A stretch of DNA of 61,492 nucleotides, the filler included, from Sphacelaria rigidula (lineage: Eukaryota), in the NCBI GenBank assembly GCA_964200075.2. It is 10 parts of 10 records of this genome, joined end to end, with 100 filler letters (N's around TTAATTAATTAA, not from the genome) between each part and the next. Parts side by side here need not be neighbours in the genome. Positions count along the whole stretch, not along the records: positions 36,958 to 43,016 come from CAXNAA020022514.1; 9 more parts are not named here. One strand, written 5' to 3'. Made by a program: the position numbers and the translations under genes. Below are positions 1 to 61,492 of the stretch, piece by piece. Each line of letters opens with the position of its first letter. Position 1 is the stretch's first letter. The notes beneath the pieces were generated by a model. That model ran no database searches and was not told the DNA's origin. It worked only from the letters and a program-made list of their open reading frames with translations.

Positions 1-84
1 GAAGATTTTAATCCTCCGGGTTCTCATCCTCAATCAATAGCACCATCCTCAACATAGATGATTGGCTGTTTCCAGGGCAATCAT

Positions 85-556
85 TCGCAGCTCACCTAGC
101 TCTCACAGCTCATCCAGAGCAAACATGCATAGCTGATGCATCTCTCATAGCTTATCCGGGGCAAACATGCATAGCTCATGCAGCTCTCATAGCTCATCCA
201 GGGCAAATATGAGCTGATGAGCTACGGGTTGGTAGCTCATCCAGGGGAAACATACGTAGCTCATGCAGCTGTCATTGCTCACCCAGGACGAATATGCGCT
301 GATGAGCTACGAGTTGGTGGCTCACCTATCGCAAACGTGCGTAGCTCATACAGCTCCCATCGCTCACCCCAGGACGAACATGAGCCGATGAGCTACGGGT
401 TGGTAGCCCACGCACGGTAAACATACGCAGCTCATACAGCTCTCATAGCTCACTCCAGGAAAAACATGCGTAGCTCATGCGGCTCTCATAGCTCACAAGG
501 GAGCTACGCTAAAAAAGAGCTAGCTCGAGCTACGGGGAGCTGATCTTTCCGACGTG
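85..556. repeat. Degenerate ~42-43 bp tandem array rich in AGCTCA; possible subterminal array of a DNA transposon end
   Basis: About 10 units such as AGCTCATCCAGGGCAAACATGCATAGCTCATGCAGCTCTCAT, alternating with a GAGCTGATGAGCTACGGGTTGGT variant; ends in ...CCGACGTG (556). Confidence 0.8.
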
Positions 557-626
557 TGAAGTATTCCCTCTTGTAACATTTCGAGATAGTTCGAAAAAAC
601 TCTGGAACAATTTGTGATGAAGTGGC

Positions 627-911
627 GTCTTAGCACATTAGTTTTAGATCGAAATTGTTCGGTGTAAAACAAAAATTCCGATTGGATAGATAGGTCGTAA
701 TTTCAACCATCGTTGTTAACTTTGAAGATGGCTGAAAGCATGGGCTATCAGATCAGGATTTTTGTTATTCACCGCACAATTCCGATCGAGAACTAATGTG
801 CTAAGACAGGGCCTTCGTCGGAAATTGTGAAGATGATTGAAATCACGACCTATCAGATCGGGATTTTTTTTTACTCCGCACAATTTCGATCGAAAACTGA
901 TGTGCTAAGAC
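627..911. repeat. Inverted repeat (foldback/MITE-like) with duplicated right arm
   Basis: GTCTTAGCACATTAGTT (627-643) is the exact reverse complement of 791-807; a second right-arm copy ends at 911. Confidence 0.7.
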
Positions 912-1649
912 AGGGCCCGAGACCTGAAGGAAGCCGACGTAAACACCCTTTTCTTACCTGGTGAGAACCGTCTCGAATGTGCAAAGGAGATACATACGGC
1001 TTCACACATCGGAGCAAGGATGCGCGAAAAGTCAAACTAGGGGAAGTTTCAACCTACACAAAAATCCTCCGTTGGTTGTTTTTTCAAACCTGTTTCACGT
1101 AAAACGTGACGTGTTGGAAGGCGAATTCAACCTAATTTGAATGTCCAACCTCATTTTTCAGGATCTGTTGTTCGTGGAAGATTTTACCAAAATTGCGGTT
1201 TCCAAAGGTCAAAACGGAGTTAGTATCTGCCGGATACATTTTGACATTTCATTATACAGTTCAGTGCACTGGGCAGACGATGTTGTTTGCGTATCGATGC
1301 ATTGTTCATTGTGACTGATGAAGCGGCCGACTATCAAAAAATTCTGAAATCGGATCAAGGCTTGACGCCACGGTAATTTCCCCGATTTCAGCATTTTTGT
1401 TACACTGCGAAATACTCGGACAATTTCCTTCCTTCTTTTCCCTGTTTTATTGACGAACAGTGGTGACATGGTGTCGTGTGCAATACCGCCAGTTTATTAT
1501 CGAGGCGCGCATAATAGCGTCCTGGAATCGATGTCCCCACACTCGCCGTCAACAGTTAAGATGGGAATAGTTCTACAACAGATGTGTGGCAGATTTTACC
1601 CATTAATTGTCACGGCTGTAATTAAGTCATTTGTTCTGTGCGTATGTGC

Positions 1650-1935
1650 GTATGTGTGTGTTGTCATCCCATTTATTCTTGAAGTCGGTTTACACCTTTC
1701 AGTATATTATGTAGGCGCACAAGCCGGGGTCACACAGGAGGAAGGCCAACACAGGAGGTTTTCTTTTCTCATTTGCTTTTAGTTCTCCACCTTCCTTCTG
1801 CGGTGCTTGACTTTGTGTTTTATCGCAAGAGGAGTTCAGCAATCCCTTTTCCTCGTCGGTCGTTGAGTCGAATTTCGTGTACCCACGACATAGTCGCTCT
1901 TCATCGTTGAGCATAGTCTGAGAAAATCCCAGCTT
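1650..1935 (+). repeat. Dispersed SINE-like/non-autonomous repeat; partial minus-strand copies at ~16410-16485 and ~49276-49355
   Basis: TGTGTGTTGTC(A/G)TCCCAT(T/C)TATTCT...GGCGCA.(A/C)AGCCG shared by three fragments. Confidence 0.7.
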
Positions 1936-2445
1936 GCGTATGCGCTGTAGATAACAAATATGCAACGTGGTACCATTGTTCTCCACTTTATCAGTAGAGC
2001 TGACTGCAATGTTTGAAATGTTCGAGCGCGAGAGTAGCGCTACTCGTTTCTTCGCTTCTCCTGACCCGTATTTGGCGGTTCATCATCGTATGTTAGATCT
2101 CAGACTCCTTCGCTGCGACCAAAGTCCCCCCTTGATAAATAACCCATGACTTGGGTCTCTATGTCCACCTGATGAAGGGCCATGTCTCGTCATTGAATGC
2201 GGAGTAGCCGGCCTGACAGACACGGTACATTACTGTATTCCGTCTTCCCTGAAGCTGACATAACGACCTATGGCCTCATTAGTGCAGGGTTACACAAAAC
2301 AATGAGAAATATGTTCTTCGATTTACGCACCCTTCCCCCGACGGTGAGTTCGCGCAAGTAGCACACACTCCCTTGCAGTTGTCTGATCTCCACCTTTCGT
2401 GCTTCTTTCCATTAAATCAGCTCTACTGCACTTTCTGCTTGAAAA

Positions 2446-4870
2446 ATGAACAGCAAAGCTCAAAGCTCCCATCTTCGGACGGTTCCCAGGACGATGACTG
2501 CGTATTACACGTGTTCCTTGTTGGCCGCCTTCCTCATCATGGATGGGGCTTCGGTAGCAGCGCGGATCCTGCAAGACGCTGTTGAAGTGGGCGACTTCGT
2601 GTGGTCCCTTGGATGCTGGACAGATGAAATTGGCAACCGTGTGCTGTCTGGTGCTTTTTTGAAAGCGGACCCCGAGATGACGACGGAGGTACTTCCTATT
2701 CATACACAACGAATGTCACATAATATTTGTTCACGTACGTGGTGGTACCTACGAAGCTCGTTATGGTTCCTTCTTGGTTTCTTGTACTCCAGCTCACGTT
2801 TAACATGGCAGAGAACTTACCTACCGCAATGGGAGGTATGCCGTCGTCTGTTTCTGCATTTTCCGTAGCATGGCGATACAGCTGCTATTCGTAGTCTACC
2901 AGGATAACGAGTGAACTAAGGCATCCCGTGACCCCTACCGGTGCGCGTGTTATCTATTTCGTTTGGAGCGCAGAAATGCGCGACCGAATGTATCGGGTCT
3001 ACTTACTTCGGAACCGAATATGCCGAAGAGGTGAGAGCAGTGCCGACAGGTGAAACGATCGAGGGCGACAGGCGCAATAGCCATAAACAGAGGTCACTCT
3101 GGGCTGGTCTTAGTCACGGTTCGGAGTCTGTGGGGAATTCCATGCATACCTATGCATTCAATGCGGATCCTGCACACAAGATTCACATATCCACGCAGGC
3201 GGTGGTTGAACTTGTTCGCCTTCCGCAATGAGCGTAGACTTCGGAAACACATCGAGCAACTACTCAAGGTGTAGAGAACGCTAGTGTTTCCCCGTCGGTG
3301 GACAGCAGCATAGTCGAGTCGCTACGGCTAAATACTGACTAAAGGCTTGCTGCATTTCTACCACACTGTTTCCCCCCCCCGTCACATGTCGTACGTTCCC
3401 CCGTCTTTTCGCTCTGCTTTATCAACCATACTGCAAGCAGTGCTTCTGCGGGTCGTCCATCGACAACCCCGCCGTGCATGGCGTGTCCACGGATTGCGAC
3501 ATGCCGTGCAGCGGGGATTCCAGTCAACTCTGTGGGGGCAGATATGCTATTAACGTCTTCAAATACACCAACTACAGGAGTCTTGGGTGCTTCGCAGACG
3601 ATGCGCCCGGTCGAGTGTTGTCCGCAGCAACCTTTCAGGTTCCAGATATGACCACCGATGTGAGAAGAGGAAGTGAATATATTTGATCCGGCACAACACA
3701 TACATGTACAGCCGTTTGTCATTGGGAGAATATCCCGCAACATAAAACCTTGACGATACCAGTAAGATCTACGTCAGCAATTTACGTGGAAACATTTCTG
3801 CGGACGTACTGTTACCTAAGGGGTTGCTTTAGCAGCATGTTGTTTCAGTGACGCATGCTCAGACGTCGTCTAGGATTCCCCAGCATACAGTTTGCCGCCG
3901 CCGACAATCGCAGGCAATCGCAAAGCATAACGAAATGTCTGCATGTGGTTCGTGTGATGCAGACTTTGGTAGAGGCTGCGGTTTTCTGTTCGGGGTGTTA
4001 GTCGGCTAGAAGTTTACGTGTTGCGATGCCTCTCTCAAGTAAAAAAGTGCAGAAATTTGGGGTTTCCCTTGCGACATCTCACTGTTCTTGGTAGATGTGC
4101 GCGGAACTATGCGATGGGTATCAGGTCTTTGGAACTGAGGATGGGACAGAGGTGCGCACGGTATTGGGCTAGGCATGTTGATGATGTTGCGTCCCAGTAT
4201 TACTTCAACCGCGGTAGCACCAGTGGTGGACGAAGTTCACGAAGTATTCCAAGCTCCAGTTCGCGTTATCACGCAGTAAACACGTAACCTCGACCTATCG
4301 ACCACTGCCCTGGGCAGAGGTTACTTTCAAAGTACCCGCAATCATAATTCTGTAGCCTCAGAAGGTAGCCGAATGGTGCCATCTTGTTTTCATGTCCTCC
4401 GACGACGGAGCGCCTATGTCGCTAGTTGAAGCCAATTCAAATATTCTTGACTCAGCGTAACTGCTTTTGTACTCATATGCCCCGTCAGATGAGCGCTGAA
4501 GGATTGAAAATACGGCCAGGCTCGAATCACACACGAACGAACACAAGCCCTGACTGTAACGCGTCGTATATGATAGCTTAACACACCCCAAGTGATTATT
4601 TCATCGGGTACCGATGCGTACACTCCTTGTGTCACCAGGCAACCTTCATGCGCAACATTTTCACGGGTCGGGGACTCCCGTCGCACCTTCAATTGCCGTG
4701 CCGCTATGTGATTGCAGTGCTTCTGTGGATCTGACATGGACGTGGCAGATGCACTTGGAGTATCCTCTGATTGTAGCAGTGCATGCGCTGGCGCTCCGTC
4801 CGAGGTTTGCGGTGGAACCAGCTTAATCAACGTGTACAGAGTAGCCTCTGCTAGTTCAGCACCAGTTTGA
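2446..4870 (+). CDS. Secreted protein with two WSC carbohydrate-binding domains; exons 2446-2688, 2974-3030, 3441-3659, 4095-4151, 4718-4870 (242 aa; start may be ATG 2494)
   Basis: All introns GT-AG, phase 0. Spliced ORF gives SLGCWTD...MTTEKCATEC..YFGTEYAEECFCG...CDMPCSGDSSQLCGG..AINVF and a second copy SLGCFAD...MCAELC..FGTEDGTECFCG...CAGAPSEVCGG, the 8-Cys WSC pattern; hydrophobic N-terminus; TGA at 4868-4870. Confidence 0.92.
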
Positions 4871-6060
4871 CGCGCGTCCCGAAACTACCATGTATGTACC
4901 ATGCGGCGCGGTGTGTTATCGCCGTTCTCTGTCAACGTTCCGGCACGTCTCGTTTATTCAGTTGGACTCGGTAGATGTGCTGTAAACACTATCCACGATT
5001 TGGACATCAGCGTTTGCCGTGCTCTCGTGTTTGCACGAAATGTATGTTATTATTCGGATCGAGGCTTATCGAGTCTGGTCCTTAACAGAACATGAGGGTC
5101 CATTCAGTTAGTGATTTCAGCGTGAACGCATAGTTTAATATCGAGCCAAGGACGTTTTTCTTCGTTGTGGTTGGTGACGACTCCCTGATGGAACTCGTCG
5201 AAATGGCGATGTGTTCCGTACATTTGCTACACTGTTTGTCTTTTGATTACTATCGACTACATGTTTCGCGTTGTGGAAGTCTACTTGCTCGAGAGTACTG
5301 CCGATCGCCAGGGCTTCACGTTACAGCGGTTAAAGGTGCCCGTCCGATAAAGAGGGGACCTGCGGCTACTTTCTTTACTTATTTACAACGAGTTTGGGCG
5401 AGGATTGAGAGGTGGTCTGACGGTGGGGGAAGCTACAAACGAGGCATGGTGTTGCATTGCTTTTGTGCCCCGTTGCGGGTCAAGGGTAGACAAAACCTAC
5501 TCAAGGGTACCTCCAACATGCCATGCGATAGTCGATCATTGGATCGTTATTCGAAGCTCTGTTTTGTGTTTCTTAACGAGAGTTCCGTAACGGTACTTGT
5601 TGCAACGTGTGTGGGACTGACGTGAGCATAAAAAACAGGCGACGGTTAGATTGTTGTCGTCAACTAGATGCACTTCGGACCGAAGCTGCATGTATCTTTG
5701 ATGCGTGAACGTAATCACGGCAATTTCAATGCAGAGCATTACAGTACTTACGATGACTGTGTTGAAAGGCTGGTGTGGTGTGGTAATGGCAACAGACAGA
5801 CCTCCTATCTCAGTGGACAAGATTGCAGAGGGTGCCCAGTAGCTGTGAAGCTCACTTGCATCTGCAGCGAAAGATAAGACGTAGAATGGCGTACGTATGG
5901 GCGCTCATGTGTTTAAGATAGAATGAAAGACGCAGTCTCTCCTGAAAGCGGAGAACCTATTGGAGAGTGCGAATAGAGGGGGGAGCGCGCGGGGGGGGGG
6001 GGGGGGGGGGGGGTGGCTCGTGCGTGCGGGGGGGGGGCGGGGGATGTGCGCCCCCCCCCC

Positions 6061-6160
6061 NNNNNNNNNNNNNNNNNNNNNNNNNNNNNNNNNNNNNNNN
6101 NNNNTTAATTAATTAANNNNNNNNNNNNNNNNNNNNNNNNNNNNNNNNNNNNNNNNNNNN
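6061..6160. other. Artificial linker (N run + TTAATTAATTAA + N run); same linker at 12221-12320, 18381-18480, 24540-24639, 30699-30798, 36858-36957, 43017-43116, 49176-49275, 55335-55434
   Basis: Identical 100-nt spacer with stops in all six frames, recurring every ~6160 nt. Confidence 0.98.
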
Positions 6161-7396
6161 GTGCCTCGTGAAAATGACTACATTGTAGCATGTACACTAC
6201 TTACCCCCGTTTTTTCCGGTCGCCGCTGTGTTAGCGTAAATTACTACGTTCTAGTATGGAACTGAGACTCAAAAAACCACCGGAAAACTCGGGAACGGTA
6301 TACTGAGTGCAAGTCATATCATATAACCAAGTTCCGACCGCCCTGCGCTTGGAAACCTGCGAAGGCTTATCTGGGCCAGGGATAGGGTCCCACACGATCT
6401 TTACAGTGGCATCATATTCGCCAACAACCCCAGCACTGGTCGTTCGGGTCTGGTCGATAAATTTCGNNNNNNNNNTTGGGCAGGTCGCTCGAAGACTTGT
6501 TTTTTATTATTTCACTAACACAGGGTCAACCCTTTGTTAGTGGGGGGTCGGTCCCAAAAGGGTTAACATCAAGCATACGCTGCAACTGGAGCGTCACGGT
6601 GCGCCCGCCGTCGTTGCATATTTCTGTTTCTCGTGTGATTCTATAGGCAAAAAAACGCCCGGTACTTGACAAAACGCTGTAATCTATATACAACATACTT
6701 AATATGGAGAGCTATGACGAGGGTACTGGTACACGCCTGTCCGCGCGCACAGGGTATCAGTGGCTTCGTTTCGGAACAACTTATGTCGATGTATTATTCA
6801 TGGTCGACTGCGTGTTCCCAAGTCTCTTGTCCAGATTTTGCACGCCCATACACATCCGTCTGCTACACTGGGCTCGAGCCACAACAAAAGTGATGGGAAT
6901 AATGCGTTACATACACAGAGTAGTGACTATACCACCGCCTTGACCTCGCATAACGTTGGCATCGTGGACATGGAACCGTACTTGAGAGTGCACACCAAGA
7001 ACAGCCGACCGTTTCTCACATTATCGCATACGCATCACCATTTGTTTGCAGATTCCAGTAGAGAGAGGCAAGAAACAACCCGAGAACTAAAACTTAAAAG
7101 TAAAGGCAGTCATGGAAATCTTTCATCTCACCCCTTTGGCTTCAGGTGCTCCTGGGCCGAACCCGCACGTCGTGCATCTGTCATCCTTACGCGTGTTTGT
7201 GATATGCGGCGCAATGCGTTTCGATTTGAAATGTAAACAGTTCTTGATTGGTCGGTAGATGTTAGTCGCGGCGGAATTGCTAGCAACTCGACGACCCGGC
7301 CTTGCTTGAACTCTGAGCATGTACAGTACGGCCATGTGTAGCACATCACTACTGTACTCACGTGCTTAACAAACGGCGCACCTTTGGCTCGAGGAA

Positions 7397-7398
<2 letters not shown>

Positions 7399-7434
<36 letters not shown>
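7399..7434. repeat. (TA)n microsatellite; others at ~23678-23703 (TA), 52738-52781 (CA), 55526-55561 (GTTGTC), 57279-57317 (CT)
   Basis: Seen directly. Confidence 0.95.
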
Positions 7435-7436
<2 letters not shown>

Positions 7437-8474
7437 CGCTCTTCGATATTCGATAGACAATTGGTATCTCCCTCGTGCAAAGTATTTCGGAGATACTGTG
7501 CTTCGTCCCACTTCTTCAGTAACAAGCGAATTGATTCCCTCAGCGCTGGCCGATGGATCTCCGATCGCAGGTAGGGTTCACCCACATGCATTGTCCGTAC
7601 AACATTGGAGCGGGTCACGGTGGACATGCCCATGGAGAGGCTTCTCTCAACTATATGTCAATGTCGTCCTAAAGTGCCCAGGGGAAGGCGAGGCTTGGAG
7701 CGTCAACTTGCCGCAGCGCCACCGGGGATCTCTATCTGGTGGGAGTTCAGTTGCCGACGACGCCCTTGGGCAACAGTACAGCTTGCAGTAAATCCTAATA
7801 AACAAGAACAACGATGACAATCACCACTTTTAGCGGGTCAGTTCCGTCTGACGAACGATCTTTTTCACGATGGACGGTGGGTACGAATTCAGTAACCGCT
7901 GCCGGTGGCGTACGAAGACATGGACTTCGCGTTAAACCCCGTGAAAGAGGAGCACATACTGGTCATGGGCGCACTGCTAGGCGTCACTGCGGCCGCCCGG
8001 GGGTGGCCTTTGGTTCGAGGGAAATAAGGTATGGCTGAAAGTTTCGCTGTTCTCGATGTTCGATTATTTATTCAGCCGGCAACTCGTCTTTCATCACGTT
8101 GGGGTCATGGCCAGGGAATGAGGGAAGGAGGTGGAGAACCGAAGTGGTGAGTCTAGGGGTTTTTATACAAACGTGGTGGGGTTTTGTGACTGCGAACACC
8201 GTCAATCGGTATCTCGGGAAACGTCTGTGAAAAAAAACAGCTACTGTTAAAGAAAACAGATCCCACAGGAGTATCTTACTGTATTTAGCTAGACCACGCC
8301 CGACGCGCATACCTTGGCCAAGTTTGGGTCTGCGTCCCAATATATGGCATTGAATCTTCTAACCTTTGACTTCTTGTCGAGTAATACCCTCCTACTACAC
8401 CAGTCTCACCCGAAATGCTTAGCGCAAGCAAAAATGTTTGGCATACAAACGTAGTTACGTCAGACCAAACAGTT

Positions 8475-8727
8475 GACACTTTCTACGATGCCCCCCCAAA
8501 AAAAACAGTTCAGAAATGTCACGAAAAAAATGGCCATACAGCGCCTGATGTTTGGGTTCAGGCTGCATGAAGCGCCTCATATTGGCGACATTGGCTAAAA
8601 CGAACCCAAGCGTGGGAATGCCCAGCTTCTCGTTATCCTCGGCTTTTACAATTACGATATACGTGAAGATTACGCTTGCCAAAACCATGCACTTTTGGGG
8701 GGGGGGGGGGCTATCGTAGAAAGTGTC
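8475..8727. mobile_element. MITE-like element with terminal inverted repeats
   Basis: GACACTTTCTACGAT (8475-8489) / ATCGTAGAAAGTGTC (8713-8727), extended by C-run/G-run; no clear TSD. Confidence 0.65.
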
Positions 8728-9614
8728 TTGAGATTGCTCGCACGCAGTGGTAACGCGCATCTATCGGTCCTTCCACGTGCCTCTCTCCCCCCTTGTTCGA
8801 GCCCCATCGACATATTTCACACATTGCCCGACAAAAATGACCAACATACACAACTGTTCCGTGGCCCGTTGTAAGATATTTCTCCTCGCATGGCGCCACA
8901 TTTCATAGCTTACGGCTAATACGTGTGCTCTTTTTAGCCCTTTGACCATCAGCGTGGGTTATCTGTTGAATCTGCACCGTGTTCGCGCGGTAAATGGTTG
9001 TAAGACTCAGATGATCTATCCTCATAGTCGACGGGTGAATTTCGGGGGCTGTTTGCTGCTGAACCCAATCGAGGAGATATACACCCGAACTCAGCACCAA
9101 CCTTGACCTTGACCCCTTGACTGTGCAGCGTTTGCGGAGCATGTGCCCGTTCTGCGCAAAAGAGAGCCTACACGTTCGTTGCGTGTTAATCACTATGAAA
9201 AATCGCTAACACACAGGAGGCCTCCGTACGCCTGGTGCACCACCTCTACTACAGCACTGCCGTACCGCATGTCTCGCTGAGCATGGCACCTTCGACGCCC
9301 AAGAGAAGTGGAAATAGCACCGTCAAAACGCTCTCATGGGTTGATCAGGTGCAGATGGCTTCGCGATGCGAAGAAGCTTGAGGCAGCCGTGATATTCGGC
9401 GTTTCTGTTCTGGAGCCACCAATTTATGATAGTTTTCTACTCGCTGGGGCCTTTCAAAACGATGGTTATGTATTATACAGGGTCTTGTGCTCTCCGTTCC
9501 GGGGAGATACACCATTCGGAGAAAATCTCCAAGGGCGGCTTTGCGACGCACTCCTTTTGCACGTTTTCCCAATCAGTTGCTGACAGAGAAAAGTAGAAAA
9601 CATTTTTCAATGTA

Positions 9615-11610
9615 CCACATGCAGGGTCGGGTGCGTACGGATGACATATCACTTTCTGACTGGTTCGAGGTCACTCAGGGACTGTGACAAGGATGTGTGC
9701 TGTCCCCACTGTTGTTCACCGTCTTCTTCGCATCGGCGCTCGAATTTACATGGGTGCGATTCAAGGACGATGTCATCCTTAACGGCCTGGTGCAGCAGGA
9801 GAGGGGAGGAAGGGGCAGAAATATGGATGGAGATCCCCCTGGACCGCGTGCGGAGGGCGGGTATGAAAAATGCTGCACACTGATGATGCTGGCTTCGTCT
9901 CGAGGTCGCTCGAAGAACTAGCGAGAATGATGACCATCATCATGGGAACATTTGTGGCCTTTTGGGTTGGTATTTTCAGAGAAGAAGGCAGAGGTGCCTG
10001 ATGCGAGTACCAGAGAAACCGCGGAAATGGGGGAAACCCACCTCCACCACATCCCCCACCGAAGCAGCGGGTCAGAGGAAAGCGTAGACCGGCAACTTCC
10101 GGTACCCGGGTGGTCTGGTGAACAAACATGGTGAGCTCACGCACGAGATCAACCGCAGGAGCTCAATCCACGTGGGGACGCCTCAAGAAGCTCTGCAGAG
10201 AACTTTTTGAGGGGCCAACAGCGCCGTGGAGACTCATAGTCCGACGACTGAGCGTGGAGGTAATGGAAGCTCCGCTGTACCGATGCATAACGTGGGTACC
10301 ACACCGTGACCACCACCAGTTACGGAGGACAACGCACCACCGGCTCCTCCGACGAGTCCTCCGATACCACCGCGAGGGTGACACTTACCGACGGCTCTCG
10401 TAGGCCAAAGCCCTCAAGAAGACCGGGAGCCAATGCGTGGAAGCGGCCACCCGACAACGGCGACCCCTGCTAGCGAGAGCTCCAGCTAGACAACACGGCG
10501 GGCGGCTCCCACAGTTGCTGATGTTCGGAGAGTGCGCGTGGGGTGGAGTACCCGGGCCGAGGCCATTCAACGCAGCCCTGACTGAAAAATCGTTGGAGAA
10601 CTATTTAAAAGCGTAGGAAGCCACCGACTATTTAACGGACAACACACGCCTCCCGTTATGACTCGGCAGCGCCCTGTCGACCACGGCGGCGAAGAAGGCG
10701 GGTGGGGGGGGTGCCGTGGTACACCGGGGTGGTGAGGGGGGCGGAGAGGTTCACGACTTCCTGGCACAAGGACGAGAAGGAAACTAGCAGAATAGTCACG
10801 AGCAAGCGAGGAAAGGAAGAAGTCAACACAACTGAGGAGGAAACTAACTACGGAGCAGGGGCGGGGGGAATCTCGGTGCAGAAAACGCTTAAAGACCCGA
10901 AATGATGAGACAACAATGGCGGTCGAGGAGAGCAAGGAGGGAGATATGAAACGGGTAGCACGATAGGTACCAGACTGACTGTTGCGACGGAGGTCGTAGG
11001 TATACCCTCGTACCTACTTTGCCAATCTACCGATGTCCCTGGCCCATTGCCTCCCCCCCCTCCGCCGTCGCGTCCTGTTTTGTTTTTGGGTTTGTATTTT
11101 GCGTCTTACGGCGGTGCACTTTTTCCTGCCGTTCGTTTGGCTTTGCCTAGTCGGTTGGAGGTGCGCCTCACTGCCTCCCCCTGTCTTGTCCGTCTTGTCA
11201 TTTTGTCACGCTGCCACTCACGGTGGGTCACGGTTTCCATATTTCTTGTTATTATGCGGTTTTCGTCCTGGGCTATTCTTCTTGCCTTTCGTTTGGTTGG
11301 GTGGAGACGTAGGGTCTCGGCTGAGGATGGCTCCAGCCGATGAATTATCTGTTCGCATGGTCTGTGACCGTAGGTTCTTTTACTACTCTCTTTTTTACGT
11401 TCATTCATATTTCGAGAGGGGGGAGCGATGGGCCCTACCTCTCGCGTCTGATTTTTGCCTCGGGCACCTGATTTTTTTTTTGTTATTTATTTCTCGAACT
11501 TCGAGTTGTGTGAATTATTTGGGTCCCGTATTTAACCTGTTTCGTCTCTTTTTACATATTATTTGAGTTTTTAGCCAACAATCACAAACACAACAACAAC
11601 AACAACAGCA
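9615..11610 (+). mobile_element. 5'-truncated, decayed RTE-clade LINE (RT C-terminal half, 3' UTR, (CAA)n tail)
   Basis: Broken frames read SDWFEVTQGL*QGCVLSPLLF, HTDDAGFVSRS (YADD equivalent), FGLVFSEKKAE, FRYPGG..ELTHEINRR, EAPLYRCITW..HHRLLRRVL; CAA repeats at ~11577-11610. Confidence 0.88.
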
Positions 11611-13212
11611 ATGCTGTAGTTCATCACATTTCTCTATCAGGAAAGACCGCATGTGTTCCGAAAAAAACTCTCCCAGAAAGCCAATGTTGGTGATTCAGGG
11701 CCGATTTTTACCGGAATACGGGGCATACGGATCGTGCCGCCCCGGGAAGACCTGCTGAATTGCTCGAAAGGAATCGCGCACTTTTCTGATCTTCCGTGCA
11801 CCTAGTTCGAATTTTGGCTGGATAAGCGGTTCCTTGAGCATTCAACCAAAAGCCGTGTTCCTCTGAGATGAGGTATGCGTTTTCTTCCTTTGCGATGACT
11901 CGAAGTTTTTTTTTCTTGTGGGTTGTTTGAGAGATTGTCTTTCCGGCCAAAAGTCGACCTGAGGCCGGATGGTACGGCACACAGATTTTTGGCCCACGGA
12001 TTGTTCACTTTTGAGACGTTTGGCCCACCTTTTGATCCCCAAACAGGGAAAACCGCCAACACATATCTCGGACACTGTGCATCACCCCACAGAGCGGAGC
12101 CCACTCTATTTCTCAGATTCGCTTGGCTCCGAGGTTTCGAGATTGGGCAAACTGGCGGGGGTCGGCAAGCACAGATTTTAGCGCACGAATTTTTGTTCAG
12201 CGGCCAATCTCGAAGCCTCGNNNNNNNNNNNNNNNNNNNNNNNNNNNNNNNNNNNNNNNNNNNNTTAATTAATTAANNNNNNNNNNNNNNNNNNNNNNNN
12301 NNNNNNNNNNNNNNNNNNNNTGGAGGACGAGGTAGCCCCCGATGATGACCATGATGACTGTGATACTGCAAGCGATGGCGATGGGGATGTTTGCAATAGC
12401 AACTAGTAATGACACTTGAGTCTCGAGTTGCAGTGGCGCAGTTGGAGAGTGAAAGCAATAGGTTCACATACAGGTCGGGATGCGGGCACGAACGTACAGT
12501 TCAGGGTGGGGTCGAGATGCTGTCATGTAGCATGATGCGGTGTTGTGATGGTGGGTATGCCGGGACCGTACGAAGCGATCTTGGGGTGGATGCCCACGAT
12601 CTCTCTTTCGACAGAGACGTTGCCACCTCATATATGCTCGAACCGGATTGGAAAGCTCGACGGGTATTTGCAGTACGGTTGAGTCGTGCATAAATTATTC
12701 ACGTTGTGCATCGGCCGTCAATTCTTCGGGACTGGGGATGCCCAACCATCCGTTCGGCTCATCACTGCGTTGGCAGTGATATCCCCCCACCACGTCACTG
12801 ACAGCACCTTACTGACCTTACTGACAGCAACTTGACGCCCAAGATTTTTGTCTGGACACGAGCCTCGAGACAAACAATAGTGAAAACATCGTCGACAACC
12901 AAACAAACGTTGTTATGCTCCGTCGCCCGCAGCTGAACACGGATGGGCGACATGTGCAACGACGGACGCACTTCCTACTCCTCCCAAAAATTGCGCATCA
13001 GCAGCGTCGTGCGGTACTCCTGAGGGTTTTTGTCACTCAACGGCTAGGGTCTTCAAACTCATTTCATTGATGAACCTCATTTTATAGAATCCCCTGTTAT
13101 TCGGTGGTACCACCTGCTCACTGCACACGGTAGGGTTCAGGGTGACAAAGCACACCACAGGACGTGACATCCTTAGCGTATTCCTGTCCTGCATTGATTT
13201 CGCGCTCTCCTA

Positions 13213-16181
13213 CACCCGTGGACAGATAGCACCCTGTGGGGCGCACTGTGCAGGGTCCGTACAGGGTCCTCCACAGTCTTTGTGGAAAAACCCTGACAGT
13301 GAAAATCCAAACCTGTACCCCTCGTAGCGTTTTGATGGGGTTTTCCCCAAGGTTGGGTTTACAGCCCTGTGTTGGCTTGTCGGCAAAGCCCTGCACAGTC
13401 ATGTGGTAGTATTTTGGTAAAAAAAAACCTCTAGTGTTTTTTTTTTTTTAATTCCAAATATTTTGGCACAATAGCTTGCCCTCCTGTCCGAGGTAAATTC
13501 CTGTTCACCCGATTTGAATCGAGCCAAAAGGGATTTATTTTGGACAGCAGGACAAGCTATTCAAAACAGATCCTTTTTTCGCCCAATTTATTTCGGCAAA
13601 AAAAGGATTTATTTCGAACAGCAGAAGAAGCTGTTCAAGATCGATCCTTTTTTCGCTCGTTTTTTAAATGAGCGAAAAAAGGATCTATTTCGAACAGCTT
13701 CTTCTGCTGCGCAAATCCCATGCACACTGGCAGATTCGGAATTTGAACAGCAGGAGAAGCTCCAGATATATCTTTACTTTGCCCTCCACTTCATCCGGAG
13801 ATTGGGGGAAAAGAGATTCATTGCGAGCAGCGTCAGGTGCTGGGCAAATCCCGCATACTGCATCGTTACCAGCGCATGGGATCCGACACGCAGAAAAAGT
13901 TGCTGAAAGGTGTTCATCCTTTTGCCCCCCAGTCCCTGTGTACATGGGCTAAAGGATGAATAGTTCTCAACAGCTTTCGCTGAATAGAGATCCCACACGT
14001 TGGATAAGTGTGTATGTCTACACCTGTGCTTCATCTGAAACCCCTGGGAAGGCGTGGCAAGATGCTGGATGACCGGGTATACCTCGCCGATCTGTCCACA
14101 TACTTCACAAAACCCCGTATTCTATGGTCTACGAACACGGACCATGTTTAGAAAATATCACTTAATCAATCGTATATAGACCATCACCCCAAGATATCTA
14201 TACTCCGTATATATCACCGCACACAAATCAAACATCAATGAACACCCGCCCCCACAACAGTATTATTCCGCCCAGCTATACCACCACAACCCTGCAGCAA
14301 AGAGCACGGGTTGGGCACAGGGATATAGACACATACACACTGCCGTGCGGGTGGATATGATGTTTTTTTCTTTGGTGAAAATTGGGGCACCTTCTTTCAT
14401 GGTCGCGACATCGCGCGGCGACGACATACGCGGGGTGCGTATAGGCGGGTGCGAGGAACAATCAACCGGCCGCCTATATTATGCACATACACACTCACCA
14501 TATGCATGCTGCGGACGCACCGCGATATAACATAGTGCAGCATATACAGGCCGCGTACGATATGCTGCACGTCGTTCAAATCCTTTTCACGTCGCAATGT
14601 AGGTAGAGAACATACATATACACTGTCTTGCGCTGTTTGTCCTGGATACGTTTCCCCTTCCCTTTCACGCCGTACTTACTGTGCTGCAGCAGCTGTGCGC
14701 GAATTTGCTGTGGAACGCGCGTGAAAAACTGGAGTTCGTGACGGTATATAACACCCGCCCCATATATATATCAAAATAAGCTGCAGGCATCTACATTGTA
14801 TACATAGCCAGCCATCTACAGTACATGGCGCCGCAAGTATAAGCACGGCGGTATAGCGCACTGTCCCGCATGCGATGGTATTGTACAATCCAGTACAGTT
14901 TATTGTTGTGAATATATATCGAGTACGCAGTATCAACCGCGCGATGAGATGTTTCATTATTCCCTGTATATTGTTTTAGTTTCGTCGACACGGGACTACG
15001 GGGTTTTCATCAGGTATAAGCATCGATGACCGAGGTAAATTGCGACCCGTTGTCATGACGTCAGCTGCAACAAAAGCTTGCGTGCAGTATGTGGGACTTG
15101 AACAGCTGAAGCTGCTCGCGATCAAGTTCTTTCTCCACCCAATTTCAGGTATTCTTGACGGTGTACAAATTCCATCTGCTATATACACGGGTGGGCACTG
15201 GGGTCTGTAACCTGGCCATTTTTTTACCTTATCCACCTTAGGCGAGATCCGCGGGTTGGGTAGACAACTGAAGAGCATTTGCACAGCATGGACAGGATCG
15301 AAACAAAACATGTCCCAGGTTATAGGCGGGTGACTCCCCTGTAGACTGGAACATGCTTTGTTTCGAACCTGTCCATGCTATGCGAATGCTCTTCAGTAAA
15401 TCAGTTGTCCACCTAATCCGCGGACCTTACCAAAAAATGTGGATAAGGTCCCAAAATGGCCAGGTTACAGACCCTAGTGGCCACCCGTGTACAGTGTATA
15501 TGGGAATATCTGTACAGGTTAAGCTCTTCGAAATGAATCATTTTTCCCCTTTTCCAAGTTTGGAATTAGGGTTTATTTCGAATGAACCAATTTTGCCCTA
15601 TTCCAAGTTTGGAATTGTAGAATTTATTTCGAACAGCAGAGGCTGTCCAAATTCCAGATTTCCATTACACTTGTGCCTCTAAAAACAATTCGGGGTATTT
15701 CAGTGTTATTGAAACGGACCTTCGAGGGTCCCAAAATTCAGAAGTAAAAAGAATACATTCCATCCACAACGACTACCACGCGTAGCTCCGTGTGTAACCG
15801 GTTGGCTATATAACGATGAAGTCGAGGGTTTGATTCCCCGTCCAACCTAGTCAGTTCTTTTTCCGCCAGTACCTTGCGCCCGCAGCTGCATGTGGAGGGT
15901 AGTGTTTGTGCGTAAACACACTGCACAGCATTGCCAGCAACGATGAACTCTTCACAGGGCGACGGAACCCTGTGATGCACACTGTTCATGACCACTGTAG
16001 AGAAACCCTGTGGAGAGGAACACTGTGATGCACACTATTCATGACCACTGTAGAGAAACCCTGTGGAGCGTCCTGTGCTGCACTGGAAAAACACTGTACA
16101 GTAAAATTTCCGCCAGAAACACTGCGCAGGGTACGCAAACCCTGTAGACCCCCTCCACAGGGTGCTATCTGTCCACGTGTG
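13213..16181. mobile_element. Non-autonomous CMC/EnSpm-like DNA transposon, ~27-bp TIRs, 2-bp TSD (TA), with nested insertions
   Basis: TA|CACCCGTGGACAGATAGCACCCTGTGG ... CCACAGGGTGCTATCTGTCCACGTGTG|TA; internal ~13480-14110 and ~15790-15970 align with the copy at 41094-42386. Confidence 0.85.
15186..15489. mobile_element. 304-bp foldback MITE with TA TSD, nested in the CMC-like element
   Basis: TA|CACGGGTGG...CCACCCGTG|TA; arms complementary almost to the centre (e.g. GCATGGACAGGATCGAAACAAAACATG / CATGCTTTGTTTCGAACCTGTCCATGC). Confidence 0.85.
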
Positions 16182-17589
16182 TATGCAGTTCGCCACATCA
16201 TGAACGCAGCCGCGTGTATCTGCGGCAAACGTGTAGGCGGGATATCACGCCACGCGCTACAGTATATCGCTACGTCACATTTTGCAAAGCTGTCCGTGTT
16301 GCAGCTACAGCGTGCGTTTGCCCCAGGTGGCGCACGCAGGAGTGAAAGGCCGCCTCGGCCGCTGTAATGGCTGCCTGCATCTTGGGCGAAGCTGAATGGT
16401 AACACAGCCGCGGCTGATGCGCCCACATATACCGAAAGGTGGAGACGGGCGCCCTGAATAGATAGGACGACAACACACACACAACACTCTGATTGCATTA
16501 CACTTCCAACATCGTGTTCGTACTGACTGTAGAAATCTTTCGTCCACGGTTGGGTACATTTCCATATAGAATGCAGGGTCTGGCACATCGCAACGTATAA
16601 TGTGACGGAGGGTCTGGCATATATCCACCTGTACATGTACGTAATAATGTTACTCCGTGATATCGAGAAAAAATGCACAACATCTGGGCGAACTGTAGGT
16701 GAGGCAATCGCCGAAATATTCACCTGCAAGCTCTGCTCCAGTGCTCTGTAAGTTGACATCGCTAGGATACTACCATAACCACCTTGCCGGCTGCCAGACT
16801 GTCACAGACACTCAGGGCGTAGGGTCCGCTAGCATTGCTACTGTCTGTACGGGGGTGTTGCCCCCTTGTCAGGTACGTTTTGGAGCATGATACTACATAG
16901 ATGAAAATCACCCTTCCTTGTACCTGGGCACCAAACGCTGGGGGTTATCACTCAAGACTTCGATTTGGAGGATCATACTAGGTAGACAGTGGCAACTGCT
17001 GTGTGTCCAGGTGCCCCTTGGAGCAGGATGCGTTTGGTGTCCGTTTAACGAAGTTATCCCCAAAACAACGAAATCGATAAGGGTTTTAGGATGGAAAAAT
17101 CTAGCAAAAACACTATCGCAAGGATCAGATCGCAAGAATCCCGACGCAAAAAAAAATATCGCAAGAGTCAGGACGCAAGAATCCCGCAGCACAAACCAAC
17201 TTCACTTTGTGAAATTGGAATGACAATGGGTTGGCACAGTGCTCAGGTCAAGATCCGAAATCCGAAAATACCAGAGGTCTACACGTTACATGCTACACGT
17301 TCACGGTACGGTCATCACGTAAAACGTATTCAACTTTCACGTTAAGTGGCGTATGTCACGTTAAATAAATTTTAACGTTACGTTAACGTTTTATTTGAGA
17401 ATTTAATGTTACGTTCACGTTACGTTTATTACGTAAAAACATATTAACGTTACGTTTCGAGACATGTAACGTCATATAAAACGTTTCAATGTCACGTGTA
17501 ACGTCTAATATGAAGTTACGTTGACACGTGTAACGTTTCAATGTCGCGTTTCATTCTGTGCATGTCGCGGCGTATTTATCAGTATTTAA

Positions 17590-17688
17590 CCCTTAGACTG
17601 CGGTGGAAGCCCATCTGGATCACTCTTATTATTTTTAAGTGGATTTTGATGCCGATTCCGCAAGTGACCTACCCTCGCGGTCCAAGGG
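17590..17688. mobile_element. 99-bp piggyBac-type MITE
   Basis: TTAA|CCCTTAGACTGCG ... CGCGGTCCAAGGG|TTAA (TIR 11/13, TTAA TSD). Confidence 0.82.
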
Positions 17689-19903
17689 TTAAGGCGTTGC
17701 AGCGTGTCGTGTAACGCGTGATGTTACCGTGTGTGTGACGCTGACGGTGACCCGTCGGCTACTTCTCATGTATCAAAAAACTTCTATGAAAAAAAACGCG
17801 CTTTCTGATAAATGATAAAAAAAACACTTCTTATGTCATCAGAAAAGCGCGTTTTCCGTAGAAAATTTTCTACTAGCATTTTCCGATGGCCCAAAGCTAT
17901 CAGAAAAACAGGATTTTCTGATAGCTTTGGGCTATCGAAAACTGTTACGAGCTGGGCCAGCCAAGGGTAGGCGCGAACCTCGCTCAGGCGACGCACGGCG
18001 ATATATAATAAGGAGCTGGACGGTGAAATTTTGACAGCAGCTTTTTATGATCGGAATGCAAAACATCACCTGAGCAGAAAAGAAACAAATGAAAAATAAG
18101 GAAGTTATGAGAATTCGAAATTTCAGGGAAAAATAACTAGATAATGCCAGGAGTCCAGGGGGAAAAGGAGAATCTGCAGCTGGACTCGTGAAGTATCAGT
18201 TCCTTGGGTGCAGAAGGTATCCCTGAAATTTCAGCTCAAGACTCGTCGAATTGGGCCGTACGTTCGTCATTTTCCGTGACGCTGCTGCACCCCACAAATA
18301 CCCAGTGTGGGGTGATTGCTGACGTGAACCCGCCGCTTGAAAAAAAACGCACTCCGACACGCTATCGCTCAATGATATCANNNNNNNNNNNNNNNNNNNN
18401 NNNNNNNNNNNNNNNNNNNNNNNNTTAATTAATTAANNNNNNNNNNNNNNNNNNNNNNNNNNNNNNNNNNNNNNNNNNNNAGGAGGGCGTGGAAAATGGA
18501 AAAACAAAAAAAACAAAAAACAAAAAAAAAAGCCCCCCCCCCCCCGAAAACCCTGCAAGCCCCGAAAAACGGTGAAGAAGTCAAAACCTGAAGAAAAAAA
18601 AAGTCGTCCATCGAACGTCACGTAATGATCCACAGCAAAATTGGGCAAAATTTCAGGGTCCAAAAACTCCTACAAACGGTATGATTTTTTTGCGAGTGAC
18701 TGTTTTTAGGTTGATGAGCGTGAACCAGCCTATACAAAGTTCATCATCATCGGCTAAGCGTAACAACAGTGTCCGAAACAATCAGCCAGAGTCATCGCTC
18801 TCTACTGAACACAGAGTCTGCTGTACGCCGTTTTTTTCATCTCTGCTCATTTTTGCGCAACAAGTGTGCAGTACAGTGCAATGTGCAGCCATCATGACAG
18901 TACAAGAGGGGGCACGCAGCTCGCGAAGACTACGCACAGCAAAAAAGCACGTCGTATTTTTCTTCATGTTTGAGTGTCACAGTTACTGGCATGATCGTAA
19001 CAAACTTGACCGTCAACCAAGTGGATCATGGCTGGCAGTTTGTACGGGAACAAAGTTACCACTTCATGTTAAAGATGACACCCGACGGCCAGCTGCAACC
19101 CGTCCTGACTGGTTGTCTTCCTTCATGGCGATGAAGGATTCAAACAATACGCATTCTGGCTGAGGCTCGAATTACCATCAAAACAGCTCCTTTAACACCA
19201 ACACATATATCTGAACGAACCGTCAAGAAATAAATACAGCACGGTCGCAAAATCGACGGCGCTCAGACGGACATACTATATTGAAGAAAAATGTGCCAAA
19301 ATTTACAACGCCCAAGAATCACGAAATCGAACGCTTCCGAAACGAAACACACAAGGCACAAAAAGGTTCTCCACTCCCCCCGCCCCCCGTTCTTTTCCTA
19401 TTCACCTCCTCTTTTATCTACCGGGAGTCCGGGGCGAGAGCTTGGATAACATTGGAAATGTGCAGGATGCGATATACGCTGAGCGTTCGGGGTAGCAACG
19501 CATGACATGGCTATCTCAAGAATGGCGACAGGTATGAGGATTAACTAAAGCGTGTTAATGTCACACACGCTCCGGCGAGCAAGCCCCTCCTACCCCCACC
19601 CCCTCCGTAAAACACAATTCTATGTAGTGACCACGCCATATCGATCAAGCAGAAAATCCGTATCTTCGACAATTTATAACGTACGATACACCGCTGAGTT
19701 CTTGGGCTAGGAAAGATACGGCACGGATATCTCAAAAATGGTGACAGGCGTTGGGATTTTCGGACTGGGATTCTTCCGGAACAACAGTACGCCCATGTCA
19801 CACAGCCCCGGGAGAACGACAACGCCTACCAGCCCCCTCCCCCCTCCCCCCGCCCCCCGCCGCTGCTCGGTCCTCATTTCATGCCATGACCATATATCAT
19901 TAT

Positions 19904-22900
19904 TCAAGCAGGGAAGTCGTTCGCGCCCCCAACCTCTGCCCAGTCTTGATCCGCGAAACCGCTATCCTGCACATTTCTCCTGGAGAACCTCTCCCTCCTC
20001 GCCTTCTCCTCAGCCGTAGCCGCCGGCACCCCCGATCCCTCGTTGAACACCTTCTGCTCCTCCTTGTACACGTCGTCCCAAATTGTCACCACCTCCAGTT
20101 CGTCATCTTCCTCCAGTGTGCAGAAGGATAAGCCGTTCTCTTCATCAACGCCAAAGCCCTCCTGACACCTCTCCTCCAGGCTCACATGACCTCGTTCAAC
20201 TTGCACGAGGATGTACGGCTCGTCCCTATTGACAAGAGATGTTCGTCGAGGGGCTGGAGTAAGTGGAAGCAACTACTGCAAAGGTGCTCTGTTGATAAAT
20301 AGATTACGATACTCCAGGTAAACAGTAGTATCTCCAGTTAATTATCAGTACTTAGTACTCCCGAGCAGCTGGAAAATCGACTGCCGAAAATACCGGGTAT
20401 TTAGAGTACCTGGAGTATCGCCGCCTGAAGTACTGAGTACCGACCGCCGACTATCCTGAATATTTCAGAGTACTTGGAGTATCGCTTGCCGAAGATACTG
20501 GGTATCCCGAGGTTGTGTGGAGTACGCACTCGCCAACAGTGGACATACCATGAACGAATGGAAGTACGCACCAAGGTGGGTTGACGTTAGGGCGATACCG
20601 TGTGCGGTCCAATTACTTTTACTCACTGCGCGAATCTCACCTTCAACTTACAAGCAAAAAACTAGGTACATCCAAGTCGACCTCTATACTTGACGCACGC
20701 GTCACCGTTTATCGACGAACTCATACTGCAGCTACTGCACTAGTGCAGGAAGTGCGGTAGCGTCCAGCTCTTTGGACGCACACTTGTGTAGAGGGCAAAA
20801 AGTGCCCAGTGCAGAGGACGAGGATGCGTGAAAGTTCCAAACAGCGCCTTCCGCGGACCGCATCTGTACCCAATCCATTCAAATTCGACACCCGTCCTCA
20901 CGGCACAGTGCAGCGGTATTGCAGCCTACGATGAGCGTACGGTGCTCGTCGGGAGGCCCGTGAAGTTCGATTTCCCAACCTCTGAGCTTTGATCAAGTCG
21001 GACAGGCAGTGCATGCACATCAATCACGATATGCGTAAATGCCACAGTGTAGCGTCTACAACAGTGCAGTGCAGACAGTACAGTGTCACCCTCGCCAAAT
21101 GTTACTGCGGAGACGGACTGTAGACACTACACTATACACTACTGTACCTCGCCAAATGCTACCGTGGAGAGACGGACTCGCCCCGAGGAAGGGGAGAGGT
21201 CAGAACTGGGATAGAAAAAAAAAGGGTCACTGGTCCCGGCTTATGCGCGAATAGCTGTACTGGACTCTACTATGACACACGGCATGTGTCTTCTCCACGT
21301 AGGGTAGGCGTTGTCTCTTCATGAAAAATCAATTATTCCGAACCTTGGCAAAACACAAGAAAGAGCTCGTTGGCCGTCAGGCGCTGAAAGGGACAACTTA
21401 TTTCCCAAGCCAAACATCGCGGAAGGCACGATATTTCGGTGGGCATGCGGTGTGGAAGGGCATGATATGAACAGAACAAAAGAGTATATCCTGTGCGCAA
21501 AACGATGTGGATGGACACGAGCCAACTTTGAAACGTATTCAGTCTCGACACTGAAGGAGGAGGCTTGCTATGTCAATTCATTTCCAAAAACAAAGCAAAA
21601 AAACCCGACCATCAACCAGGTCAGGGGCATCTTAGGTGGCGTCTGGCTTCTGTGCTACTGTTCCCCTCTCACATCGAGGCTCGGACGCATGTGTTGGAAA
21701 CGGTGGTAAGAACCTACCGGCATCGGACTAATGATCGTATCTTGTCGACGGTCTCCCTCTTAACGCCCCAGATGTCCCCGCCGAACACAGCACTAACTCC
21801 CGTAACCACGTCTCCTACTCGAAGCCCCTTATCCTCCGCCTGCGGAGGAAAAAAGAAAAAGTAGGTGAAATTGGGAACAAGACTTTAAACGTCAATCGAA
21901 AATCAACGCAATGATCATTAGACATCCATCCGTTGCTTCTGGCGAAACATTTGATTCGTTGATTTGATTCATTGATTGCCGCAAATCAACTGTTGCTCCC
22001 CCCCGCCCCTTCATATATTAGGAGTAGGAACGGTGCTCCGTCTCGAAAGGGAGCCGTGGTCAATGGTCAAACGACCAAGGCAAGAAAACAACGAGTATCC
22101 CTCCCCCCCCCCCCCGCCCCCCCTCGAGGGGGTCAGCCGTAGTCACAAAATAAATACACTAGCGGTAGACCAACGGTAGCAGGCGCTAAAGGAAAATCGG
22201 GAAAGGGAGAAAGCGAAAAAAAGAAACATTAAGCAACCGGAATAAGCTGAATAATAACGGGAGACAACAAAAAAAAAGGAGGGGGGGGGGAAGGAAGGAA
22301 GGGAAAAGGAAGGGGAATGAATGCTACGAGCTGGGCGAGTAGTAACTCCCGCATTCGATTTCCACATCACAACTTTTCAAGTTTTCCGAATCAGCGCGAC
22401 TTAAGCATATCGCTGTGAACTGCAGACCAACCTCTTGACACACACGGCACCGCCGCTGAATGAAGAAAAACAAGGGGTAAAAATGTACTGCATAATGTAT
22501 GACCTTAATGACGGAACGAAAAAGAAAGAAAATCTGTCGGGATTCGAACTCGTGACCTCGATAACTGGACTCTCCTGTAACACCAAAATTAAAGGGACGC
22601 GGCTCCGTCACACAAAAACTGCGATGCGGCGGCCAATTCGAAGTATTTTTGGTCAAAACTTCACCAGGATGTCCTGGACGCGAGTGCCTACAACATTGTT
22701 CGGGGTCCAGCCGTATTTATCAATTCTCCACGGAGTTGTAGAACTTTTTCTGTTTTTACTAAAACTTCAACTCGCTCTAACTTTCTTGTTTCCCCCGCCC
22801 CCCCCCCCCCCCCTGTGCCCCCAATAGTCTTGCGCGGGTTGATGGTGAAAATGTGTCAAAATGTCAGCGCCTAATTCTTCGAACTAACAATCGCATCGCC

Positions 22901-23675
22901 AGGATTCATTCAAAATCACTGTCAGCTGACCCAGCTCGTATCAAATAGACAAAAGTTGAGAGTGGAGATGATCACGTCTCCAACAAATATACGCTGAATG
23001 GGAGGAAGGCCACTTGTACAGCAGTAAACTCGAGGCGGGTATACACGTAGAAAATGGCCAAGACATACCGCGACCTCCGTCCTATAGCTTTCAAACAACA
23101 GCGTTGGGAAATTTTACCCCGTGAATAAGCAAGCATGTAATGCAGCCTACGTCGCAAGTGGTTAGAAGCACAACAGTTCGGTTCGTGCGACTTTTGGAAC
23201 AAGACCTTCAGTCGCCCTTCAAGGTATCGAATATACCAAGTAAACTTCTAGCCAGACACCGCTGTGATGCGAAGGCACGCCACACGTACAGCAGGTCACA
23301 TGCTGTGATTATCATGGTGAGTGGAGACCGGAACCGCAGGTGTACACGAACAATTTGACGGTGCCCAGAAGTTGCCCCCCAGAAGATGGAACACGTACAC
23401 ACTCTGATCACACTGAGTTGTTCTGCTATTCCGCGACGAAATGTGGCCCCTCGCCGCGGCTCCCGACCGCTGATTATTTCTACCGCAACAATATTGTCAC
23501 GATACTTTCAGAGATTACCTCATTTCTCCAACACGTCGACAATCCAATCACCAACTTGTGGAGTGTGGGGGTGAGCAGAGATCTGTGCACGCAATGACTG
23601 CTACCCACCCACACACACGGACATACCGTGGTTACAACACCGGCACTGCCATCCGATACTCGACGGCACACACCC

Positions 23676-23706
<31 letters not shown>

Positions 23707-23862
23707 TACCGCGTCGTGTGGAGCACGTGCGTCCTCTTCGGCGCTACTCGATCGTACCTGCTCGCCGACACTGGTTATGTACACTAGTTCCTCTTCATCG
23801 GTTGACGCTTCAATCGTGATGCCCAGAGGCTTGGTCATGTTCGCGACAATCACCTCGTATTT
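19904..23862 (-). CDS. 3' part of a PDZ-domain protein gene; exons 23862-23758, 21839-21718, 20225-19904 (upstream exons not identified)
   Basis: GT-AG junctions with compatible phases (0 then 2) give KYEVIVANMTKPLGITIE..VYITSVGEQ/AEDKGLRVGDVVTGVSAVFGGDIW..DKIRSLVRCR/DEPYILVQVERG..., a PDZ pattern, then an acidic tail and TGA. Confidence 0.85.
21950..22130 (-). repeat. Retroposon 3'-end repeat with (AATC)-like tail; homologues at ~55640-55725 (same strand) and ~61415-61492 (opposite strand)
   Basis: Shared CGTCTCGAAAGGGA..CGTGGTCAATGGTCAAA.GAC..AAGGCAAG block in three places. Confidence 0.75.
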
Positions 23863-24139
23863 CTGGAGCGCAGCGCGGGTCACGAACGAGCAGAACGAGG
23901 ATTGGAACACGAAGACCACAAACGTCAGATTGCGGCATGAAACCAAGGCTACAACTGTATTGAGAGGTTAATTAAAGCTTTTGACCCACATTTTTGGGGG
24001 GATTTTTTTCAACCATAGGAGCAACCTCATACAACAATCTTTATGAACAAACTGGGACATGGGCATATATGATGAAGTCGAATGGACCGCTTCGCGGTCC
24101 AACTGTCAAGTAAAAAGTGTCGGCATGACTTTTTTTCAT

Positions 24140-24330
24140 ATGTAATTGATTTTATTGGTTGATTGATTGTCGTACTTCAACTGACCCCCCAGGGATCCAG
24201 TCGTGGTCACAGGATAGACGTACCCAAGACAACACGAAACTGAAATACTCGCTGAAGGAAAAAGAAGAAACAGAGAAGGTAAAACAGGAGAACACAGTAC
24301 GCTCAGACGTACAAACAAATAAACAAATAA
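24140..24330 (-). repeat. Probable LINE/SINE 3' end with (AATC)n-like tail
   Basis: Minus strand: pyrimidine-rich tract, then CTGTGACCACGACTGGAT...GACAATCAATCAACCAAT. Confidence 0.5.
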
Positions 24331-26213
24331 ACAAATAATTATTGCACAAACAGAAACACCAACACCTCCACCAACTAGGAGAACGGCAGCAGCGGCGGCG
24401 GCAGAGGAACAGCGACAAATAACAACGATGGATTAATGTTAATATAATAGCAACCAAGTCGATGTCAAGCTTGGTACAACCTGTGACGCTAGCCAGCGCT
24501 AGAATGACAGCGTCAATATGCTTGTTCGAGGGACTCCCCNNNNNNNNNNNNNNNNNNNNNNNNNNNNNNNNNNNNNNNNNNNNTTAATTAATTAANNNNN
24601 NNNNNNNNNNNNNNNNNNNNNNNNNNNNNNNNNNNNNNNAATTGAAGGCATTTTACTGATACCTGAAAACTGATTATTGCCCTTAACTCATGAAAAAAAA
24701 ACAAAAAACCCTTTCGCACCGAGGTAATGGTCTTTTTTGTGCCCTATTCATTGTCAGTACCAAATCTCAGGGTCCACCTCTGAATGTGTAGAAGAGCATG
24801 AGCCTAACGAAAACCGGGTCGGTAGAAATTCGGAACAATATTTCGCAGGCCACTCACCGGCCCACGTTTGGTTTTCGTGTATTGAAATTTTGTGTGGGCG
24901 CTCTCTAAGGCATAATTAACAGAAAAGAGTAGGTCAGGTTGTTTAACATGTATTTTCTTCACTGGTTTAGGGCGTTCTACTATGGTAAAGACCATTTCTT
25001 CACGGAAACGCCCTAATCTCTATGAAAAATATGAAAAAATGAAACAATGAAATAAACAAAATGAAGGCCCATTTTGTTTTCTTTATTCGGCACTTTTATG
25101 TGGTTCTCCACACCAAAATTCGTCACCATCCGCTGAATGCATCGGTCGGGAGTTTCATAGAGATTTTAGTACTTGCGCTATCTCCCTTAGGTATAGGAAT
25201 GACTAGACATGGGGTTTAATCAACGAGAAAATATGGGCTCAAACTTTTGAGCAGATAGGCATCTTCCCCTTGATTAGACGGCTAGTGCGATATGCGGATC
25301 ACGACCCAACTCGTCTGTGTCGATGAGATATTGCTTTGAGAGCTTAAATCCCTTTTATGGCTGGCCCAGCTCGTACGGAATTGACGGTCCGTAGCCGGTA
25401 GACACTGATACGTCCTACTTTTTGAACGAGTTCACTTGAGTAACTTCATTATCCTACATTTCGACGTGTATCATTTACCCATTCGTCTCTTGTCTCCTGG
25501 TTATGGTGAGTCTATGTGTGCTGAGTTTGTCCAGCATTCAGCAAGGCACTGACCTTAGCTTCTCGCACGAAGAGGCAGAAATGCCAGTGTGTGTTACTTT
25601 TGTTCTCATAACCGGTGTTTTCCAGGTGCCTTCTCCTCAGTACGTCGTCTTTCTGAGCTATCGCTTGGTGGATGGGTCGACATACAGTATTCTCGGTTGG
25701 ATTGCCGACTCATTCATGAAAAGATCACCTTCGGTTGTTTACCCCGTTTTTAGTAGTGTAAGTTCACGTGCTTGTTCGATCAGTTTCCATACCCGTGTGT
25801 TGCACGAATGCCAACGGATTTTTCCGAGACTGAAAGTTTGTAGCCATCCTTTGCCGAGGAACCTGCTTGCCTTCCGAGGCCCGGAGTCCTAGGCCAGTTG
25901 TGTCAATACGCACTACTACATCGGCAGCACGTAATAACGCAGATATAATCAGCCTGTGATTACCATTTTCCCTCAAAGTACTGTATGTCGCGGTTGACGA
26001 TCACTTGACAACCTTGACGGCTCTTGAACTGTTGAATATTCTCAGGCAGCATCAGGAGGAACTGCCTGCTCCTCTTGTTCGGTCATGTGACAGTGAGACT
26101 GCTAGAATCAGCCGAAGTTGTATGCGCTAGAGCCTCTCGCTTCACCAGAGTAGGGGTGATACGAGCTTGGCAGTGCCCCCCGGGAGGGCTGCTTGAAATG
26201 GCCATCAGATGGC

Positions 26214-28433
26214 ATGACGGGCGTCGACGTCGTGGAGGTATCGGCGAACAGGGTTGGGATGACCGATGAAGTGAGCAAGGATTACGGCAACGAGTGTTTC
26301 TTCAAGAAGCCATCGTACGGTGTAGTGGGAAGTCGGATGGCGGAGTTCTGTGCCGATCACGCCAGGTCCGGGATGGTGGATGTGAGGATCAAGAAGTACG
26401 GCAACGAGGACTGCACCAAACTCCCATCGTTCGGTGTAGCGGGAAGTCGGAAGGCGCAGTTCTGTGTTGATCACGCCAGGCTGGGAATGGTGAATGTTGT
26501 GAGCAAGAGGTGCGGCAACGAGCGCTGCACCAAACTTCCGTCGTACGGTGTAGCGGGAAGTCGGAACTCGGAGTTCTGTGCCGACCACGCGAGAGTGGGG
26601 ATGGTGGATGTGAAGAGCAAGAAGTGCGGCAAAGAGGGCTGCACCAAACTCCCATCGTACGGTGTGGCGGGAAGTCGGAAGGCGGAGTTCTGTGCCGACC
26701 ACGCCAGGTCCGGAATGGTCGATGTGAGGAGCAAGAAGTGCGGCAGTGAGGGCTGCACCAAAAAACCATCGCATGGCGTAGCAGGGAATCGGAAGGCGGA
26801 GTTCTGTGCCGGCCACGCCAGGTCCGGAATGGTCGATGTGAGGAGCAAGAAGTGCGGCAACGAGCGCTGCACCAAAACACCATCGTATGGTGTAGCGGGA
26901 GGTCGGAAGGCGGAGTTCTGTGCCGGGCACGCCAGCCTGGGAATGGTAAATGTAGTGAGCAAGAAGTGCGGCAACGAGGGCTGCTCCAAACGACCATCGT
27001 ACGGTGTAGCGGGAAGTCGGTTGGCGGAGTTCTGTGCCGGGCACGCCAGGTCCGGAATGCTCGATGTGAAGAGCAAGAGGTGCGGCAACGAGGGCTGCTT
27101 CATACACCCATCGTACGGTGTAGCGGGAAGTCGGAAGGCGGAGTTCTGTACCGACCACGCCAGGTCCGGAATGGTCGATGTGAGGAACAAGAAGTGCGGA
27201 GACGAGGGCTGCTCCAAACACCCATCGTACGGTGTAGCAGGGAATCGGAAGGCGGAGTTCTGTGCCGGCCACGCCAGGTCCGGAATGATCGATGTGAGGA
27301 GCAAGAAGTGCGGCAACGAGCGCTGCACCAAACTCCCATTGTTCGGTGTAGCGGGTAGTCGGTTGGCGGAGTTCTGTGCCGACCACGCCAGGTCCGGAAT
27401 GGTGGATGTGAAGAGCAAGAAGTGCGGCAACGAGGGCTGCTCCAAACAACCATCGTACGGTGTAGCGGGAAGTCGGAAGGCGGAGTTCTGTGCCGACCAC
27501 GCCAGGTCCGGAATGGTCGATGTGGCGAGCAAGAGGTGCGGCCACGAGGGTTGCTCCAAAAAAGCATCTTATGGTGTAGCAGGGAATCGGAAGGCGGAAT
27601 TCTGTGCCGGCCACGCCAGGTCCGGAATGATCGATGTGAGGAGCAAGAAGTGCGGCAACGAGCGCTGCACCAAAAAACCATCGTATGGTGTAGCGGGAAG
27701 TCGGAAGTCGGAGTTTTGTGCCGACCACGCCAGGTCCGGAATGATGGATGTGAGGAGCAAGAAGTGCGGCAACGAGCGCTGCTCCAAAAAACCATCGTAC
27801 GGTGTAGCGGGAAGTCGGAAGGCGGGGTTCTGTGCCGATCGCGCCAGGGCGGGGGTGGCCAAGATCGTGAGTCACAAGTACGGTAACGAGGGTTGCTCGA
27901 ATCTCGAACAAGGTAACGTATGCGAACATGGCTTATCTCGAGCAACCAAAAGAGAGCAACATGGAGACATGTACGATGAACATTTCACGCAGGGCGGACA
28001 ACCCAAGCATTGCACGAGTCACGGGGGTGGTGCGTGTGATGTCGGGTTCGGCTCTGTTTTGCTCGTAACTTCCGAGCTCAATGGTTCGCAGCCTGCCAAG
28101 GGCGCCGAAAGAGGACCTCTGGGGATTAGGCCGCACGCGAGGGTGAAATCGGAAGAGTTTGCTCCCCTTCAGAGTCTCAAGAAGAGCCTGGGGAGGAGGG
28201 TTGGCGTGGTCACTTACTCTGATGAAGGTGGAGGCAGCAGGACTGGCAGTATTTCCAGCGATAGTTGTGATGGAAGAATGAAGAAGCGGATTCGCAAGAC
28301 GCCATCGATCGTTCGTGAACACTTCCGGCCAGAAGATGCTCGTGTGGATGCTTCTTCAGTGGTGTTCCAAGGAAAAGAGGAAGGCTTGAAGATGGAGCTG
28401 GCAGTTTCGGCTACGTTGCCCGACCTTGCGTAA
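26214..28433 (+). CDS. Intronless EsV-1-7 cysteine-rich repeat protein (739 aa; 14 full 38-aa C-C-C-H repeats plus a partial one)
   Basis: Consensus KKCGNEGCxKxPSYGVAGSRKAEFCADHARSGMVDVRS matches the EsV-1-7 repeat; 114-bp nucleotide period 26277-27872; first in-frame ATG 26214; basic patch RMKKRIRK in the tail. Confidence 0.93.
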   Translation: MTGVDVVEVSANRVGMTDEVSKDYGNECFFKKPSYGVVGSRMAEFCADHARSGMVDVRIKKYGNEDCTKLPSFGVAGSRKAQFCVDHARLGMVNVVSKRCGNERCTKLPSYGVAGSRNSEFCADHARVGMVDVKSKKCGKEGCTKLPSYGVAGSRKAEFCADHARSGMVDVRSKKCGSEGCTKKPSHGVAGNRKAEFCAGHARSGMVDVRSKKCGNERCTKTPSYGVAGGRKAEFCAGHASLGMVNVVSKKCGNEGCSKRPSYGVAGSRLAEFCAGHARSGMLDVKSKRCGNEGCFIHPSYGVAGSRKAEFCTDHARSGMVDVRNKKCGDEGCSKHPSYGVAGNRKAEFCAGHARSGMIDVRSKKCGNERCTKLPLFGVAGSRLAEFCADHARSGMVDVKSKKCGNEGCSKQPSYGVAGSRKAEFCADHARSGMVDVASKRCGHEGCSKKASYGVAGNRKAEFCAGHARSGMIDVRSKKCGNERCTKKPSYGVAGSRKSEFCADHARSGMMDVRSKKCGNERCSKKPSYGVAGSRKAGFCADRARAGVAKIVSHKYGNEGCSNLEQGNVCEHGLSRATKREQHGDMYDEHFTQGGQPKHCTSHGGGACDVGFGSVLLVTSELNGSQPAKGAERGPLGIRPHARVKSEEFAPLQSLKKSLGRRVGVVTYSDEGGGSRTGSISSDSCDGRMKKRIRKTPSIVREHFRPEDARVDASSVVFQGKEEGLKMELAVSATLPDLA

Positions 28434-30394
28434 GTGTTTTCAGGACGAACGAGAGGTGGCGTTATTCTGACATGCTTGCTGCACGCCGACCTGCAGCTCA
28501 GCGCCAGTTTTGCCGGAAGAGTTTGGTGGTATATTTGCATTCGCCGCCGCAGCCCCCGTTTTCGTGCGTATCTTCGCGGCAGTGGAGCTGTTCTTGTGTG
28601 ACCATGGTGATGCCTGCGCCAGAGTTCTGTTGTACCAGTTGGGGTCTTGGTGAAAAAAGCAGTTCGCGCAAGTGTGTGCCCTTGTTGTTGTAGCGGGTAT
28701 GAACGCTGTAATGCCTGTCCTGTTGACTGGCACACGTACCGTGTACCGCAATACATTCATGCGTGAGGTGCTGCTTTGCTGTGAGTACTGTACCAGCTCC
28801 CTGGCCTCTATGTTTGCTGGGAACAAATCCTGTATTGCCAATGGAACAAGCGGCTTGTCAAGGATGTCACATGTTCGTAAGAAAGCGAATGACTTTTGCA
28901 CTTCCCAGCTCCCAACACTTGGCAAAGTGGACATGTGTGTCAAAGGTGTCAGACGGCTGAGCGAAGGGTGTAGTCGTGGTATCGCTGGTCAGGGACAGGT
29001 ATATACAGCAGACTTTGGCGTTAGTGGCAAGTGAATACAGGAAGAACTTGAAACTCTTCATCAGGTCGATAGCAGCTTGGGCAGTACTTCCGCGGTCGGA
29101 ACGGGGTTCATCCGTTCAACATCCGTCGTTGTCACCACCCCGTTCTCCTCTCGCTGTTTATGGTCGTTGTTGGGGCAACAACAGTATTTCGGAGGGACAT
29201 TGTTAGTAGAAACAAAAAAACGCGCGAAGACAAGAGCTCGAGAAAAAGTGTGCAAATAATAAATTCAGTCATACCCGCCTACACGATATTTTCCTCTGCA
29301 GTTTTCAGACAAAACTAACGAGGTGACATGTGTAGTGATATGCATTGGGCACACCGTACGAAAGCTGGCGACTGTAGCTTTCCAACGGTGGTGGTTTCGT
29401 CCTCAGGCGTATCGTGCAGCATGCAAGTTCATGTTGATGATGATAGCACTGTTGTTTGTACAGGGGGAAAAATACCGCCCCCACATCCCTAAAAAACACG
29501 CAACCGACATTCCAATTTTCAAATTGGTTGTTGTCTCAGGCTATTCCAGATTCGGCAATAGATTTCTGACAGAAAACACTCGTATTTTTGGGAATACTTT
29601 AAAAAAACAAGGAGAGCTGTTCGACCAACTGCTCAAAACATCACGCCACTATATGAAGTACAGGGTAGTACACTGAACACAAAACATCTCTGCAGTGATT
29701 TATGGAGTGCGAGTACTACTCTGAACATACGACGACACGGCGTTCTGCAGTACCCTGGCGGTGTAGTATATCCGCACTGTGCTGTGCGTCGCTCCTTTAA
29801 TTGGAGCATGGGGTCTGGCCCAGCCGGTCGAGCGGTGTATGCTGGTGCTGGTTGCGTGCCTTTACCCAGCCGTGTTCGGTATCGCGCTTATCATGGGTCC
29901 GGGTTACATGCAATTTCAACAGTCAAGTGTGTACATAGCGCTGCGCCGTGACTGATACTATATGTTACAGGGAGATGAACACAACAATACGGCACATCAA
30001 GCAATCTCAGCGGAGACCAAACCGTCATCGCAAGGTCGAAACACACCCCAGAACAGTGATAACTACAGCACATGAGAGCGCAGGCATTCCACAAATCAAT
30101 GTTTTTCCGACGAAAAGAAGGGATGTGTCTCCAACTTTCAAGCTACGCAAAAACGATCTGCACGCAGGTTGAGAAATGCGGCGGGTGTGAAGTGGTCGTT
30201 TGTCCAAGCAGTCCCCCCCACCACCCCCCTCGCCCGCCACATTTTCGCTACAAAACTACTCGTCGTTCAAATCTGCTGCGTGGGCTCCGGATATCAGGTT
30301 GGGGTGGATCCATATTTCCGAGGGATGTTAACCAGACGGTCGGAAAAAATGGTTGACACGAATAATGAGGTGCCCACAACAGACGTCGGCATAG

Positions 30395-30633
30395 TTGAGT
30401 TATCCTACGATAGGGGGGGGGGGATTTGATTGCACAAAAAAAAGGGCTAATATGTGTGTCAAACGACCTACCACACTCGCGATGCGCTTGTATTTGGTTC
30501 AAAACGGTGTCAATCGGTATGGATGAGCGTTATTTTTCTATAACAAGCTCATTCGAGCAATCGTTGCTGATTTCAACAGCGATTTGCCTTGGATTTTCGT
30601 GCAAGAAGTGGCCCAAAATATCCCCCCCCCCTA
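30395..30633. repeat. Dispersed MITE-like repeat with G-run/C-run inverted ends; second copy ~53279-53518. Adjacent ~30320-30392 matches ~48270-48340
   Basis: ATCCTACGATAGGGGGGG..ATTTGATTGCAC...TTGGTTCAAAACGGTGTCAATCGGT...CCCAAAATA.CCCCCCCTA in both copies. Confidence 0.85.
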
Positions 30634-30798
30634 TTTGGCCAGAGACGGCGAAACTGGACGGGGATAAGATATGTAAGAGGTTCTTGTGTAATGTATGGNN
30701 NNNNNNNNNNNNNNNNNNNNNNNNNNNNNNNNNNNNNNNNNNTTAATTAATTAANNNNNNNNNNNNNNNNNNNNNNNNNNNNNNNNNNNNNNNNNNNN

Positions 30799-33030
30799 AT
30801 GTTTACAGTCTACTATACAGGGTCATTATCCACCCTGTAACATCCCCCCTCAATAGATTTGCCAAGTGTTTTACCAGGCATCACTTATTGGGTAGAGACC
30901 AGCGCAATCGATCGAAGGCCGTGTGAAATGGAAGGAGGAAACTCCACTCACACCTCTATGGTTGGGAATACGGGATAGAGGCCCGTTTCGGCTGCACCCA
31001 ATTTTCGGCTGAACCCATGGGACTCGGAAACATTCTCATCTCCGGTAGCGTATCCGAGCTTGAGTGCTCGTTCCCTCTTGTTTAACCCTGCGTTGGGTTC
31101 TGCACCTGTGAGGCACTCACGCGGGAGGATACGCGTCTGATGGCGTAGGTTCAGTGACGAGGTGTGTTGGGTATCACTTACTTCGAAAATTCTAGTTTAC
31201 GCATTTCCCTTCTGCTGAACTCCAACCACTCACCGTTCGGGTATTCCACTCGCCAGTATGGATCAAGGTAATCATATACCCCGCTTATCCCTACTCCTTC
31301 GCCTACTCCGTCGTCCGCAGAACGTCTCACCTGTGTTCCTATCGGGTACATGATCAGCGCCTCGTCCCTGCCTTTCGTCTGTGTGGACTCGTCCCTGTTA
31401 CATCGTGGGTAGGGTCTCACCGACGGGTGATACATATCCCATATGGCATGAAACACATCTAGTTCGGGGGGGGGAAAGCTGTCCAACACTTCCGCTTCCG
31501 TCAGCCAGTCGGATTCCTGTCCATCCTGGTACCTGCCTTTATACTCCCACACCGTTGGTGTAGGTGCCGTAGTTGTACTCTTCCTGTTCGTTAGTGTGTA
31601 CAGAGATGAGGCTACTGTAGAGATGTCAGCGAGTCCTAGGTCCGGTCCCCAAGCTAGCTGGGCGAACTCATCCTCCATTGCGTGTCTCAGTTCAGGTCGA
31701 CGTTGATGAAACGGTTCAAGAGCCGTGGTGGAGACGGTCCTGTGGCATAGTTTCCTTCCTTGCATCGATACCTCTACACTGATTCCGGGAATAGGGGTTG
31801 CTGTTACCTCCCACGGTCCCGTCCATTTTTCGTTTGTTAGTTTTTGGTGCTGACCATCCCTATGCAACGTAATTTCTAGATTTCGAACTAGCATCAGATC
31901 TCCTATTTTAGCCGACGTTCCTGGGGAGTGCCTTGTGATTTTTGTGTCAAGTCTCTGTCTTTCTTTTCCCTGTTTGTCTTCTGGGACTACCCTAACCTGA
32001 TGTGGTTCGTGTCAATATTTGTTTCACAAAATTCTCCAGACATAACGCGGTGTCAGTGCCGCTTATTTGTCGTTCACGCGTGTTTGGGGCAGCCGGGAGA
32101 GTACGGTTAAAGAGTATTTGAAATAAGGCATGTTGGAAGGGACGGATGGATCTGGAAGTGTACGTTTGGTCCAACACGTTGAGTATACGTCCCCGTCCCA
32201 CTTGTCCGTACCCTCTCAACGGTACTTTGACATTCTGGGTGATTTGCGGGACGGTAGTCCATCGATACCTTAAGTCATCTACATAAATATCTCACTCATG
32301 CTGCTGCGGGCTCCCCCCTTTTTGGCTGCAAATTAGTCTAGGCATAACGGAGGTTCGACACAGGATCAAGAATAGAATGCGGGCCACCGGTATCGATTCT
32401 TTCGTCGGTCGGGGGTAGGCAGGATGTTTCAGTGCCCAGTCAATGACCTGTGGTATGTATCGAATACCGGATGTACACATGCAGTGAGTGTGCTGGAAGT
32501 CGATCTCCAAATCAGGGCTACAAAAGGCAACTCTTTACCATCGTTATAAGTTGAGACCGGCCTTTTCCCAGCGTCTACACCCGTATGATCGAGCGTACTC
32601 GAGGTAGTCTCTGTTCGTGCTGTTTGGGCAGAAATGACCCTGCAAAATAGCATGGTGTGTGTTAATTCAATGTGCGCGTATTTAGTGTGTATCAGTGTTG
32701 TCAGGTCACAAATCAGTTGTCGCTGGCTGACTAAAGTTGACATATGGTCATTACCGGTACCCACAGCAGACACTAATCGTCCCTGATGTAGCACTCTGGA
32801 TAACGTTCTTCGAGTCTTCCCTCTTCGTGTATCGTTGAATAGAGCAACTCATGTTCGGTTAAGTTGGCGACTGTTGTTTCTTTTCTCTACCCCCCCCTTC
32901 TTCTTCTTTTTTCTTGCCACTAAATTTCAACAACTGCACTGGATAAATGGGGGGAAAGTGCTGATAGCGTTGGGGGTTTTGGATATGAAACTAAACCAAT
33001 TCGGAGCACAAACCTCAGGTGTTCAACATT
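30799..33030 (-). mobile_element. Decayed Ty3/Gypsy retrotransposon: integrase with GPY/F and chromo-like tail, PPT, start of 3' LTR at 30842
   Basis: ORF 31894-31178 KWTGPWEV...WEYKGRYQDGQESDWLTEAE; degraded HHCC region (IHTKYAH..YGCRR..LEIDFQ) at ~32500-32700; PPT GAGGGGGGA directly before TGTTACAGGG. Confidence 0.85.
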
Positions 33031-36000
33031 CCTGACAAATTACTGCAGTAAGCGGCTATATCTGGTTCAACAATTGCAGACACGAAACACTATTGGGCGG
33101 ATCGTTCTCAAATCTTGTGAACAGTATAGCCAAATGATAACATACCTACCCAAACCCCAAGCGCATGGGCTGTAAGATAGCAACTAGAAATGCTCGATGG
33201 ATAGATCTGGGATACATTTACAGCAAAAAAGCACCTGAGTTGACCTAATGTAACAAGATATTGTGCCGTATACTAGTATTTCAACGATCGGTCGTCCCGA
33301 TAAAGTCACGATACGGTCTTGATATACCACACAGTTCAAGAAAAGACGGTTGTCATTCGTGAGTGTGAAGGTACAGTGAGAACAGCATAATAAAATAAAT
33401 GAAATCTAGAAGCATCCACGCTCGAGATAAACATTGCAACACCAGAGTGAAGCGTGGCACGCAATATGGACTATTGGCGGGAGCGACTGTTACGAAAGCT
33501 ATTATCATAGCCCTTGGCAATATGAGATAAGATACGCAATGTTTAGTCACAACTAACAGTTAGTCCTGTTACGTAAACAAAAGATGTAGAGCAATCACCC
33601 AACCGAGCGAACCACTAATTGTTTTCAACGCGGACACATACCGTCCTCGATGTACCATGCTTCCGCGTCCCGGCGTGGCCTGGTGGGGGAAGAACGGTCG
33701 CCATCGCAGTTAGCACCGTTTCTCTCGTGATGACACATATACCCAGGACAAGGGTATGGGGTAGAGGTCAACACAAGTTGGGAGCACTGAGTACATGAAG
33801 ATAAGAGCATGCCCTGGTCACCAGGTCTTGTCACTCCTGTCGCATATCGACTCGTTCCGTGTCGAGCACTGAATTCGACACATGACTTGTCATATAAATA
33901 AGGGTACGAAAAGGGCTCCATCATCCAATGCAATAAGTACAGACATATCAGTAAGCGACGAAATGTACGTGTGTAGAATATGTATTGCGAATAGAATCCT
34001 AAAATACAAAAAATGCGAAACCCATGAGATCGTGTATATCCCCGAACCAAAACGGTCACCGCTAAAATGATATCCGGTGATGCAGCACCAGCGAAAACAC
34101 AATGGTGACAAACACAATCACGATTAAATATTCTTAGCAAGGTTGAGCACAATATACAATGTCACAGTACCCCAAAAGCTAAACTGTCACCGCAAGGATG
34201 AAACCCTGTGGTGTACGGGCAGCGAGAGCGTCGGTAAGGTGTGAAGCCGGACGCAGGGGTCGTCGCGGGAGAAAGCCGAAGAGCATTGCGGATGAGTGGC
34301 AATTCAGCATGTATTGTGGTCATCACATGTGCTCTTCTCCAGAGTTTCAGTGCTCGTGATCGTACTATTTTTTATCTCCCCTTTTTTATTTTTCAAATGG
34401 TCGAACAATCTTGGCACTAGGGCTTGAGGATAAAACTGCCAGTACATGTTGCTACGATACCCTCCCGGTTCTGTCCCCCGTCTCGGCTCGTACCTGAACT
34501 GGATGATATTACCTGTGTTGCTTGACGGACTCCTGGGTGTCTTGTTGCGTGTGTCGTGTTGTGCTCTAGGTCGCATGTATAATCGTGCTGTGGTGCGGTA
34601 CCGACAATGGTATGGTTCGCGGTACTCACAGAAGGGCTCTGGGACGCTACTAAACGAGTAAAATTTCCACTCAAGTCGGTGCTTACTCAGCCGGTGATAT
34701 TTAGTCTGAGTCTGAGTGGGTCGTGTATCGACGTCAACAAAAAGAAGGTAGAAATCAAGAGTGAGGTTAAAACAAAACGCCAAAATAAAAATAAAATGAA
34801 ACGCTGCGTGAGGATTGCTTGCGGCAAACGATCCTGAATAATGGTTTACTTTGTGCGGGGCATGAGCCATTTCCTTTTTTCTTCTTTTTTATTTTTTGCT
34901 GTGATCAGTGGTCTGTTGATCGCGTTGCCCGACACAGAATGTTGTCATGTTAGCTGTTGAAATTGATTGACGTTTCATGGTTGTTGATGGGATGAGTGAG
35001 CATCGTGTGTTACATGCCGGTTCAGAGGAGAACAATGACCTAGGTGCATGTCGTTTCATTATCATTCATGTCCAAGAAGGGAAGAAAAATGAGGAAAGAG
35101 AAAAAGAGAAAAAGAAAGAAGGAACTGAGCTCATGTCTCGCATAAAAAAAACCTTCATTAGTTCCGATTAGTCTCGCAAGCAATCAACGTACCCCTGTTC
35201 GGGCAATATTGTGCATGGAAGAATACGCGTTGCATTGGATGTGAGTCAAGTCGATCGTTGTGTCCGTTACACTGTCGTATGAGCTATGTGGGGACTCATT
35301 TGTAATAGACACTCATGCGCTTATAGCCTGAAAAGAAGGAACCTCCTGCACGTGGATGGTTGGGGGGGAAATACGGCGTGATGGGTCACTTGTGGGAGAG
35401 TACAACCGGATATACCGTTCTCTGTGTGGGAGTTACGACCAATTTTTCCGATGGCGGCGGCGATTACTGTTATTTTGTACATTGCATGTGTGGTGTATTT
35501 CGACATTTGGGTTAACATTTCATGTTGATGGATTCGTTGAGTGTGCACCATGTGGGTAGCATGCATAGATAAACATGAGGTTTGTAATGAGTCTCTTTTC
35601 ATGCGAAAGCTGATCGTCGCCGCTGCCTGGGAAAGTATGTTCGTCGACTCGAACAAAAAAAAGGATACATCCGTTATGTTTAGTCCGCGCGAGTAACCAG
35701 TTGATTTGAATATGCCTGGGTAGTGTTCTAGTTTTTGAAGCTGGAACGATGTCCCAAAATCTGCTGTGCACAAACGGTTCTCATCATGCTGCTCTGTATT
35801 ATCCGTGTAGTCTATAGTTGCACCGCACATGATTGACTTGCCAGTCGTGTGAGAACACAGAGCCGTGGGTAATTATCAGTCACCGTCGCTTACCTCAGCT
35901 CGATGTTTCTCGAGATACACTGCCGGCTCATCGACTTAGCTTGCATACTGTAGTACAGTGTACCGATTACTCGTATCGATCAGTAAGAAGGAATGTATGA

Positions 36001-36324
36001 GTGTTTGTGTGCGGGGGAACAACAGATTGTGGCAGTGGAACCTGGTTCGTGCCCGACACGTGTACCAGCCCTGCGACGTTGATGCTGGATAAGCAGGATG
36101 GCCAGGAAAGGTAACCCCGCCACCACTGGCAAGGTTCGTTGTATGCCTTTGTTTCCTAGGGCGATGTCTTATGCGACCACGTCCAAATCATGTGAGATAA
36201 CTGGTGTGTCTACCATGATCGTAAGCCAGCAACAACAAACATTTGCGGACCCTGTAGGGCAGTTTTCCAAGACTTTGATAAGCATAAATCTGACCCTGGA
36301 CCCGCACATTGTGCTGCTGTGAGG

Positions 36325-36680
36325 CAGACAGCTGCTACCAACAGTCACTGAGGATATAGAAGCTTCGTGCTGGTTCAATCTTTTTGCCTCAACCTGCATG
36401 CACCTGCCTTGCGTGTCTCCTGCTGTACAACGAGTATACAGTAGTTACTGCAGACCGAACACACAGCCGCATACCCTTTATCTGATTGTTTGAAACTTCT
36501 GCCGCATTTTAACCCCACCCCAGTTTTGTGCGGACGGAAACAGAGCATGCAGTAGTACAACTGGTCACGCACTCTTCAGCGCGCATCGCGCCGAGGTCGC
36601 CGTAGAGATTTTAGATGCACTACAGCGCAACGGCGACTACAATATACGAAAGACGAGTTGCGGCAGCGGGTTGTGCATTT
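36325..36680 (+). repeat. Unclassified dispersed repeat; diverged second copy ~47505-47865
   Basis: Colinear blocks AGACAGCTGCTACC, CGTGCTGG, CAACCTGCA.GCACC.GCCT.GCGTGTCTCC, CCCACCCCA.TT.TGTGC, GTAGAG..TTTAGATGC. Confidence 0.8.
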
Positions 36681-36957
36681 GACCCGGGGCGCAACCTCTT
36701 GTACACCATGATGGTTGAGGGGTTGTGACAAGACAGTACGAAACAAAGTCCACTTCACTGCGGGCCGGGCTGCGGTCTACATTTCATCCGGCGAACCGCA
36801 CGCTGAGTGCGTGCGTTTGTCTCTCCTGCTCTCTCGGTTGGACACCATGTCGCAGAANNNNNNNNNNNNNNNNNNNNNNNNNNNNNNNNNNNNNNNNNNN
36901 NTTAATTAATTAANNNNNNNNNNNNNNNNNNNNNNNNNNNNNNNNNNNNNNNNNNNN

Positions 36958-39277
36958 GGCCTACTGCAGGTGGCAGCGACCGTCCAAGCTGCTACCGAAA
37001 TGTGAGAGTTGCTTTATGTCGGTCCTTCGAGTGACCACCCGCGTGATTGTCATAGAGTACTTACGAGGGCTAGGACTATTCAGGAAACGAGAGATGTGAC
37101 ATGGAAGACGTTGCCGTGACAGCTCCCTCCACCGCAACCTCCTCTGCATATTGAGATCGCGGAGAGGGAGGGGAGGAAAGTGACGACGATGTAGAAGCTG
37201 AAGTATGGCCGCTTGCAGGAAGGGGAATTCAGCACATTCGTATTCGTTTGAATCGTGATGCAGTGTTACCCTATGGTGCAGGACTCGATTAGGTTGGCAG
37301 TGTTGATGCAGGCAGTGTAGGCCAGCCCCCTTCTGTTCCATCTCCCCCCTCTGCACCGTCTTCGCCCATGAACAACTCCTCTAGTATAACTGCTCCCTCA
37401 GTGTCTTCTCCAGAAATTGAGACAGACGGGGGGGGGGGCACGAAGGGCAGGAGACAGGGGAAGTAGAGACGGCGGATCCGGGAGGGGATGATGAGGCAAA
37501 GCCGATTGGGCCGAAGGAAGTAGAGGCGGAGGCACCTCCTCCAGCCGCTCGTCGTCCGCGGCATGTCGCTGAGCTTGCTAATTTAAATACTGATGCGTGT
37601 GAGAATGATGAAGTAAGAAACGGTAGAACTCGAGCGTAAACTCGTGAAGAATGTTGAGTCAGAGCCTGGTAGCTATCAAGAAGCTCGGCATTCGAAGCAC
37701 GCGAAAAATTGGGATGGAGCCATGTCTGCAGAAGTTGAAGGCCTGATAAAAGCAGGAACGTTCACGTTAGCAGTAACGATCCCAGTAGGCTGTAATGTGA
37801 TTGATGCTAGATAGGTTTTCAAAAAGAAAGCAGACGAAACACGGAAGATAGTGAAGGCCAAGGCTAGGCTTGTAGCGAAGGGCTTCAAGCAGAAGTATGG
37901 TGTGGACTATATTGAAACTTTCTCGCCTACTGCAAATGTTGCATCGATGCGAATGCTAGTAGTATTGGCGTGCAAGTACAACTTGGAATTACTCCACTGG
38001 GATATTGAGCAAGCGTTTGTTCAGTCGGAATTGGATCACGAGGTGTTCATGAAGTTGCCTCCTGGCTTTCGATGTCAGGAATGTTGTCCGTTTGAACAAG
38101 AATTTGTACGGATTGAAACAGGCATCTAGAACATTTTACAAGAGGCTAGTGTCGGACCCGAAAATGATTGGTTTCCAGCAGTCTCTGTCTGATCCCTGTG
38201 TCCTGCGTTTCATGATGGGAAACGATGTGGTGGGTATGGTCATGATTCACGTCGATGACAATCTGTATGCAAGAACTAAGAGTCTTGCCAAGGTGATTGT
38301 GAAATCGCTAGGCGACTCTATTCCGACGAAGATTTTTGGTGAGATAAAGTTCTCTCTTGGTTGCGAATTTATTCGCGACTGCGAGGCTGACACGATTGAG
38401 GTTTTTCAAGAAAGTTACATCACGAGTGTTCTCGAGAGATTTAACATTCGTCGCACCGGCTCGATCCCTGCTTCCCTTGCCAACGATAACAGGTCCTTGA
38501 TGGAGGATGAGGGGGCAGGAGATGTGCCGTTCTGAGAGGTGGTGGGGAGTCTGATGTGGATCGCCAACCAGACAAGGCCCGATATCTCGAATGATGTGCG
38601 GGTGGTGGCGAGGCACTCTCACGAGCCAAGAAGAGTCACTGGAAGGCAGCCCAGAAGATCCTGAATTATCTTCTGGAAACGGCACATCTAACTCTGAAGT
38701 TCAAGCAGGACAGTACGGTAGACGTAGGCACGATGATATACGTAGATGCTGACTTTGCAAGCAAGGCCACTGACTGTAGATCAGTTTCGGGAGCGTTGGT
38801 TTTTGTGGCTGCCATGCTTGTACTTTGGATTTCTAGGACGCAGAAATGCGTTTCACAGTCGACATTTGACGCAGAGTATCTTGCGATGGGTGATGGTGGG
38901 AAGAAGGCTCTGTTTGTGAACGGAATGCTTCAGTTCTTGAGGCCTAGTGTGAAGCCTCGTAAGATTGAAGTACTTGAGGACAACAAGGGTGCGATTGGGC
39001 TTGCAGAGAATCCGTTTAGCTCGTGTAGGAGTAAGCACATTGACGTGAGGCATCACTTTCTTGGGAATTTGACCGAGGAGGGTGTGATCGAGATCACGCA
39101 TGTTCCCAGCAAAGAACAGCATGCGGACTTCCTCACGAAGTTTCTGCCGAGAGATCTGTTTGAAGTTCACCGTGACTCTGCCCTTGGCTTGAAAAATGAG
39201 AAGTAGAAGTCTGAGTAATAATTTCGTTTCGCATCATATATATTTGGTCTGGTAGATACATCAGCCTCAAGGGAGGG
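36958..39277 (+). mobile_element. Ty1/Copia pol 3' half (RT and RNase H, frameshifted) ending in PPT
   Basis: KARLVAKGFKQKYGVDY.ETFSP, WDIEQAF, LYGLKQASR, IHVDD, YVDADFA, EDNKGAI, RSKHIDVRHHF, ADFLTK; PPT AAGGGAGGG 39269-39277. Confidence 0.96.
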
Positions 39278-39674
39278 TGTTCGTGATAGCTGCTGTAGTA
39301 TCGACTCATCTGGTTGGACGAATCGAATAACGGAACTGTCGGTCTATAAGTTGCTGAGCTACCACATATCTGAGTATTGCGAAGAACGTTCGCGGTCCTC
39401 TCTGTTGGTTATGTAGGAATACCCTTTGTGGATACTGCATTAGTCCGAGCATGGTATTTGTGGTGCGGGGAACAACCCGAGGTTTTTGTGGTACGTAAGG
39501 AAGTGCGTTGGTCCGAGTTCCATTGCTGGAACCATGTGGTTTCTAGATTTTCTGGGATGTAGATTACGCGAGCTCGCCTACCTTGCTCATTCCACTTTCC
39601 CGACTTGTCTCTGCGGACCAAGGTCTCAAAACTACAATACATCTTTTTCTCTAGAAGTCACGAGCTTACCAACA
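39278..39674 (+). mobile_element. Copia LTR (397 bp), shared by upstream pol and downstream gag
   Basis: Begins TGTTCGTGA right after the PPT; ends TTACCAACA (imperfect terminal inverted repeat); gag-like ATG at 39762. Confidence 0.8.
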
Positions 39675-42600
39675 CGCTATAGCGTGTTGGTTGACTGCTG
39701 CTTTGTCCCCCTTGGACTGTGCATGAGACTGTAGAGGGAGGCTTGATCAACCTGCCTCATCATGGCTGAACCGGGGAACAACGATCCTGCGGTTGTCTCA
39801 GCTGCGGGTGGATCGCAGGAAGTTGGTGAGAGGGTTTGTTTCATAGAGAAACAGTTGCCTCAACCTATGACTCTAGTATCGACGCTAGTTGAGCAACAGG
39901 GAGGGAGAGTGGAGTTCTCTGGTTTTGTAGTTGCCGCGCCGGGAGGCAGCGGGCAAGAGACTAGTATGCATCTTTCTGACGATGCTACTGGTGGGACCGC
40001 GGGAAGTACGGGCGGCGATGCCCAAGTCTTAGGCGTGTCCAGCATGTGGGATGGGAGTAGCAGTCTTGCAGACTCAGGATTGAATCCTCATGTATCTGCT
40101 TCAAATCGGTCCACTGTTCCTGCAGTAAACTTTGGTTCGATCGGGACTGTAGGTGGGGCTTTAGGACAGTCCTCTGTTCCGCCCGCTCCGTCTCTGTCGA
40201 GTAAGTGGAAACACTCTGATACCTGGGGCTGACATTTCTGACACAGGAGAGAAGTTGGGTAGGGGTCCTTTTAAAGTTCCCAATGCTCCTGTTTTTGACG
40301 GTAACGACGTGTCGTATCCTTCATGGTCGCAGAAGTTTCTGTTGAGTGCCCGACACAACAATCTGTATGAGGCGTTTGTTTCTGAAGCTGATATTTCGAT
40401 TGTAGACATTGATTTCGACTTACCGACATGATACTGTTGTTGAAATTTTATACAGCCAGTAATCCAGCGGCATGTTTCGTTCTGGGTTTTGGCTGTAGCA
40501 AATTAGCGGTGCAATAGATTCCGGTTAATAAAGTGCCCCAGTAATGACCCTGGGTGCAGTTATCGTTTCATGTGGATCCTTGATGGTAAATATATTGAAG
40601 TCAAGAAAGATGACAGAGAAGTGTGCATCCTGATGCTTGAGGGACTGTCGCACGAGTACAAGACTTTGCGTGAAACTCTTGTGGTGTTCTGTCCGAATGA
40701 CCCATAGTTCATAGAGAGAAGGGTCACTTGAGGAAGGACTGCCTGGCTCGTGTGATCGCTGATCCTACCCAGACCGGAAAATCCGAGGATGCCGAGGATG
40801 AGAACGGTAAGAGGTCTAGTTTGGTGTTGCTCTCTCAAACCAGCTTGAACAACTCGAGTGATCTGACAGGTCTGGTAGCATTTTATGATGCTATGCTGCG
40901 TGAGTGCTTGTTCAGTGATGATGCTGTTCGTGAATTCTCGTCTCTTGAAAGGAAGGATAGGTGTGTCGAAGATTGGTATGCAGGCACGGATACTGCTTTC
41001 CACATGACTGATTCTCTCTCTTGTATGAAGGATGTAAAGCCTTGCCACAAGAACGTAAAAGGGATTGGTGGCGTGACTTGTGAGATAGCACTCCACACGT
41101 GGAAAATTAGCACCCTGTAGGACGAGCTGCACAGGGTTTTCCACAGTCTGTGTGAACCCCCCTGCGTAGCATTTGCAAACCCTTGTACCTATAATAGCAT
41201 TTTGAATAGCGTTTTTGTCGAAACCCTGCAAGCAACCCTGTGGAGAGGCCTTCCCAATTTGGAAAATTCCAAATTATTTTGGTACACAATCTGTAGATTT
41301 ATTTTTTTGGAATAACTTCTCTTGCTGTCCGAGATAAATTTCATTTTGGCCTGTTCAAATCGGGCAAAATGGAATTTATCTCGGACAGCAGGAGAAGCTA
41401 TTCAAAAGAGATCCTTTTTTCGTTCAAGTTATTTGGGCAAAAAAGAGATATATTCCGAACAGCTTTTTCTGCTGCGCAAATCCTATGCACACTAGCAGAT
41501 TTGGAATTAGAACAGCAGAAGAAGCTCAAAATAAATCTTCACGTTGCCCTCCAACTCATCTGGAAATTGGGCAAAAATAGATTTTTTGCGAACAGCGTCG
41601 GCTGGGCATATTCCGCATACTGCACCGTTATCAGCGTATGGAATCCGACAAGCAGAACAAAAATGTTGGAAGTAATTTATCCTTTTGTCCCCCGGTCCAT
41701 GCACACGGGCTAAAGGATGCATAACTCTCAACAGCTTTTGCTGAATCGAGATCCGACACACTGATTACGATCGAGTGTATGTCCACACGCCTACGAGTTC
41801 AGATACGACGCTTCCACTTAAGACGTGGATATTGGGATGATGGTATATACCTCGCATATGATTAGACATTGCTTTTGAAAACCCCGTGGTCCGCAGTATA
41901 CCAAAATCACTCAACCGCGTATGCTTTTGTTTAGAGAGGTTTTTGTTTGATAGTCATTAGAAGCATAAAATAGTACCGTTTCAAACAACCAATCAGGTAG
42001 CTCAATAGGCAACATGATGCACTATCGAGCACGAAGTCGCGAGTTCGATTCTTACCCTGCCACTTCTCGACAGTTAACTTCTTCCAGTACCATGCCCATG
42101 CTGCATGGAGTATATTGTATGCGTGCTATAAAGTCTGCACAGCATATCAACAGCGATGAATTCTACACGGAGTGACGAAACCCTGTGAAGCGCCCTGTTG
42201 TGTGGCACAAAATAACACCCTACAGTCAAATCCCCGCGAAAAACCCTGCACAGTTTCCCTGAACCCTGTGAAGCATCCTGTGGGGCGCAAAATAAACAAA
42301 CTACAGCCAGATCTCCGCGAGAAACACTGCACAGTTTCCCTGAATCCTGTAGACGTGTTCCACAGGGTGCTATTTGTCCACGCGTGTCTCTGGAACACTG
42401 GAGTTGGTGTCTATGACTACTGACGGCGAATCTTCCGTAGAGCTGGAGAACGTGTTGTACTCTCCCAACTTAGGGTATCACCTCTTTTCCCCCAGCGCAG
42501 AGTTTGATGCAAGTCATGGAATGGGCTTGGTGGTCCTGATGGTGTCATGACTGCTTACGACGGACATGTTACTTTTCAGCACTTGGATGGCATGCTAATT

Positions 42601-42830
42601 GCGACTGCGTATCGTCTGGGACATGACTCTGTTGGTTCGGTGTTGGCTGCCCTCAGTCCTTCAAACCCCAAGCATGAAAATAAGATGGATGTGAACGAAT
42701 TCCATAACATTTATGCTCATTCACACGAGGGATGACTTGGTACTACTGCAAAACGACTAGGTACCGAGTTGACCGGTGACATGCATGCTTGTACGGGATG
42801 TTCGATGTCGAAGGCTATTAGGAAAGGAAT
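39675..42830 (+). mobile_element. Copia 5' internal region: gag, protease and integrase Zn-finger (decayed, interrupted by a DNA transposon)
   Basis: KVPNAPVFDGNDVSYPSWSQKF, ILMLEGLSHEYKTL (gag), DWYAGTDTAFHMT (protease), FHNIYAHSH..HACTGCSMSK (HHCC). Confidence 0.88.
41094..42386. mobile_element. 1293-bp non-autonomous CMC/EnSpm-like element with 2-bp TSD (TC) inserted in Copia pol
   Basis: TC|CACACGTGGAAAATTAGCACCCTGT...ACAGGGTGCTATTTGTCCACGCGTG|TC; removing the element and one TC restores GVTCEIALSGTLEL. Confidence 0.9.
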
Positions 42831-44099
42831 TGAGGGATGCTACGGTAGGGGGTACACAAATATCTTCTGAGGTTATATTTGTTAGGAGCCATTCATCTCA
42901 TCCAAAACACCACTTATGAAAATATGCGAGACACGCCAGGGTGACTATTCCAATGTGCTGGGGATATCCCGAATTAATCTGCAAACGGGGATGCCCTGAC
43001 CCATATTCTTGTGCGTNNNNNNNNNNNNNNNNNNNNNNNNNNNNNNNNNNNNNNNNNNNNTTAATTAATTAANNNNNNNNNNNNNNNNNNNNNNNNNNNN
43101 NNNNNNNNNNNNNNNNGGTCCGTTTATCGACGCCAATTGTCATAAAGAGGGAGTTAGCTAATGCAGTGGCTGGGGTCTATCAGTATGAGTGCCGGGAGAT
43201 ACCATGGTGTCAGCCTCACCAAGCTCCCACGTGGGCAAACTCATACAGACCTAGCTATCGTCTCTTGACTTATCACAAGGTAGGTTCATTCATGTTCAGA
43301 CTCTTGATAAGGAACTCACGTGTTTGCTTAGCATCATGTTTTATCTACAAGCAGCTCTCTAACTCAGTACAGCCGCAGGGCAGCCATAGGGGCAGAGCGT
43401 AGTGATGGCCCAGGGTAGACCACGGCAATGGCAGCAACTGATCAAGAAGGGGGACCGCTGCGTGGGGCCGCGGCTAAACAACCCTAACTTATGACAGTAG
43501 CAAACGCGGTAACGACGCGTCACGGAATCCAGGGCCTACGAGCAGACCCGCACAGAGTATATCTTGCAACGCCCCTGAGCTTCATCACAGGTGGACTCTG
43601 CAAAGCAAAAGCTGTTTGAAACAAATCTTCATTTTGCCCATCAATTCACCCTGTAATTGGGCAAAGGAAAGACTTATTTACGAGCAGCCTTCACTGTTCA
43701 AGTCCGACATACGAGTGTATGTTCACACGGCCGCGCTACACAGCTTTAGCCGGTGGATATATGGTGCACTAATGGGGAATACCTCGCTATTGTATAGATA
43801 CAGGTTCTCAAAACCCGGTAGTCCATGGTCGACGAATCGAACGAAAACGGCAAAACATTTTTTCATGCATGTACTTTGATATGACGATCACAACGAGAAA
43901 GGGCACGCGGTTTGGTGCTGCATATACTGGACTGACGGTACAATATTCCGTACAGGACAGTACTATATATCGTGCTTATCCACGTACGGTGCAATATCCT
44001 GCAGAGTTAGCGTGGCATATGGGCTACGTATGGCTATACAGAGTGGATGCCTGTAACTTTGCGTACATGGGGGTGTTATATATACCGTCAGCTACTGCC

Positions 44100-47000
44100 G
44101 TATAGACCACCACGCATTGGTACGTGAATCCGCAGGAGGTGTATGTGACCTTACAATGTAGGGCGAAACTACAGTACTCGAGGGAGTCGAAACTACAGTA
44201 TTCGAGCGATCAGACTTACTAACGCTGTACGGCCGAAGACGCGTCGCTATCTGTGATGAAATCCCCGATTTTCGATCAAATCGTAATCTGCCACTGAACA
44301 AATGCATTCCAGTGGAATTCAAAGCGATACCCTGCCGCTCCTGCATGTGGTGAAGGGAGAAAATATTGAACTTGATACCCTCCACGACGTGGACATCGGT
44401 CAACTGTATTGGGAAGTCACTTGGAGGGCTGAGACATCCAAAGATCTCATGTGAAATGTCAAGTTCAAGTTACCTACTGCCTTCACAGGAAGTCTGGTCC
44501 CGTTACCCATCACGAAATATTCCATGCCCTGAGGAGGGGGTCGTAAATCAAAAACGTCATCTACTCTACCCGTGACATGAACCGTAGTGCCTGTATCCGC
44601 GAGCCATTCTTCTGCATTATCATCCTTACCAGATACAGTACCACCACCCAGTACATCATACCTACGTGGATCGTAATCACCCAGTCGTAAACGAGACTCG
44701 CCTGCGGGCATGGTACGCGCCATGAATAGCCGTGGATGTTCCCCAGTATGCGTATCGGGAGAGGCAGCAGATGTAGCTGGAGGGGCTCGCGGCTCTTGTT
44801 GTTGTTGCTGTTGGTCGTGATGTGGATCTTCGGTCTGGTATTGTTGTTGGTGATGACTGTTGTCCGGGTGAGGATAGTAGTAAGAGTAATGGCCCTGGCC
44901 CGGCGGGTGATATTGTTGGGAATGTTGCTGTCGGGGCTGTGTTCGATGTGACGGTGGCTCATGATTCTGCACGTAGTGGGTATATCTAGCATCACTGAAG
45001 TCGTCTCTGCCCGGTGGAGTGAAGTGTTCGTCAGTAGTCAGTGGCTCACTATACTGTACAAGGTTTGCACGCGAGAGAGACACCCTGGAATGTCGGTAGT
45101 CGTTGAAGTGGCGAGGATCGTCGGTGTGATGGTTACGTTGGGGGTGGTGGTCCCGTGATGCGGGGCACGCTGGTCTCGGTGAGGATATCGATTGCCATGT
45201 CGGCTATCAACATGACTGCGCCCGTCGCCTCGTGTGTGACAGATTGTGCAATTGGGAATATTGCATGATGAGGGTTGAGAGGTTGAGTTGGGGTTGTGGT
45301 CGTTGTGTGGGTCATGTGGGGATATAAAATGTGCTCGGGAATAAGGCCTTGGCGACGGGTCATGGTCATAGTGGTGGTGTGACGTCGAATTCCCAGTTCG
45401 GTCAGATCCACACTCCCGGCAGTGGTGGTTGCCCCCCCTGCCTCCGCGTCGCCTCCCCGATATGTCACTGTGGGATACATCTCGAGCTATAGCGGACAAG
45501 GCATGATTAGTCGGAGAGTCTATCCTGCTGCTCGACAGTACGTGCAGTTTTCACCGTTCGGTGAAGGGTCTCAGTATCGATATCTGGCATGGCGAGGAGA
45601 ATTCCTCTCTGGATCTGATACTCCGATGACAGCCTGCGTGCGTAATGTCTGTTTGTATCAGACTTCGAAATTACATGACCAAAATGGTCTCTTCTGGCGG
45701 ATCAGATTCGCCCTATTTAGAAATACCAAAGGCCTTCCGCCCGGGGGCATCTGCAGGCATGACCATTCGTGCTCAAGACGTGCCTTCTCAGTGGTAGGCG
45801 AAACGGTATAATACTGAACAAAATAATCTCAAGACTCACTAGGCGAACCAAGCATCGCAATTTTTTCTACCATTACGGGCGCGGTGATCTTTTCGAGGAG
45901 TATATCGTGGGCACGTTGAGCTTCCTGTACTGCTCTAAACCCATGCTGCCTTATCAACTCTTCTTCTCTTTCATGGAACACTCGAATGGGGTCTTCAACA
46001 AACAGAGCATCATAGCATTTCCCGGCACGAAAATGTCCGATCATCTGAACTTGAAACACACGAAACTTGGATTCCAGATTTCCCCCTGCTATTACTGTAC
46101 CGTCCCATGGGTGGATGCTCGTATTGTTGCGTACTCTTACAAAGTTGGGTGGGGCATGTTGCCCTCCCGTGATGTTGTCGCTTCGGAACTCTGGAAAAAA
46201 ACGTGGATTGTTCTCCTGCTCGCGGTGTGCCGTACCCACCGTGGGGTTACCTTGTGCGCCTGCGCCCAAATGCATACTCCTCTCTTTCGTACTCTGCAAC
46301 AGCATCGCGCTTTGCGGCCTCGATAAGCTCTGCCTGTTTTTCTTCCATGACTCGTAGTTTTTCGGTCTGTTCTACCTCCATACGCCTGAGTTTTCCCGTC
46401 AACTCTTCATTACTGTACTTCATGTTAGTCATGGATCGACTTTTATTATCTACTTCTGTTACTTGTTGAATCGTTTGTCTCAAACTCTCCTTGACCTCTC
46501 ACTTGTTGACTCCCTTCCTCGTTGACTCAAGCGCAATCAAATGCTGCTCTTTTGTTCGAACTGTAACGAACGCTAACTGCGTAACTCTTTTTGAAGGCTC
46601 AAGCGCTAACTAGTGCTGCTGAATTTTGTCTCTGACCATGACAAACGCTAATTGCGTAACTCTCTTTGACGGCTCAAGCGCTATGAAGTGCTGCTGAATT
46701 TTGCCTGACCGTAACAAACGCTGACTGCGTGACTCTCTTTGAAGGCTCAAGCGCTAACTAGTGCTGCTGTATCTTGCCTCGAGCTGGCTCAAGCGCTATC
46801 AAGTGCTGTTGAATCTTGCCTCGAGCTGGCTCAAGCGCTATCAAGTGCTGCTCAATATTGCTCAAACTCGCTCTCACTTCCCTGCTACTCCGGCTGCTGT
46901 ATACCCGTTTCAAACTCGCTAGCGTATTTGATGAAGGGATGATCCCGCAGAGGACGCGCTCTGGACAGGGGAACGTGTATACCTTCTTCTTGTATTAACC

Positions 47001-47316
47001 TCTCGTAACCTTCACTCACCACACATCAACCGTGCACGCTCCACCCGAGCTGCTCTCTCCAACCCAAAACGCACTGACCAAAAATGCACACCAAAACACA
47101 ACTGGCTACGGTAGGGAGGACCGCATATGGGTTCCCCCAATTGGTCCCACACCCAGTCATGACATAATCCGTCAACGTACGCGATCCGATATCCATGATG
47201 CTTCGTCAATCTGCACCGCATGTACCCGAATTAATCCAATCACACGTGCACTATTGTTCAGCTCGACGATCGTCAATTAAGGTGTATCAAGACAAGAACA
47301 ACATGACATAACGACA
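44100..47316 (-). mobile_element. Second, different Copia family: putative LTR 47316-46925, leader with tandem repeats, gag, protease (truncated)
   Basis: Coiled-coil gag start (46483-46247), IHPWDG..KFRVFQVQMIGHF, protease WLADTGTTVHVTG..VMGNGTRLPVKAVGNLNL, VEGIKFNIFSL; GAGGGG precedes TGTCG at 47316; LTR limits inferred. Confidence 0.82.
46563..46853. repeat. Tandem array in the Copia leader: three ~74-bp units then two 42-bp units
   Basis: GGCTCAAGCGCTA..(A/T)AGTGCTG occurs five times. Confidence 0.9.
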
Positions 47317-49104
47317 CCCCTCATCGGGGGGTTTCACCCCCCACCCCCCACTTCTCTGGACCGTCGTCATTGCCGTACTATTTGGGCTTCACTGGTCTCC
47401 CGTCTAATCGCAATGCTACGACCTTTCTTCAACCAGATGAGAGATATGAAAAGCATGTAAGTAAAAAAGCAGCTTTGATTGGTCCACACGTTGCGCCGCT
47501 GCGACACAGACAGCTGCTACCGGCAATAAACGAGGATACAGCAACTCCGTGCTGGCTCACTTTGTTTGTCCCAACCTGCACGCACCCGCCTGGCGTGTCT
47601 CCCCCGATCACAGCACCCGACTATAATTGAAGTACCAGAGAAGACTCAACAGACAGCTGTACAGCCGTTATGTGATGATTGTTTCAACCTTCCTTTGTTC
47701 CGACAGGATCTCGATCCCACCCCAATTCTGTGCAGCCCGAAACACGGCATGCAGCAGTACGCACTCTCCAGTGCACATCGCACCGTAATCGTCGTAGAGT
47801 GTTTAGATGCCCAACAGCACAGCGAGAACTGCAGTATAGAAATGATGGGTTTGGGGAGCGCCTTATTCCTTTGACTCGAGACGAAACAGCCAACACGCCA
47901 TGAACGTTTTAACGGTGTGTAGAGAGCACTGCGTGCCGACAACATTGTTTTGCACAGAGACGAACGGAATTACAGTATAAAGCAACTCGGGCACTCCCAG
48001 CGGAGATCAAACTGACTCCACAAAGGCCTGAAGACACCACAGCGCAGCGACACCCACGGCACACAAGACAGAGCATGAGTGTGTTTGTGCTGCAGCACAG
48101 TGGTAAAGGACATGTCCCATGCGATAGTTATTTCCCTGATTTCAGGTGGGTCCTCGATTTTTGCCCAGCGGCGATTTTCAAACGCTTGGCCATAATCGCG
48201 CTTCGCGCGAAAATTTTTCGATTCACTTTGAGTGACCCTTATCTGTGGGAGGTGAGCCCTTTTCGAGGGCTGTTCACCAGATGGTCGGAAAAAATTGTTG
48301 ACACGAATAATGAGGTGCCGACAACAGACGTCGGCATAACTGTCCAACCATATGATTGTGAAACTAATGGTTGGCCGTCTTTCGGATCTTGTGGTCGATG
48401 CTGTTGGCAACAGGTCGATCAATATGCAGGCACGACCGTACCACGATGGTAGTCCACTGAGTTGGTTCAGAACCAAAACGAAGATAAACTATAGCGACTA
48501 CTTTGATGGTACAGTACACCGCACCGTGGCAGGCTCCCTGCATTCGCTAGTAGTGCGGCTCAGCCCATGCTGTTCTGCTTGATATGTCTTGCACACGCAC
48601 AAAATACCATGCATACGCACCAGGTTTTTCACCGTGACCATAAAGCCACCGCAGTTTGAAAACACCACTCAGGCCGTACATGGTTTGAGACATGAGATAC
48701 AACCCTGGGTACGGTCAGCGAATTAGGAATGTGCAACGAGATGCAAATGTAAATTTCTCTGGACGCGGCACCCGTGTGTGGGCAGTCGCACCGTAGACGT
48801 CGATGTACTGTGGCCGAACGCGACATTCGCGGGCAGCGAAATCGCCTCACTTCTGTGGTGCTGACGCACAGGCGGGCTATGGATGGCGAAATCATTGAAG
48901 AAACAAAGGGCAAATGAAAGTCAAATTCAAACCCAGGGGAAAAATCGAAAATAAATAAAAGGCAACGGAGACACAAAGAGAAACACTCGCCTAGATGGCG
49001 ACGGAGACACCCCAAAGGACACTCGACTAGATATCCAAGCCAAGTAGGACGAGGCCAAACAGGAAGTGGGGTCGATAGAGCAATACATAAAACATTTTCC
49101 CCAG

Positions 49105-49175
49105 GTAACAGTGTTTTCGTGAGATTGAGAGTAGATGATACGATTGAGAGTGGCTTTGATCATTCGCTCTAAGTG
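49105..49175 (+). repeat. Short dispersed repeat block shared with ~53982-54045
   Basis: GTTTTCGTGA.ATTGAGAGTAGA...GATTGA.AGTGGCTTT.ATCATTCGCT.TAA in both. Confidence 0.7.
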
Positions 49176-52100
49176 NNNNNNNNNNNNNNNNNNNNNNNNN
49201 NNNNNNNNNNNNNNNNNNNTTAATTAATTAANNNNNNNNNNNNNNNNNNNNNNNNNNNNNNNNNNNNNNNNNNNNCGGCTGATGCGCCCACATATCTCGA
49301 AAGGGGTAGACTGGCGCCCAGAATAGATGGGACGACAACACACACAACACACAACACTGTTTACGATGCAACCCTCTACAGTCATTTTCGGAATCATTCC
49401 TGTGCTCATGTTTTTCGCTGCAAAGCTCTCGTTGTGATCGGCCCACCTACGCTGTAACAGTCTCCGTATCTACGTTGCTGACCCATGTTTCCACTACAGT
49501 AGTCTGTGGATTTCATCCCTGCTAGTCACTCTCGCTACTACAGTCAATCAAATATTTCAATTTTCTGTGTCTCCTTGCGATTATCCTTCAACAGAGGTTT
49601 CCGTTTTCCGTGCACCTGTGAAACACTTCAACCAACGTTCAACGATCGTTGTACTCTCGCGTGCCTCAGTCAAACAACTTTAGTGGATTCCAACACACTC
49701 TTGCGCGTCCAACTCACAGTCTACAATTTTCCGACTGCAACGTGCATACATACATGCAAGCAAGCAACACTCTGATGCGTTCAATCGTCCACAGTCAATA
49801 TCACTCCACCATTTCACATCTCACAACATGGACGAAACATAAACAATTCATAGGTCTCTCGGAAGACTTCTTTTTACCGAGAGAGAAAACTTCGCGCAGC
49901 AAATAGAATCTCATGGGTCAGTATACTAATCCCTTCTCCCAGAAAATCCGTCCGGTCGGGAGAGAATAGCATTTCACAGGTCAGGGTATCTCGCCTCTTC
50001 TCCTGGAAAATTTCACGTCCAGCTGAGAGAGAAACCTCCGCAATGCATACCACGTACTTCCTCCGGTTGTGTCAGTCCCTTCTGTTCAGATTACTGCAGA
50101 CAAGCCCTCCTTTACTGCCGAGTCTTCATTGCGACAGCCTACTCTCTACTGTGCAAAGCCTGACTACTACGACAGTCGACTGCTGCTAGCATCCCTCTAC
50201 AGTCTCTTGCTGATCAACCATCGAGAACGTAGTACATCATCTTAGGAAGCCTTCCTGTCTGTTCTGCATTACACTGGTGAGCTGTGATTTTATCCTGCTT
50301 CCCAACTTCCCATATGCCTGCCGCGGCCTCCAAGTTTCCGTACTATGTATGTTACCCAAAACAGGCTCGAACACACCCCGCCTTGTAATCCGACACCATC
50401 AACACCGAAAACATATCCACCCCTAAGGAAAGACTCACGTTGGGGGACCCTGCCCCCTGATGATGTCCCCTTGACATCCCCTGAGGTCGAACCATGTAGG
50501 CCTCGACTGCCTCCCCCATGGCCAAGAAGGTCAGCTGCCTGCAGCCCCCTCGTGTGTTACGGTTGACTTGTTGCTGCGGTCGTTACCCCTCCTGGGCCGC
50601 TGCTTACGATGACGTCTCCGCTCCTGACGCCCCCGGCTTCACCCGCCCCGTTGCTTCTGACCTGCATGATGTCCAGTCGCTGTGTCATCTTCTCCAGCAG
50701 ACGACCAAACGTCACTGTCGTGCTCTCCACTTGAGCAATGCAACCTACGGTTACAGAGGACTCCGTTCTTCTCTCCGAACCGTAGTCAGAAGACTGCTGT
50801 TGTTGGGCGTCCCCACGTGTAGCCATGCCTTCGTGCCTTGAGCCGTACCGGTAGGGATACTAGTATATTGGTTGGCTCAGTTGCCCGTGAAGAGCTGTTG
50901 AGATAGTCTATTAAAGCAGGTCAGCCAGTCTGACTGCGGTGGTGGAATGAAGTGAGGTAATGCGCGAGCCACACACCTCATGTCCCCAAGACAAGACTTC
51001 ACGTACGTAACGGAACGCCTAAATGCGGTGTAACACCATACACGTGTACCCAATCAGATCACCACCCGTCACGTCAGTCACTACATCGTAGATCCTTATC
51101 TTACCTCTCTAAAGATACTCAATGATCCCAACAAAGTACTCGTGGTGGTGTCAGCTCTTGGCTTACCGACCGGGTCACTACCGGGGGTTCTTCTCCAACC
51201 CGTGGAGCAACGGAAAGCGAGGGTTCCCTGTGGTCATAATCCACAGTGGAATAACTATGCTCGACTACAAAGGGGCCCGACGCTCTGTGAACATCTGGGC
51301 CAACATGTACCTACAGTGGATAGCCGCGGGGGCAGCAACACAATACCGTGAGACAGCCGCTCTCTCGGCATGTGGCTACCTGCAGAAAACGTGGTCTCCC
51401 ACCCCGATGGTCGGGGAGGAGCTAGCTGCTAACAGTTGGAACTATGAAGTGGTGCACTAGAGTGATCAATTCCGATGATGAAACAACACAATTCTTCACC
51501 TTGAGAGCTACACCCACGTGTGGTTTCGCGGGATCGTGCCTGAGTGGGACCCTTGAGCCAGGATTGATCGGACCCGTTGTACCCACACCACAAGCCTGAT
51601 ATAGCGCCGGCCAACGTTAACTCGGTATTGAGACATGGGGCCGCTGGCCGCGTATAAAATAAGACCGCACCGTGCATGTTTTGGTGTGTGGTCGGGAGCC
51701 GCCACAGCTGGCTTGGGTTCATTCTCGTGGAACGATAGATCACCAGAGGCTGAGGGGAAATTTCATTCAGGCTATGGTTTTCTCGTCTCTTTCTTTTTGT
51801 GTACCAAGCACCGGGCCTGCTAGCAAGTACAAAGACTAGCACCGTGATTTTGGGTGTTGTCGTGAAGGCATGCAATCACCATTTTATACTCCAGACAGGT
51901 TTCAGTGAAACCTTGTCTGGTGGTACACGGAGTTGTCAGGGCAGCGTTTTGGTGGGGCGCGGGGCGCAAAGTACTGGGCTGGCTACGGTGGTACTTGATA
52001 CAGTGTGGTGTGTATCGGAGCACGTGGGTCTGCTGGTGAGGGCGTCTGGAACCTTAGTAAAATATCCTGTGTGGCCCTCACTTCGGAGAAGCATCGCGAT

Positions 52101-52733
52101 GCGAGTTCATCGATGCCAATCCTTTGATGGTATCGATTTTGAAATACCGTAGTGGTGGTTTTGAAACAAGATACCACTGCATTACCCATGTGCGTTGGAG
52201 GGATGTTCGTCACGCTAGGGGGAAGTTCGATACAGTTCGAGCGGTATGTCGAGGAAGTGTATGCAATACATACATGCCTTGACATACAGCTAGTGGCACA
52301 TGGGGGAACAACCCGAAATTGAAAAACACCCGTCCGAATGATGCATAGGTGCAGATGTGTGGTGCACTGGGATATCCGACGCGTTTGGTTCGGACAGTGT
52401 TCGTGCGCATGATGTTTCAGTCAGAATCGATTTTCCCCTACTTCACCAGCGCTTTCTCTCAAATTTTTTCTCACACTACGGAAGTGGGAGCGCTAAACAC
52501 TCCTATGCTGGTGTGCTGTATGTGGGAGCCTTTAGATTTCAAACCTAAGATTCGGTGGCTCGAACAAGGTATTGGTCCAAGCACCACAACCTGTATGCGC
52601 TGCGGGAAATCGCAATTCGTGAATAGGATAGAATGTGTTTCGACAGACTACGGAACGCAAGCGGCTACACATCCCCAGTAGGCTGGCCTGGGTGACGCAT
52701 GCTTCAAGGTGTACTGGTGTCGAAAATCAGTGC

Positions 52734-52784
<51 letters not shown>

Positions 52785-54179
52785 AGACGGGGCTCACTCC
52801 TACGGGGTGACAATGGCATTGACGCTGAAGGGCTGTATGTGTAAAAGACTTGTGTGAAGTGGAGCTAGACTGTATTGATCCGTAAGCTTCGGTCGGCACC
52901 TGAAATGTTGCTCCAAGACGAGGGTTGCGCGGGAAACGTGACTACTGGTACTCAACCGGAAGGGTGGTGCTCGTGCAAACTCCAAGAAAAAAAAAGGCGA
53001 CCGCAATCGTGCAGTGCTACAAAACTACTGGCGATAGCCGTATTTGTCTATCGGGGGTGGTCGGATTCGGAGACGGCATTGCTACCGAAGTACTCATGTC
53101 CTGTAGTGCCGAATAATCCGAACACGTGTGTACGTATTCGAGAAGATGTGACACTCGACTGCAGCCGTATCACATGCCTGCGACAAGTCAAATCAAACAC
53201 TCCGGCGAAGAAGAATATCGAGTGCATGAGAGGCAGACACACCTATCGCTGAACAGCTCGTGGTGCGGGGTTGATGGACGAGTCATCCTACGATAGGGGG
53301 GGGGGGGTATTTGATTGCACGAAAAAAAGGCTGATAATTGTGTCAGATGACCCGCAGCACTCGCGATGCGATTGTATTTGGTTCAAAACGGTGTCAATCG
53401 GTGTGAACGAGCGTTATGTATCTTTAACGAGCTCGTTCGAGCAACCGGTGCTGATTTCAGCGGCGATTTGCGTTGGAATGTCGTGCAAGAAGTTGCCCAA
53501 AATACCCCCCCCCCCCTATTTTACGATGCCTCGGACCGTATCGGAACCATGACGGCATTGCACGATGGCTACAGCCCGACTCCAATTTACTGTACTGTAC
53601 TGTACTGCAGTGCAGTGTAATTTAGAACAAGGGCAAAAAAAATACTCTCCCGTTCGTGCACGGGGTGCGGTGTTACAAGTTACCCTGCACACTACAGAAA
53701 GTTCAGAGAGAGTTCAGTATTAAAGAGTACATGAAACCGAAGCACCCGTAATCACAACGCCGGTGTCTCGGCCAGGATGTTGATTTGATCACGATCGCTG
53801 GCATGGGCTATGGAAACTCGCGGTCGAACTGAAAAGGCCGCTCGAAAATACTGGTAGATCCACCAGTAGATGGAAGTTGGTGACAGCGATGCCGAAAAGA
53901 GAGTATCCAACGCTGGCACGAAAACACAAGACAAAACATACACCCGCGATGGGGCATCGTCCATGGGAGCAATGCATCCAACAACGTTTTCGTGAAATTG
54001 AGAGTAGAGCGCTGATTGACAGTGGCTTTCATCATTCGCTTTAACTCAGCCAATTTTTCATTCTGTGCGTGCTTTTCTTGGCCTGTATCACTGGCGTGTG
54101 CTTACAGCTACACGTCGATATCCTACTCAGGGATATCAAGGGCCTCAGTGGCGAGCTACTACAGAAAAGCATGTCGGGC

Positions 54180-55284
54180 CTGTTGCAGGTTAAGGGCAAC
54201 GCCCGGTTAAGGGCAACTTTTCGCTTAAGGGCAAGCGGTCCGCATTAAGGGCAAGCGCCCCTGACTATGGGGAAGCGCCCCTGACTATGGGGAAGCGCTC
54301 CTGGGTAAGGGGAAGCGCCCCTGACTATGGGGAAGCGCACCTGGGTAAGGGGAAGCACACCTGGGTAGGGGGAAGCGCACCTGGGTAGGGGGGAGCGCAC
54401 CTAAATACGGGCAAGCGCCTCTGATTATTGGCGTCTGCCCCTAGCGACGGAGAAGCGATACACGTATCGTCAACATATTCCCGAATCAGCCGAAGAATGC
54501 CAAACTGTCTAGGGCGTGCTAAGGACCCACGATACGTGTGTCTCTGGCTCGTGGGCACACGATACAGGTGTCTCTCGCTTGTGGGCACGCGATACCGGTT
54601 AGGGTTAGGGTTAGGGTATCCTGTATCCTTAGTGTAATGCGTGAGAGGACCGCGTGCTTACAGGACCGCGTCGTAGTTCAAAACACCTCAGGATCGACGT
54701 TTTTCAAAACCAATCCGGCCAGTCCCTGCAGGTACTACGCCCCTGACCATAACCCCGACACTAACCCTGACCCTGATCCTGACCCTAACCCTAACCCTAA
54801 CCCTAACCCTAACCCTAACCATAGGGATATTCAAATTCCGATGCGATCCTCTAAGCACGCGGTCCTCTCACGCATTACACTTAGCACGCCCTAGACAGTT
54901 TGGCATTCTTCGGCTGATTCGGGAATATGATGACGATACGTGTATCGCTTCTCCGTCGCTAGGGGCATATGCCAATATTCAGGGGCGCTTGCCCGTATCC
55001 AGATGCCCTCCCCCCGACCCAGGTGCGCTTCCCCTTCCCCGGGTGCGCTTCCCCCTACCCAGGTGCGCTTCCCCCTACCCAGGTGCGCTTCCCCATAGTC
55101 AGGGGCGCTTCCCCTTACCCAGGTGCGCTTCCCCATAGTCAGGGGCGCTTGCCCCTAATCCGGGCCGTTCCCCCCTAACCAGGGGCGCTTCCCCCCTAAC
55201 CAGGAGTGCTTGCCTTTAATCCGGACCGCTTGCCCTTAAGCGAAAAGTTGCCCTTAACCGGGCGTTGCCCTTAACCTGCAACAG
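54180..55284. mobile_element. ~1.1-kb foldback element with 20-bp subterminal arrays and internal telomeric repeats
   Basis: CTGTTGCAGGTTAAGGGCAACGCCCGGTTAAGGGCAAC... mirrored at the right end; 20-bp unit GGGGAAGCGC(C/A)CCTG(ACTAT/GGTAA) in both arms; (TTAGGG)3 at 54599-54616 and (CCCTAA)6 at 54783-54818. Confidence 0.9.
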
Positions 55285-55525
55285 ATCTGTTGGAATAATT
55301 CGTGGTCGTGGCACTGTCCTTACGACAGGTCAACNNNNNNNNNNNNNNNNNNNNNNNNNNNNNNNNNNNNNNNNNNNNTTAATTAATTAANNNNNNNNNN
55401 NNNNNNNNNNNNNNNNNNNNNNNNNNNNNNNNNNTGCGTGATAATTTTTGCCCGATTGATGGATGGAATGAGTGAGCCGCGGTTGAACACCTTGTTTTTG
55501 CAGTTTGTGTGCTGTTGCTACTACT

Positions 55526-55561
<36 letters not shown>

Positions 55562-55810
55562 CTATAGTATTTTTGTTTTTTCATTGGAAAGTTTCCAACA
55601 AAGTGTGCCACTGATGTCGCGATACCCCCCCCTCCGCCCCGCTCCGTCTCGAAAGGGATGCGTGGTCAATGGTCAAACGACTAACTAAGGCAAGCAACAA
55701 ATGAGTTCGTCCCCCCTCCCCCCTCCCCCAGAAAAGTGGCAAAATTAGCATGAAAAAAAAAAAAGACGAGCACACCGAGCAGCGGGCAACTCCCACGCTT
55801 GGGATTATTT

Positions 55811-55979
55811 CACACCATGGGCAATATATGGTCAATAGTTGTAATAGACAAGAAACGTACTGCATAAAGTATAGGCGTATTGCGACTATTGCCGGCCGAC
55901 AATAGTCGCAATACGCCTATACTTTATGCAGTACGTTTCTTGTCTATTACAACTATTGATCATATATTGTCCAAGTGTG
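55811..55979. repeat. Near-perfect long palindrome (candidate pre-miRNA/hairpin RNA or MITE)
   Basis: 55832-55959 is self-complementary over 128 nt with one mismatch (55892/55899). Confidence 0.9.
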
Positions 55980-56195
55980 GATTGTTTTCACCAATGTCGT
56001 CCATAGGAGGCGCTGTATGCAGTCTGAAACCAGCTATCATGCGCTGTATGTCCATCTTCTTCGTGACAGTTTTGGGGCTCGACTCGGAAGGGGGGGGGGG
56101 GGGGGGGGGGGGGCTATCGCGGCATTACTCGTACGCCATTTTTTTTCTATTTCCACCTTTTTCTGTCCTACATATAATGTAGAGCTATATACAGT

Positions 56196-56229
<34 letters not shown>

Positions 56230-56343
56230 CAACAACTCCGGTCCCTTTGTTCTTGACCTCCTTTCATTATCCCCCCTCTTTCCCTCTTCCGTCCGTGCGT
56301 CGGTTTCCCCCCATTGACGTGCGTGCAAAACGTGTATTTACAG

Positions 56344-57276
56344 AAGCGCAATCGCGATGGCGATATACAACCTAGCCATGGTAGGATTGCTCTTGGCGTT
56401 CGTGCACTGGGCGGGCGCCACTGTCCAGGTAATTCGATTTGTTTTTGTTCGTTTTTTTTTTCCTACTTGCAGTTGGGTTATCCTCATATTCTGTACAGTA
56501 GCAGGTCATTTGTTACCCGAGCGAGTTCCCGGCTACATGATGGGGTGCTCACCGCAGTTTCAGTTTGCATGGTGTCCATTAGGTTGACTTTTTTTAATGC
56601 GGCCATGAGCTTGCTGGGGGTGACATTGGCCGCCACACCTGGTGGGGAGATCGCGGGCTTAGGTCTTCTATATAATAACCACACCATGTACAGTATATGT
56701 GGGTGTGGGGGTTTGGTGTGGGCTCTTCTTGTTTTTTTTCAACAAAGGAAAAACAATCAAACGCACAATGGTTGAAGGTGTGTGTGTGTGGAGATTGAGG
56801 TGGCTTCTTCTCTTTGTTTTGGCTCTTCATGGACACATATTGCTTAAATGTGTGTATTGAAAAAAAAAAGAGTGTGGTTTCTGATTTCAAGTGTACCTCG
56901 AATACCTTGCAGAATACCCTCCACTCCACCGTTCCAGTATTTGCGTGTATATATATATATATATATACGTACATATATATTATATATGGATATCCCTCTC
57001 TTTCGGGGGTGCCCCATGTGTTTTACCTCGGGTATTATGCCTATATATTGTGATTACGGTTGGGTTTCGTCGGGCATCATCAGTCAGTGTGAGACAACTC
57101 AAATCAAGCAAGTGCGGTGTTTTATCTGGTGTGGTCGGCACAGAAAGAATGTCCGACTTTAAAACGCCTGAGAAAAACAAGGAACTGCGTGTTGAAGTGA
57201 AACTGACCGAACAAGAAAAATATTAACGAAACGAACCGGAAATGGACTCATGATAATTAACACGCTTGCGCGCGCG

Positions 57277-57319
<43 letters not shown>

Positions 57320-60064
57320 CAGGTGCTAGCCACGGCCGAGGCTTTGGCCATCGTAATTGTGGGGGTGGGAACCCTCTGCGCGATCCTCGGGCCCAAGCTG
57401 CTCATCGCCAAAGAAGAATTCAACAACAAGGCCCTCGTCGGTCCCATGTCGCACCCGGTCAGCGCCAACGACGACGAGGTCGACTCAGACGACCCGCGCT
57501 ACCTCTTCTCCTTTCAACGAGCAATGCACGCCGGCGTCCGTGTCGGCGGAGATACAGAGGGAGAAGCAGGCACTCGCAAGATCACCAAGGGTAGCGGTAA
57601 CGAGCGTGTCGTCAGCAGCAGCAGCAACAAGACGACGGTATCGGCGTTGGCGGAACTCGTATATCCACCGGATTCAGCGAGGGGTGCACCCGTCACTTTG
57701 GTAGGTGATGGTGGTGCGACTACCGAGATGTCTTCGTCGGCGCAGCCTGATGGGAAGCGCCGCAGCAGCAGGAGCGGTGGGAGCAGCGGCCTCAGGAGTT
57801 CGCGGCGGCCGTTCTCGGCAGCGCGGACCGTGACCGCGTCGGATCCCACGTCCCCAACGTGCGAGGGGGAAGGGATGGACGAGACGGAGTGTAAGATGGG
57901 CTCCGGCAGGGACGAGATAGGCGGAGAACGGCGGGGAAGCGGCGGAGGCGGAGGTGCGACACGACTATACCCCGTTGCGACCGCGCTCTACACGACGCCG
58001 CCAACTTCCAAACATAATCAAAGCGGCGGTGTTGACGATTACAGTGGCGCTGGTGATGGTGATGATAGCGGTGATGATAGTGATACAAGCAGTGTCGAGG
58101 ATACCCGCGAACCAGGCGCGCAATGCGCAAGGGTCAGCAAATTTTTCCCTCCGATGGGAGTGCCCCCGACTGTAGCGGGAGGGGTCGATAGTATTGATCA
58201 GAATCCAACGACCGTCGACGAGCGCGGGCGGGTGGAGATGCGAGAGGGGTACCGCCGCCAAGGGACGCGCGGGAGCAGTATCGACAGCGGTGTGTGTGCG
58301 AGCGACGGCCGGCCGCGATCTGAGCAGCATCGCTCCAGGCCGCCGCTCGGGGGGAGGAGCAGGAGCGGCCACCGGATGCGGGGGCCCTTAGGCAGCGGTA
58401 GTAGCTTCGTCGACAACACCGGTAGTAGGAACATTTCTACCTGCAGCAGCCCTACGGATAACGGCAGCCATCGGTCTCATGCGTCACCGTCCTCGCGGGG
58501 TTCTCGGCAGAGCGGATCTCTCGGACGAGGAGGAGTTGGAGGAGGAACAGAAGACGGCGAAAATTGTGCCGCAAAAGATCATCAGGCTGTGGAGTCCGGC
58601 GCCGCTGCCGCCAAAAACAGTAGCGTTAACAACAGGGCGCGGGCGGTGGTTGAAAAAAGTCAGGCGTTCTCGGTGTTGCCGCTCGACCTCGCAATGATGT
58701 TCAACGGGGGCAACAGCTCGGCGCCGCCTGTCGGCGACACCCCCAACAAGGGCGCCGACACGGGGGGAAGCAACACGCCGGTCACGACGCACGATTCGGG
58801 ATTGTTGAGCAGCGTGATGAGCAGCAGCCGTCGGACACTCAAGCGACGGGCTTATTCTGCCAGTAGGGTAGGGAGGGGATCTGATAGGGACAATGACAGG
58901 ACGGGGTCGTCCTTATCGTTGCGTCGCGGGGGTTCAGGTCGCGTGGGTGACGATGTTCGCGGCAAAAGGATGTCGGCAGCGGGGTCTTTGGTCATGTTCG
59001 CGGATTCCGGTACTCGGTTGTTCTGCCCTCACTGCAACGAGGAGGTGAGACGACTTTCTGTGTGCTTCGTGCTGTACTTCAAAACTGCAGTGGCAACCAA
59101 CTGTTGTGTTTTTTTTTTCTTGCATATGGTTTCGTGTCTACAGTAGTACTGCGGGAATCTCCAAAAATATACCGTATACCGTTATGTATGTTGTATATTC
59201 CGCATTCGGACGATGCTAGAATTTGGGTAGCGGGTCAAGGTGCGATTAAAGCAATCCTTCACGAGCCGCATGCTCTTGGCAACGGGGGCACACGGTGTAC
59301 TATCCAACCGCTTCATACCTGTCTGAGATATCGACTGTCGTGCGGTGAATCCCTCTATACTCCAGAGGTGTTTTTAATTTGAATGTGATTATACTATGTT
59401 CTATAGTTATATATATATTTAATTTTATTATATTTTGGGACAAGGTAGTTACCCTACCGGGGCGCGGCGATACAACGTCGTTTGTATACTCGTACAAGAT
59501 CTTTGATTCAATCTTCTCAGCATTATTTCGGCACACATCCCTGCGTGCTGTGCTGGTCTCTCTCACGTGCAGTATCCCCATGACACTGCGCCTCTCATTT
59601 ATCGTTTATTGTCAAAATGCTCTCCGACTGCAGTTTGTCAGCATGTCCTCCGATTTGTTTTGTGCAAAAGCTCATTTAAAAGATTGGATTCACCGGCCGT
59701 TGCTGCTGCTTTTGCCGCAATTGCGTCGCAGGTAGCCGGGTGCGGATTCAAGGGGTGCTCGGGGTCCTTGGTGCGACCGCCCTCCTTCAGCGATGAAGAC
59801 ATCATGGCCGATGGCTACAGGTCGTCCGCGCCGCCCGCGTTCCCGCCGCTCAGTGGCACTGGCGGCTCGTCGGCGAAGGGCGGCGCCGGTGGCAGCAAAG
59901 GCGGGGCAGATAGCGGGGCATCACCTCCGCTATCGACGATATCTTCCAAGTTGCGTTTGAGTTTCCGGTGGCGTTCCCCCGCGAATACGTTCGATAACGA
60001 GGAAGACAGCACCGATTACGATGATACTGAGGGTGTTGACGGCTCGAGTCCCCGACTGTGGTGA
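56344..60064 (+). CDS. 3' part of a class C (7tm_3, GABA-B-like) GPCR gene; exons 56344-56428, 57323-59044, 59732-60064 (3' end uncertain)
   Basis: SAIAMAIYNLAMVGLLL (TM6-like) spliced in phase 0 to VLATAEALAIVIVGVGTLCAILGPKL (TM7-like, PKL end), then a long Ser/Gly-rich tail; GT-AG sites, with a (CT)n pyrimidine tract before 57323. Confidence 0.75.
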
Positions 60065-60628
60065 TGCTTTTGTTATTACGCTTGTGAATGAGGGAAGGGT
60101 GGGGCGGCGGTCGGCGGGGGGTGGTCAAAGTCTGACCGACTGGCTGGCTTATTGCAGTGCTAATTCGATGTTTGCTGTTATTGTTGTTGCTGGGGCGGTG
60201 GTGGTGGTAGTAGTGACAGTAGTGGTAGTAGTGCTGGTAGTGGTAATGGATGATGACTCAACGACGTGGGTGTTTCGAAAATATACTGTATAGCACTGCT
60301 GGACACACGAAACAGCTGGTTGTATTGAGCCCTGGGTAGGACACTTTTGGGCTTTGGCGTTGACAAATTTGTATCCTGGTTGGTTTTACTCCTCGCGTGC
60401 TCATCCATTCTCCCCTGTGCGGGAGAGGTTAGGGAGTAATCGCCGACTGCCCACGGCTGTACAGCGGAGATGAAGGAAACGGAGGTGGCGTGAGATTGTG
60501 AGTAGTCATACCTTAGACGCGGTATTTCGCTCTTTCGCTATATATAACTTGTTTTGTATTGTCTTGTTTCTCTTTTCTTTTTTCTTTTTTCTTTTTGCGT
60601 TGTTGACTTATTATTATTTTTTCTCTCC

Positions 60629-60666
<38 letters not shown>

Positions 60667-61492
60667 CTTTTTACTTTTTTTTTTTTTGAGTGTTTTTTTT
60701 TTCTTTTTTTTATTTTTTTCCGTACGTACTACCAGCAGAGACAGACTTCGGTAGCTCGAACAACGTCTCTGGATTGGCACAGGACGATGATGCTACGGTA
60801 GCAGGCGGGGAGCGTTCACATTGTGGTAGTGAAAATATGCGTTGCGTCAAAGAGGGGAAAAGAGTCAAAGGCATTACGTTTGCACACCGATCACCCTTTC
60901 CCTCCCCGCTCCTCCCCCCACCCCTCCCGCTCCTGCGTGTGACGTCGGGTTTTGTGTAATTCGAAGTTTCGGGCCGTTGTTTTTTACGCACGATTGTTCG
61001 AAGCTGCACGGGGCGAATTCCGCGTCCCCTTTTTTGGTGGGCAAATAAACAACCCGAACAGAATTAAGTTTCGGGCGGCCGCGCCATATCTCAGCTGTTA
61101 CCTCACTTACTGCAGTACCCATTACTCTCTTATTTTTGGTATCATTCGTGCGCGCGAGCGTTTTTGTGTTGAGTGTCCCTTATCGTAGTACAAGAAGTGA
61201 AGTGTTGGGGGTCAGGGGGACTGTCTGACCAACTGTGTGCCCATCCTTTTGAGGGTTTGGGAATTGGACATGCGGGGTGATGGGGGTAGGTGCTTATCGT
61301 AGCAATGGGTTTTGAGCATTTCGGAACAATGGATGTTTTGTACAGACCAGAGGATGGAGGTGTCGAGGCATTTTACTTGATTCATGGTGTCAAGCTTGAT
61401 GTGCTCTAGTATACGGTGGGGGAGGGGGGGGCGTACTCATTTGTTGCTTGCCTTAGTCATTTGACCATTGACCACGCATCCCTTTCGAGACG

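Follow-up and report, generated by a model that had tools for sequence, protein, structure and literature searches.

A short conserved palindrome abutting the LTR as a candidate non-canonical primer site in a brown-alga Copia family

Most LTR retrotransposons use tRNAs as primers. In a Copia element of the brown alga Sphacelaria rigidula, located within the 61,492-nt stretch of DNA analysed here (the window), the place of the tRNA primer-binding site (PBS), directly downstream of the LTR, is occupied by a perfect palindrome that begins in the last bases of the LTR itself. The first-pass annotation had read this arrangement as a candidate self-priming system acting through the full 24 nt. The locus thus raises the question of which part of the palindrome belongs to the family, which part belongs to this copy alone, and what such a site would mean for priming.

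The window is interrupted by regular N runs, one every 6159 bases, which are masks. The LTR found in it is the only copy there and doubles as the 3' LTR of the element piece on its left and the 5' LTR of the piece on its right (Table 1). The best near-full-length relative, protein P0002 (1274 aa), carries PF22936, PF00665 and PF07727. In tblastn searches against the window, its residues 480-1271 aligned to the left piece at 36959-39188 in several frames, and its N-terminal part aligned to the right piece, residues 14-136 at 40767-41093 and residues 137-284 at 42389-42831. P0002 is collinear with both pieces and the order protease, integrase, RT, RNase H is satisfied. The layout of the alignments therefore implies that the window holds the integrase end, RT and RNase H, followed by the LTR and then by gag, protease and the integrase start. 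RVT_2 (PF07727) was matched at 37815-38129 (E 2e-23) and 38053-38535 (E 1e-12), and the assignment to Copia stands, because these matches and the order of the pol pieces agree. The gag of the right piece was assigned by position and homology, because it gave no Pfam match. From 1281 candidates, 176 homologues were retained at E <= 1e-10, and the closest named ones among the 120 listed are proteins of the brown alga Ectocarpus. In four public sequencing runs, contigs with at least 80% likeness to positions 37800-41300 numbered 540 (X1), 2668 (X2), 2240 (X6) and 1359 (X10). The element in the window is dead and rearranged, with frameshifts and a 1.3 kb insertion in its sequence; the Ty1/Copia family it belongs to comes from a brown alga and is very high in copy number.

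Table 1. Features at and around the LTR junction, in window coordinates
Feature	Position	Strand	Basis
Left piece, with degenerate pol of the Copia type: integrase C-terminus, RT and RNase H; stop TAG at 39204-39206	36959..39206	+	tblastn with P0002; RVT_2
Candidate polypurine tract AAGGGAGGG	39269..39277	+	Inferred; kept in L018
Single LTR, 397 bp, TGTTCGT...ACCAACA	39278..39674	+	Start placed from purine tract and inverted repeat
Palindrome 5' arm ACCAACA, the last 7 bases of the LTR	39668..39674	+	Same in window and L018
Palindromic 10-nt core CGCTATAGCG, from the first post-LTR base onward, at the position of a tRNA primer site	39675..39684	+	Window and L018 identical; X6 contigs match to 39684
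Palindrome 3' arm TGTTGGT	39685..39691	+	Of the sources examined, the window copy alone has it
Right piece, gag-like frames with frameshifts	39762..40431	+	ORFs; 70.5% nucleotide identity to L018 gag ORF
Right piece, protease and pre-integrase part, split by an insertion of ~1.3 kb (41094-42388)	40767..42831	+	tblastn with P0002
Another core, CGCTAGCG, its flanks complementary in part; a further Copia gag lies ~450-600 nt downstream	46917..46924	-	Possible third family

Everything that follows depends on where the LTR ends. Its two termini, TGTTCGT at 39278 and ACCAACA at 39674, mirror each other as a 6/7 terminal inverted repeat, and the succession of a G-rich purine run and TGTT at its start recurs in L018, L019 and L029, three Copia contigs considered below. 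Furthermore, one contig of run X1 ceases to match the window precisely at 39674. The end that had been placed at 39674 is thus supported by its canonical CA, by the inverted repeat and by the contig boundary, with the reservation that it lacks confirmation by an LTR pair, because the window has a single LTR copy.

Across this boundary, positions 39668-39691 read ACCAACACGCTATAGCGTGTTGGT, which is identical to its own reverse complement at 24/24 positions, so that the perfect palindrome described earlier is real. It consists of ACCAACA, the core CGCTATAGCG and TGTTGGT, flanked by ...GAGCTT upstream and TGACTGC... downstream. TA/AT runs aside, this is the longest palindrome in the window, the runners-up measuring 16 and 14 nt, and about 0.004 perfect 24-nt palindromes would be expected in random sequence of this length (61,492 x 4^-12). 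A search with the 17-mer formed by the LTR end and the core returned only the two strands of this same site, shuffled sequences predicting 0.07 matches. Folded as RNA, the 51 nt around the site give a hairpin with a 10-bp stem at -20 kcal/mol (z -3.8), a value equalled by none of 200 shuffles. Two further particulars of the initial description proved accurate: the gag ATG at 39762 is the 88th base past the LTR end at 39674 and is kept in L018, and neither the window nor L018 nor L019 has a TGG in the first 5 nt past the LTR.

Two further sources of the same family bear on what is conserved. L018 is a 4809-nt, circularly permuted and consensus-like contig, ~86% identical to the window, with the same order of RNase H, LTR, post-LTR region and gag and with long open reading frames (928 aa); it is an algal contaminant in a bacterial metagenome-assembled genome (MAG) and, as a short-read contig, possibly a mosaic of copies. 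The prokaryote genome records scanned included two MAGs with algal contaminant contigs, in which the LTR-PBS query matched L018 only. The other source is run X6, in which five contigs reach the site and yield a 25-nt consensus of loose ends, as far as the listing goes, which covers 24 loose ends out of 603 and 40 variant rows out of 482. The family is hence represented at this site by one genomic copy, L018 and one X6 loose-end consensus.

The LTR end and the core agree wherever they can be read, all 17 bases of ACCAACA plus CGCTATAGCG in the window and L018, and up to 39684 in X6. The 7-8 bases after the core exist in three versions in three sources: TGTTGGT followed by TGAC in the window, CTATCGGT followed by CGAC in L018, and CATCAGT followed by CGAC in the five X6 contigs. 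All differences are transitions except for a single base inserted in L018. Of the three family sources, the window copy alone thus has the perfect 24-nt palindrome, and the 24-nt hairpin is not conserved, L018 and the five X6 contigs having other 3' arms. Nor is there covariation, which had been proposed as a check: the 3' arm varies, and the 5' arm stays the same throughout, with no compensating change. The L018 site folds no better than shuffles (z +0.6), and a strong hairpin forms in the window copy only. We also considered CpG decay as the source of the arm differences and rejected it, the transition rate being 0.171 at CpG versus 0.150 at other C/G positions; the observed/expected ratio of CpG is 0.82-0.97.

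In the sources examined, the 24-nt extension thus appears private to the window copy, whose next 7 bases would simply happen to mirror the LTR end. Correction of near-palindromes by template switching, a known mutational route, could perfect a single copy. An ancestor of the family may nevertheless have had a longer palindrome, because the L018 arm pairs with the LTR end at 5/7 positions, for which the chance is ~1%. Searches for more copies of the site added nothing to these three sources. One of the metagenome scans was empty and the other yielded only relatives of at most 46% identity (15 loci); viral contigs gave two chance matches to the 17-mer, with no protein relatives and no match to the leader pattern; and the spurious ORFs spanning the site, when used to sample further copies, returned no candidate.

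The core recurs beyond the family. L019, which comes from the same MAG as L018, is the closest other Copia family with sequence (53.6% amino acid identity over RT-RNase H). Its junction consists of a purine tract and TGTTAGT, and later ...CGGGACA followed directly by CGCTAGCG and then TCTACTCG. CGCTAGCG is the window core without its central TA, and it starts at the first base after ...ACA, ~280 nt past the purine tract and TGTT; the ATG of a Copia gag, confirmed by Pfam, follows ~120 nt further on. CGCTAGCG occurs once in the 3.7 kb L019 contig, where ~0.06 occurrences are expected, and is absent from the other loci. The single occurrence in the window, where about one per 61 kb is expected, lies near a gag that is 33% identical to that of L019 (E 3e-9); we count this site, at 46917, as a hint only, because the LTR end there cannot be fixed. 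The L019 and 46917 families are represented by one sequence each, without LTR pairs, and the cores of the three families were compared by anchoring on the core, MAFFT alignment having left the cores unaligned. Around the L019 and 46917 cores the hairpin arms are partial and fold no better than shuffles. As controls, the other Copia contigs were inspected for a canonical PBS, and no clear one was seen in the loci checked: L014 has a direct-repeat pair, L012 only a 123-nt overlap of its contig ends, and the rest, including L029 and L030, neither.

Could the site be an ordinary PBS for a host RNA, that is, for a tRNA fragment or half or a small RNA containing CGCUAGCG, its palindromy being incidental? 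The use of tRNAs by most LTR elements is in favour of this. Half-tRNAs, moreover, serve as primers in Copia lineages, as described in passages of PMC6317226. Against it, the LTR end is not followed by TGG. The first TGG lies 14 nt past the LTR end in the window and ~38 nt past it in L018, and the site is not a 3'-CCA tRNA site, because TGG is absent within 5 nt of the LTR end. The canonical Copia site for tRNA-Met, TGGTAGCAGAGC, is matched by the window site at 3/12 positions, and an Rfam search of both strands gave no match. The families also share only 8-10 nt, and the two cores differ by their central 2 nt with the palindrome retained, a difference that would break pairing with one shared tRNA primer; the argument is a weak one, since a random central insertion of 2 nt keeps a palindrome in 1/4 of cases. 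Two further likenesses, one between the LTR start and the bases past the core and one between the core and tRNA-Met sites, were set aside as pattern-matching. A scan of the window and of 22 loci for tRNA genes with which the site could be compared was negative. Taken together, we consider a conventional host-RNA primer unlikely.

Self-priming of the kind known from Tf1 and predicted for the TAR lineage would leave a different trace. The criterion given in PMC6317226 for such elements is that at least 10 bp of the 5' LTR be complementary to a region 0-5 bp past the LTR. No conserved LTR complement of at least 10 bp to the post-LTR region was found. Between the LTR and the post-LTR sequence of the window, strict Watson-Crick pairing extends over 7 nt at most, namely the palindrome arm itself; with G-U pairs allowed, the longest runs are 9, and none of these has more than 6 Watson-Crick pairs. 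The best run of L018 measures 10, 7 of its pairs being Watson-Crick, and its site is not shared with the window.

A cis-acting role of the core unrelated to priming, as a signal for RNA dimerisation or packaging or as a protein-binding site by the end that integrase recognises, with priming taking place elsewhere or otherwise, is in our estimate quite improbable. Short palindromes serve as dimer initiation sites in retroviruses, as noted in passages of PMC5445492, and a place beside the LTR terminus would suit dimerisation, packaging or binding. However, the stretch from the LTR to gag yielded no further candidate for a primer site, the LTR offers no complement of at least 10 bp, and the core begins exactly at the first post-LTR base in two families.

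Still less support remains for the full 24-nt hairpin, or a dimer formed through it, as the self-priming device of the family, functional in the window copy and decayed in the other versions. The window hairpin is very stable, its perfection in a single copy is improbable by chance, and the L018 arm still matches at 5/7 positions. Yet the arm is missing in 2/3 sources, which also disagree with each other, and the 5' arm never shifts together with the 3' arm. Moreover, the consensus-like L018, with its 928-aa reading frame, does without the hairpin, and the partial arms of the related families fold no better than shuffles. The window copy, for its part, is dead, being frameshifted and split by the 1.3 kb insertion. 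We therefore regard this reading as very unlikely. Lastly, it is hardly credible that the likeness between families is due to chance and the site without function: CGCTAGCG does occur in the window about as often as expected, but 17 bases are constant within the family while their neighbours vary, and the L019 core stands flush with the LTR end in a contig where ~0.06 occurrences are expected.

On balance, and with moderate confidence, we favour the interpretation that the family has the 10-nt palindrome CGCTATAGCG, flush with the CA of the LTR, as a non-canonical equivalent of a primer site, of the kind described as CHSeq1 in fungal GalEa elements, the 24-nt form being private to the window copy. 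The short core is probably the conserved, functional part, although conservation of its sequence and conservation of its self-complementarity are inseparable here. Judging from its position, we infer that it stands in for the primer site. The proposal of a self-priming system thus survives in part: the palindrome does lie at the PBS position and TGG is lacking, but the full 24-nt hairpin is not conserved.

If the core is indeed the primer-site equivalent, the core of one packaged genomic RNA would most likely pair with the core of a partner RNA, giving a duplex of 8-10 bp, and cleavage just where the core ends on its 3' side would leave a 3'-OH facing the first U5 base. In the self-priming of Tf1, RNase H makes the corresponding cut and the duplex is 11 bp. 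Pairing between RNAs followed by a cut would be the most economical way to put a 3'-OH opposite the start of U5. Intramolecular fold-back of the conserved core is unlikely, because the core alone gives only a 3-bp stem. A broader version of the model, in which a brown-algal Copia clade abandoned tRNA priming and the cut in an 8-10 nt palindrome paired between packaged RNAs supplies the primer, a GalEa-like arrangement in a second supergroup, strikes us as doubtful.

To judge from the literature searched, fungal GalEa elements are the only Copia for which a palindromic, tRNA-independent primer site is on record. Finding the arrangement again, with another sequence and in a very abundant brown-alga family, would show that it is not a fungal curiosity, and the family would offer a high-copy system for mapping strong-stop cDNA. 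Pipelines for LTR annotation that demand a PBS matching a tRNA would miss or downgrade such elements. Conversely, the perfect 24-nt hairpin should not be treated as the functional unit.

The claim that the arrangement has no precedent in Copia cannot be upheld, because a palindrome in GalEa (PMC5445492) and a predicted self-priming in TAR (PMC6317226) are already reported in passages of these sources. Literature searches on primer sites of brown-alga Copia elements and for more reports of hairpin sites gave nothing beyond these two papers and one on bivalve TRIMs (PMC6934838), a passage of which restates the GalEa point; the brown-alga passages of PMC2806351 and PMC4350172 make no mention of primer sites.

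Compared with a canonical PBS for initiator tRNA-Met, given in PMC5445492 as TGGTAGCAGAGC for metazoan GalEa, the algal site occupies the same place, directly past the 5' LTR, but it has no TGG and the match is the 3/12 noted above. With Tf1/Tf2 (Ty3/Gypsy) and TAR, it would share the lack of a tRNA primer and the use of the element's own RNA to give a 3'-OH, after a duplex is cut at the PBS position. Self-priming has been predicted for Copia elements of the plant TAR lineage, following earlier proposals for Houba and Osr-1, as related in passages of PMC6317226. In those systems, however, the partner of the PBS is the transcript's 5' end, which lies within the LTR, whereas the algal site is self-complementary instead.

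The closest parallel is fungal GalEa, a Copia group described in passages of PMC5445492 as having no PBS and, in its place, a Conserved Hairpin Site, whose 9-nt sequence CHSeq1 is palindromic once the final A of the LTR is counted, with a complementary box (CHSeq2) 6-41 bp downstream of the first and a mechanism left unexplained. The algal sequence is unlike that of GalEa, the host is a brown alga, and there is no CHSeq2 box within 80 nt downstream: the best matches to a second box have 2-5 mismatches and are equalled by 811 to 2000 of 2000 shuffles. P0002 has the motifs KARLVA, HVDD, TRxDI and ADILTK of the ordinary Copia type, unlike the KSRLVI, QTDD and CQPEA given for fungal GalEa in PMC5445492, although these motifs are not diagnostic of the clade. 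What the two share is the arrangement. Both are Copia elements with no apparent PBS of the tRNA type, their LTRs being of the TGT...CA type if the start of the algal LTR is placed correctly, and both have a short conserved palindrome that starts from the final A of the LTR, this A being followed by CTGATCAGT in GalEa (PMC5445492), by CGCTAGCGT in L019 and by CGCTATAGCGT in the window. Read with that final A, the palindrome of the GalEa type is present as ACGCTATAGCGT in the window and ACGCTAGCGT in L019; in L018 and X6 it is limited to the 10-nt core, because the closing base is C.

The Copia element at window 36959-42831 has a single LTR, which is common to both of its pieces, in the order RNase H end, LTR, gag. 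Mapped by tblastn with the polyprotein of a near-full-length relative (P0002, 1274 aa), the two pieces jointly span aa 480-1271 and aa 14-284, and no further LTR copy of the element was found elsewhere in the window. The layout looks like a tandem, or like a derivative of a one-LTR circle, that was cut short at both ends. The protease region is interrupted by an insertion, portions of which are 75-87% identical to window 13459-16182 and which is therefore another repeated element.

In the same-family contig L018 (positions 1425-4807), the gag N-terminus and the last part of the protease region are fused with nothing in between; L018 is an internally deleted derivative. Despite the deletion, a 928-aa frame remains open, suggesting a propagating deletion variant.

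Other features are collected in the table below. In the leader of the minus-strand Copia fragment, three full repeat copies lie at 46560-46780, with weaker matches reaching as far as 46523 on one side and 46873 on the other. A CGCTAGCG core is located at 46917. The 114-bp array, seen as 13 overlapping 300-nt copies stepped by 114 nt, sits within a long 757-aa open frame spanning 26160-28433. Paired 44-base N runs with TTAATTAATTAA between them recur every 6159 bases of the window (e.g., 36858-36957 and 43017-43116); these are masks and not a biological feature.

Repeats, Copia fragments and candidate boundary
Feature	Location	Strand	Remarks
85-bp tandem units	window 64-496
20-bp tandem units	window 54206-54465, 54946-55225		TAAGGGCAAGCGCCCCTGAC-like
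114-bp tandem repeat	window 26249-27916		roughly 15 units, 76-81% alike
Insertion, ~1.3 kb	window 41094-42388		interrupts Copia protease region
Distant second Copia, gag-protease fragment	window 44236-46371	minus
73-75-nt tandem units	window 46523-46873		leader of second Copia
Possible LTR end, ...GTGAACA/AATCAC	L029 5300-5330	minus	candidate boundary

Brown-alga Copia sequence is present in two bacterial MAG records, one containing contigs L018-L020 and L029-L031 and the other L021, and six contigs match RVT_2, the Copia-type reverse transcriptase domain, in one of them, so the bins are contaminated with host repeats. L029 represents a more distant Copia family (35% amino acid identity). As at the other sites, its candidate LTR end is not followed by TGG, the usual start of a tRNA primer site; the bases that follow, AATCAC, form the complement of GTGATT, which would lie within the LTR close to that end.

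Follow-up and report, generated by a model that had tools for sequence, protein, structure and literature searches.

The window analyzed here is a stretch of 61,492 nt from Sphacelaria rigidula, made up of ten contigs of the 244-Mb assembly joined by N spacers. On contig C22515 it carries a copy of a Copia retrotransposon family, referred to here as family B; the family-A motif at 39675 with which it is compared lies on another contig, C22514 (Table 1). Family B has the Copia order gag-protease-integrase-RT-RNase H with an RVT_2-type RT (loci L033 to L036; PF07727 match on C13041). The window copy holds gag and protease only and is nearest to L031, a gag-protease-only derivative (91% over 3232 bp). 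Two such derivatives of family B, each ~5 kb long with gag and protease only, were observed (L031 2653-7837 and L039 1865-6825). The leader repeats vary in copy number, and each contains TAGCG, the complement of the first bases of the core described below.

Table 1. Positions of the family-B and family-A features in the window
Feature	Position	Strand	Basis or remark
5' LTR of Copia family B, 355 bp, noncanonical TA...TA ends	46925..47279	minus	30 loci; solo LTR; loose ends
P1, self-complementary core CGCTAGCG	46917..46924	minus	PBS position; LTR end adjoins without spacer
Right arm AGTTTGA	46910..46916	minus	Able to pair with U5 end across internal loop, at chance level
GTTTGAAAC, weak quasi-palindrome at the P2 place of families A, C, and D	46907..46915	minus	Putative homology, from position only
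Leader, tandem repeats of 42 nt and 73-75 nt	46526..46869	minus	Repeat analysis
gag region with stops and frameshifts	44930..46432	minus	tblastn with family-B proteins; ATG at 46432
Protease region; copy breaks off at ~44115, without INT, RT, or 3' LTR	44115..44732	minus	tblastn with family-B proteins
Family-A LTR, 397 bp, TG...CA, common to two tandem internal regions	39278..39674	plus	On other contig than family-B site
Family-A P1, CGCTATAGCG	39675..39684	plus	Junction alignment
TGTTGGT, copy-specific block, reverse complement of LTR end, in place of usual CATCAGT	39685..39691	plus	

A sequence-only reading of the window had inferred an LTR of 392 bp for family B. Comparison of copies gave 355 bp (47279 to 46925): copies start at 47279, several of them behind a polypurine tract, and aligned contigs have loose ends at 47279/47280. 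The solo LTR L023 is flanked by the 5-bp target duplication ACGTT. The TG near 47316 is part of a neighboring repeat and not of the family-B LTR; the likeness in LTR length that had been drawn between the two families (392 versus 397 bp) is therefore void. Positions 47280-47400 of the window belong to a high-copy repeat that hosts the family-B element, with a depth far above that of the LTR. The inner LTR boundary proposed at 46925 held, with 3 of 30 loci (L013, L015, and L023) losing the match right after TCAAATA and the other 27 continuing into the core.

The LTR ends differ among families, being TA...TA in B and B2, TG...TA in C and D, and TG...CA in A and E. Target duplications of 5 bp were exact in L023, L136, and L167, carried one mismatch in L102, L172, and L175, and were absent from L139. 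LTRs ending in TA are common in this genome (47279-46925; L174, L170, L139, L167, and L131), with normal 5-bp duplications where checked; L131, a member of the tRNA-site group described below, has TG...TA ends.

Palindromic cores across a Copia lineage

The 22-nt word TCAAATA-CGCTAGCG-AGTTTGA is present on the minus strand (46931-46910), upstream of leader and gag, and the junction has no TGG primer-binding site (PBS), both as originally described. The 8-nt core of this word, P1, was exact in 19 of 26 tallied family-B copies and one base off in the remaining 7 (locus L028, which has an exact core, lies outside both 26-copy family-B tallies). Minority letters were rarer in the core (7/208; 3.4%) than over 170 surrounding columns (383/4420; 8.7%), and the core pattern was found in 40 rows, versus 2 for the control. 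The background rate is such that 8-base palindromes begin at 0.5% of window positions. The two bases 3' of the core were the most variable (AG 11, AT 9, GG 2, GT 2, GA 1, and AA 1; 26 copies).

The arms of the 22-nt word, which had been thought to compensate for each other between families A and B, behaved differently. Within family B, the left arm changed from TCAAATA to TCAATTA or CCAATTA in 6/26 copies, with no mirrored change in the right arm. The family-A arm used for the comparison, TGTT, proved to be a minority variant (3/18 loci), the usual word after the core being CATCAG (12/18). The 22-nt hairpin folded no better than shuffled sequences (monomer z of 0.03), and U5-leader pairing in family B reached P values of 0.18 to 0.44. 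Compensatory change was found in the core itself and in a second palindrome, which the first reading had not seen. A core palindrome, often followed by a second, describes the feature better than a 22-nt hairpin does.

For the phylogeny, 60 of 150 listed RVT_2 places were taken, picked for room for LTRs, followed by a search for LTR pairs. The RT tree was a quick tree of 81 rows with no outgroup, leaving out L101 and L164 (short) and six loci that have no RT. It splits the Copia rows into two groups (SH-aLRT 100), with family E on a long branch, and sets the palindrome group apart from a tRNA-site group. Upstream of RT, the motif GGTTATGAGC is present in 20 of 44 rows of one RT group, whereas none of the 21 own-genome rows of the P1 group has it. 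In families A, B, B2, C, D, and E, P1 directly follows the LTR, where the sister group has GGTTATGAGC. P1 reads CGCTAGCG in B, B2, and the D-like L203, CACTAGTG in C and D, and CGCTATAGCG in A. The first two variants differ at paired positions 2/7, and the family-A core has TA inserted at its center. The cores of family E are imperfect (CGTTATAATG or CGTTATATCG; 2 verified copies). L204 represents an additional family; the search of L169 gave no core.

The second palindrome, P2, is 10 nt long and lies 2-3 nt beyond P1 in families C (CAACCGGTTG), D (CAATCGATTG), and A (CAGTCGACTG). B2 has no P2, and B has only a weak one, GTTTGAAAC, with a computed duplex energy of -4.6 kcal/mol versus -11 to -16 kcal/mol for P2. 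Among A, C, and D, P2 shows two double changes, one of them at positions 4/7; these would be loop bases in a hairpin, and pairing therefore points to a second strand. With the varying positions left free, the P1+P2 pattern gave 151 matches versus 39 for the control. P2 was perfect in 73 among the 100 matches listed (hand count; copies not independent), versus a chance expectation of 1 in 16. Because copies are related, the independent evidence consists of three paired substitutions and one symmetric insertion. Variants of P2 among the 100 matches listed were 8 of wobble type and 7 of mismatch type (hand count), and no G-U bias was seen among these matches. The 8-nt core has the same CTAG at its center in every verified family, so that this CTAG could be a conserved tetraloop and not paired.

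L199 (P2 CAGCCGGCTG) was considered as a fourth P2 family and set aside, as it has neither protein nor DNA likeness to the Copia loci; three P2 variants, not four, are therefore verified. The same string in L211, a single metagenome pattern match, likewise lacks such likeness. Loose-pattern matches upstream of RT in rows of the half-tRNA group (L127, L145, L149, L150, and L171) were nonpalindromic and not tied to LTR ends.

The named relatives of the family-B RT are proteins of Ectocarpus, Pylaiella, and Ascophyllum. An algal-type Copia contig in a bacterial MAG (L213), retrieved by RT alone (59% to B), has the order PPT, LTR ending in CA, CGCTAGCG directly after it, leader, and gag, its LTR end being inferred from one copy. 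The central proposal of the sequence-only reading, that a brown-algal Copia group has a conserved palindrome in place of a tRNA site at the PBS position, is thus borne out by the RT tree, the Ectocarpus, Pylaiella, and Ascophyllum relatives, and a second genome; the reasons given for it, arm compensation and LTR length, fail. Judged from these comparisons of sequence, the palindromic site is real and lineage-wide.

L212, L213, and L214 are algal-type Copia contigs in two bacterial MAGs and most likely represent host DNA that was binned with the bacteria. No core was seen in L212, which breaks off within its LTR or ahead of it, or in L214, which has a 3' LTR only. The RT search found nothing in 34 stretches of metagenome contigs, and RT alignment found nothing in 23 of viral contigs; the core pattern had no match in viral contigs or in two MAGs, and the protein atlas returned generic RVT_2 clusters only. 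Elsewhere, six contigs (C4003, C11382, C16954, C18008, C25587, and C27044) share GAACA-CGCTAGCG-TGTT, an extended palindrome that looks fixed and is possibly a further family. Single extended palindromes at C8628:7892-7925, C5701, C11799, and C13802, with cores CGTTAACG, CGCTATAGCG, CGCTAGCG, and CATTAACG, respectively, are candidates. Tandem elements with one common LTR are frequent in both Copia groups (L002, L008, L009, L010, L041, L054, L213, L130, and L141) and may be assembly artifacts; as a trait of the palindrome group they were discarded, L130 and L141 of the tRNA group showing the same arrangement.

Models of priming

A plant survey names three primer types, namely, a whole tRNA, half a tRNA, and the 5' end of the transcript itself (PMC6317226). 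No family of the palindrome group has TGG after the LTR. Among 58 tRNA sequences, many of them organellar and the nuclear set incomplete and without an initiator tRNA, none gave a Watson-Crick match above chance. One family-B variant matched 13 nt, with G-U pairs, of a tRNA in an organelle-like gene cluster (shuffle fraction of 0.035, 1 of 18 tests). The sister-group site GGTTATGAGC matches a Met tRNA over 9 nt, the last of them at position 40, and by sequence match the pattern in this other Copia group is that of a half-tRNA-Met site. Within the tRNA set, L084/L085 and L089 hold a tRNA with anticodon CTC whose body is near-identical to the Lys(CTT) genes, probably a mutated copy. For the transcript's own 5' end, the LTR complement is 11 nt in Tf1 (PMC7175516), and 10 nt has served as the criterion for a self-priming complement (PMC6317226); in each of 10 algal junctions, the longest complement was 4-6 nt, or 5-9 nt with G-U pairs, and thus below 10 nt.

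Isolated 8-nt cores form no hairpin (0 kcal/mol), and their duplexes have predicted energies of -8 to -13 kcal/mol. The energy of the dimer minus that of two monomers was -17.2 kcal/mol in B and B2 (reached by 0-1 of 100 shuffles) and -12 to -13 kcal/mol in A, C, D, and E (reached by 3-9 of 100 shuffles). Given cores that form stable duplexes and no hairpin, and the gain of 17.2 kcal/mol on dimerization in B and B2, pairing between two packaged RNAs is favored.

We put at about an even chance the reading that P1 is a tRNA-free priming site of this Copia group, working by self-pairing in trans. Two RNAs packaged in one particle would pair P1 to P1, with P2 or U5-leader pairing possibly helping the contact. 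A cut immediately 3' of P1 would then sever one strand; the RNase H of the element is a plausible agent, by analogy with Tf1, and both this cut and the priming are inferred. The resulting R-U5-P1 piece would have its 3' end on the first base past the partner's LTR and could prime minus-strand strong-stop DNA. Plus-strand synthesis would later copy the primer, restoring P1 and serving the second strand transfer. If that synthesis ran on beyond P1, the complement of the LTR end would be written behind P1, and under such a run-on model this complement is therefore expected behind the core.

Blocks of this kind occur in family A, where TGTT or TGTTGG stands behind P1 in 3/18 loci, with no two-step intermediates. 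The three loci do not form one clade (AU P = 1.1e-5 for leader plus gag and 0.068 for 122 nt of U5). In L043 of the same family, a single T is inserted behind P1. Left-side conversion was seen in none of the 18 family-A junctions, too few to decide. TA stands behind the core in 2 family-B loci, and the run-on block expected in family C (TAT) was found in 0/48. From their sequence, the family-A changes possibly fit run-on copying of the primer; repair of a quasi-palindrome by the host, or recombination of one variant, could also have produced them, and single changes can account for the TA in the two family-B loci.

Other readings of the site have to be weighed against self-pairing in trans. 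P1 and P2 may be dimerization or packaging signals like PAL1/PAL2 of Ty1, whose RNA dimerization is driven by palindromes (PMC6844567), with the primer being a host tRNA fragment or another small RNA outside the tested set. That set is incomplete, and a primer ending in CGCUAGUG could presumably pair with both 8-nt cores with one G-U each. Such a primer cannot serve the 10-nt cores, however, and with a host primer the site would be expected to return to the primer's exact complement, CACTAGCG, seen in 2 among the 100 matches listed. Also against it, no PBS begins with TGG, and tRNA sites are easy to recognize in this genome, as the sister group shows. We consider this reading unlikely. Somewhat less likely again is snap-back priming in cis, in which the RNA is cut after P1 and its 3' end folds (2-3-bp stem, CUAG or UAUA loop) and primes its own U5. 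Its appeal lies in the invariant center of the 8-nt core, in monomer folds of A, B, B2, C, and E that have P1 at the tip of a hairpin, and in the same run-on footprint that it would leave. Nevertheless, the lack of a hairpin in isolated 8-nt cores and the covariation of P2 at would-be loop positions speak against it, and a cut template would be expected to lose P1 for the second strand transfer unless the uncut partner were used.

The symmetry might instead act at the level of DNA or protein, as the site of a dimeric protein or as an aid to second strand transfer or end formation, with priming by a protein or nonspecific RNA. Central symmetry would suit a dimer-binding site too, and the LTR ends are unusual (TA), but the position is exactly that of a PBS, and paired changes between families would be unexpected of a protein site; we judge this reading improbable. 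Self-priming of the Tf1/TAR type, in which the first transcript bases anneal to the site and are released by cleavage to act as primer, is a known tRNA-free route proposed also for plant Copia elements (TAR; PMC6317226). It is very improbable here, given the short LTR complements in all 10 junctions, and it leaves the symmetry of the site without a reason. Equally hard to credit is the original version, a 22-nt hairpin whose arms covary between two families. U5-leader stems of different sequence can be drawn in B, B2, and L213, and in a 12-nt window such stems were better than expected in B2 (P = 0.014) and E (P = 0.006); however, the other 8 of 10 junctions gave P values of 0.08-0.92 in that window, all 10 exceeded 0.1 in a 20-nt window, and the family-A arm and the monomer fold argue against it as described above.

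Relation to known retrotransposons

The design is not without precedent. In fungal GalEa Copia elements, a palindromic Conserved Hairpin Site (CHS) replaces the PBS, and its authors had no model to offer for it (PMC5445492). GalEa shares with the algal group a Copia identity, the lack of a tRNA PBS, and a C...G palindrome directly after the LTR (CTGATCAG-T or CTAATTAG-T in GalEa), as well as a second conserved word downstream and, possibly, a larger junction hairpin that includes an internal loop (PMC5445492). The algal elements differ in core sequence, in core length (8 or 10 nt), and in their brown-algal host. Their second word lies 2-3 nt on and is a palindrome of its own, whereas the CHSeq2 of GalEa is a near inverse copy of the first, 12-41 nt on, with an A/A mismatch (PMC5445492); read by eye, the algal junctions show no such inverse complement of the first word.

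The protein motifs also differ. Integrase spacing is D(59)D in L035 and L167 and D(63)D in L180, in place of the D(49-55)D(35)E of GalEa. The algal RNase H motifs are YADADY, YADANY, and YCDADY, and the xDAS/xDGS motif, present in 5/6 metazoan and 6/6 fungal GalEa rows (PMC5445492), is absent. The protease motif, DTGA in L033, L035, L139, L167, and L180 and DTGT in L172, agrees with the DTG(C/A) of GalEa, a weakly diagnostic match. Because integrase spacing and RNase H motif fail and the second inverse copy is absent, we do not file the algal elements as GalEa; their likeness to GalEa in layout is probably convergent.

Other systems share single aspects of the proposed mechanism. Tf1/sushi elements and plant TAR elements (Houba and Osr-1) take the primer from their own RNA, and in Tf1 RNase H has been shown to cut an RNA duplex (PMC7175516, PMC6317226). 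The PAL1/PAL2 words of Ty1, self-complementary and near the 5' end, link two genomic RNAs as proposed here; they come in addition to a tRNA PBS, whereas the algal palindrome takes the PBS position (PMC6844567). Copia elements primed by half-tRNA-Met (Osser and Bryco; PMC6317226) are of the type of this genome's other Copia group, a separate RT group that has no palindrome. Among brown algae, Copia-1_Ec32 and Copia-1_ES of Ectocarpus have LTRs of 332-353 bp starting with TA and a 5-bp duplication (PMC12477816), and the family-B RT shares 65-69% identity with Ectocarpus proteins. Their LTR ends are given as TA-CA, not TA-TA, and the accessible part of that source does not mention a PBS (PMC12477816). 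Compared by description only, they are possibly the counterpart of family B. The literature searched, which covered few subscription papers or Repbase reports and included the accessible parts of PMC12477816, PMC2806351, and PMC6934838, contained no description of such a site in brown algae or stramenopiles.

Fungal GalEa fits none of the three primer types, and a second, apparently unrelated Copia group has the same layout. More tentatively than for the algal site itself, and somewhat short of even in our estimate, the shared layout suggests that P1 dimer-priming may be a further way to start LTR reverse transcription, arisen independently in brown-algal Copia and fungal GalEa and leaving a run-on trace in the genome. 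The natural compensatory variants and the possible genomic footprint make the question posed by GalEa-type sites testable with short RNAs. For annotation, finders based on a PBS and on TG...CA ends will miss or mis-trim many brown-algal Copia elements.

Two further features of the window were observed. Positions 54225-55194 hold a large inverted repeat of 20-nt tandem units with arms of ~300 nt, 89% complementary, which may be foldback or MITE-like, and positions 26160-28433 hold an open frame of 757 codons with 114-nt tandem repeats (38 residues each).
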